Counted from the stretch's first letter, positions 1-64,000 are shown. The stretch is DNA of 64,000 bases from Eledone cirrhosa (GCA_964016885.1 OZ024766.1:3100001-3164000); one strand, 5' to 3'. Notes: generated by a model from the letters alone, not told the origin. Program-made: numbers and translations.

Positions 1-41
1 GTTAAACTTCTTGACTGAGAGAATGACTTACCACAGATATA

Positions 42-1841
42 TCAGTGATGAGGCTTTTCTCCTGTATGAAGACATATATGTCTAGTTAACTGATCAGCTT
101 GAGAGAATGACTTACCACAGATATCACAGTGATGAGCTTTCTCTCCTGTATGAATGAATTTATGTCTAGTTAAGTGAGCATTTTGAGAGAATGACTCACC
201 ACAGATATCACAGTGGTAAGGTTTTTCTCCTGTATGAATACGTATGTGTCCAGTTAAATTGCTCGCCGCAGCGAATGACTTACCACAGATATCACAGTGA
301 TGAGCTTTCTCTCCTGTATGAATGAATTTATGTCTAGTTAAGTGAGCATTTTGAGAGAACGATTCACCACAGATATCACAGTGATGAGGCTTCTCTCCTG
401 TATGAATATATTTATGTTTAGATAAACTACTTGACTGAGAGAATGACTTACCACAGATTTCACAGTGATAAGGTTTATTTCCTGTATGAAGATATTTGTG
501 TAGAGTTAAGTGACTTGACTGAGAGAATGACTTACCACAGATATCACAGTGATGAGGTTTCTCTCCTGTATGACTGTATTTATGTACAGTTAACTGACCT
601 GACTGAGAGAATGACTTTCCACAGATATCACAGTGATGAGGTTTCTCTCCTGTATGACTATATTTATGTACAGTTAACTGACTTGACCAGGAGAATGACT
701 TACCACAGATTTCACAGTGATAAGGTTTATTTCCTGTATGAATATATTTGTGTAGAGTTAAATTACTCGACTGAGAGAATGACTTACCACAGATATCACG
801 TTGATGAGCTTTCTCTCCGGTATGAATGAATTTATGTCTAGTTAAGTAATCATTTTGAGAGAATGATTTACCACAGATATCACAGTGATGAGGCTTCTCT
901 CCTGTATGTAGACGTATGTGTTGAGTTAAATGATGATTACGAGAGAATGATTTACCACAGATATCACAGTGATGAGGCTTCTCTCCTGTATGACTATATT
1001 TATGTACAGTTAATCGACTCGGCACAGAGAATGATTTACCACAGATTTCGCAGTGATAAGGTTTTTCTCCTGTATGAATACGTATGTGTTCAGTTAAATT
1101 GCTCCGCGCAGCGAATGGTTTACCACAGATATCACAGTGATGAGGCTTCTCTCCTGTATGACTAGATTTATGTAGAGTTAAACTACTCGAATGAGAGAAT
1201 GACTTACCACAGATTTCACAGTGATAAGGTTTTTCTCCTGTATGAACACGTATGTGTTCAGTTAAATTGCTCGCCGCAGCGAATGACTTACCACAGATAT
1301 AACAGTGATAAGGTTTTTCTCCTGTATGAATGTATTTATGTCGAGTTAAACTAATGGACTGAGAGAATGACTTACCACAGGTTTCACAGTGATAAGGTTT
1401 TTCTCCTGTATGAATACGTATGTGTCCAGTTAAATTGCTCCGCGCAGCGAATGATTTACCACAGATATCACAGTGATGAGGTTTCTCTCCTGTATGAATA
1501 CGTTTATGTGTAGTTAAATGCGCTGACAAAGAGAATGACTTTCCACAGATATCACAGTGATGAGGTTTCTCTCCTGTATGAATACTTATGTGTTCAGTTA
1601 AGTCACCCTTACACGAGAATGATTTACCACAGATATCACAGTGATGGGGTTTCTCTCCTGTATGGACAGATTTGTGTCTACTTAAACTATTTGACATAGA
1701 AAATGATTTACCACAGATGTCACACTGATGAGGCTTCTCTCCTGTATGAATACGTATGTGTTTAGTTAAGTAACCCGACACAGAGAATGATTTACCACAG
1801 ATATCACAGTCGTATGATGATTTTTTGTTCCTCTTTGACAT
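42..1841 (-). CDS. Poly-C2H2 zinc-finger protein, 21 fingers (ZNF-1); finger 13 has Cys1->Arg
   Basis: 599-aa ORF of C-x2-C-x12-H-x3-H repeats with TGEKP linkers; in-frame stop ~24 codons upstream of the ATG. Confidence 0.93.
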
Positions 1842-2227
1842 CTCTTCAGGAAAAAATATTTTTGCACAGCAGAAAATAAAGATGTTTTTTCTTGGTCTTC
1901 TTTTTATAGTTTATTCCTAATAAATATTTTCAAAGTTAAATTTCCATCAACTTTGATTTTTGTTGACACCTGAAAATGATGCAAATTCTTTTATAGATTT
2001 ACCCAAGTTTAATAAGAATACTATATCTTCTTGTACACTTTCCAGATAGTGAGGAGATAAATTATTTAATGAACCTCAGTTCAGAAGAAATACTTCACTG
2101 TAAGTCATCAAATGCTGATATAAAAAGACTTATATGAATACTGTGTAAAATGTTGTGTTAGTTTTTGAAAGATATTGATGTTGTAACCGAAGTTAAAATT
2201 TCTCTTCTGTCAATGTCATGTGATATT

Positions 2228-3001
2228 CTGAAATAGCAGAGAAAACAAAATAAGTTATGGAGAATGTTGAAATGTGATTCAATAATGGAAATTTTACATT
2301 TCTATATTGATAAACTGTATATATAAACTTTCAGCTGAATAATTAAACTTTTCAATGTGTGTGTATATATATTATAAGACCCGTCCCACCCTTGCAAGCA
2401 GGGAAAAGCGGACGTAAAATGATGATGATGATGATGATACAGTATATGCCAGCGTACAAGTCAATATTTATAGGCTAAAAATCTCACCTGCTCAGTTTCC
2501 TAGAAAATTAGTCATTTCCGACTGATTTTGAGGTTAGGTTTGTTGGAAACACGAAAAAAAACTGGGAAAATTAACAATTTCCCACCGGACGACCGACAGG
2601 TGCTTTTACTGTAAATTTACCTTAAATTAAAACAGATTTAGGCTAACATGTAGACAGATTTAATTAACTTTAAACAACAAAGTACAGCTGAATATAAACT
2701 ACATATTATAATACAAGGTAGTGAACATGATTAAATAGACGGAGGTAATTTAAATAATAAAGACACTCATAATAACAATCTATTTTATATCACATGTAAC
2801 AGTAGTATCTAGCTATTGTAAAATAAGACAACATTTCAGTCTAGAAGTATTTTCCTGTATATAAAAGTGACGAGGAAGAAATATGTCCAAATTTGTTAAA
2901 TATTTTCACTTGTATATAATTACTGTATCGTTGAAAGGTTCACATAATTCTATTATTTACACACATTATTATAGACTTCAAGTAAATCTTTCTCAACTTA
3001 C
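2228..3001 (-). other. Predicted 5'-UTR intron of ZNF-1 (equivalent in every complete unit, e.g. 8099..8837)
   Basis: Minus-strand donor GAGG|GTAAGT at 3001 and acceptor TTTTGTTTTCTCTGCTATTTCAG| ending at 2228, both conserved in all units; no transcript evidence. Confidence 0.65.
2377..2438 (+). mobile_element. ~62-bp extreme 3' end of an RTE LINE (or related SINE) with (GAT)n tail, intronic, unit 1
   Basis: Reads KTRPTLASREKRT* then (GAT)n; resembles the 3' terminus of the young LINE; absent in units 2,4,6,8,9. Confidence 0.7.
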
Positions 3002-3016
3002 CCTCTTCACATGTAA

Positions 3017-3124
3017 TCAATGTGTTGACTTCTTATATTTTATTAAACAACCAAAGAAATAATCTTCTTGTTGTTGTTGAATAAGAATTTTCAAAGATTT
3101 TATCAGCTTTTCTTTGTCCGCCAT
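3017..3124 (-). other. Upstream ORF in putative exon 1 (35 aa, MADKEKLIKSLKILIQQQQEDYFFGCLIKYKKSTH)
   Basis: Hand translation from the ATG inside the YY1-like motif to TGA at 3017-3019. Confidence 0.35.
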
Positions 3125-3180
3125 TAACGTTGGTGTATCTTCTTATTCTTTAGCCACAGATTCGTATCTTGTCACGATTA
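3116..3180 (-). promoter_or_regulatory. Putative TSS-proximal region with YY1-like motif (AATGGCGGAC) and a TCGTGAC motif
   Basis: gtccgccatt at 3116-3125, ~115 nt upstream of the predicted donor, conserved in all nine spacers; YY1 core CCGCCAT is typically just downstream of TSSs. Confidence 0.45.
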
Positions 3181-3436
3181 ATCAGTTAAGCTAGCTTTCT
3201 TTGTTTAAGGTATATGTTCCTCGTTGTCTTTCCCATTTGTATGTGTGTATATATATATATGTGTGATAATTCAAAATATAAATAAATATACACATGAACG
3301 TAATAAAAATATATTTTATTATATATATTTCGGAGGTACTGTGCTGTTTTTTTCATTACGTCCTCATCTGATAAAATATATAAATTGATGTGTGACATAT
3401 CTTAACTGTGCTGATGGTTCAATTCCAGCATTGGCA

Positions 3437-3437
3437 G

Positions 3438-3468
<31 letters not shown>

Positions 3469-3545
3469 ATGTATATATATATGTGTATATATATATATAT
3501 ATATATACACGTGTGTGTATGTGTGAGTATATATATATATATATT
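3437..3545. repeat. Compound (TA)n/(TG)n microsatellite, length-variable in each unit (e.g. 38980-39149, 51747-51918, 59164-59338)
   Basis: Directly visible dinucleotide tracts. Confidence 0.95.
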
Positions 3546-3799
3546 TCGTTTTTTAATGCTTTGCAAGATTATTTTTACCTGAAAACTTATGTTGAAACAG
3601 ATATTGTTATACTTTGGGAGGGTCATTCTGCCAATTAAAACACACACTCCCGTTGTTTTTCAATTCAATTTATTATAAATTTCAGGTTGGTTGGTTTAAT
3701 AACCGGATGGTTGTTTATATATTGCCAAAGCCCTTCCGTCACACACTGTGACCTCCTCATTGACTGGTTTCTTATTTTGTGTCTCTCCTGTCCTACACC

Positions 3800-4560
3800 A
3801 ACTTGTTTTATTGAACGCTGTAACACCAGAGGACTGTGTCATTCCCATTGGGAGATTTCGTTGAGTCAGGTCTGCCTTTATCGTTTCATCCCACGTCTTC
3901 TCTAGTTGCTTCCTGTAGCCTTTAAAGTCCTGCACCACTTTAAACAGCTGTCATCCTTCATGTGCATCCTATGACCATACCACCAGTCTTCTACCCTGCA
4001 CACAGCATTTGATCCCTCTTATGTCCTGTTTTGCCCCTAATACATATACACTTTGCCGTTCATGTACAACTTTGTTACACATCCATCTGATCATATAGAC
4101 TTTGTTTCTTTCCAATCTCCATAGGACCTCCACACGGAGAGCCCATATTTTGCTACCATGTAGCATTGCTGAGTGCACACAGACATTGTAAAGTTTGCTT
4201 TTTATCTAGAGTGAGAGACCTTTTGTAGTTAACAGTTGCAGCAGCTCCCTCAACTTTTTCTAACCCGCTCTTATCCTTGCAACTCTGCTTTATGCACAGC
4301 CTCCTCCTCAGCTGATTTTGTTCCCAAGATAGATGCTATCAGCAATTTTTTGGGGTCTTCTGTACATTTAAGGGCGCCTGCTATGTGAAGGTCTTTGCCT
4401 ACTTCCCTTGTGCAGCGTTCACATATCAAGTTGGTTTTTCTTGTGATCCTGCCAGTTTTCTCACTACATCACTTGTGTACCCACTATCTGCATTTGGTAC
4501 ACTAGATACAATTCCTACCTACTCCTTTCCTGCACACTAAGCAGAGCCATTTCCCAGAGT
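3800..4560 (-). mobile_element. Old degenerate RTE-clade LINE fragment (Cys-rich insert to C-terminus), unit 1
   Basis: Remnant peptides VCRKGVGRN, AMLHGSKIWAL, RLERN, IRWMCN, KTWDE match the young LINE ORF; several stops and frameshifts; boundaries approximate. Confidence 0.85.
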
Positions 4561-4719
4561 ATAATATTTGGTTAAAATATATTTTATAACACCCCAAATA
4601 ATGTTTCTCGTCAGTAAAGAACTAACATCCAATACATTTTAAACATATGTATCATCTATTGACAATATGACATTTTAATAAAATGAGAGTTCTCTGATCA
4701 TTATTTTACAAATATATTT

Positions 4720-4880
4720 ACCCGTCAAGTGCGAAAGGTTGGCGACCATTGCTCTATGTAGACTGGTTGGTTTTAGGAAGGGGCATCCAGTCATAGAAGC
4801 TATGTCAAAAAAAGATTGAGAGGACCCTGCAGCTATGTGAAGGGCATGACAACCTCTCCAGTGTTGGTGATACAAAATTA
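4720..4880 (+). mobile_element. Possible degenerate SINE/RTE-3'UTR remnant (in every unit)
   Basis: ttggttttaggaaggggcatccagtcatagaa resembles the reverse complement of ttctacagctggatgcccttcctaacaccaa in the young LINE 3' region. Confidence 0.4.
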
Positions 4881-4976
4881 CATCCTCACCCAACAGACAA
4901 ATATGACAGCATAGACCTTTGAGTGATGACAAATATTCACTTCAAAACCCCCAATGTCCATTCAGTCTACAACATT

Positions 4977-5135
4977 ATGGGATAGAGGGTCCCTTACTCA
5001 TACACAACAGGAAATGTGGGTGTTGCCCTCTAAATATTTCTTGTGGCCAGCTACAGTATTAGGTCATGGGATAGAGGGTCCCTCAATTATACACTACAAC
5101 AGGAAACGTGGTTGTTGCCAAAAAATAAATTTAAG
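4977..5135. repeat. Diverged two-copy direct repeat, ~89-bp period (in every unit)
   Basis: atgggatagagggtccct...caacaggaaa.gtgg.tgttgcc at 4977 and 5066. Confidence 0.75.
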
Positions 5136-5261
5136 AAGACAACTATCAGATATGAGAACTACTTTAATCCCATTTAAAAATAAAATTAAAAAAATAGAAA
5201 ACAATATTTAGAAGCTGTAGAAATAATAAGGGTTTCCTTGTGATATTAGTTGACAATAAGT

Positions 5262-5744
<483 letters not shown>

Positions 5745-7712
5745 TTAGTGATGAGGCTTTTCTCCTGTATGAAGACGTATATGTCTAGTTAACTGATCAG
5801 CTCGAGAGAATGATTTACCACAGATATCACAGGAATGAGGCTTCTCTCCTGTATGAATACGTTTATGTGTAGTTAAATGCGATGACGAAGAGAATGACTT
5901 TCCACATATATCACAGTGATGAGGCTTCTCTCCTGTATGACTAGATTTATGTAGAGTTAACCGACTTGACTGAGAGAATGACTTACCACATATATCACAG
6001 TGATGAGGCTTCTCTCCTGTATGACTATATTTATGTACAGTTAACCGACTTGACTGAGAGAATGACTTACCACATATATCACAGTGATAAGGTTTTTCTC
6101 CTGTATGAATACGTATGTGTTCAGTTAAATTGCTCGCCGCAGCGAATGACTTACCACAGATTTCACAGTGATGAGGCTTCTCTCCTGTATGAAGATATTT
6201 GTGTAGAGTTAAACTATTCGACTGAGAGAATGACTTACCACAGATATCACAGTGATGAGGCTTCTCTCCTGTATGAATGTATTTATGTACAGTTAAACTA
6301 CTCGACTGAGAGAATGACTTACCACAGATATCACATTGATGAGCTTTCTCTCCCGTATGAATGAATTTATGTCTAGTTAAGTGAGCATTTTGAGAGAATG
6401 ATTCACCACAGATATCACAGTGATGAGGCTTCTCTCCTGTATGAATATATTTATGTTTAGATAAACTACTTGACTGAGAGAATAACTTACCACAGATATC
6501 ACAGTGATGAGGCTTCTCTCTGCTATGAATACGTTTATGTGTAGTTAAATGCGCTGACAAAGAGAATGACTTTCCACAGATATCACAGTGATGAGGTTTC
6601 TCTCCTGTATGACTATATTTATGTACAGTTAACTGACTTGACCAGGAGAATGACTTACCACAGATTTCACAGTGATAAGGTTTATTTCCTGTATGAAGAT
6701 ATTTGTGTAGAGTTAAATTACTCGACTGAGAGAATGACTTACCACAGATATCACAGTGATGAGGCTTCTCTCCTGTATGAATGTATTTATGTAGAGTTAA
6801 ACTACTCGACTGAGAGAAGGACTTACCACAGATATCACAGTGATGAGGCTTCTCTCCTGTATGAATGTATTTATGTAGAGTTAAACTACTCGACTGAGAG
6901 AAGGACTTACCACAGACATCACATTCATGAGGTTTCTCTCCTGTATGAATGAATTTATGTTTAGTTAAGTGATCATTTCGAGAGAATGATTTACCACAGA
7001 TATCACAGTGATGAGGCTTCTCTCCTGTATGACTATATTTATGTACAGTTAAGTGACTTGACTGAGAGAATGACTTTCCACAGATATCACAGTGATGAGG
7101 CTTCTCTCCAGTATGACTATATTTATGTACAGTTAACTGACCTGACTGAGAGAATGACTTTCCACAGATATCACAGTGATGAGGATTCTCTCCTGTATGA
7201 ATATATTTATGTACAGTTAACTGACTTGACCGGGAGAATGACTTCCCACAGATTTCACAGTGATAAGGTTTCTTTCCTGTATGAATACGTTTATGTGTAG
7301 TTAAATGCGCTGACAAAGAGAATGACTTTCCACAGATATCACAGTGATGAGGTTTCTCTCCGGTATGAATACCTTTATGTGTAGTTAAATGCGCTGACAA
7401 AGAGAATGACTTTCCACAGATATCACAGTGATGAGGTTTCTCTCCTGTATGAATACTTATGTGTTCAGTTAAGTCACCCTTACACGAGAATGATTTACCA
7501 CAGATATCACAGTGACGGGGTTTCTCTCCTGTATGGACAGATTTGTGTCTACTTAAACTACTTGACATAGAAAATGATTTACCACAGATGTCACACTGAT
7601 GAGGCTTCTCTCCTGTATGAATACCTATGTGTTTAGTTAAGTAACCCAACACAGAGAATGATTTACCACAGATATCACAGTCGTATGATGATTTTTTGTT
7701 CCTCTTTGACAT
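5745..7712 (-). CDS. Poly-C2H2 zinc-finger protein, 23 fingers (ZNF-2)
   Basis: 655-aa uninterrupted finger ORF, TAA stop. Confidence 0.93.
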
Positions 7713-9074
7713 CTCTTCAGGTAAAAATATTTTTGCACAGCAGAAAATAAAGATGTTTTTTCTTGGTCTTCTTTTTATAGTTTATTCCTAATAAATATTT
7801 TCAAAGTTAAATTTCCATCAACTTTGATTTTTGTTGACACCTGAAAATGATGCAAATTCCTTTATAGATTTACCCAAGTTTAATAAGAATACTATATCTT
7901 CTTGTACACTTTCCAGATAGTGAGGAGATAAATTATTTAATGAACCTCAGTTCAGAAGAAATATTTCACTGTAAGTCATCAAATGCTGATATAAAAAGAC
8001 TTATATGAATACTGTGTAAAATGTTGTGTTAGTTTTTGAAAGATATTGTTGTTGTATCTGAAGTTAAAATTTCTCTTCTGTCAATGTCATGTGATATTCT
8101 GAAATAGCAGAGAAAACAAAATAAGATATGGAGAATGTTGAAATGTGATTCAATAATGGAAATTTTACATTTCTATATTGATAAACTGTATATATAAACT
8201 TTCAGCTGAATAATTAAACTTTTCAATGTGTAAAAGTGTATTATACATCATGTGTGTGCATATATATTATATATAGAGTATATGCCAGCGTACAAGTCAA
8301 TATTTATAGGCTAAAAATCTCACCTGCTCAGTTTCCTAGAAAATGAGTCATTTCCGACTGATTTTGAGGTTAGGTTTGTTGGAAACACGAAAACAAACTA
8401 GGAAAATTAACAATTTCCCACCTGACGACTGACAGGTGGTTTTGCTGTAAATTTACCTTAAATTAAAACAGATTTAGGCTAACATGTAGACAGATTTAAT
8501 TAACTTTAAACAACAAAGTACAGCTGAATATAAACTATATATTATAATACAAGGTAGTGAACAACATGATTAAATAGACGGAGGTAATTTAAATAATAAA
8601 GACACTCATAATAACAATATTTTATATCACATGTAACAGTAGAATCTAGCTATTGTAAAATAAGACAACATTTCAGTCTAGAAGTATTTTCCTGTATATA
8701 AAAGTGACGAGGAAGAAATATGTCCAAAGTTGTTAAATATTTTCACTTGTATATAATTACTGTATCGTTGAAAGTTCACATAATTCTATTATTTACACAC
8801 ATTATTATAGACTTCAAGTAAATCTTTCTCAACTTACCCTCTTCACATGTAATCAATGTGTTGTCTTCTTATATTTTATTAAACAACCAAAGAAATAATC
8901 TTCTTGTTGTTGTTGAATAAGAATTTTCAAAGATTTTATCAGATTTTCTTTGTCCGCCATTAACGTTGGTGTATTTTCTTGTTCTTTAGCCACAGATTCG
9001 TATCTTGTCACGATGAAGCTGTTAAGCTAGCTTTCTTTGTTTAAGGTATATGTTCGTCGTTGTCTTTCCCATTT

Positions 9075-9127
<53 letters not shown>

Positions 9128-9298
9128 ATAATTCAAAATATAAATAAATATACACATGAACGTAATAAAAATATATTTTATTATATATATTTCGGAGGTA
9201 CTGTGCTGTTTTTTTCAGTACGCCCTCATCTGATAAAATATATAAATTGATGTGTGACATATCTTAACTGTGCTGATGGTTCAATTCCAGCATTGGCA

Positions 9299-9358
<60 letters not shown>

Positions 9359-9385
9359 CTGTATGTATATATATATATGTGTATA

Positions 9386-9989
9386 TCTATCTATCTATCT
9401 ATATATACAAAGCTGTGGTTGTCTGTCTGTCTATCGATTTTTGGCACACATCTCCTCGTAGAATCTCTGACCGAATTGCACCGAAATTGCTATACTTGTA
9501 CATTGAGCCCTAGCGAAGACATCGGAAAAAAAATATTTCAAATTGACCCACCTTATGTGACGAAATCGAATCTTATGTATCGATTTTTCAGCGTAAGTGA
9601 CGAGTTATTTCCCTTTGTTCTGTTTACATTGAGCGTCTTACGTTCTGTTACGATACACGAACAGTTGTCGAGCCAGCAAAATTTTGACCTGCAAAATTCA
9701 TCAGTTCGAACACTGAACTTCCGTTTTGCTTCATTTCCATTTAAAAGCTTTTTAAAACAATATTTTTATTTGAAAACAAGTCTATTTAAAGACTACGTAA
9801 AACAAGCAAATATTTCGTAAAAAAAAGCAAATATTATATAAGTTTATTTAAAATATATGTATCTGTAAATTTCGTTAGGCGTGCAGACAGACAGTCGTGC
9901 TGACAGACTTTAAGCCAAAAAAGAAACTTAACATTGTAACTTTAACACAGCTACTGAGCGACCCCGAGCAACGCCGGGCTTTACCGCTA

Positions 9990-9990
<1 letters not shown>
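9386..9990 (+). mobile_element. 605-bp non-autonomous Helitron, unit 2
   Basis: 5' TC, 3' CTAG, subterminal GC-rich hairpin cccgagcaacgccggg, inserted between A and T of a (TA)n tract, no TSD; empty site in units 1,3,6-9. Confidence 0.82.
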
Positions 9991-10052
<62 letters not shown>

Positions 10053-10330
10053 TGTGAGTATATATATATATATTTCGTTTTTTAATGCTTTGCAAGATTA
10101 TTTTTACCTGAAAACTTATGTTGAAACAGATATTGTTATACTTTGGGAGGGTCATTCTGCCAATTAAAACACACACTCCCGTTGTTTTTCAATTCAATTT
10201 ATTATAAATTTCAGGTTGGTCGGTTTAATAACCGGATGGTTGTTTATATATTGCCAAAGCCCTTTCGTCACACACTGTGACCTCCTCATTGACTGATTTC
10301 TTATTTTGTGTCTCTCCTGTCCTACACCAA

Positions 10331-11091
10331 CTTGTTTTATTGAACGCTGTAACACTAGAGGACTGTGTCATTCCCATTGGGAGATTTCATTGAGTCAGGT
10401 CTGCCTTTATCGTTTCATCCCACGTCTTCTCTAGGTGCCTCCTGTAGCCTTTAAAGTCCTGCACCACTTTAAACAGCTGTCATCCTTCAGGTGCATCCTA
10501 TGACCATACCACCACGGTCTTCTACCCTGCACACAGCATTTGATCCCTCTTATGCCCTGTTTTGCCCCTAATACATATACACTTTGCTGTTCATGTACAA
10601 CTTTGTTACACATCCATCTGATCATATAGACTTTGTTTCTTTCCAATCTCCATAGGACCTCCACACGGAGAGCCCATATTTTGCTACCATGTAGCATTGC
10701 TGAGTGCACACAGGCATTGTAAAGTTTGCTTTTTATCTAGAGTGAGAGACCTTTTGTAGTTAACAGTTGCATCAGCTCCCTCAACTTTTTCCAACCCGCT
10801 CTTATCCTTGCAACTCTGCTTTATACACAGCCTCCTCCTCAGCTGATTTTGTTCCCAAGATAGAAGCTATCAGCAATTTTTTGGGGTCTTCTGTGCATTT
10901 AAGGGCGCCTGCTATGTGAAGGTCTTTGCCTACTTCCCTTGTGCAGCGTTCACATATCAAGTTGGTTTCTCTTGTGATCCTGCCAGTTTTCTCACTACAT
11001 CACTTGTGTACCCACTATCTGCATTTGGTACACTAGATACAATTCCTGCCTACTCCTTTCCTGCACACTAAGCAGGGCCATTTCCCAGAGT
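10331..11091 (-). mobile_element. Old degenerate RTE LINE fragment, unit 2
   Basis: Paralog of 3800..4560; retains the RRPWWYGH frame. Confidence 0.85.
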
Positions 11092-11138
11092 ATAATATTT
11101 GGTTAAAATATATTTTATAACACCCCAAAAAATGTTTC

Positions 11139-12836
11139 ATCATCATCATCATCATCATCAGGTTTAGCGTCCGTGTTCCACGCTTGCATGGGTTTGGACG
11201 GGGGTTTTCCCACTTGAGGCAAGAGTGGTTGTCTTGCTCGTATAGGACTGTCTGGCAGGTTTTCTACAGCTGGATGCCCTTCCTAACACCAACCACATTT
11301 ACAGTGTGGGGCTGGGAGGTTTTTACCGTGTTGCCTACACGGCCACATTACAGCGTGGACTGTCTGGCGGGTTTTCTACAGCTGGATGCCCTTCCTAACA
11401 CCAACCACATTTACAGTGTGGGGCTGGGAGGTTTTTACCATGTTGCCTACACGGCCACATTTACAGCGTGGACTGTGTGTTTTTTTGTCGTGACACCTAC
11501 ACGATCTCATTTGTTTCGGCCTGGATGTTGTGGGACCAACATAACTGTACATTGAAAGGGGTGGAGGTGGTGGTGGGGGGGGGGGGGGTTTGATAGAGAT
11601 GCCTACTGACTGTAGTAGGTTTTTACTTTGTATTTAGGTAAGGCGGGTCTTCTCTATTACTGAGTACCGCCAAAGGTCTCGGTCCAGTGACATTATCTTG
11701 GAGAGGTGTAAGCGTGTGAGGTCGGAATTTATCAGCTCGCCCCATGTTTTTCTGAGTCTGCCTACTCCGTGGCTACCGTCTATCTTTATTGCCCTGCACT
11801 TTGTTATACAGCTGTCGTCTTTCATGCGTATCACGTGACCGTACCAACGTAACCTTCTCTCGAGTAAACAACATCTGATCCCTCTTATTTCTAATTTTTT
11901 CCTTAGTTCGTTTATGCTTTGCCGTTCACGTATATTACTATTGCACATCCAGCGGAGCATGCAAGCTTCGTTCCTCTCTAGTCTGCGTATATCCTCTGCA
12001 CACAATGCCCAGGTCTCACTGCCATGCAACATTGCTGTTCGTATGCAGGCATCATACAACCTGCCTTTCATTTTTAGGGACAACCCTTTAGCGGCTAATA
12101 GTATTATAAGCTCTCTGAACTTTTTCCATCCAGTTCTGACTCTAGCTACTGTACTTTCAGAGCACCCTCCCCCACTGCTGATTTTGTCACCCAGGTAACG
12201 GAAGCTGTCCACTATTTCTATAGAACCCTCTGCGCAGTTGAAGGAGCTAGTATTTTGTGGGCACTTGCTGCTACTTATTGCACCAGAGCACCACATGTAA
12301 AATCTATGTTCTTAGTTAGCTTACCTGTGATCCCACTACATCTTTTATGCACCCATACTTTGCATTTGGGACATAAAATGGAGTTTCGACCTACGCCTTT
12401 CCTACACACTGAGCATGGCCATTTCCCAGATGGGACTGCCGCCATATTTTCTTTCCTACAAACTAGAACTTTTGTCTTAGCCAGGTTAATTTTAAGGCCT
12501 TTTGATTCTAGGCCGTGCTTCCATGTTTGGAATTTCTTCTCTAGTTCGGTCATTGATTCAGCTATGAGCGTTAGATCATCTGCGTATAGGAGTTCCCATG
12601 GGCAGCCGGTCTTGAACTCCTCGGTTATAGCCTGAAGGGCAATAATAAATAGTAGGGGGCTAAGAACAGAGCCCTGATGGACACCAACTTTTACGCTAAA
12701 CTCTTCACTATATTCGTTGTTAATTCTAACCTTACTGACTGTTTCTTTATACATGGCTTGTATAGCTCTCACAAGCCATTCGTCAACACCTAGTTTTCTA
12801 AGAGACCACCAGATAATGGAACGGGGGACTCTGTCA
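11139..12836 (-). mobile_element. Young 5'-truncated RTE-clade LINE, unit 2 (4-bp frameshift deletion near 12290)
   Basis: RT motifs GVHQGSVLSPLLF and LLYADD, FRYLG, WYGHV; (GAT)n tail at 11139-11160; ORF split into 165 and 220 aa pieces. Confidence 0.92.
11245..11477. repeat. ~112-bp tandem duplication in the LINE 3' UTR (also in units 4,5)
   Basis: ggactgtctggc... begins at 11245 and 11357, partial third at 11470. Confidence 0.85.
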
Positions 12837-13484
12837 GTAAAGAACTAACATCCAATACATTTTAAACATATGTATCATCTATTGACAATATGACATTTTA
12901 ATAAAATGAGAGTTCTCTGATCATTATTTTACAAATATATTTACCCGTCAAGTGCGAAAGGTTGGCGACCATTGCTCTATGTAGAGTGGTTGGTTTTAGG
13001 AAGGGGCATCCAGTCATAGAATCTATGTCAAAAAAAGATTGAGAGGACCCTGCAGCTATGTGAAGGGCGTGACAACCTCTCCAGTGTTGGTGATACAAAA
13101 TTGCATCCTCACCCAACAGACAAATATGACAGCATAGACCTTTGAGTGATGACAAATATTCACTTCAAAACCCCCAATGTCCATTCAGTCTACAGCATTA
13201 TGGGATAGAGGATCCCTTACTCATACACAACAGGAAATGTGGGTGTTGCCCTCTAAATATTTCTTGTGGCCAGCTACAGTATTAGGTCATGGGATAGAGG
13301 GTCCCTCAATTATACACTACAACAGGAAACGTGGTTGTTGCCAAAAAATAAATTTAAGAAGACAACTATCAGATATGAGAATAACTTTAATCCCATTTAA
13401 AAATAAGATTAAAAAAATAGAAAATAATATTTAGAAGCTGTAGAAATACTAAGGGTTTCCTTGTGATATTAGTTGACAATAAGT

Positions 13485-13974
<490 letters not shown>

Positions 13975-15774
13975 TCAGTGATGAGGCTTTTCTCCTGTAT
14001 GAAGACATATATGTCTAGTTAACTGATCAGCTTGAGAGAATGACTTACCACAGATATCACAGTGATGAGCTTTCTCTCCTGTATGAATGAATTTATGTCT
14101 AGTTAAGTGAGCATTTTGAGAGAATGACTCACCACAGATATCACAGTGGTAAGGTTTTTCTCCTGTATGAATACGTATGTGTCCAGTTAAATTGCTCGCC
14201 GCAGCGAATGACTTACCACAGATATCACAGTGATGAGCTTTCTCTCCTGTATGAATGAATTTATGTCTAGTTAAGTGAGCATTTTGAGAGAACGATTCAC
14301 CACAGATATCACAGTGATGAGGCTTCTCTCCTGTATGAATATATTTATGTTTAGATAAACTACTTGACTGAGAGAATGACTTACCACAGATTTCACAGTG
14401 ATAAGGTTTATTTCCTGTATGAAGATATTTGTGTAGAGTTAAGTGACTTGACTGAGAGAATGACTTACCACAGATATCACAGTGATGAGGTTTCTCTCCT
14501 GTATGACTGTATTTATGTACAGTTAACTGACCTGACTGAGAGAATGACTTTCCACAGATATCACAGTGATGAGGTTTCTCTCCTGTATGACTATATTTAT
14601 GTACAGTTAACTGACTTGACCAGGAGAATGACTTACCACAGATTTCACAGTGATAAGGTTTATTTCCTGTATGAATATATTTGTGTAGAGTTAAATTACT
14701 CGACTGAGAGAATGACTTACCACAGATATCACGTTGATGAGCTTTCTCTCCGGTATGAATGAATTTATGTCTAGTTAAGTAATAATTTTGAGAGAATGAT
14801 TTACCACAGATATCACAGTGATGAGGCTTCTCTCCTGTATGTAGACGTATGTGTTGAGTTAAATGATGATTACGAGAGAATGATTTACCACAGATATCAC
14901 AGTGATGAGGCTTCTCTCCTGTATGACTATATTTATGTACAGTTAATCGACTCGGCACAGAGAATGATTTACCACAGATTTCGCAGTGATAAGGTTTTTC
15001 TCCTGTATGAATACGTATGTGTTCAGTTAAATTGCTCCGCGCAGCGAATGGTTTACCACAGATATCACAGTGATGAGGCTTCTCTCCTGTATGACTAGAT
15101 TTATGTAGAGTTAAACTACTCGAATGAGAGAATGACTTACCACAGATTTCACAGTGATAAGGTTTTTCTCCTGTATGAACACGTATGTGTTCAGTTAAAT
15201 TGCTCGCCGCAGCGAATGACTTACCACAGATATCACAGTGATAAGGTTTTTCTCCTGTATGAATGTATTTATGTCGAGTTAAACTAATGGACTGAGAGAA
15301 TGACTTACCACAGGTTTCACAGTGATAAGGTTTTTCTCCTGTATGAATACGTATGTGTCCAGTTAAATTGCTCCGCGCAGCGAATGATTTACCACAGATA
15401 TCACAGTGATGAGGTTTCTCTCGTGTATGAATACGTTTATGTGTAGTTAAATGCGCTGACAAAGAGAATGACTTTCCACAGATATCACAGTGATGAGGTT
15501 TCTCTCCTGTATGAATACTTATGTGTTCAGTTAAGTCACCCTTACACGAGAATGATTTACCACAGATATCACAGTGATGGGGTTTCTCTCCTGTATGGAC
15601 AGATTTGTGTCTACTTAAACTATTTGACATAGAAAATGATTTACCACAGATGTCACACTGATGAGGCTTCTCTCCTGTATGAATACGTATGTGTTTAGTT
15701 AAGTAACCCGACACAGAGAATGATTTACCACAGATATCACAGTCGTATGATGATTTTTTGTTCCTCTTTGACAT
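13975..15774 (-). CDS. Poly-C2H2 zinc-finger protein, 21 fingers (ZNF-3), near-identical to ZNF-1
   Basis: 599-aa ORF; three visible aa differences from ZNF-1 (HTREKP, CDIC vs CYIC, QNYY vs QNDY). Confidence 0.93.
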   Translation of the reverse strand: MSKRNKKSSYDCDICGKSFSVSGYLTKHIRIHTGEKPHQCDICGKSFSMSNSLSRHKSVHTGEKPHHCDICGKSFSCKGDLTEHISIHTGEKPHHCDICGKSFSLSAHLTTHKRIHTREKPHHCDICGKSFAARSNLTGHIRIHTGEKPYHCETCGKSFSQSISLTRHKYIHTGEKPYHCDICGKSFAAASNLTEHIRVHTGEKPYHCEICGKSFSHSSSLTLHKSSHTGEKPHHCDICGKPFAARSNLTEHIRIHTGEKPYHCEICGKSFSVPSRLTVHKYSHTGEKPHHCDICGKSFSRNHHLTQHIRLHTGEKPHHCDICGKSFSQNYYLTRHKFIHTGEKAHQRDICGKSFSQSSNLTLHKYIHTGNKPYHCEICGKSFSWSSQLTVHKYSHTGEKPHHCDICGKSFSQSGQLTVHKYSHTGEKPHHCDICGKSFSQSSHLTLHKYLHTGNKPYHCEICGKSFSQSSSLSKHKYIHTGEKPHHCDICGESFSQNAHLTRHKFIHTGEKAHHCDICGKSFAAASNLTGHIRIHTGEKPYHCDICGESFSQNAHLTRHKFIHTGEKAHHCDICGKSFSQADQLTRHICLHTGEKPHH

Positions 15775-16310
15775 CTCTTCAGGAAAAAATATTTTTGCAC
15801 AGCAGAAAATAAAGATTTTTTTCTTGGTCTTCTTTTTATAGTTTATTCCTAATAAATATTTTCAAAGTTAAATTTCCATCAACTTTGATTTTTGTTGACA
15901 CCTGAAAATGATGCAAATTCTTTTATAGATTTACCCAAGTTTAATAAGAATACTATATCTTCTTGTACACTTTCCAGATAGTGAGGAGATAAATTATTTA
16001 ATGAACCTCAGTTCAGAAGAAATACTTCACTGTAAGTCATCAAATGCTGATATAAAAAGACTTATATGAATACTGTGTAAAATGTTGTGTTAGTTTTTGA
16101 AAGATATTGATGTTGTAACCGAAGTTAAAATTTCTCTTCTGTCAATGTCATGTGATATTCTGAAATAGCAGAGAAAACAAAATAAGTTATGGAGAATGTT
16201 GAAATGTGATTCAATAATGGAAATTTTACATTTCTATATTGATAAACTGTATATATAAACTTTCAGCTGAATAATTAAACTTTTCAATGTGTGTGTATAT
16301 ATATATTATA

Positions 16311-16372
16311 AGACCCGTCCCACCCTTGCAAGCAGGGAAAAGCGGACGTAAAATGATGATGATGATGATGAT
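16311..16372 (+). mobile_element. RTE 3'-tail insertion, unit 3
   Basis: Same as 2377..2438. Confidence 0.7.
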
Positions 16373-17371
16373 ACAGTATATGCCAGCGTACAAGTCAATA
16401 TTTATAGGCTAAAAATCTCACCTGCTCAGTTTCCTAGAAAATTAGTCATTTCCGACTGATTTTGAGGTTAGGTTTGTTGGAAACACGAAAAAAAACTGGG
16501 AAAATTAACAATTTCCCACCGGACGACCGACAGGTGCTTTTACTGTAAATTTACCTTAAATTAAAACAGATTTAGGCTAACATGTAGACAGATTTAATTA
16601 ACTTTAAACAACAAAGTACAGCTGAATATAAACTACATATTATAATACAAGGTAGTGAACATGATTAAATAGACGGAGGTAATTTAAATAATAAAGACAC
16701 TCATAATAACAATCTATTTTATATCACATGTAACAGTAGAATCTAGCTATTGTAAAATAAGACAACATTTCAGTCTAGAAGTATTTTCCTGTATATAAAA
16801 GTGACGAGGAAGAAATATGTCCAAAGTTGTTAAATATTTTCACTTGTATATAATTACTGTATCGTTGAAAGGTTCACATAATTCTATTATTTACACACAT
16901 TATTATAGACTTCAAGTAAATCTTTCTCAACTTACCCTCTTCACATGTAATCAATGTGTTGACTTCTTATATTTTATTAAACAACCAAAGAAATAATCTT
17001 CTTGTTGTTGTTGAATAAGAATTTTCAAAGATTTTATCAGCTTTTCTTTGTCCGCCATTAACGTTGGTGTATCTTCTTATTCTTTAGCCACAGATTCGTA
17101 TCTTGTCACGATTAAGCAGTTAAGCTAGCTTTCTTTGTTTAAGGTATATGTTCCTCGTTGTCTTTCCCATTTGTATGTGTGTATATATATATATGTGTGA
17201 TAATTCAAAATATAAATAAATATACACATGAACGTAATAAAAATATATTTTATTATATATATTTCGGAGGTACTGTGCTGTTTTTTTCATTACGTCCTCA
17301 TCTGATAAAATATATAAATTGATGTGTGACATATCTTAACTGTGCTGATGGTTCAATTCCAGCATTGGCAG

Positions 17372-17404
<33 letters not shown>

Positions 17405-17733
17405 ATGTATATATATATGTGTATATATATATATATATATACACGTGTGTGTATGTGTGAGTATATATATATATATATTTCGTTTTTTAATGCTTTGCAA
17501 GATTATTTTTACCTGAAAACTTATGTTGAAACAGATATTGTTATACTTTGGGAGGGTCATTCTGCCAATTAAAACACACACTCCCGTTGTTTTTCAATTC
17601 AATTTATTATAAATTTCAGGTTGGTCGGTTTAATAACCGGATGGTTGTTTATATATTGCCAAAGCCCTTTCGTCACACACTGTGACCTCCTCATTGACTG
17701 ATTTCTTATTTTGTGTCTCTCCTGTCCTACACC

Positions 17734-18494
17734 AACTTGTTTTATTGAACGCTGTAACACTAGAGGACTGTGTCATTCCCATTGGGAGATTTCATTGAGT
17801 CAGGTCTGCCTTTATCGTTTCATCCCACGTCTTCTCTAGGTGCCTCCTGTAGCCTTTAAAGTCCTGCACCACTTTAAACAGCTGTCATCCTTCATGTGCA
17901 TCCTATGACCATACCACCAGTCTTCTACCCTGCACACAGCATTTGATCCCTCTTATGTCCTGTTTTGCCCCTAATACATATACACTTTGCCGTTCATGTA
18001 CAACTTTGTTACACATCCATCTGATCATATAGACTTTGTTTCTTTCCAATCTCCATAGGACCTCCACACGGAGAGCCCATATTTTGCTACCATGTAGCAT
18101 TGCTGAGTGCACACAGGCATTGTAAAGTTTGCTTTTTATCTAGAGTGAGAGACCTTTTGTAGTTAACAGTTGCAGCAGCTCCCTCAACTTTTTCTAACCC
18201 GCTCTTATCCTTGCAACTCTGCTTTATGCACAGCCTCCTCCTCAGCTGATTTTGTTCCCAAGATAGATGCTATCAGCAATTTTTTGGGGTCTTCTGTACA
18301 TTTAAGGGCGCCTGCTATGTGAAGGTCTTTGCCTACTTCCCTTGTGCAGCGTTCACATATCAAGTTGGTTTTTCTTGTGATCCTGCCAGTTTTCTCACTA
18401 CATCACTTGTGTACCCACTATCTGCATTTGGTACACTAGATACAATTCCTACCTACTCCTTTCCTGCACACTAAGCAGAGCCATTTCCCAGAGT
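17734..18494 (-). mobile_element. Old degenerate RTE LINE fragment, unit 3
   Basis: Paralog of 3800..4560. Confidence 0.85.
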
Positions 18495-19195
18495 ATAATA
18501 TTTGGTTAAAATATATTTTATAACACCCCAAATAATGTTTCTCGTCAGTAAAGAACTAACATCCAATACATTTTAAACATATGTATCATCTATTGACAAT
18601 ATGACATTTTAATAAAATGAGAGTTCTCTGATCATTATTTTACAAATATATTTACCCGTCAAGTGCGAAAGGTTGGCGACCATTGCTCTATGTAGACTGG
18701 TTGGTTTTAGGAAGGGGCATCCAGTCATAGAAGCTATGTCAAAAAAAGATTGAGAGGACCCTGCAGCTATGTGAAGGGCATGACAACCTCTCCAGTGTTG
18801 GTGATACAAAATTACATCCTCACCCAACAGACAAATATGACAGCATAGACCTTTGAGTGATGACAAATATTCACTTCAAAACCCCCAATGTCCATTCAGT
18901 CTACAACATTATGGGATAGAGGGTCCCTTACTCATACACAACAGGAAATGTGGGTGTTGCCCTCTAAATATTTCTTGTGGCCAGCTACAGTATTAGGTCA
19001 TGGGATAGAGGGTCCCTCAATTATACACTACAACAGGAAACGTGGTTGTTGCCAAAAAATAAATTTAAGAAGACAACTATCAGATATGAGAATAACTTTA
19101 ATCCCATTTAAAAATAAAATTAAAAAAATAGAAAACAATATTTAGAAGCTGTAGAAATACTAAGGGTTTCCTTGTGATATTAGTTGACAATAAGT

Positions 19196-19678
<483 letters not shown>

Positions 19679-21730
19679 TTAGTGATGAGGCTTTTCTCCT
19701 GTATGAAGACGTATATGTCTAGTTAACTGATCAGCTCGAGAGAATGATTTACCACAGATATCACAGGAATGAGGCTTCTCTCCTGTATGAATACGTTTAT
19801 GTGTAGTTAAATGCGATGACGAAGAGAATGACTTTCCACATATATCACAGTGATGAGGCTTCTCTCCTGTATGACTAGATTTATGTAGAGTTAACCGACT
19901 TGACTGAGAGAATGACTTACCACATATATCACAGTGATGAGGCTTCTCTCCTGTATGACTATATTTATGTACAGTTAACCGACTTGACTGAGAGAATGAC
20001 TTACCACATATATCACAGTGATAAGGTTTTTCTCCTGTATGAATACGTATGTGTTCAGTTAAATTGCTCGCCGCAGCGAATGACTTACCACAGATTTCAC
20101 AGTGATGAGGCTTCTCTCCTGTATGAAGATATTTGTGTCGAGTTAAACTATTCGACTGAGAGAATGACTTACCACAGATATCACAGTGATGAGGCTTCTC
20201 TCCTGTATGAATGTATTTATGTACAGTTAAACTACTCGACTGAGAGAATGACTTACCACAGATATCACATTGATGAGCTTTCTCTCCCGTATGAATGAAT
20301 TTATGTCTAGTTAAGTGAGCATTTTGAGAGAATGATTCACCACAGATATCACAGTGATGAGGCTTCTCTCCTGTATGAATATATTTATGTTTAGATAAAC
20401 TACTTGACTGAGAGAATAACTTACCACAGATATCACAGTGATGAGGCTTCTCTCTGCTATGAATACGTTTATGTGTAGTTAAATGCGCTGACAAAGAGAA
20501 TGACTTTCCACAGATATCACAGTGATGAGGTTTCTCTCCTGTATGACTATATTTATGTACAGTTAACTGACTTGACCAGGAGAATGACTTACCACAGATT
20601 TCACAGTGATAAGGTTTATTTCCTGTATGAAGATATTTGTGTAGAGTTAAATTACTCGACTGAGAGAATGACTTACCACAGATATCACAGTGATGAGGCT
20701 TCTCTCCTGTATGAATGTATTTATGTAGAGTTAAACTACTCGACTGAGAGAAGGACTTACCACAGACATCACATTCATGAGGTTTCTCTCCTGTATGAAT
20801 GAATTTATGTTTAGTTAAGTGATCATTTCGAGAGAATGATTTACCACAGATATCACAGTGATGAGGCTTCTCACCTGTATGTATATATTTATGTTTAGAT
20901 AAACTACTTGACTGAGAGAATAACTTACCACAGATATCACAGTGATGAGGCTTCTCTCCTGTATGTAGACGTATGTGTTTAGTTAAATGATGATTACGAG
21001 AGAATGATTTACCACAGATATCACAGTGATGAGGCTTCTCTCCTGTATGACTATATTTATGTACAGTTAAGTGACTTGACTGAGAGAATGACTTTCCACA
21101 GATATCACAGTGATGAGGCTTCTCTCCAGTATGACTATATTTATGTACAGTTAACTGACCTGACTGAGAGAATGACTTTCCACAGATATCACAGTGATGA
21201 GGATTCTCTCCTGTATGAATATATTTATGTACAGTTAACTGACTTGACCGGGAGAATGACTTCCCACAGATTTCACAGTGATAAGGTTTCTTTCCTGTAT
21301 GAATACGTTTATGTGTAGTTAAATGCGCTGACAAAGAGAATGACTTTCCACAGATATCACAGTGATGAGGTTTCTCTCCGGTATGAATACCTTTATGTGT
21401 AGTTAAATGCGCTGACAAAGAGAATGACTTTCCACAGATATCACAGTGATGAGGTTTCTCTCCTGTATGAATACTTATGTGTTCAGTTAAGTCACCCTTA
21501 CACGAGAATGATTTACCACAGATATCACAGTGACGGGGTTTCTCTCCTGTATGGACAGATTTGTGTCTACTTAAACTACTTGACATAGAAAATGATTTAC
21601 CACAGATGTCACACTGATGAGGCTTCTCTCCTGTATGAATACCTATGTGTTTAGTTAAGTAACCCAACACAGAGAATGATTTACCACAGATATCACAGTC
21701 GTATGATGATTTTTTGTTCCTCTTTGACAT
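19679..21730 (-). CDS. Poly-C2H2 zinc-finger protein, 24 fingers (ZNF-4), sister of ZNF-2
   Basis: 683-aa finger ORF, TAA stop. Confidence 0.93.
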
Positions 21731-23093
21731 CTCTTCAGGTAAAAATATTTTTGCACAGCAGAAAATAAAGATGTTTTTTCTTGGTCTTCTTTTTATAGTT
21801 TATTCCTAATAAATATTTTCAAAGTTAAATTTCCATCAACTTTGATTTTTGTTGACACCTGAAAATGATGCAAATTCCTTTATAGATTTACCCAAGTTTA
21901 ATAAGAATACTATATCTTCTTGTACACTTTCCAGATAGTGAGGAGATAAATTATTTAATGAACCTCAGTTCAGAAGAAATATTTCACTGTAAGTCATCAA
22001 ATGCTGATATAAAAAGACTTATATGAATACTGTGTAAAATGTTGTGTTAGTTTTTGAAAGATATTGTTGTTGTATCTGAAGTTAAAATTTCTCTTCTGTC
22101 AATGTCATGTGATATTCTGAAATAGCAGAGAAAACAAAATAAGATATGGAGAATGTTGAAATGTGATTCAATAATGGAAATTTTACATTTCTATATTGAT
22201 AAACTGTATATATAAACTTTCAGCTGAATAATTAAACTTTTCAATGTGTAAAAGTGTATTATACATCATGTGTGTGCATATATATTATATATAGAGTATA
22301 TGCCAGCGTACAAGTCAATATTTATAGGCTAAAAATCTCACCTGCTCAGTTTCCTAGAAAATGAGTCATTTCCGACTGATTTTGAGGTTAGGTTTGTTGG
22401 AAACACGAAAACAAACTAGGAAAATTAACAATTTCCCACCTGACGACTGACAGGTGGTTTTGCTGTAAATTTACCTTAAATTAAAACAGATTTAGGCTAA
22501 CATGTAGACAGATTTAATTAACTTTAAACAACAAAGTACAGCTGAATATAAACTATATATTATAATACAAGGTAGTGAACAACATGATTAAATAGACGGA
22601 GGTAATTTAAATAATAAAGACACTCATAATAACAATATTTTATATCACATGTAACAGTAGAATCTAGCTATTGTAAAATAAGACAACATTTCAGTCTAGA
22701 AGTATTTTCCTGTATATAAAAGTGACGAGGAAGAAATATGTCCAAAGTTGTTAAATATTTTCACTTGTATATAATTACTGTATCGTTGAAAGGTTCAAAT
22801 AATTCTATTATTTACACACATTATTATAGACTTCAAGTAAATCTTTCTCAACTTACCCTCTTCACATGTAATCAATGTGTTGTCTTCTTATATTTTATTA
22901 AACAACCAAAGAAATAATCTTCTTGTTGTTGTTGAATAAGAATTTTCAAAGATTTTATCAGATTTTCTTTGTCCGCCATTAACGTTGGTGTATTTTCTTG
23001 TTCTTTAGCCACAGATTCGTATCTTGTCACGATGAAGCTGTTAAGCTAGCTTTCTTTGTTTAAGGTATATGTTCGTCGTTGTCTTTCCCATTT

Positions 23094-23144
<51 letters not shown>

Positions 23145-23315
23145 ATAATTCAAAATATAAATAAATATACACATGAACGTAATAAAAATATATTTTATTA
23201 TATATATTTCGGAGGTACTGTGCTGTTTTTTTCAGTACGCCCTCATCTGATAAAATATATAAATTGATGTGTGACATATCTTAACTGTGCTGATGGTTCA
23301 ATTCCAGCATTGGCA

Positions 23316-23375
<60 letters not shown>

Positions 23376-23402
23376 CTGTATGTATATATATATATGTGTA
23401 TA

Positions 23403-24006
23403 TCTATCTATCTATCTATATATACAAAGCTGTGGTTGTCTGTCTGTCTATCGATTTTTGGCACACATCTCCTCGTAGAATCTCTGACCGAATTGCACCG
23501 AAATTGCTATACTTGTACATTGAGCCCTAGCGAAGACATCGGAAAAAAAATATTTCAAATTGACCCACCTTATGTGACGAAATCGAATCTTATGTATCGA
23601 TTTTTCAGCGTAAGTGACGAGTTATTTCCCTTTGTTCTGTTTACATTGAGCGTCTTACGTTCTGTTACGATACACGAACAGTTGTCGAGCCAGCAAAATT
23701 TTGACCTGCAAAATTCATCAGTTCGAACACTGAGCTTCCGTTTTGCTTCATTTCCATTTAAAAGCTTTTTAAAACAATATTTTTATTTGAAAACAAGTCT
23801 ATTTAAAGACTACGTAAAACAAGCAAATATTTCGTAAAAAAAAGCAAATATTATATAAGTTTATTTAAAATATATGTATCTGTAAATTTCGTTAGGCGTG
23901 CAGACAGACAGTCGTGCTGACAGACTTTAAGCCAAAAAAGAAACTTAACATTGTAACTTTAACACAGCTACTGAGCGACCCCGAGCAACGCCGGGCTTTA
24001 CCGCTA

Positions 24007-24007
<1 letters not shown>
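23403..24007 (+). mobile_element. 605-bp non-autonomous Helitron, unit 4
   Basis: Copy of 9386..9990 at the same site. Confidence 0.82.
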
Positions 24008-24060
<53 letters not shown>

Positions 24061-24339
24061 GTGTGAGTATATATATATATATTTCGTTTTTTAATGCTTT
24101 GCAAGATTATTTTTACCTGAAAACTTATGTTGAAACAGATATTGTTATACTTTGGGAGGGTCATTCTGCCAATTAAAACACACACTCCCGTTGTTTTTCA
24201 ATTCAATTTATTATAAATTTCAGGTTGGTCGGTTTAATAACCGGATGGTTGTTTATATATTGCCAAAGCCCTTTCGTCACACACTGTGACCTCCTCATTG
24301 ACTGATTTCTTATTTTGTGTCTCTCCTGTCCTACACCAA

Positions 24340-25100
24340 CTTGTTTTATTGAACGCTGTAACACTAGAGGACTGTGTCATTCCCATTGGGAGATTTCATT
24401 GAGTCAGGTCTGCCTTTATCGTTTCATCCCACGTCTTCTCTAGGTGCCTCCTGTAGCCTTTAAAGTCCTGCACCACTTTAAACAGCTGTCATCCTTCAGG
24501 TGCATCCTATGACCATACCACCACGGTCTTCTACCCTGCACACAGCATTTGATCCCTCTTATGCCCTGTTTTGCCCCTAATACATATACACTTTGCTGTT
24601 CATGTACAACTTTGTTACACATCCATCTGATCATATAGACTTTGTTTCTTTCCAATCTCCATAGGACCTCCACACGGAGAGCCCATATTTTGCTACCATG
24701 TAGCATTGCTGAGTGCACACAGGCATTGTAAAGTTTGCTTTTTATCTAGAGTGAGAGACCTTTTGTAGTTAACAGTTGCATCAGCTCCCTCAACTTTTTC
24801 CAACCCGCTCTTATCCTTGCAACTCTGCTTTATACACAGCCTCCTCCTCAGCTGATTTTGTTCCCAAGATAGAAGCTATCAGCAATTTTTTGGGGTCTTC
24901 TGTGCATTTAAGGGCGCCTGCTATGTGAAGGTCTTTGCCTACTTCCCTTGTGCAGCGTTCACATATCAAGTTGGTTTCTCTTGTGATCCTGCCAGTTTTC
25001 TCACTACATCACTTGTGTACCCACTATCTGCATTTGGTACACTAGATACAATTCCTGCCTACTCCTTTCCTGCACACTAAGCAGGGCCATTTCCCAGAGT
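24340..25100 (-). mobile_element. Old degenerate RTE LINE fragment, unit 4
   Basis: Paralog of 3800..4560. Confidence 0.85.
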
Positions 25101-25147
25101 ATAATATTTGGTTAAAATATATTTTATAACACCCCAAAAAATGTTTC

Positions 25148-26851
25148 ATCATCATCATCATCATCATCAGGTTTAGCGTCCGTGTTCCACGCTTGCATGG
25201 GTTTGGACGGGGGTTTTCCCACTTGAGGCAAGAGTGGTTGTCTTGCTCGTATAGGACTGTCTGGCAGGTTTTCTACAGCTGGATGCCCTTCCTAACACCA
25301 ACCACATTTACAGTGTGGGGCTGGGAGGTTTTTACCGTGTTGCCTACACGGCCACATTACAGCGTGGACTGTCTGGCGGGTTTTCTACAGCTGGATGCCC
25401 TTCCTAACACCAACCACATTTACAGTGTGGGGCTGGGAGGTTTTTACCATGTTGCCTACACGGCCACATTTACAGCGTGGACTGTGTGTTTTTTTGTCGT
25501 GACACCTACACGATCTCATTTGTTTCGGCCTGGATGTTGTGGGACCAACATAACTGTACATTGAAAGGGGTGGAGGTGGTGGTGGGGGGGGGGGGGGGGT
25601 TTGATAGAGATGCCTACTGACTGTAGTAGGTTTTTACTTTGTATTTAGGTAAGGCGGGTCTTCTCTATTACTGAGTACCGCCAAAGGTCTCGGTCCAGTG
25701 ACATTATCTTGGAGAGGTGTAAGCGTGTGAGGTCGGAATTTATCAGCTCGCCCCATGTTTTTCTGAGTCTGCCTACTCCGTGGCTACCGTCTATCTTTAT
25801 TGCCCTGCACTTTGTTATACAGCTGTCGTCTTTCATGCGTATCACGTGACCGTACCAACGTAACCTTCTCTCGAGTAAACAACATCTGATCCCTCTTATT
25901 TCTAATTTTTTCCTTAGTTCGTTTATGCTTTGCCGTTCACGTATATTACTATTGCACATCCAGCGGAGCATGCAAGCTTCGTTCCTCTCTAGTCTGCGTA
26001 TATCCTCTGCACACAATGCCCAGGTCTCACTGCCATGCAACATTGCTGTTCGTATGCAGGCATCATACAACCTGCCTTTCATTTTTAGGGACAACCCTTT
26101 AGCGGCTAATAGTATTATAAGCTCTCTGAACTTTTTCCATCCAGTTCTGACTCTAGCTACTGTACTTTCAGAGCACCCTCCCCCACTGCTGATTTTGTCA
26201 CCCAGGTAACGGAAGCTGTCCACTATTTCTATAGAACCCTCTGCGCAGTTGAAGGAGCTAGTATTTTGTGGGCACTTGCTGCTACTTATTGCACCAGAGC
26301 ACCGGCCACATGTAAAATCTATGTTCTTAGTTAGCTTACCTGTGATCCCACTACATCTTTTATGCACCCATACTTTGCATTTGGGACATAAAATGGAGTT
26401 TCGACCTACGCCTTTCCTACACACTGAGCATGGCCATTTCCCAGATGGGACTGCCGCCATATTTTCTTTCCTACAAACTAGAACTTTTGTCTTAGCCAGG
26501 TTAATTTTAAGGCCTTTTGATTCTAGGCCGTGCTTCCATGTTTGGAATTTCTTCTCTAGTTCGGTCATTGATTCAGCTATGAGCGTTAGATCATCTGCGT
26601 ATAGGAGTTCCCATGGGCAGCCGGTCTTGAACTCCTCTGTTATAGCCTGAAGGGCAATAATAAATAGTAGGGGGCTAAGAACAGAGCCCTGATGGACACC
26701 AACTTTTACGCTAAACTCTTCACTATATTCGTTGTTAATTCTAACCTTACTGACTGTTTCTTTATACATGGCTTGTATAGCTCTCACAAGCCATTCGTCA
26801 ACACCTAGTTTTCTAAGAGACCACCAGATAATGGAACGGGGGACTCTGTCA
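25148..26851 (-). mobile_element. Young 5'-truncated RTE-clade LINE, unit 4 (continuous 380-aa ORF 25645..26787)
   Basis: RT C-half, Cys/His-rich insert and C-terminus in one frame; truncated at DRVPR; (GAT)n tail. Confidence 0.93.
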
Positions 26852-27499
26852 GTAAAGAACTAACATCCAATACATTTTAAACATATGTATCATCTATTGA
26901 CAATATGACATTTTAATAAAATGAGAGTTCTCTGATCATTATTTTACAAATATATTTACCCGTGAAGTGCGAAAGGTTGGCGACCATTGCTCTATGTAGA
27001 GTGGTTGGTTTTAGGAAGGGGCATCCAGTCATAGAATCTATGTCAAAAAAAGATTGAGAGGACCCTGCAGCTATGTGAAGGGCGTGACAACCTCTCCAGT
27101 GTTGGTGATACAAAATTGCATCTTCACCCAACAGACAAATATGACAGCATAGACCTTTGAGTGATGACAAATATTCACTTCAAAACCCCCAATGTCCAAT
27201 CAGTCTACAGCATTATGGGATAGAGGGTCCCTTACTCATACACAACAGGAAATGTGGGTGTTGCCCTCTAAATATTTCTTATGGCCAGCTACAGTATTAG
27301 GTCATGGGATAGAGGGTCCCTCAATTATACACTACAACAGGAAACGTGGTTGTTGCCAAAAAATAAATTTAAGAAGACAACTATCAGATATGAGAACAAC
27401 TTTAATCCCATTTAAAAATAAGATTAAAAAAATAGAAAATAATATTTAGAAGCTGTAGAAATACTAAGGGTTTCCTTGTGATATTAGTTGACAATAAGT

Positions 27500-27991
<492 letters not shown>

Positions 27992-28531
27992 TCAGTGATG
28001 AGGCTTTTCTCCTGTATGAATACGTATATGTCTAGTTAACTGATCAGCTCGAGAGAATGATTTACCACAGATATCACATTGATGAGCTTTCTCTCCTGTA
28101 TGAATGTGTTTATGTTTAGTTAAGTTAGCATTTTGAGAGAATGATTCACCACAGATATCACAGTGATAAGGCTTCTCTCCTGTATGAATATATTTATGTC
28201 TAGATAAACTACTTGACTGAGAGAATAACTTACCACAGATATCACAGTGATGAGGTTTCTCTCCTGTATGAATACGTATGTGTTTAGTTAAGTCAACCTT
28301 ACACGGGAATGATTTACCACAGATATCACAGTGATGGGGTTTCTCTCCTGTATGGACAGATTTGTGTCTACTTAAACTACTTGACAGAGAAAATGATTTA
28401 CCACAGATGTCACACTGATGAGGCTTCTCTCCAGTATGAATACGTATGTGTTTAGTTAAGTAACCCGACACAGAGAATGATTTACCACAGATATCACAGT
28501 CGTATGATGATTTTTTGTTCCTCTTTGACAT
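27992..28531 (-). CDS. Short C2H2 zinc-finger protein, 6 fingers (ZNF-5)
   Basis: 179-aa ORF with the same leader, first three finger types and terminal RADQLTR finger as its paralogs. Confidence 0.88.
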
Positions 28532-29090
28532 CTCTTCAGGAAAAAATATTTTTGCACGGCAGAAAATAAAGATGTTTTTTCTTGGTCTTCTTTTTATAGT
28601 TTATTCCTAATAAATATTTTCAAAGTTAAATTTCCATCAACTTTGATTTTTGTTGACACCTGAAAATGATGCAAATTCCTTTATAGATTTACCCAAGTTT
28701 AATAAGAATACTATATCTTCTTGTACACTTTCCAGATAGTGAGGAGATAAATTATTTAATGAACCTCAGTTCAGAAGAAATACTTCACTGTAAGTCATCA
28801 AATGCTGATATAAAAAGACTTATATGAATACTGTGTAAAATGTTGTGTTAGTTTTTGAAAGATATTGATGTTGTAACCGAAGTTAAAATTTCTCTTCTGT
28901 CAATGTCATGTGATATTCTGAAATAGCAGAGAAAACAAAATAAGTTATGGAGAATGTTGAAATGTGATTCAATAATGGAAATTTTACATTTCTATATTGA
29001 TAAACTGTATATATAAACTTTCAGCTGAATAATTAAACTTTTCAATGTGTAAAAGTGTATTATACATCATGTGTGTGTATATATATTATA

Positions 29091-29153
29091 AGACCCGTCC
29101 CACCCTTGCAAGCAAGGAAAAGCGGACGTAAAATGATGATGATGATGATGATG
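29091..29153 (+). mobile_element. RTE 3'-tail insertion, unit 5
   Basis: Same as 2377..2438. Confidence 0.7.
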
Positions 29154-29958
29154 TTACAGTATATGCCAGCGTACAAGTCAATATTTATAGGCTAAATATC
29201 TCACCTGCTCAGTTTCCTAGAGAATTAGTCATTTCCGACTGATTTTGAGGTTAGGTTTGTTGGAAACACGAAAAAAAACTGGGAAAATTAACAATTACCC
29301 ACCTGACGACCGACAGGTGCTTTTACTGTAAATTTACCTTAAATTAAAACAGATTTAGGCTAACATGTAAACAGATTTAATTAACTTTAAACAACAAAGT
29401 ACAGCTGAATATAAACTACATATTATAATACAAGGTAGTGAACATGATTAAATAGACGGAGGTAATTTAAATAATAAAGACACTCATAATAACAATCTAT
29501 TTTATATCACATGTAACAGTAGAATCTAGCTATTGTAAAATAAGACAACATTTCAGTCTAGAAGTATTTTCCTGTATATAAAAGTGACGAGGAAGAAATA
29601 TGTCCAAAGTTGTTAAATATTTTCACTTGTATATAATTACTGTATCGTTGAAAGGTTCACATAATTCTATTATTTACACACATTATTATAGACTTCAAGT
29701 AAATCTTTCTCAACTTACCCTCTTCACATGTAATCAATGTGTTGTCTTCTTATATTTTATTAAACAACCAAAGAAATAATCTTCTTGTTGTTGTTGAATA
29801 AGAATTTTCAAAGATTTTATCAGATTTTCTTTGTCCGCCATTAACGTTGGTGTATTTTCTTGTTCTTTAGCCACAGATTCGTATCTTGTCACGATGAAGC
29901 TGTTAAGCTAGCTTTCTTTGTTTAAGGTATATGTTCCTCGTTGTCTTTCCCATTTGTA

Positions 29959-30028
<70 letters not shown>

Positions 30029-30199
30029 ATAATTCAAAATATATATAAATATACACATGAACGTAATAAAAATATATTTTATTATATATATTTCGGAGGT
30101 ACTGTGCTGTTTTTTTCAGTACGTCCTCATCTGATAAAATATATAAATTGATGTGTGACATATCTTAACTGTGCTGATGGTTCAATTCCAGCATTGGCA

Positions 30200-30255
<56 letters not shown>

Positions 30256-30258
30256 ATA

Positions 30259-30862
30259 TCTATCTATCTATCTATATATACAAAGCTGTGGTTGTCTGTC
30301 TGTCTATCGATTTTTGGCACACATCTCCTCGTAGAATCTCTGACCGAATTGCACCGAAATTGCTATACTTGTACATTGAGCCCTAGCGAAGACATCGGAA
30401 AAAAAATATTTCAAATTGACCCACCTTATGTGACGAAATCGAATCTTATGTATCGATTTTTCAGCGTAAGTGACGAGTTATTTCCCTTTGTTCTGTTTAC
30501 ATTGAGCGTCTTACGTTCTGTTACGATACACGAACAGTTGTCGAGCCAGCAAAATTTTGACCTGCAAAATTCATCAGTTCGAACACTGAGCTTCCGTTTT
30601 GCTTCATTTCCATTTAAAAGCTTTTTAAAACAATATTTTTATTTGAAAACAAGTCTATTTAAAGACTACGTAAAACAAGCAAATATTTCGTAAAAAAAAG
30701 CAAATATTATATAAGTTTATTTAAAATATATGTATCTGTAAATTTCGTTAGGCGTGCAGACAGACAGTCGTGCTGACAGACTTTAAGCCAAAAAAGAGAC
30801 TTAACATTGTAACTTTAACACAGCTACTGAGCGACCCCGAGCAAAGCCGGGCTTTACCGCTA

Positions 30863-30863
<1 letters not shown>
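30259..30863 (+). mobile_element. 605-bp non-autonomous Helitron, unit 5
   Basis: Copy of 9386..9990 at the same site. Confidence 0.82.
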
Positions 30864-30918
<55 letters not shown>

Positions 30919-31197
30919 GTGTGAGTATATATAGATATATTTCGTTTTTTAATGCTTTGCAAGATTATTTTTACCTGAAAACTTATGTTGAAACAGATAT
31001 TGTTATACTTTGGGAGGGTCATTCTGCCAATTAAAACACACACTCCCGTTGTTTTTCAATTCAATTTATTATAAATTTCAGGTTGGTTGGTTTAATAACC
31101 GGATGGTTGTTTATATATTGCCAAAGCCCTTTCGTCACACACTGTGACCTCCTCATTGACTGATTTCTTATTTTGTGTCTCTCCTGTCCTACACCAA

Positions 31198-31958
31198 CTT
31201 GTTTTATTGAACGCTGTAACACTAGAGGACTGTGTCATTCCCATTGGGAGATTTCATTGAGTCAGGTCTGCCTTTATCGTTTCATCCCACGTCTTCTCTA
31301 GGTGCCTCCTGTAGCCTTTAAAGTCCTGCACCACTTTAAACAGCTGTCATCCTTCAGGTGCATCCTATGACCATACCACCACGGTCTTCTACCCTGCACA
31401 CAGCATTTGATCCCTCTTATGCCCTGTTTTGCCCCTAATACATATACACTTTGCTGTTCATGTACAACTTTGTTACACATCCATCTGATCATATAGACTT
31501 TGTTTCTTTCCAATCTCCATAGGACCTCAGCACGCAGAGCCCATATTTTGCTACCATGTAGCATTGCTGAGTGCACACAGGCATTGTAAAGTTTGCTTTT
31601 TATCTAGAGTGAGAGACCTTTTGTAGTTAACAGTTGCATCAGCTCCCTCAACTTTTTCCAACCCGCTCTTATCCTTGCAACTCTGCTTTATGCACAGCCT
31701 CCTCCTCAGCTGATTTTGTTCCCAAGATAGAAGCTATCAGCAATTTTTTGGGGTCTTCTGTGCATTTAAGGGCGCCTGCTATGTGAAGGTCTTTGCCTAC
31801 TTCCCTTGTGCAGCGTTCACATATCAAGTTGGTTTCTCTTGTGATCCTGCCAGTTTTCTCACTACATCACTTGTGTACCCACTATCTGCATTTGGTACAC
31901 TAGATACAATTCCTGCCTACTCCTTTCCTGCACACTAAGCAGGGCCATTTCCCAGAGT
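31198..31958 (-). mobile_element. Old degenerate RTE LINE fragment, unit 5
   Basis: Paralog of 3800..4560. Confidence 0.85.
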
Positions 31959-32005
31959 ATAATATTTGGTTAAAATATATTTTATAACACCCCAAAAAAT
32001 GTTTC

Positions 32006-33726
32006 ATCATCATCATCATCATCATCAGGTTTAGCGTCCGTGTTCCACGCTTGCATGGGTTTGGACGGGAGTTTTCCCACTTGAGGCAAGAGTGGTTGTC
32101 TTGCTCGTATAGGACTGTCTGGCAGGTTTTCTACAGCTGGATGCCCTTCCTAACACCAACCACATTTACAGTGTGGGGCTGGGAGGTTTTTACTGTGTTG
32201 CCTACACGGCCACATTACAGCGTGGACTGTCTGGCGGGTTTTCTACAGCTGGATGCCCTTCCTAACACCAACCACATTTACAGTGTGGGGCTGGGAGGTT
32301 TTTACCGTGTTGCCTACACGGCCACATTTACAGCGTGGACTGTGTGTTTTTTTGTCGTGACACCTACACGATCTCATTTGTTTCGGCCTGGATGTTGTGG
32401 GACCAACATAACTGTACATTGAAAGGGGTGGTGTGGATGGGGTGGAGGTGGTGGGACGGGGGGGGGGGGGGGGGGTTGATAGAGATGCCTACTGACTGTA
32501 GTAGGTTTTGACTTTGTATTTAGGTAAGGCGGGTCTTCTCTATTACTGAGTACCGCCAAAGGTCTCGGTCCAGTGACATTGTCTTGGAGAGGTGTAAGCG
32601 TATGAGGTCGGAATTTATCAGCTCGTCCCATGTTTTTCTGAGTCTGCCTACTCCGTGGCTACCGTCTATCTTTATTGCCCTGCACTTTGTTATACAGCTG
32701 TCGTCTTTCATGCGTATCACGTGACCGTACCAACGTAGCCTTCTCTCGAGTAAACAACATCTGATCCCTCTTATTTCTAATTTTTTCCTTAGTTCGTTTA
32801 TGCTTTGCCGTTCACGTATATTACTATTGCACATCCAGCGGAGCATGCAAGCTTCGTTCCTCTCTAGTCTGCGTATATCCTCTGCACACAATGCCCAGGT
32901 CTCGCTGCCATGCAGCATTGCTGTTCGTACGCAGGCATCTTATAACCTGCCTTTCATTTTTAGGGAGAACCCTCTAGCGGCTAATAGTGGTATAAGCTCT
33001 CTGAACTTTTTCCATCCAGTTCTGACTCTAGCTACTGTACTTTCAGAGCACCCTCCCCCACTGCTGATTTTGTCACCCAGGTAACGGAAGCTGTCCACTA
33101 TTTCTATAGAACCCTCTGCGCAGTTGAAGGAGCTAGTATTTTGTGGGCACTTGCTGCTACTTATTGCACCAGAGCACCGGCCACATGTAAAATCTATGTT
33201 CTTAGTTAGCTTACCTGTGATCCCACTACATCTTTTATGCACCCATACTTTGCATTTGGGACATAAAATGGAGTTTCGACCTACGCCTTTCCTACACACT
33301 GAGCATGGCCATTTCCCAGATGGGACTGCCGCCATATTTTCTTTCCTACAAACTAGAACTTTTGTCTTAGCCAGGTTAATTTTAAGGCCTTTTGATTCTA
33401 GGCCGTGCTTCCATGTTTGGAATTTCTTCTCTAGTTCGGTCATTGATTCAGCTATGAGCGTTAGATCATCTGCGTATAGGAGTTCCCATGGGCAGCCGGT
33501 CTTGAAATCCTCTGTTATAGCCTGAAGGGCAATAATAAATAGTAGGGGGCTAAGAACAGAGCCCTGATGGACACCAACTTTTACGCTAAACTCTTCACTA
33601 TATTCGTTGTTAATTCTAACCTTACTGACTGTTTCTTTATACATGGCTTGTATAGCTCTCACAAGCCATTCGTCAACACCTAGTTTTCTAAGAGACCACC
33701 AGATAATGGAACGGGGGACTCTGTCA
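32006..33726 (-). mobile_element. Young 5'-truncated RTE-clade LINE, unit 5 (TAT->TAA nonsense at 32940)
   Basis: Same junctions as units 2 and 4; ORF split into 240 and 132 aa. Confidence 0.92.
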
Positions 33727-34374
33727 GTAAAGAACTAACATCCAATACATTATAAACATATGTATCATCTATTGACAATATGACATTTTAATAAAATGAG
33801 AGTTCTCTGATCATTATTTTACAAATATATTTACCCGTCAAGTGCGAAAGGTTGGCGACCATTGCTCTATGTAGAGTGGTTGGTTTTAGGAAGGGGCATC
33901 CAGTCATAGAATCTATGTCAAAAAAAGATTGAGAGGACCCTGCAGCTATGTGAAGGGCGTGACAACCTCTCCAGTGTTGGTGATACAAAATTGCATCCTC
34001 ACCCAACAGACAAATATGACAGCATAGACCTTTGAGTGATGACAAATATTCACTTCAAAACCCCCAATGTCCATTCAGTCTACAGCATTATGGGATAGAG
34101 GGTCCCTTACTCATACACAACAGGAAATGTGGGTGTTGCCCTCTAAATATTTCTTGTGGCCAGCTACAGTATTAGGTCATGGGATAGAGGGTCCCTCAAT
34201 TATACACTACAACAGGAAACGTGGTTGTTGCCAAAAAATAAATTTAAGAAGACAACTATCAGATATGAGAATAACTTTAATCCCATTTAAAAATAAGATT
34301 AAAAAAATAGAAAATAATATTTAGAAGCTGTAGAAATACTAAGGGTTTCCTTGTGATATTAGTTGACAATAAGT

Positions 34375-34865
<491 letters not shown>

Positions 34866-36581
34866 TCAGTGATGAGGCTTTTCTCCTGTATGAAGACGTA
34901 TATGTCTAGTTAACTGATCAGCTCGAGAGAATGGTTTACCACAGATATCACAGTGATGAGGCTTCTCTCCTGTATGAAGATATTTGTGTTGAATTAAACT
35001 ATTCGACTGAGAGAATGACTTACCACAGATATCACATTGATGAGGCTTCTCTCCTGTATGAAGATATTTGTGTTGAATTAAACTATTCGACTGAGAGAAT
35101 GACTTACCACAGATATCACATTGATGAGGCTTCTCTCCTGTATGAATGTGTTTATGTTTAGTTAAGTTAGCATTTTGAGAGAATGATTCACCACAGATAT
35201 CACAGTGATGAGGCTTCTCTCCTGTATGAATATATTTATGTTTAGATAAACTACTTGACTGAGAGAATAACTTACCACAGATATCACAGTGATGAGGTTT
35301 CTCTCCTGTATGAATACGTTTATGTGTCGTTAAATGCGCTGACAAAGAGAATGACTTTCCACAGATATCACAAGGATGAGGCTTCTCTCCAGTATGACTA
35401 TATTTATGTACAGTTAATTGACCTGACTGAGAGAATGACTTTCCACATATATCACAGTGATGAGGCTTCTCTCCTGTATGACTATATTTATGTACAGTTA
35501 ATTGACCTGACTGAGAGAATGACTTTCCACAGATATCACAGTGATGAGGCTTCTCTCCTGTATGACTATATTTATGTACAGTTAACTGACTTGACCGGGA
35601 GAATGACTTCCCACAGATTTCACAGTGATAAGGTTTCTCTCCTGTATGAATATATTTATGTTTAGATAAACTACTTGGTTGAGAGAATGATTCACCACAG
35701 ATATCACAGTGATGAGGCTTCTCTCCAGTATGAATATATTTATGTTTAGATAAACTACTTGACTGAGAGAATAACTTACCACAGATATCACAGTGATGAG
35801 GCTTCTCTCCTGTATGAATACGTTTATGTGTAGTTAAATGCGCTGACAAAGAGAATGACTTTCCACAGATATCACAGTGATGAGGTTTCTCTCCTGTATG
35901 ACTATATTTATGTACAGTTAACTGACTTGACCAGGAGAATGACTTACCACAGATTTCACAGTGATAAGGTTTATTTCCTGTATGAATATATTTGTGTAGA
36001 GTTAAACTACTCGACTGAGAGAATGACTTACCACAGATATCACATTCATGAGGTTTCTCTCCTGTATGAATGAATTTATGTCTAGTTAAGTGATCATTGC
36101 GAGAGAATGATTCACCACAGATATCACAGTGATGAGGCTTCTCTCCTGTATGAATATATTTATGTTTAGATAAACTACTTGGCTGAGAGAATAACTTACC
36201 ACAGATTTCACAGTGATGAGGCTTCTCTCCGGTATGAATACGTTTATGTGTAGTTAAATGCGCTGACAAAGAGAATGACTTTCCACAGATATCACAGTGA
36301 TGAGGTTTCTCTCCTGTATGAATACGTATGTGTTTAGTTAAGTCACCCTTACACGAGAATGATTTACCACAGATATCACAGTGATGGGGTTTCTCTCCTG
36401 TATGGACAGATTTGTGTCTACTTAAACTACTTGACATAGAAAATGATTTACCACAGATGTCACACTGATGAGGCTTCTCTCCTGTATGTAGACGTATGTG
36501 TTTAGTTAAGTAACCCGACACAGAGAATGATTTACCACAGATATCACAGTCGTATGATGATTTTTTGTTCCTCTTTGACAT
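34866..36581 (-). CDS. Poly-C2H2 zinc-finger protein, 20 fingers (ZNF-6)
   Basis: 571-aa finger ORF. Confidence 0.93.
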
Positions 36582-37990
36582 CTCTTCAGGAAAAAATATT
36601 TTTGCACAGCAGAAAATAAAGATGTTTTTTCTTGGTCTTCTTTTTATAGTTTATTCCTAATAAATATTTTCAAAGTTAAATTTCCATCAACTTTGATTTT
36701 TGTTGACACCTGAAAATGATGCAAATTCCTTTATAGATTTACCCAAGTTTAATAAGAATACTATATCTTCTTGTACACTTTCCAGATAGTGAGGAGATAA
36801 ATTATTTAATGAACCTCAGTTCAGAAGAAATACTTCACTGTAAGTCATCAAATGCTGATATAAAAAGACTTATATGAATACTGTGTAAAATGTTGTGTTA
36901 GTTTTTGAAAGATATTGATGTTGTATCCGAAGTTAAAATTTCTCTTCTGTCAATGTCATGTGATATTCTGAAATAGCAGAGAAAACAAAATAAGTTATGG
37001 AGAATGTTGAAATGTGATTCAATAATGGAAATTTTACATTTCTATATTGATAAACTGTATATATAAACTTTCAGCTGAATAATTAAACTTTTCAATGTGT
37101 AAAAGTGTATTATACATCATGTGTGTGCATATATATTATATATACATTATATGCCAGCGTACAAGTCAATATTTATAGGCTAAAAATCTCACCTGCTCAG
37201 TTTCCTAGAAAATGAGTCATTTCCGACTGATTTTGAGGTTAGGTTTGTTGGAAACACGAAAACAAACTAGGAAAATTAACAATTTCCCACCTGACGACTG
37301 ACAGGTGGTTTTGCTGTAAATTTACCTTAAATTAAAACAGATTTAGGCTAACATGTAGACAGATTTAATTAACTTTAAACAACAAAGTACAGCTGAATAT
37401 AAACTATATATTATAATACAAGGTAGTGAACAACATGATTAAATAGACGGAGGTAACTTAAATAATAAGGACACTCATAATAACAATCTATTTTATATCA
37501 CATGTAACAGTAGAATCTAGCTATTGTAAAATAAGACAACATTTCAGTCTAGAAGTATTTTCCTGTATATAAAAGTGACGAGGAAGAAATATGTCCAAAG
37601 TTGTTAAATATTTTCACTTGTATATAATTACTGTATCGTTGAAAGGTTCACATAATTCTATTATTTACACACATTATTATAGACTTCAAGTAAATCTTTC
37701 TCAACTTACCCTCTTCACATGTAATCAATGTGTTGTCTTCTTATATTTTATTAAACAACCAAAGAAATAATCTTCTTGTTGTTGTTGAATAAGAATTTCC
37801 AAAGATTTTATCAGCTTTTCTTTGTCCGCCATTAATGTTGGTGTATCTTCTTATTCTTTAGCCACAGATTCGTATCTTGTCACGATGAAGCTGTTAAGCT
37901 AGCTTTCTTTGTTTAAGGTATATGTTCCTCGTTGTCTTTCCCATTTGCCTCTCTACGCATGTGTATCTGTGTTTATATATATATATATTA

Positions 37991-38801
37991 GGCATTGGTA
38001 AAATATAACGTCCGGGAAAGTGAAACTAATTTTTATGACAAGTGAATGTGTTTGTTTGTTATTTTTTTACACTGAAAATTACGATACAGTTTGTTTATTT
38101 ACAACAGGTCTCTATAGTGATATGGTGTTAATTAGTATTGCGTGTGTGATTACTTTCTCTTATATATATATGTGTGGGTGTGTATATGTGTGTATATATA
38201 TATGTGTGTCCGTATGTATATATATATATGTCTGTTTGTATATATATATATGTTTGTGTCATCATCATCGTTTAGATGTTTTTGTAATATCTTGCCAAAG
38301 TTGGCACCAACTTTCTGTCCCCCAAAGGAATTAAGGCCGGGTCATAAGAAGGACAGAGAATGATAAAGGATTTGGGTCAGAGATATTGAGGAAATTCAAG
38401 GTGGCATTTACCTCCATGATGTTGATGTGCACCAACGGAACTTTGTCGATCCTGAAGACCCTAATGTGCACACACAACTCATAGAGAACACTTGGAGCCG
38501 TGCGAAGAAAAAGCTCCGTCGACAACATGGGACAAGCGACGATTTATTCCCCTCGTATTTAGCTGAATTTCTTTGGCGGCAGAGAGTTGGTGCCAACAAA
38601 TTTGGCGAGATGGTCAACTGTATTTCAGCTATTTATACGGTCTAATAAGGATGTTGATAAGGTAAGTATAATTTTCCGTACACACAATACACAAAAAAAG
38701 AAAAAGAAAAAATAATCACACACGCAATACTAAAAAACAAACACATTCACTTGTCATAAAAATTAGTTTCACTTTCCCGGACGTTATATTTTACCAATGC
38801 C
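37991..38801 (+). mobile_element. Internally deleted Merlin (IS1595/ISXO2-like) DNA transposon, unit 6
   Basis: 67-bp perfect TIRs starting GGCATTGG; 9-bp TSD tatatatta/tatgtatta; transposase C-terminal remnant NFVDPEDPNVHTQLIENTW...SYLAEFLWR at 38427..38645. Confidence 0.88.
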
Positions 38802-38979
38802 TATGTATTAATTCAAAATATAAATAAATATAGACATAAACGTAATAAAAATATATTTTATTATATATATTTCGGAGGTACTGTGCTGTTTTTTTTCAGT
38901 ACGTCCTCATCTGATAAAATATATAAATTGATGTGTGACATATCTTAACTGTGCTGATGGTTCAATTCCAGCATTGGCA

Positions 38980-39037
<58 letters not shown>

Positions 39038-39079
39038 ATGTATATATATATATGTGTATATATATATATATATATACAC

Positions 39080-39117
<38 letters not shown>

Positions 39118-39408
39118 GTGTGTGTATGTGTGAGTATATATATATATATTTCGTTTTTTAATGCTTTGCAAGATTATTTTTACCTGAAAACTTATGTTGA
39201 AACAGATATTGTTATACTTTGGGAGGGTCATTCTGCCAATTAAAACACACACTCCCGTTGTTTTTCAATTCAATTTATTATAAATTTCAGGTTGGTTGGT
39301 TGGTTTAATAACCGGATGGTTGTTTATATATTGCCAAAGCCCTTTCGTCACACACTGTGACCTCCTCATTGACTGGTTTCTTATTTTGTGTCTCTCCTGT
39401 CCTACACC

Positions 39409-40170
39409 AACTTGTTTTATTGAACGCTGTAACACCAGAGGACTGTGTCATTCCCATTGGGAGATTTCGTTGAGTCAGGTCTGCCTTTATCATTTCATCC
39501 CACGTCTTCTCTAGGTGCTTCCTGTAGCCTTTAAAGTCCTGCACCACTTTAAACAGCTGTCATCCTTCATGTGCATCCTATGACCATACCACCAGTCTTC
39601 TACCCTGCACACAGCATTTGATCCCTCTTATGCCCTGTTTTGCCCCTAATACATATACACTTTGCCGTTCATGTACAACTTTGTTACACATCCATCTGAT
39701 CATATAGACTTTGTTTCTTTCCAATCTCCATAGGACCTCAGTACTCAGAGCCCATATTTTGCTACCATGTAGCATTGCTGAGTGCACACAGGCATTGTAA
39801 AGTTTGCTTTTTATCTAGAGTGAGAGACCTTTTGTAGTTAACAGTTGCAGCAGCTCCCTCAACTTTTTCCAACCCGCTCTTATCCTTGCAACTCTGCTTT
39901 ATGCACAGCCTCCTCCTCAGCTGATTTTGTTCCCAAGATAGAAGCTATCAGCAATTTTTATGGGGTCTTCTGTGCATTTAAGGGCGCCTGCTATGTGAAG
40001 GTCTTTGCCTACTTCCCTTGTGCAGCGTTCACATATCAAGTTGGTTTTTCTTGTGATCCTGCCAGTTTTCTCACTACATCACTTGTGTACCCACTATCTG
40101 CATTTGGTACACTAGATACAATTCCTACCTACTCCTTTCCTGCACACTAAGCAGAGCCATTTCCCAGAGT
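39409..40170 (-). mobile_element. Old degenerate RTE LINE fragment, unit 6
   Basis: Paralog of 3800..4560. Confidence 0.85.
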
Positions 40171-40870
40171 ATAATATTTGGTTAAAATATATTTTATAAC
40201 ACCCCAAAAAATGTTTCTTGTCAGTAAAGAACTAACATCCAATACATTTTACACTATGTATCATCTATTGACAATATGACATTTTAATAAAATGAGAGTT
40301 CTCTGATCATTATTTTACAAATATATTTACCCGTCAAGTGCGAAAGGTTGGCGACCATTGCTCTATGTAGAGTGGTTGGTTTTAGGAAGGGGCATCCAGT
40401 CATAGAATCTATGTCAAAAAAAGATTGAGAGGACCCTGCAGCTATGTGAAGGGCACGACAACCTCTCCAGTGTTGGTGATACAAAATTGCATCCGCACCC
40501 AACAGACAAATATGACAGCATAGACCTTTGAGTGATGACAAATATTCACTTCAAAACCCCCAATGTCCATTCAGTCTACAACATTATGGGATAGAGGGTC
40601 CCTTACTCATACACAACAGGAAATGTGGGTGTTGCCCTCTAAATATTTCTTGTGGCCAGCTACAGTATTAGGTCATGGGATAGAGGGTCCCTCAATTATA
40701 CACTACAACAGGAAACGTGGTTGTGGCCAAAAAATAAATTTTAGAAGACAACTATCAGATATGAGAACTACTTTAATCCCATTTAAAAATAAAATAAAAA
40801 AAATAGAAAACAATATTTAGAAGCTGTAGAAATACTAAGGGTTTCCTTGTGATATTAGTTGACAATAGGT

Positions 40871-41360
<490 letters not shown>

Positions 41361-42908
41361 TCAGTGAAGAGGCTTTTCTCCTGTATGAAGACATATATGT
41401 CTACTTAACTGATCAGCTCGAGAGAATGATTTACCACAGATATCACAGGAATGAGGCTTCTCTCCTGTATGAATACGTTTATGTGTAGTTAAATGCGATG
41501 ACGAAGAGAATGACTTTCCACAGATATCACAAGGATGAGGCTTCTCTCCAGTATGACTATATTTATGTACAGTTAATTGACCTGACTGAGAGAATGACTT
41601 TCCACAGATTTCACAGTGATAAGGTTTATTTCCTGTATGAATATATTTGTGTAGAGTTAAACTACTCGACTGAGAGAATGACTTACCACAGATATCACAT
41701 TCATGAGGTTTCTCTCCTGTATGAATGAATTTATGTCTAGTTAAGTGAGCATTTTGAGAGAATGATTCACCACAGATATCACAGTGATAAGGTTTTTCTC
41801 CTGTATGAATACGTATGTGTCCAGTTAAATTGCTCGCCGCAGCGAATGACTTACCACAGATATCACAGTGATGAGCTTTCTCTCCTGTATGAATTAATTT
41901 ATGTCTAGTTAAGTGATCATTTCGAGAGAATGATTCACCACAGATATCACAGTGATGAGGCTTCTCTCCTGTATGAAGATATTTGTGTTGAATTAAATTA
42001 CTCGACTGAGAGAATGACTTACCACAGATATCACAGTGATGAGGCTTCTCTCCTGTATGAATGAATTTATGTTTAGTTAAGTAATAATTTTGAGAGAATG
42101 ATTCACCACAGATATGACAGTGATAAGGTTTCTCTCCTGTATGAATATATTTATGTCTAGATAAACTACTTGACTGAGAGAATAACTTACCACAGATATC
42201 ACAGTGATGAGGTTTCTCTCCTGTATGACTACGTTTGTGTATAGTTAAGGCACTTGTACAAGAGAATGACTTTCCACAGATATCACAAGGATGAGGCTTC
42301 TCTCCAGTATGACTATATTTATGTACAGTTAATTGACCTGACTGAGAGAATGACTTTCCACATATATCACAGTGATGAGGCTTCTCTCCTGTATGAATAC
42401 GTTTATGTGTAGTTAAATGCGCTGACAAAGAGAATGACTTTCCACAGATATCACAGTGATGAGGTTTCTCTCCTGTATGACTATATTTATGTACAGTTAA
42501 CTGACTTGACCAGGAGAATGACTTACCACAGATTTCACAGTGATAAGGTTTATTTCCTGTATGAATATATTTGTGTAGAGTTAAACTACTCGACTGAGAG
42601 AATGACTTACCACAGATATCACAGTGATGAGGCTTCTCTCCTGTATGAATGAATTTATGTCTAGTTAAGTGATCATTTCGAGAGAATGATTCACCACAGA
42701 TATCACAGTGATGAGGCTTCTCTCCGGTATGAATACGTTTATGTGTAGTTAAATGCGCTGACAAAGAGAATGACTTGCCACAGATATCACAGTGATGAGG
42801 TTTCTCTCCTGTATGAATACGTATGTGTTTAGTTAAGTCACCCTTACACGAGAATGATTTACCACAGATATCACAGTCGTATGATGATATTTTGTTCCTC
42901 TTTGACAT
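41361..42908 (-). CDS. Poly-C2H2 zinc-finger protein, 18 fingers (ZNF-7); lacks the usual first two helices
   Basis: 515-aa finger ORF beginning [27 protein letters not shown]. Confidence 0.93.
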
Positions 42909-43467
42909 CTCTTCAGGAAAAAATATTTTTGCACAGCAGAAAATAAAGATGTTTTTTCTTGGTCTTCTTTTTATAGTTTATTCCTAATAAATATTTTCAA
43001 AGTTAAATTTCCATCAACTTTGATTTTTGTTGACACCTGAAAATGATGCAAATTCCTTTATAGATTTACCCAAGTTTAATAAGAATACTATATCTTCTTG
43101 TACACTTTCCAGATAGTGAGGAGATAAATTATTTAATGAACCTCAGTTCAGAAGAAATATTTCACTGTAAGTCATCAAATGCTGATATAAAAAGACTTAT
43201 ATGAATACTGTGTAAAATGTTGTGTTAGTTTTTGAAAGATATTGATGTTGTATCCGAAGTTAAAATTTCTCTTCTTTCAATGTCATGTGATATTCTGAAA
43301 TAGCAGAGAAAACAAAATAAGTTATGGAGAATGTTGAAATGTGATTCAATAATGGAAATTTTACATTTCTATATTGATAAACTGTATATATAAACTTTCA
43401 GCTGAATAATTAAACTTTTCAATGTGTAAAAGTGTATTATACATCATTGGTGTGTATATATATTATA

Positions 43468-43529
43468 AGACCCGTCCCACCCTTGCAAGCAGGGAAAAGC
43501 GGACGTAAAATGATGATGATGATGATGAT
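43468..43529 (+). mobile_element. RTE 3'-tail insertion, unit 7
   Basis: Same as 2377..2438. Confidence 0.7.
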
Positions 43530-44588
43530 ACAGTATATGCCAGCGTACAAGTCAATATTTATAGGCTAAATATCTCACCTGCTCAGTTTCCTAGAAAATT
43601 AGTCATTTCCGACTGATTTTGAGGTTAGGTTTGTTGGAAACACGAAAAAAAACTGGGAGAATTAACAATTTCCCACCCGAAGGACTGACAGGTGCTTTTA
43701 CTGTAAATTTACCTTAAATTAAAACAGATTTAGGCTAACATGTAGACAGATTTAATTAACTTTAAACAACAAAGTACAGCTGAATATAAACTACATATTA
43801 TAATACAAGGTAGTGAAGAACATGATTAAATAGACGGAGGTAATTTAAATAATAAAGACACTCATAATAACAATCTATTTTATATCACATGTAACAGTAG
43901 AATCTAGCTATTGTAAAATAAGACAACATTTCAGTCTAGAAGTATTTTCCTGTATATAAAAGTGACGAGGAAGAAATATGTCCAAAGTTGTTAAATATTT
44001 TCACTTGTATATAATTACTGTATCGTTGAAAGGTTCACATAATTCTATTATTTACACACATTATTATAGACTTCAAGTAAATCTTTCTCAACTTACCCTC
44101 TTCACATGTAATCAATGTGTTGTCTTCTTATATTTTATTAAACAACCAAAGAAATAATCTTCTTGTTGTTGTTGAATAAGAATTTTCAAAAATGTTATCA
44201 GCTTTTCTTTGTCCGCCATTAACGTTGGTGTATCTTCTTGTTCTTTAGCCACAGATTCGTATCTTGTCACGATTAAGCAGTTAAGCTAGCTTTCTTTGTT
44301 TAAGGTATATGTTCCTCGTTGTCTTTCCCAATTCTATGTGTGTATATATATATATATATGTGTGTGTGTGATAATTCAAAATATAAATAAATATACACAT
44401 GAACGTAATAAAAATATATTTTATTATATATATTTCGGAGGTACTGTGCTGTTTTTTTCAGTACGTCCTCATCTGATAAAATATATAAATTGATGTGTGA
44501 CATATCTTAACTGTGCTGATGGTTCAATTCCAGCATTGGCAGTATATATATATAAATATATATATATATGTGTGTGTATGTATATATA

Positions 44589-44637
<49 letters not shown>

Positions 44638-44924
44638 GTGTGTGTATGTGTGAGTATATATATATATATTTCGTTTTTTAATGCTTTGCAAGATTAATTT
44701 TACCTGAAAACTTATGTTGAAACAGATATTGTTATACTTTGGGAGGGTCATTCTGCCAATTAAAACACACACTCCCGTTGTTTTTCAATTCAATTTATTA
44801 TAAATTTCAGGTTGGTTGGTTTAATAACCGGATGGTTGTTTATATATTGCCAAAGCCCTTTCGTCACACACTGTGACCTCCTCATTGACTGGTTTCTTAT
44901 TTTGTGTCTCTCCTGTCCTACACC

Positions 44925-45686
44925 AACTTGTTTTATCGAACGCTGTAGCGCCAGAGGACTGTGTCATTCCCATTGGGAGATTTCGTTGAGTCAGGTCTGC
45001 CTTTATCGTTTCATCCCACGTCTTCTCTAGGTGCCTCCTGTAGCCTTTAAAGTCCTGCACCACTTTAAACAGCTGTCATCCTTCATGTGCATCCTATGAC
45101 CATACCACCAGTCTTCTACCCTGCACACAGCATTTGATCCCTCTTATGCCCTGTTTTGCCCCTAATACATATACACTTTGCTGTTCATGTACAACTTCGT
45201 TACACAGCCAACTGATCATATAGAATTTGTTTCTTTCCAATCTCCATAGGACCTCAGTACTCAGAGCCCATATTTTGCTACCATGTAGCATTGCTGAGTG
45301 CACACAGGCATTGTAAAGTTTGCTTTTTATCTAGAGTGAGAGACCTTTTGTAGTTAACAGTTACAGCAGCTCCCTCAACTTTTTCCAACCCGCTCTTATC
45401 CTTGCAACTCTGCTTTATGCACAGCCTCCTCCTCAGCTGATTTTGTTCCCAAGATAGAAGCTATCAGCAATTTTTATGGGGTCTTCTGTGCATTTAAGGG
45501 CGCCTGCTATGTGAAGGTCTTTGCCTACTTCCCTTGTGCAGCGTTCACATATCAAGTTGGTTTTTCTTGTGATCCTGCCAGTTTTCTCACTACATCACTT
45601 GTGTACCCACTATCTGCATTTGGTACACTAGATACAATTCCTACCTACTCCTTTCCTGCACACTAAGCAGAGCCATTTCCCAGAGT
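44925..45686 (-). mobile_element. Old degenerate RTE LINE fragment, unit 7
   Basis: Paralog of 3800..4560. Confidence 0.85.
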
Positions 45687-46386
45687 ATAATATTTGGTTA
45701 AAATATATTTTATAACACCCCAAAAAATGTTTCTTGTCAGTAAAGAACTAACATCCAATACATTTTACACTATGTATCATCTATTGACAATATGACATTT
45801 TAATAAAATGAGAGTTCTCTGATCATTATTTTACAAATATATTTACCCATCAAGTGCGAAAGGTTAGCGACCATTGCTCTATGTAGAGTGGTTGGTTTTA
45901 GGAAGGGGCATCCAGTCATAGAATCTATGTCAAAAAAAGATTGAGAGGACCCTGCAGCTATGTGAAGGGCACGACAACCTCTCCAGTGTTGGTGATACAA
46001 AATTGCATCCTCACCCAACAGACAAATATGACAGCATAAACCTTTGAGTGATGACAAATATTCACTTCAAAACCCCCAATGTTCATTCAGTCTACAACAT
46101 TATGGGATAGAGGGTCCCTTACTCATACACAACAGGAAATGTGGGTGTTGCCCTCTAAATATTTCTTGTGGCCAGCTACAGTATTAGGTCATGGGATAGA
46201 GGGTCCCTCAATTATACACTACAACAGGAAACGTGGTTGTGGCCAAAAAATAAATTTAAGAAGACAACTATCAGATATGAGAACTACTTTAATCCCATTT
46301 AAAAATAAAATAAAAAAAATAGAAAACAATATTTAGAAGCTGTAGAAATACTAAGGGTTTCCTTGTGATATTAGTTGACAATAGGT

Positions 46387-46875
<489 letters not shown>

Positions 46876-49347
46876 TCAGTGAAGAGGCTTTTCTCCTGTA
46901 TGAAGACGTATATGTCTACTTAACTGATCAGCTCGAGAGAATGATATACCACAGATATCACAGGAATGAGGTTTCTCTCCTGTATGAATACGTTTATGTG
47001 TAGTTAAATGCGATGACGAAGAGAATGACTTTCCACAGATATCACAAGGATGAGGCTTCTCTCCAGTATGACTATATTTATGTACAGTTAATTGACCTGA
47101 CTGAGAGAATGACTTTCCACAGATTTCACAGTGATAAGGTTTATTTCCTGTATGAATATATTTGTGTAGAGTTAAACTACTCGACTGAGAGAATGACTTA
47201 CCACAGATATCACATTCATGAGGTTTCTCTCCTGTATGAATGAATTTATGTCTAGTTAAGTGAGCATTTTGAGAGAATGATTCACCACAGATATCACAGT
47301 GATAAGGTTTTTCTCCTGTATGAATACGTATGTGTCCAGTTAAATTGCTCGCCGCAGCGAATGACTTACCACAGATATCACAGTGATGAGCTTTCTCTCC
47401 TGTATGAATGAATTTATGTCTAGTTAAGTGAGCATTTCGAGAGAATGATTCACCACAGATATCACAGTGATGAGGCTTCTCTCCTGTATGAATATATTTA
47501 TGTCTAGATAAACTACTTGACTGAGAGAATAACTTACCACAGATATCGCAGTGATGAGGTTTCTCTCCTGTATGAATACGTTTATGTGTAGTTAAATGCG
47601 CTGACCAAGAGAATGATTTACCACAGATATCACAGTGATGAGGTTTCTCTCCAGTATGACTATATTTATGTACAGTTAACTGACCTGACTGAGAGAATGA
47701 CTTTCCACAGATATCACAGTGATGAGGTTTCTCTCCTGTATGACTATATTTATGTACAGTTAACCGACTTGACTGAGAGAATGACTTACCACAGATTTCA
47801 CAGTGATAAGGTTTATTTCCTGTATGAATATATTTGTGTAGAGTTAAATTACTCGACTGAGAGAATGACTTACCACAGATATCACATTGATGAGCTTTCT
47901 CTCCGGTATGAATGAATTTATGCCTAGTTAAGTTATCATTTTGAGAGAATGATTTACCACAGATATCACAGTGATGAGGCTTCTCTCCTGTATGTAGACG
48001 TATGTGTTTAGTTAAATGATGATTACGAGAGAATGATTTACCACAGATATCACAGTGATGAGGCTTCTCTCCTGTATGACTATATTTATGTACAGTTAAT
48101 CGACTCGGCACAGAGAATGATTTACCACAGATTTCACAGTGATAAGGTTTTTCTCCTGTATGAATACGTATGTGTTCAGCTAAATTGCTCCGCGCAGCGA
48201 ATGGTTTACCACAGATATCACAGTGATGAGGTTTCTCTCCTGTATGACTAGATTTATGTAGAGTTAATCTACTCGAATGAGAGAATGACTTACCACAGAT
48301 ATCACAGTGATGAGGTTTCTCTCCTGTATGACTAGATTTATGTAGAGTTAAACTACTCGAATGAGAGAATGACTTACCACAGATTTCACAGTGATAAGGT
48401 TTTTCTCCTGTATGAATGTATTTATGTCGAGTTAAACTAATGGAGTGAGAGAATGACTTACCACAGGTTTCACAGTGATAAGGTTTTTCTCCTGTATGAA
48501 TGTATTTATGTCGAGTTAAACTAATGGAGTGAGAGAATGACTTACCACAGGTTTCACAGTGATAAGGTTTTTCTCCTGTATGAATACGTATGTGTCCAGT
48601 TAAATTGCTCCGCGCAGCGAATGATTTACCACAGATATCACAGTGATAAGGTTTCTCTCCTGTATGAATACGTTTATGTGTAGTTAAATGCGCTGACAAA
48701 GAGAATGACTTTCCACAGATATCACATGGATGAGGCTTCTCTCCTGTATGACTATATTTATGTACAGTTAATTGACCTGACTGAGAGAATGACTTTCCAC
48801 ATATATCACAGTGATGAGGCTTCTCTCCTGTATGACTATATTTATGTACAGTTAATTGACCTGACTGAGAGAATGACTTCCCACATATATCACAGTGATA
48901 AGGTTTTTCTCCTGTATGAATACGTATGTGTTCAGTTAAATTGATTGGCGCAGCGAATGACTTACCACAGATATCACAGTGATGACGCTTCTCTCTGGTA
49001 TGAATACGTTTATGTGTAGTTAAATGCGCTGACAAAGAGAATGACTTTCCACAGATATCACAGTGATGAGGTTTCTCTCCTGTATGAATACGTATGTGTT
49101 CAGTTAAGTCACCCTTACACGAGAATGATTTACCACAGATATCACAGTGACGGGGTTTCTCTCCTGTATGGACAGATTTGTGTCTACTTAAACTACTTGA
49201 CATAGAAAATGATTTACCACAGATGTCACACTGATGAGGCTTCTCTCCTGTATGAATACGTATGTGTTTAGTTAAGAAACCCAACACAGAGAATGATTTA
49301 CCACAGTTATCACAGTCGTATGATGATTTTTTGTTCCTCTTTGACAT
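46876..49347 (-). CDS. Poly-C2H2 zinc-finger protein, 29 fingers (ZNF-8)
   Basis: 823-aa finger ORF. Confidence 0.93.
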
Positions 49348-50756
49348 CTCTTCAGGTAAAAATATTTTTGCACAGCAGAAAATAAAGATGTTTTTTCTTG
49401 GTCTTCTTTTTATAGTTTATTCCTAATAAATATTTTCAAAGTTAAATTTCCATCAACTTTGATTTTTGTTGACACCTGAAAATGATGCAAATTCCTTTAT
49501 AGATTTACCCAAGTTTAATAAGAATACTATATCTTCTTCTACACTTTCCAGATAGTGAGGAGATAAATTATTTAATGAACCTCAGTTCAGAAGAAATACT
49601 TCACTGTAAGTCATCAAATGCTGATATAAAAAGACTTATATGAATACTGTGTAAAATGTTGTGTTAGTTTTTGAAAGATATTGTTGTTGTATCCGAAGTT
49701 AAAATTTCTCTTCTGTCAATGTCATGTGATATTCTGAAATAGCAGAGAAAACAAAATAAGATATGGAGAATGTTGAAATGTGATTCAATAATGGAAATTT
49801 TACATTTCTATATTGATAAACTGTATATATAAACTTTCAGCTGAATAATTAAACTTTTCAATGTGTAAAAGTGTATTATACATCATGTGTGTGCATATAT
49901 ATTATATATACATTATATGCCAGCGTACAAGTCAATATTTATAGGCTAAAAATCTCACCTGCTCAGTTTCCTAGAAAATGAGTCATTTCCGACTGATTTT
50001 GAGGTTAGGTTTGTTGGAAACACGAAAACAAACTAGGAAAATTAACAATTTCCCACCTGACGACTGACAGGTGGTTTTGCTGTAAATTTACCTTAAATTA
50101 AAACAGATTTAGGCTAACATGTAGACAGATTTAATTAACTTTAAACAACAAAGTACAGCTGAATATAAACTATATATTATAATACAAGGTAGTGAACAAC
50201 ATGATTAAATAGACGGAGGTAACTTAAATAATAAGGACACTCATAATAACAATCTATTTTATATCACATGTAACAGTAGAATCTAGCTATTGTAAAATAA
50301 GACAACATTTCAGTCTAGAAGTATTTTCCTGTATATAAAAGTGACGAGGAAGAAATATGTCCAAAGTTGTTAAATATTTTCACTTGTATATAATTACTGT
50401 ATCGTTGAAAGGTTCACATAATTCTATTATTTACACACATTATTATAGACTTCAAGTAAATCTTTCTCAACTTACCCTCTTCACATGTAATCAATGTGTT
50501 GTCCTCTTATATTTTATTAAACAACCAAAGAAATAATCTTCTTGTTGTTGTTGAATAAGAATTTCCAAAGATTTTATCAGCTTTTCTTTGTCCGCCATTA
50601 ATGTTGGTGTATCTTCTTATTCTTTAGCCACAGATTCGTATCTTGTCACGATGAAGCTGTTAAGCTAGCTTTCTTTGTTTAAGGTATATGTTCCTCGTTG
50701 TCTTTCCCATTTGCCTCTCTACGCATGTGTATCTGTGTTTATATATATATATATTA

Positions 50757-51568
50757 GGCATTGGTAAAATATAACGTCCGGGAAAGTGAAACTAATTTTT
50801 ATGACAAGTGAATGTGTTTGTTTGTTTTTTTTTTTACACTGAAAATTACGATACAGTTTGTTTATTTACAACAGGTCTCTATAGTGATATGGTGTTAATT
50901 AGTATTGCGTGTGTGATTACTTTCTCTTATATATATATGTGTGGGTGTGTATATGTGTGTATATATATATGTGTGTCCGTATGTATATATATATATGTCT
51001 GTTTGTATATATATATATGTTTGTGTCATCATCATCGTTTAGATGTTTTTGTAATATCTTGCCAAAGTTGGCACCAACTTTCTGTCCCCCAAAGGAATTA
51101 AGGCCGGGTCATAAGAAGGACAGAGAATGATAAAGGATTTGGGTCAGAGATATTGAGGAAATTCAAGGTGGCATTTACCTCCATGATGTTGTTGTGCATC
51201 AACGGAACTTTGTCGATCCTGAAGACCCTAATGTGCACACACAACTCATAGAGAACACTTGGAGCCGTGCGAAGAAAAAGCTCCGTCGACAACATGGGAC
51301 AAGCGACGATTTATTCCCCTCGTATTTAGCTGAATTTCTTTGGCGGCAGAGAGTTGGTGCCAACAAATTTGGCGAGATGATCAACTGTATTTCAGCTATT
51401 TATACGGTCTAATAAGGATGTTGATAAGGTAAGTATAATTTTCCGTACACACAATACACAAAAAAAGAAAAAGAAAAAATAATCACACACGCAATACTAA
51501 AAAACAAACACATTCACTTGTCATAAAAATTAGTTTCACTTTCCCGGACGTTATATTTTACCAATGCC
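50757..51568 (+). mobile_element. Merlin derivative, unit 8
   Basis: Same TIRs, TSD and transposase remnant (51194..51412). Confidence 0.88.
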
Positions 51569-51746
51569 TATGTATTAATTCAAAATATAAATAAATATAG
51601 ACATAAACGTAATAAAAATATATTTTATTATATATATTTCGGAGGTACTGTGCTGTTTTTTTTCAGTACGTCCTCATCTGATAAAATATATAAATTGATG
51701 TGTGACATATCTTAACTGTGCTGATGGTTCAATTCCAGCATTGGCA

Positions 51747-51812
<66 letters not shown>

Positions 51813-51817
51813 ATATA

Positions 51818-51851
<34 letters not shown>

Positions 51852-51854
51852 CAC

Positions 51855-51892
<38 letters not shown>

Positions 51893-52177
51893 GTGTGTGT
51901 ATGTGTGAGTATATATATTTCGTTTTTTAATGCTTTGCAAGATTATTTTTACCTGAAAACTTATGTTGAAACAGATATTGTTATACTTTGGGAGGGTCAT
52001 TCTGCCAATTAAAACACACACTCCCGTTGTTTTTCAATTCAATTTATTATAAATTTCAGGTTGGTTGGTTGGTTTAATAACCGGATGGTTGTTTATATAT
52101 TGCCAAAGCCCTTTCGTCACACACTGTGACCTCCTCATTGACTGGTTTCTTATTTTGTGTCTCTCCTGTCCTACACC

Positions 52178-52939
52178 AACTTGTTTTATTGAACGCTGTA
52201 ACACCAGAGGACTGTGTCATTCCCATTGGGAGATTTCGTTGAGTCAGGTCTGCCTTTATCATTTCATCCCACGTCTTCTCTAGGTGCTTCCTGTAGCCTT
52301 TAAAGTCCTGCACCACTTTAAACAGCTGTCATCCTTCATGTGCATCCTATGACCATACCACCAGTCTTCTACCCTGCACACAGCATTTGATCCCTCTTAT
52401 GCCCTGTTTTGCCCCTAATACATATACACTTTGCCGTTCATGTACAACTTTGTTACACATCCATCTGATCATATAGACTTTGTTTCTTTCCAATCTCCAT
52501 AGGACCTCAGTACTCAGAGCCCATATTTTGCTACCATGTAGCATTGCTGAGTGCACACAGGCATTGTAAAGTTTGCTTTTTATCTAGAGTGAGAGACCTT
52601 TTGTAGTTAACAGTTGCAGCAGCTCCCTCAACATTTTCTAACCTGTTCTTATCCTTGCAACTCTGCTTTATGCACAGCCTCCTCCTCAGCTGATTTTGTT
52701 CCCAAGATAGAAGCTATCAGCAATTTTTATGGGGTGTTCTGTGCATTTAAGGGCACCTGCTATGTGAAGGTCTTTGCCAACTTCCCTTGCACAGCGTTCA
52801 CATATCAAGTTTTTTTTTCTTGTGATCCTGCCAGTTTTCTCACTACATCACGTGTGTACCCACTATCTGCATTTGGTACACTAGATACAATTCCTACCTA
52901 CTCCTTTCCTGCACACTAAGCAGAGCCATTTCCCAGAGT
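52178..52939 (-). mobile_element. Old degenerate RTE LINE fragment, unit 8
   Basis: Paralog of 3800..4560. Confidence 0.85.
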
Positions 52940-53640
52940 ATAATATTTGGTTAAAATATATTTTATAACACCCCAAAAAATGTTTCTTGTCAGTAAAGAA
53001 CTAACATCCAATACATTTTACACTATGTATCATCTATTGACAATATGACATTTTAATAAAATGAGAGTTCTCTGATCATTATTTTACAAATATATTTACC
53101 CGTGAAGTGCGAAAGGTCGGCGACCATTGCTCTATGTAGAGTGGTTGGTTTTAGGAAGGGGCATCCAGTCATAGAAGCTATGTCAAAAAAAGATTGAGAG
53201 GACCCTGCAGCTATGTGAAGGGCATGACAACCTCTCCAGTGTTGGTGATACAAAATTGCATGCTCACCCAACAGACAAATATGACAGCATAGACCTTTGA
53301 GTGATGACAAATATTCACTTCAAAACCCCCAATGTCCATTCAGTCTACAACATTATGGGATAGAGGGTCCCTTACTCATACACAACAGGAAATCTGGGTG
53401 TTGCCCTCTAAATATTTCTTGTGGCCAGCTACAGCATTATGTCATGGGATAGAGGGTCCCTCAATTATACACTACAACAGGGAACGTGGTTGTTGCCAAA
53501 AATAAAATTTAAGAAGACAACTATCAGATATGAGAATAACTTTAATCCCATTTAAAAATAAAATTAAAAAAATAGGAAAACAATATTTAGAAGCTGTAGA
53601 AATACTAAGCGTTTCCTTGTGATATTAGTTGACAATAAGT

Positions 53641-54126
<486 letters not shown>

Positions 54127-56766
54127 TCAGTGATGAGGTTTCTCTCCTGTATGAAGACGTATATGTCTAGTTAACTGATCAGCTCGAGAGAATGATTTAC
54201 CACAGATATCACAGGAATGAGGCTTCTCTCCTGTATGAATACGTTTATGTGTAGTTAAATGCGCTGACAAAGAGAATGACTTTCCACAGATATCACAAGG
54301 ATGAGGCTTCTCGCCAGTATGACTATATTTATGAACAGTTAATTGACCTGACTGAGAGAATGACTTTCCACAGATATCACAGTGATGAGGCTTCTCTCCT
54401 GTATGACTATATTTATGTACAGTTAACTGACTTGACAGGGAGAATGACTTCCCACAGATTTCACAGTGATAAGGTTTCTTTCCTGTGTGAATATATTTAT
54501 GTTTAGATAAAATACTTGGTTGAGAGAATGACTTACCACAGATATCACATTCATGAGGTTTCTCTCCTGTATGAATGTATTTATGTGTAGTTAAGTGATC
54601 ATTTCGAGAGAATGATTCACCACAGATATCACAGTGATGAGGCTTCTCTCCTGTATGAATATATTTATGTTTAGATAAACTACTTGACTGAGAGAATGAC
54701 TTACCACAGATATCACAGTGATGAGGCTTCTCTCCTGTATGAATACGTTTATGTGTAGTTAATTGACCTGACTGAGAGAATGACTTTCTACAGATATCAC
54801 AGTGATGAGGCTTCTCTCCTGTATGACTATATTTATGTTTAGATAAACTACTTGACAGGGAGAATGACTTCCCACAGATTTCACAGTGATAAGGTTTCTT
54901 TCCTGTATGAAGATATTTGTGTCGAGTTAAACTACTCGACTGAGAGAATGACTTACCACAGATATCACATTCATGAGGTTTCTCTCCTGTATGAATGTAT
55001 TTATGTGTAGTTAAGTGATCATTTCGAGAGAATGATTCACCACAGATATCACAGTGATGAGGCTTCTCTCCTGTATGAATATATTTATGTTTAGATAAAC
55101 TACTTGACTGAGAGAATGACTTACCACAGATATCACAGTGATGAGGCTTCTCTCCTGTATGAATACGTTTATGTGTAGTTAAATGTGCTGACCAAGAGAA
55201 TGACTTTCCACAGATATCACAAGGATGAGGCTTCTCTCCAGTATGACTATATTTATGTACAGTTAATTGACCTGACTGAGAGAATGATTTACCACAGATA
55301 TCACAGTGATGAGGCTTCTCTCCTGTATGAAGATATTTATGTACAGTTAATTGACCTGACTGAGAGAATGACTTTCCACAGATATCACAGTGATGAGGCT
55401 TCTCTCCTGTATGACTATATTTATGTACAGTTAAGTGACTTGACCGGGAGAATGACTTCCCACAGATTTCACAATGATGAGGCTGCTCTCCTGTATGAAG
55501 ATATTTGTGTTTACTTAAATTACTCGACTGAGAGAATGACTTACCACAGATATCACAGTGATGAGGCTTCTCTCCTGTATGAATGAATTTATGTTTAGTT
55601 AAGTAATCATTGTGAGAGAATGATTCACCACAGATATCACAGTGATAAGGTTTCTCTCCTGTATGAATATATTTATGTCTAGATAAACTACTTGACCGAG
55701 AGAATAACTTACCACAGATATCACAGTGATGAGGTTTCTCTCCTGTATGAATACGTTTATGTGTCGCTAAATGCGCTGACAAAGAGAATGACTTTCCACA
55801 GATATCACAAGGATGAGGCTTCTCTCCAGTATGACTATATTTATGTACAGTTAATTGACCTGACTGAGAGAATGACTTTCCACATATATCACAGTGATGA
55901 GGCTTCTCTCCTGTATGACTATATTTATGTACAGTTAACTGACTTGACCAGGAGAATGACTTACTACAGATTTCACAGTGATAAGGTTTATTTCCTGTAT
56001 GAATATATTTGTGTAGAGTTAAACTACTCGACTGAGAGAATGACTTACCACAGATATCACAGTGATGAGGCTTCTCTCCTGTATGACTATATTTATGTAC
56101 AGTTAATCGACTCGGCACAGAGAATGATTTACCACAGATTTCACAGTGATAAGGTTTTTCTCCTGTATGAATACGTATGTGTTCAGCTAAATTGCTCCGC
56201 GCAGCGAATGGTTTACCACAGATATCACAGTGATGAGGTTTCTCTCCTGTATGACTATATTTATGTACAGTTAATTGACCTGACTGAGAGAATGACTTCC
56301 CACATATATCACAGTGATAAGGTTTTTCTCCTGTATGAATACGTATGTGTTCAGTTAAATTGATTGGCGCAGCGAATGACTTACCACAGATATCACAGTG
56401 ATGACGCTTCTCTCTGGTATGAATACGTTTATGTGTAGTTAAATGCGCTGACAAAGAGAATGACTTTCCACAGATATCACAGTGATGAGGTTTCTCTCCT
56501 GTATGAATACGTATGTGTTCAGTTAAGTCACCCTTACACGAGAATGATTTACCACAGATATCACAGTGACGGGGTTTCTCTCCTGTATGGACAGATTTGT
56601 GTCTACTTAAACTACTTGACATAGAAAATGATTTACCACAGATGTCACACTGATGAGGCTTCTCTCCTGTATGAATACGTATGTGTTTAGTTAAGAAACC
56701 CAACACAGAGAATGATTTACCACAGTTATCACAGTCGTATGATGATTTTTTGTTCCTCCTTGACAT
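54127..56766 (-). CDS. Poly-C2H2 zinc-finger protein, 31 fingers (ZNF-9)
   Basis: 879-aa finger ORF. Confidence 0.93.
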   Translation of the reverse strand: MSRRNKKSSYDCDNCGKSFSVLGFLTKHIRIHTGEKPHQCDICGKSFSMSSSLSRHKSVHTGEKPRHCDICGKSFSCKGDLTEHIRIHTGEKPHHCDICGKSFSLSAHLTTHKRIHTREKRHHCDICGKSFAAPINLTEHIRIHTGEKPYHCDICGKSFSQSGQLTVHKYSHTGEKPHHCDICGKPFAARSNLAEHIRIHTGEKPYHCEICGKSFSVPSRLTVHKYSHTGEKPHHCDICGKSFSQSSSLTLHKYIHTGNKPYHCEICSKSFSWSSQLTVHKYSHTGEKPHHCDICGKSFSQSGQLTVHKYSHTGEKPHPCDICGKSFSLSAHLATHKRIHTGEKPHHCDICGKLFSRSSSLSRHKYIHTGEKPYHCDICGESFSHNDYLTKHKFIHTGEKPHHCDICGKSFSQSSNLSKHKYLHTGEQPHHCEICGKSFSRSSHLTVHKYSHTGEKPHHCDICGKSFSQSGQLTVHKYLHTGEKPHHCDICGKSFSQSGQLTVHKYSHTGEKPHPCDICGKSFSWSAHLTTHKRIHTGEKPHHCDICGKSFSQSSSLSKHKYIHTGEKPHHCDICGESFSRNDHLTTHKYIHTGEKPHECDICGKSFSQSSSLTRHKYLHTGKKPYHCEICGKSFSLSSSLSKHKYSHTGEKPHHCDICRKSFSQSGQLTTHKRIHTGEKPHHCDICGKSFSQSSSLSKHKYIHTGEKPHHCDICGESFSRNDHLTTHKYIHTGEKPHECDICGKSFSQPSILSKHKYIHTGKKPYHCEICGKSFSLSSQLTVHKYSHTGEKPHHCDICGKSFSQSGQLTVHKYSHTGEKPHPCDICGKSFSLSAHLTTHKRIHTGEKPHSCDICGKSFSRADQLTRHIRLHTGEKPHH

Positions 56767-58173
56767 CTCTTCAGGTAAAAATATTTTTGCACAGCAGAAA
56801 ATAAAGATGTTTTTTCTTGGTCTTCTTTTTATAGTTTATTCCTAATAAATATTTTCAAAGTTAAATTTCCATCAACTTTGATTTTTGTTGACACCTGAAA
56901 ATGATGCAAATTCCTTTATAGATTTACCCAAGTTTAATAAGAATACTATATCTTCTTCTACACTTTCCAGATAGTGAGGAGATAAATTATTTAATGAACC
57001 TCAGTTCAGAAGAAATACTTCACTGTAAGTCATCAAATGCTGATATAAAAAGACTTATATGAATACTGTGTAAAATGTTGTGTTAGTTTTTGAAAGATAT
57101 TGTTGTTGTATCCGAAGTTAAAATTTCTCTTCTGTCAATGTCATGTGATATTCTGAAATAGCAGAGAAAACAAAATAAGATATGGAGAATGTTGAAATGT
57201 GATTCAATAATGGAAATTTTACATTTCTATATTGATAAACTGTATATATAAACTTTCAGCTGAATAATTAAACTTTTCAATGTGTAAAAGTGTATTATAC
57301 ATCATGTGTGTGCATATATATTATATATACATTATATGCCAGCGTACAAGTCAATATTTATAGGCTAAAAATCTCACCTGCTCAGTTTCCTAGAAAATGA
57401 GTCATTTCCGACTGATTTTGAGGTTAGGTTTGTTGGAAACACGAAAACAAACTAGGAAAATTAACAATTTCCCACCTGACGACTGACAGGTGGTTTTGCT
57501 GTAAATTTACCTTAAATTAAAACAGATTTAGGCTAACATGTAGACAGATTTAATTAACTTTAAACAACAAAGTACAGCTGAATATAAACTATATATTATA
57601 ATACAAGGTAGTGAACAACATGATTAAATAGACGGAGGTAATTTAAATAATAAGGACACTCATAATAACAATCTATTTTATATCACATGTAACAGTAGAA
57701 TCTAGCTATTGTAAAATAAGACAACATTTCAGTCTAGAAGTATTTTCCTGTATATAAAAGTGACGAGGAAGAAATATGTCCAAAGTTGTTAAATATTTTC
57801 ACTTGTATATAATTACTGTATCGTTGAAAGGTTCACATAATTCTATTATTTACACACATTATTATAGACTTCAAGTAAATCTTTCTCAACTTACCCTCTT
57901 CACATGTAATCAATGTGTTGTCTTCTTATATTTTATTAAACAACCAAAGAAATAATCTTCTTGTTGTTGTTGAATAAGAATTTCCAAAGATTTTATCAGC
58001 TTTTCTTTGTCCGCCATTAACGTTGGTGTATCTTCTTATTCTTTAGCCACAGATTCGTATCTTGTCACGATGAAGCTGTTAAGCTAGCTTTCTTTGTTTA
58101 AGGTATATGTTCCTCGTTGTCTTTCCCATTTGCCTCTCTACGCATGTGTATCTGTTTATATATATATATATTA

Positions 58174-58985
58174 GGCATTGGTAAAATATAACGTCCGGGA
58201 AAGTGAAACTAATTTTTATGACAAGTGAATGTGTTTGTTTGTTTTTTTTTTTACACTGAAAATTACGATACAGTTTGTTTATTTACAACAGGTCTCTATA
58301 GTGATATGGTGTTAATTAGTATTGCGTGTGTGATTACTTTCTCTTATATATATATGTGTGGGTGTGTATATGTGTGTATATATATATGTGTGTCCGTATG
58401 TATATATATATATGTCTGTTTGTATATATATATGTGTTTGTGTCATCATCATCGTTTAGATGTTTTTGTAATATCTTGCCAAAGTTGGCACCAACTTTCT
58501 GTCCCCCAAAGGAATTAAGGCCGGGTCATAAGAAGGACAGAGAATGATAAAGGATTTGGGTCAGAGATATTGAGGAAATTCAAGGTGGCATTTACCTCCA
58601 TGATGTTGTTGTGCACCAACGGAACTTTGTCGATCCTGAAGACCCTAATGTGCACACACAACTCATAGAGAACACTTGGAGCCGTGCGAAGAAAAAGCTC
58701 CGTCGACAACATGGGACAAGCGACGATTTATTCCCCTCGTATTTAGCTGAATTTCTTTGGCGGCAGAGAGTTGGTGCCAACAAATTTGGCGAGATGATCA
58801 ACTGTATTTCAGCTATTTATACGGTCTAATAAGGATGTTGATAAGGTAAGTATAATTTTCCGTACACACAATACACAAAAAAAGAAAAAGAAAAAATAAT
58901 CACACACGCAATACTAAAAAACAAACACATTCACTTGTCATAAAAATTAGTTTCACTTTCCCGGACGTTATATTTTACCAATGCC
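58174..58985 (+). mobile_element. Merlin derivative, unit 9
   Basis: Same TIRs, TSD and transposase remnant (58611..58829). Confidence 0.88.
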
Positions 58986-59163
58986 TATGTATTAATTCAA
59001 AATATAAATAAATATAGACATAAACGTAATAAAAATATATTTTATTATATATATTTCGGAGGTACTGTGCTGTTTTTTTTCAGTACGTCCTCATCTGATA
59101 AAATATATAAATTGATGTGTGACATATCTTAACTGTGCTGATGGTTCAATTCCAGCATTGGCA

Positions 59164-59229
<66 letters not shown>

Positions 59230-59267
59230 ATGTATATATATATATGTGTATATATATATATATACAC

Positions 59268-59305
<38 letters not shown>

Positions 59306-59592
59306 GTGTGTGTATGTGTGAGTATATATATATATATTTCGTTTTTTAATGCTTTGCAAGATTATTTTTACCTGAAAACTTATGTTGAAACAGATATTGT
59401 TATACTTTGGGAGGGTCATTCTGCCAATTAAAACACACACTCCCGTTGTTTTTCAATTCAATTTATTATAAATTTCAGGTTGGTTGGTTTAATAACCGGA
59501 TGGTTGTTTATATATTGCCAAAGCCCTTTCGTCACACACTGTGACCTCCTCATTGACTGGTTTCTTATTTTGTGTCTCTCCTGTCCTACACC

Positions 59593-60354
59593 AACTTGTT
59601 TTATTGAACGCTGTAACACCAGAGGACTGTGTCATTCCCATTGGGAGATTTCGTTGAGTCAGGTCTGCCTTTATCATTTCATCCCACGTCTTCTCTAGGT
59701 GCTTCCTGTAGCCTTTAAAGTCCTGCACCACTTTAAACAGCTGTCATCCTTCATGTGCATCCTATGACCATACCACCAGTCTTCTACCCTGCACACAGCA
59801 TTTGATCCCTCTTATGCCCTGTTTTGCCCCTAATACATATACACTTTGCCGTTCATGTACAACTTTGTTACACATCCATCTGATCATATAGACTTTGTTT
59901 CTTTCCAATCTCCATAGGACCTCAGTACTCAGAGCCCATATTTTGCTACCATGTAGCATTGCTGAGTGCACACAGGCATTGTAAAGTTTGCTTTTTATCT
60001 AGAGTGAGAGACCTTTTGTAGTTAACAGTTGCAGCAGCTCCCTCAACATTTTCTAACCTGTTCTTATCCTTGCAACTCTGCTTTATGCACAGCCTCCTCC
60101 TCAGCTGATTTTGTTCCCAAGATAGAAGCTATCAGCAATTTTTATGGGGTGTTCTGTGCATTTAAGGGCACCTGCTATGTGAAGGTCTTTGCCAACTTCC
60201 CTTGCACAGCGTTCACATATCAAGTTTTTTTTTCTTGTGATCCTGCCAGTTTTCTCACTACATCACGTGTGTACCCACTATCTGCATTTGGTACACTAGA
60301 TACAATTCCTACCTACTCCTTTCCTGCACACTAAGCAGAGCCATTTCCCAGAGT
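59593..60354 (-). mobile_element. Old degenerate RTE LINE fragment, unit 9
   Basis: Paralog of 3800..4560. Confidence 0.85.
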
Positions 60355-61055
60355 ATAATATTTGGTTAAAATATATTTTATAACACCCCAAAAAATGTTT
60401 CTTGTCAGTAAAGAACTAACATCCAATACATTTTACACTATGTATCATCTATTGACAATATGACATTTTAATAAAATGAGAGTTCTCTGATCATTATTTT
60501 ACAAATATATTTACCCGTGAAGTGCGAAAGGTTGGCGACCATTGCTCTATGTAGAGTGGTTGGTTTCAGGAAGGGGCATCCAGTCATAGAATCTATGTCA
60601 AAAAAAGATTGAGAGGACCCTGCAGCTATGTGAAGGGCATGACAACCTCTCCAGTGTTGGTGATACAAAATTGCATGCTCACCCAACAGACAAATATGAC
60701 AGCATAGACCTTTGAGTGATGACAAATATTCACTTCAAAACCCCCAATGTCCATTCAGTCTACAACATTATGGGATAGAGGGTCCCTTACTCATACACAA
60801 CAGGAAATCTGGGTGTTGCCCTCTAAATATTTCTTGTGGCCAGCTACAGCATTATGTCATGGGATAGAGGGTCCCTCAATTATACACTACAACAGGGAAC
60901 GTGGTTGTTGCCAAAAATAAAATTTAAGAAGACAACTATCAGATATGAGAATAACTTTAATCCCATTTAAAAATAAAATTAAAAAAATAGGAAAACAATA
61001 TTTAGAAGCTGTAGAAATACTAAGGGTTTCCTTGTGATATTAGTTGACAATAAGT

Positions 61056-61541
<486 letters not shown>

Positions 61542-63761
61542 TCAGTGATGAGGCTTTTCTCCTGTATGAAGACGTATATGTCTAGTTAACTGATCAGCTC
61601 GAGAGAATGATTTACCACAGATATCACAGGAATGAGGCTTCTCGCCTGTATGAATACGCTTATGTGTAGTTAAATGCGATGACAAAGAGAATGACTTTCC
61701 ACAGATATCACAAGGATGAGGCTTCTCTCCAGTATGAGTATATTTATGTACAGTTAATTGACCTGACTGAGAGAATGACTTACCACAGATATCACAGTGA
61801 TGAGGCTTCTCTCCTGTATGACTATATTTATGTAGAGTTAAACTACTCGAGTGAGAGAATGACTTACTACAGATATCACAGTGATGAGGTTTTTCTCCTG
61901 TATGAATACGTATGTGTTCAGTTAAATTGCTCGGCGCAGCGAATGACTTACCACAGATATCACAGTGATAAGGCTTCTCTCCTGTATGAATGTATTTATG
62001 TCGAGTTAAACTACTCGAGTGAGAGAATGACTTACCACAGATTTCACAGTGATGAGGCTTCTCTCCTGTATGACTATATTTATGTACAGTTAACCGACCT
62101 GACTGAGAGAATGACTTACCACAGATTTCACAGTGATAAGGTTTTTCTCCTGTATGAATACGTATGTGTTCAGTTAAATTGCTCGGCACAGCGAATGATT
62201 TACCACAGATATCACAGTGATAAGGTTTTTCTCCTGTATGAATACGTATGTGTTCAGTTAAATTGCTTCGCGCAGCGAATGATTTACCACAGATATCACA
62301 GTGATGAGGTTTCTCTCCTGTATGACTAGATTTATGTAGAGTTAAACTACTCGAATGAGAGAATGACTTACCACAGATTTCACAGTGATAAGGTTTTTCT
62401 CCTGTATGAATACGTATGTGTTCAGTTAAATTGCTCGCCGCAGCGAGTAACTTACCACAGATATCACAGTGATAAGGTTTTTCTCCTGTATGAATACGTA
62501 TGTGTTCAGTTAAATTGCTCCGCGCAGCGAATGATTTACCACAGATATCACAGTGATGAGGTTTCTCTCCTGTATGACTAGATTTATGTAGAGTTAAACT
62601 ACTCGACTGAGAGAATGACTTACCACAGATATCACAGTGATAAGGTTTATTTCCTGTATGAAGATATTTGTGTCGAGTTAAACTACTCGACTGAGAGAAT
62701 GACTTACCACAGATATTACATTCATGAGGTTTCTCTCCTGTATGAATGAATTTATGTCTAGTTAAGTGATCATTTCGAGAGAATGATTCACCACAGATAT
62801 CACATTGATGAGCTTTCCCTCCTGTATGAATGAATTTATGTCTAGTTAAGTGAGCATTTTGAGAGAATGATTCAGCACAGATATCACAGTGATGAGCTTT
62901 CCCTCCTGTATGAAGGAATTTATGTCTAGTTAAGTGAGCATTTTGAGAGAATGATTCACCACAGATATCACATTGATGAGCTTTCCCTCCTGTATGAATG
63001 AATTTATGTCTAGTTAAGTGAGCATTTTGAGAGAATGATTTACCACAGATATCACAGTGATGAGGCTTCTCTCCTGTATGACTATATTTATGTACAGTTA
63101 ATTGACCTGACTGAGAGAATGACTTTCCACAGATATCACAGAGATGAGGCTTCTCTCCTGTATGAATATATTTATGTACAGTTAACTGACTTGACCGGGA
63201 GAATGACTTCCCACAGATTTCACAGTGATAAGGTTTCTTTCCTGTATGAATATATTTATGTTTAGATAAACTACTTGGTTGAGAAAATGATTCACCACAG
63301 ATATCACAGTGATGAGGCTTCTCTCCTGTATGAATATATTTATGTACAGTTAACTGACCTGACTGGGAGAATGACTTCCCACAGATTTCACAGTGATGAC
63401 GCTTCTCTCCGGTATGAATACGTTTATGTGTAGTTAAATGCGCTGACAAAGAGAATGACTTTCCACAGATATCACAGTGATGAGATTTCTCTCCTGTATG
63501 AATACGTATGTGTTTAGTTAAGTCACCCTTACACGAGAATGATTTACCACAGATATCACAGTGACGGGGTTTCTCTCCTGTATGGACAGATTTGTGTCTA
63601 CTTAAACTACTTGACATAGAAAATGATTTACCACAGATGTCACACTGATGAGGCTTCTCTCCTGTATGAATACGTATGTGTTTAGTTAAGTAACCCGACA
63701 CAGAGAATGATTTACCACAGATATCACAGTCGTATGATGATTTTTTGTTCCTCTTTGACAT
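61542..63761 (-). CDS. Poly-C2H2 zinc-finger protein, 26 fingers (ZNF-10)
   Basis: 739-aa finger ORF. Confidence 0.93.
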
Positions 63762-64000
63762 CTCTTCAGGAAAAAATATTTTTGCACAGCAGAAAATAAA
63801 GATGTTTTTTCTTGGTCTTCTTTTTATAGTTTATTCCTAATAAATATTTTCAAAGTTAAATTTCCATCAACTTTGATTTTTGTTGACACCTGAAAATGAT
63901 GCAAATTCCTTTATAGATTTACCCAAGTTTAATAAGATTACTATATCTTCTTGTACACTTTCCAGATAGTGAGAAGATAAATTATTTAATGAACCTCAGT

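Follow-up and report, generated by a model that had tools for sequence, protein, structure and literature searches.

Finger-block exchange in a ten-gene C2H2 zinc-finger cluster of Eledone cirrhosa, with ZNF-8 as the probable parent of its hybrid neighbours

Results

The zinc-finger cluster

The window, that is, the whole stretch of 64,000 nucleotides of Eledone cirrhosa DNA that was analysed (GCA_964016885.1 OZ024766.1:3100001-3164000), has zero N bases and carries ten continuous C2H2 open reading frames (ORFs), all on the minus strand, which we call ZNF-1 to ZNF-10 (Z1 to Z10). Besides the genes whose coordinates are given below, these are ZNF-1 (42-1841) and its twin ZNF-3 (13975-15774), which together form the collinear sister of ZNF-8, ZNF-2 (5745-7712), ZNF-4 (19679-21730), the six-finger gene ZNF-5 (27992-28531) and ZNF-10 (61542-63761), near the window edge. 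Every one of the ten ORFs is intact and keeps the 84-nt register, and all share one plan, in which a 27-nt head is followed by 6 to 31 units, each 84 nt long, and then by a tail of 9 nt. The cluster holds 219 fingers, of which 148 are distinct as DNA, with 62 distinct fingerprints (the residues at -1, +2, +3 and +6); 9 or 10 different residues occur at each of these four positions among the 148 distinct units, and unit matches within the arrays amount to 76-83% (84-bp units). The nine spacers (3.9-6.3 kb) are mutually homologous at 92-99%, and the repeat units of the cluster measure 5.5-8 kb. Donor comparisons were confined to the paralogs of the window, with ZNF-1 and ZNF-10 at its edges and no outgroup. 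Positions within arrays are given as finger and base (f6.79 is base 79 of finger 6).

ZNF-8 (46876-49347, minus strand) is a single uninterrupted ORF of 823 aa with a 9-aa head, 29 C2H2 fingers and a PLH tail. Its fingers lie at 28-aa spacing in exact 84-nt register (n = 29), and it is a tandem Kruppel-type poly-ZNF by the criterion of at least five C-x2-C-x12-H-x3-H fingers with TGEKP-type linkers. Pfam found PF13465 over 28 stretches and PF00096 over 27; the best 25 of the 26 Pfam families were zinc-finger families only, with KRAB absent, and no PR/SET, KRAB or SSXRD domain was found by Pfam in the frame ahead of the array. An in-frame stop lies 23 codons upstream of the ATG, and an upstream exon, which might encode more N-terminal sequence, may exist. 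At about position 49476, some 128 nt upstream of the ATG, there is a pyrimidine-rich, acceptor-like CAG site, and a non-coding exon upstream of ZNF-8 is also possible. Searches with residues 1-200 of ZNF-8 (protein search) and with ZNF-5 (Atlas) returned generic ZNFs only; the best named match of ZNF-5 by identity among the 34 matches listed was an Octopus sinensis ZNF at 66%, and the next named one stood at 53%.

The array has the properties of a PRDM9-like coding minisatellite, with homogenised 84-bp units and variation at the contact residues, and it behaves like one, but ZNF-8 is no member of PRDM9. Fingers 10 and 11 of ZNF-8 are an exact 84-nt tandem duplicate (48397-48564) and fingers 12 and 13 are 3 nt apart, both pairs appearing to be recent intra-array duplications. 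Beyond the stop codon, at 46550-46875 and in the corresponding flanks of the other genes, lie the decayed remains of some three fingers, with frameshifts and, because they trail the stop, the array was probably longer formerly.

Blocks shared by ZNF-8 and its paralogs

The head and fingers 1-6 of ZNF-8 (48817-49347, minus strand) are common to ZNF-9 (56236-56766); 519 nt match exactly, beginning at head+8 and ending at f6.79, as do another 882 nt upstream. The preliminary description had assigned these six fingers to ZNF-9, and this was borne out, since the two genes differed there by 1 nt and, at synonymous sites only, the best collinear run of ZNF-9 differed by 1, versus 6-14 for the other genes. 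The CDNC (AAC) and VLGF (TTC) variants occurred in finger 1 of ZNF-8 and of ZNF-9 only, among 219 fingers.

Fingers 7-13 of ZNF-8 (588 nt, 48229-48816, minus strand) are missing in ZNF-9, where a second exact block of 213 nt matches f13.62-f16.22 of ZNF-8 (48038-48250, minus strand) to f6.62-f9.22 of ZNF-9 (56045-56257). This block overlaps the end of the first one (f6.79) by 18 nt, and the overlap (48821-48838 / 48233-48250) marks the putative deletion junction of ZNF-9. The sole difference between the sixth fingers of the two genes lies past the overlap and is the allele of finger 13 of ZNF-8. Fingers 14-15 of ZNF-8 had 0 differences from fingers 7-8 of ZNF-9 and 2 from ZNF-1, and a GCT (Ala) codon in the ARSNL finger was found only in finger 14 of ZNF-8 and finger 7 of ZNF-9, the other seven of the nine ARSNL fingers having ACT (Thr), suggesting that GCT is derived. 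Because the two exact blocks meet over the 18-nt overlap, the first eight fingers of ZNF-9 may be read as the first fifteen of ZNF-8 minus 588 nt, and ZNF-9 is probably a deletion derivative of ZNF-8. The join of finger 6 to finger 14 would be the derived state, since the ZNF-8 orders f8-9-10 and f13-18 recur in ZNF-1.

ZNF-9 as a whole (54127-56766, minus strand) is probably a hybrid, in which f1-f9.22 came from ZNF-8 with the loss of seven fingers and the rest is mostly of ZNF-6/ZNF-7 type by painting (a jumping alignment of each gene against the other paralogs). Its body was not ZNF-10-like; its last three fingers differed from ZNF-10 at 9 of 252 positions and its proximal downstream flank at 17 of 523. 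The junctions of ZNF-9 overlap by 18-23 nt.

At the other end, fingers 23-29 and the stop codon of ZNF-8 (46876-47472, minus strand) are common to fingers 12-18 of ZNF-7 (41361-41957), with 5 differences in 588 nt and an exact run of 437 nt. The PLH tail was found in ZNF-7 and ZNF-8 only, and the downstream flank of ZNF-8 (45380-46875) differed from its counterpart beside ZNF-7 (39864-41360) at 12/1574 positions, the other seven spacers differing at 37-50/1574, so that the proposed match of last fingers, PLH end and flank to ZNF-7 stood on all three counts. The blocks are about 0.8% apart, with private alleles on either side. ZNF-7 (41361-42908, minus strand) has the composition of a hybrid, with fingers 1-11 of ZNF-6/ZNF-9 type and fingers 12-18 of ZNF-8 type, its NAH/AASNLTG/QNAHLTR run coming after the eleven fingers of the first type. 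Its N-terminal part resembles ZNF-6 (34866-36581, minus strand), the likely source lineage, with an exact match of 260 nt (f4.6-f7.13). Finger 12 of ZNF-7 (41874-41957) is the sole RNDH finger of eight with a KA linker, as in finger 23 of ZNF-8 and finger 18 of ZNF-1, and looks like a one-off hybrid of the kind that a crossover within that finger would leave. Finger 23 of ZNF-8 carries the RNDH-type CGA, and the Cys codon of finger 18 of ZNF-7 is common to finger 21 of ZNF-1/ZNF-3 and missing from ZNF-8. The first finger of ZNF-7 (42798-42908) joins the start of a finger 1 to the helix of a finger 3, ancestral fingers 1-2 having apparently been lost in frame.

Between the two ends, fingers 8-20 of ZNF-8 (47641-48732, minus strand) are collinear in order with fingers 4-15 of ZNF-1/ZNF-3, and the order resumes where fingers 22-25 correspond to fingers 17-20 of ZNF-1. 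Nine finger pairs of ZNF-8 f8-18 and ZNF-1 f4-13 had 11/756 differences, 3 of them synonymous, and the four pairs of the second stretch had 5, 2, 0 and 3; altogether 19 of the 21 ZNF-1 fingers aligned to ZNF-8 in order, 17 of them within 4 nt. The claim that the middle follows ZNF-1/ZNF-3 was therefore upheld for finger order, at a divergence of 1.5%, but not for fingers 14-15, where ZNF-9 is the exact match, and the proposed block limits gave way, since f6.21-f8.4 painted as ZNF-6 with 1 mismatch and the collinearity with ZNF-1/ZNF-3 runs on to finger 25, into the supposed ZNF-7 block.

The divergences were about 0.2% for ZNF-8/ZNF-9 (6/2923 spacer positions, leaving aside the proximal 500 nt), about 0.8% for ZNF-8/ZNF-7 and 1.5% for the ZNF-8/ZNF-1 middle, in which ZNF-8 carries private alleles. 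Compared with spacer 8/9, unrelated spacers were 1.4-2.1% divergent on the upstream side and 2.8-3.6% on the downstream side. Because 1.5% is at the low end of this background, the middle needs no transfer, and its resemblance to ZNF-1/ZNF-3 is likely to reflect shared ancestry older, on these values, than the end blocks. A recent transfer of the middle from ZNF-1/ZNF-3 to ZNF-8 was rejected for its background-level divergence. In a tree of fingers 1-4, from which ZNF-5 and ZNF-7 were left out for want of collinear fingers 1-4, the N block of ZNF-8 grouped with ZNF-9 and not with ZNF-1/ZNF-3; a finger 1 codon of ZNF-8 is common to ZNF-2 and ZNF-4. There is thus an older f4/f8 join, of which the recombinant could equally be ZNF-8 or ZNF-1/ZNF-3.

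Synonymous sites and finger adjacencies

At synonymous sites only, the best collinear run for fingers 14-18 was that of ZNF-1/ZNF-3 (2 differences; others 7-13) and for fingers 24-29 that of ZNF-7 (1; others 10-13), so that, with fingers 1-6, the block-wise affinity of ZNF-8 was supported at all three blocks. Only 3 of 3480 six-finger runs had one synonymous difference or fewer, the median being 19.

For finger adjacencies, the best third-party finger doublet was taken for each pair and compared with 300 shuffles of finger order. With ZNF-7 and ZNF-9 dropped as donors, 17 of the 28 adjacencies of ZNF-8 were matched by third paralogs within 5 nt, among them those at the block edges (f6-7, 4 nt; f8-9, 3; f15-16, 2; f22-23, 4; f23-24, 2; f24-25, 3). 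With ZNF-8 excluded, the best matches lay at 11 nt for f6-7 and 14 nt for f8-9 of ZNF-9 and at 11 nt for f11-12 of ZNF-7, against shuffled medians of 10, 11 and 11. The shuffle P values of the six ZNF-8 edge pairs were 0.05-0.2, none being significant singly, and unmatched adjacencies also occurred away from block edges (ZNF-7 f2-3, 16 nt, and f7-8, 13 nt; ZNF-8 f10-13, 15-19 nt). The pattern favours ZNF-8 as parent without proving it and, because the P values of single doublets are weak, the polarity rests on the adjacency pattern together with the junction sequences.

Spacers and cluster-wide mosaicism

Spacer 8/9, upstream of ZNF-8 (49348-54126), duplicates spacer 9/10 save for the approximately 500 nt nearest the next stop codon (17/523). 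These stop-proximal flanks of ZNF-9 (53863-54126) and ZNF-10 (61178-61541) break the 0.2% match of the two spacers, the former being ZNF-6-like and the latter rich in private alleles, which suggests a donor outside the window for the ZNF-10 flank.

Spacer 8/9 contains the remnant of a DNA transposon (50757-51568) with 72-nt terminal inverted repeats whose arms are 99% identical, a 9-nt target duplication with one mismatch, and a transposase fragment at 51134-51412 (PF12762, E 5e-7); the element is internally deleted. Merlin/IS1595 elements are defined by an IS1595-type DDE transposase, terminal inverted repeats and a target duplication of 8-9 bp, features found in this remnant. The same insertion is present at 37991-38801 and 58174-58985 and thus lies upstream of ZNF-6, ZNF-8 and ZNF-9. 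The Merlin-bearing spacer of ZNF-8 does match that of ZNF-9 (3/1400), as the preliminary description had it, but not exclusively, the spacer of ZNF-6 being nearer (1/1400).

This last spacer, 6/7 (36582-41360), is chimeric. A first switch, to the spacer-8/9 type, falls between 36995 and 37185, and a second, to the spacer-7/8 type, between 39666 and 39864; the middle of spacer 6/7 differed from spacer 8/9 at 1/1400 positions and its right part from spacer 7/8 at 12/1574. Two derived alleles are common to spacers 6/7 and 8/9 and missing in 9/10, and the tree of upstream spacers grouped those of ZNF-6 and ZNF-8, with that of ZNF-9 outside (support 94/100). Recombination among spacers was also indicated by a neighbour incompatibility of 0.101 versus 0.242 in shuffled data (P = 0.0005, 98 informative sites), and AU tests rejected a single history for both spacer halves (p = 0.00015 and 0.001); the mask comprised 776 columns, and a wider one of 2348 columns gave the same pattern. 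No chimera in the window is sharper than spacer 6/7, whose two switches both lie in non-coding DNA, neither of them within the Merlin element. The proposal that crossovers fall inside the coding minisatellite consequently holds for some breakpoints but not for these two.

Painting gave 2.4-4.8 donor switches per 10 fingers. Every gene of the cluster is a mosaic, and exchanges occur in the spacers too. The rate of ZNF-8 (2.4) was the lowest at a jump cost of 3.1 and the second lowest at 4.1, a low count being expected for this gene whichever the direction of exchange. With ZNF-7 and ZNF-9 excluded, f25.41-f28.14 of ZNF-8 matched ZNF-6 with 0 mismatches, and ZNF-8 itself is an older mosaic with layers of unreadable direction. 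Exact tracts of at least 150 nt join many pairs (ZNF-1/ZNF-6/ZNF-7, ZNF-2/ZNF-6 and ZNF-6/ZNF-9). The counts of switches in arrays (78) and spacers (10) were rejected as a comparison of rates, because donor sets, the handling of twins and finger indels differ between them.

Discussion

ZNF-8 as the probable parent

We propose, with a probability of roughly 0.68, that ZNF-8 is a parent and that ZNF-7 and ZNF-9 are hybrids generated by unequal crossovers inside the 84-bp array. Read along the plus strand, each gene runs from its C to its N terminus, so that a duplication hybrid has its N-terminal part from the left neighbour and its C-terminal part from the right one. ZNF-7 fits this geometry, because its N-terminal part is like ZNF-6 and its C-terminal part like ZNF-8, and it also has a novel junction and a duplicated spacer, whose match is broken by a 2.7-kb tract that we take to be later. 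In ZNF-9 the N-terminal part, from the left neighbour ZNF-8, the junction and the duplicated spacer fit, and the C-terminal part mismatches ZNF-10. ZNF-8, sharing its C-terminal part leftwards and its N-terminal part rightwards, has what appears to be the pattern of a parent between two hybrids. It does not itself qualify as a duplication hybrid, with left N, right C and a novel junction, since its geometry is the reverse and third paralogs run through its block edges.

The events could have been as follows. An unequal crossover between a ZNF-6-like gene and ZNF-8 would have duplicated the ZNF-6 N-terminal part, the spacer and the ZNF-8 C-terminal part, giving ZNF-7 (about 0.8% apart). Later, the N-terminal part of ZNF-8 and the Merlin spacer would have been duplicated by a second unequal crossover to give ZNF-9 (about 0.2% apart), which would then have lost fingers 7-13 through intra-array recombination, and some 2.7 kb of the spacer upstream of ZNF-8 would have been copied as a tract into spacer 6/7 (1/1400). 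As exchange in the 84-nt register keeps the products in frame, the ORF of each hybrid would be intact and its -1/+2/+3/+6 contacts newly ordered, and these new fingerprint orders are predicted to bind new DNA sequences.

Some observations run against this scheme. The ZNF-9 body is not ZNF-10-like, contrary to the prediction of a single crossover, and its ZNF-6/ZNF-7-like character calls for at least one extra event, as spacer 6/7 calls for another. The CGA of finger 23 of ZNF-8, the Cys codon of finger 18 of ZNF-7 and the older ZNF-6-like pieces of ZNF-8 do not fit either.

Alternative explanations

An unlikely alternative is that no duplication hybrids arose, the size of the cluster being older and the similarities being due to non-reciprocal conversion tracts that are 0.5-3 kb long, extend out of a spacer into an array and have unassignable directions. 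The internal tract of spacer 6/7, of about 2.7 kb and with two ends, is of this kind, as are the exact tracts of at least 150 nt between many pairs; the mosaic nature of all ten genes and the different C-terminal ends of ZNF-9 and ZNF-10 agree with it as well. However, the tract common to ZNF-8 and ZNF-9 takes up most of a repeat period (the N-terminal part and some 4.3 kb of spacer, 0.2% apart), as in a tandem duplication, and the novel junctions of ZNF-7 and ZNF-9 would remain, making ZNF-8 the donor.

Still less probable, in our judgement, is the reading with which the preliminary description began, a three-way chimera in which ZNF-8 is the recipient, built from ZNF-9 (N-terminal part), ZNF-1/ZNF-3 (middle) and ZNF-7 (C-terminal part), for instance through deletion-type crossovers between extra copies, whose products are known as Lepore-like hybrids. 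The block affinities at synonymous sites are as such a chimera would have them, the geometry of ZNF-8, with its C-terminal part like the left neighbour and its N-terminal part like the right one, also suits a deletion hybrid, and the grouping of its N block with ZNF-9 in the tree of fingers 1-4 implies an older discordance between N block and middle relative to ZNF-1/ZNF-3. Nevertheless, at the block edges the unmatched adjacencies fall in ZNF-9 and ZNF-7, and those of ZNF-8 are matched at 2-4 nt, so that the junctions of ZNF-7 and ZNF-9 would still be required, plus two more in ZNF-8 where third paralogs run through. Since the ZNF-9 block reaches into the ZNF-1/ZNF-3 block, extra events are needed, among them a separate conversion for the identity of fingers 14-15 with fingers 7-8 of ZNF-9. 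The probable origin of ZNF-9 as a deletion derivative of ZNF-8 and the background divergence of the middle, which at 1.5% and with ZNF-8-private alleles is older than the end blocks, likewise speak against ZNF-8 as the product. What does survive of the original idea is that finger-block exchange between paralogs makes in-frame hybrid proteins, as the ten intact ORFs in register attest, and recombination inside the coding repeat does make hybrid ZNFs in this cluster.

Least probable is an assembly artefact, in which haplotypes or near-identical copies stitched within arrays gave false hybrids (ZNF-9, or ZNF-1-2/ZNF-3-4): a false duplication would look geometrically like an unequal crossover and the ZNF-8/ZNF-9 blocks (0.2%) and ZNF-1-2/ZNF-3-4 spacers (99.3% identical) have allele-like values, but the window is free of N, all ten ORFs are in register, the 18-23 nt overlaps in ZNF-9 are too short for an overlap join, the ZNF-7 and ZNF-8 blocks, 0.8% apart, each carry private alleles, and ZNF-7, ZNF-8 and ZNF-9 have private 25-mers in many fingers.

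Relation to known systems

The cluster can be set beside other recombining gene families. In anti-Lepore haemoglobin and in opsin hybrid genes, the product of unequal crossover sits between its two parents; unlike these, crossover here would be possible at any finger offset, so that the hybrids change in length too. For poly-ZNF clusters we refer to Emerson and Thomas 2009 (PMC2604467), Kauzlaric et al. 2017 (PMC5363842) and Bruno et al. 2025 (PMC12575710). According to these papers, poly-ZF paralogs gain and lose fingers and undergo gene conversion (PMC2604467), mouse ZNF paralogs have duplicated and shifted finger blocks (PMC5363842), and young mouse clusters, whose fingerprint arrays are strain-specific, grow by non-allelic recombination (PMC12575710); the same literature has gene conversion in most genes of two chicken ZNF sets and blocks of 2-7 fingerprints repeated in mammalian poly-ZNF genes (PMC2604467, PMC5363842, PMC12575710). 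Tandem paralogs, finger gain and loss, conversion, repeated blocks and non-allelic growth, as described for mammalian poly-ZNF/KRAB-ZNF clusters, are all shared by the present cluster. Unlike KRAB-ZNF clusters, its ORFs are without KRAB, SCAN or other effector domains, and unlike mammalian clusters its units are only 5.5-8 kb long and its junctions are placed to about 20 nt inside the array. The mouse work, in its available portions, stresses breakpoints mediated by transposable elements, whereas the junctions of ZNF-7 and ZNF-9 lie in finger repeats and neither switch of spacer 6/7 falls in the Merlin element.

The coding minisatellite of PRDM9 changes by unit duplication, deletion and conversion, according to PMC3890296. 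The 84-bp units are here, as there, homogenised as DNA, with variation focused at -1, +2, +3 and +6, but PRDM9 turnover concerns alleles of one KRAB and PR/SET gene, while here ten effector-less paralogs draw on one unit pool. The cluster thus exemplifies cleanly what is already known of poly-ZNF clusters, namely recombination with PRDM9-like array turnover.

Accounts of coleoid C2H2 expansions (PMC12513265, PMC9068888) present, in the parts available, counts, trees and expression of clustered, lineage-specific multi-finger genes such as these, and those parts are without finger-block exchange between paralogs. No study of such exchange among cephalopod ZNF paralogs was found in the literature searched, and subscription papers and supplements may cover it. 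The present data are likely to offer a base-resolution view of how an octopus ZNF cluster gains new finger orders, the two ends of one gene having gone into its two neighbours, with the junctions inside the array. In cephalopod C2H2 families, gene trees would then mix histories, and sharing ends with both neighbours would mark a parent rather than a chimera. Since octopus ZNFs are predicted to favour transposable element sequences (PMC10547256), hybrids of this kind would be natural pairs for studying changes of binding specificity.

As a tentative extension, which we hold to be doubtful, octopus clusters of effector-less ZNFs might each act as one cluster-wide coding minisatellite, in which crossovers between paralogs at any offset stay in frame and are so fast that gene number and finger order vary from one individual to another. 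If true, DNA-binding specificities, for example against transposons, would be generated in a PRDM9-like manner across paralogs, which would contribute to an explanation of the cephalopod C2H2 expansion.

Other features of the window

A run search listed eight runs, with no RNA holder among them; Logan contigs from four of the eight gave short pieces on the window, the longest listed being 352 nt, and zero of them spanned any junction. One contig of 352 nt (45816-46167) comes from a different sample and its flank haplotype matches none of the nine spacers, which suggests another individual or population and makes polymorphism of the cluster possible; it was left out of the evidence.

Positions 1-27991 form a tandem duplication of two genes, ZNF-1-ZNF-2 and ZNF-3-ZNF-4, repeating after 13,933 bp. 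ZNF-1 and ZNF-3 have 3 differences in 21 fingers, and ZNF-2 and ZNF-4 differ by finger indels (23 versus 24 fingers), so the arrangement is either a very young duplication or two haplotypes assembled in tandem. Finger 13 of both ZNF-1 (723-806) and ZNF-3 (14656-14739) is without its first Cys (TGT>CGT), the sole broken zinc ligand in the 148 distinct units.

Finally, a fragment of a LINE reverse transcriptase that includes a PHD-like finger occurs in spacers 2/3, 4/5 and 5/6 (11634-12772, 25645-26787 and 32940-33662), as one 380-aa frame in spacer 4/5 and shorter or split in the other two; its best named eukaryotic match by identity is an O. bimaculoides protein, at 66%.
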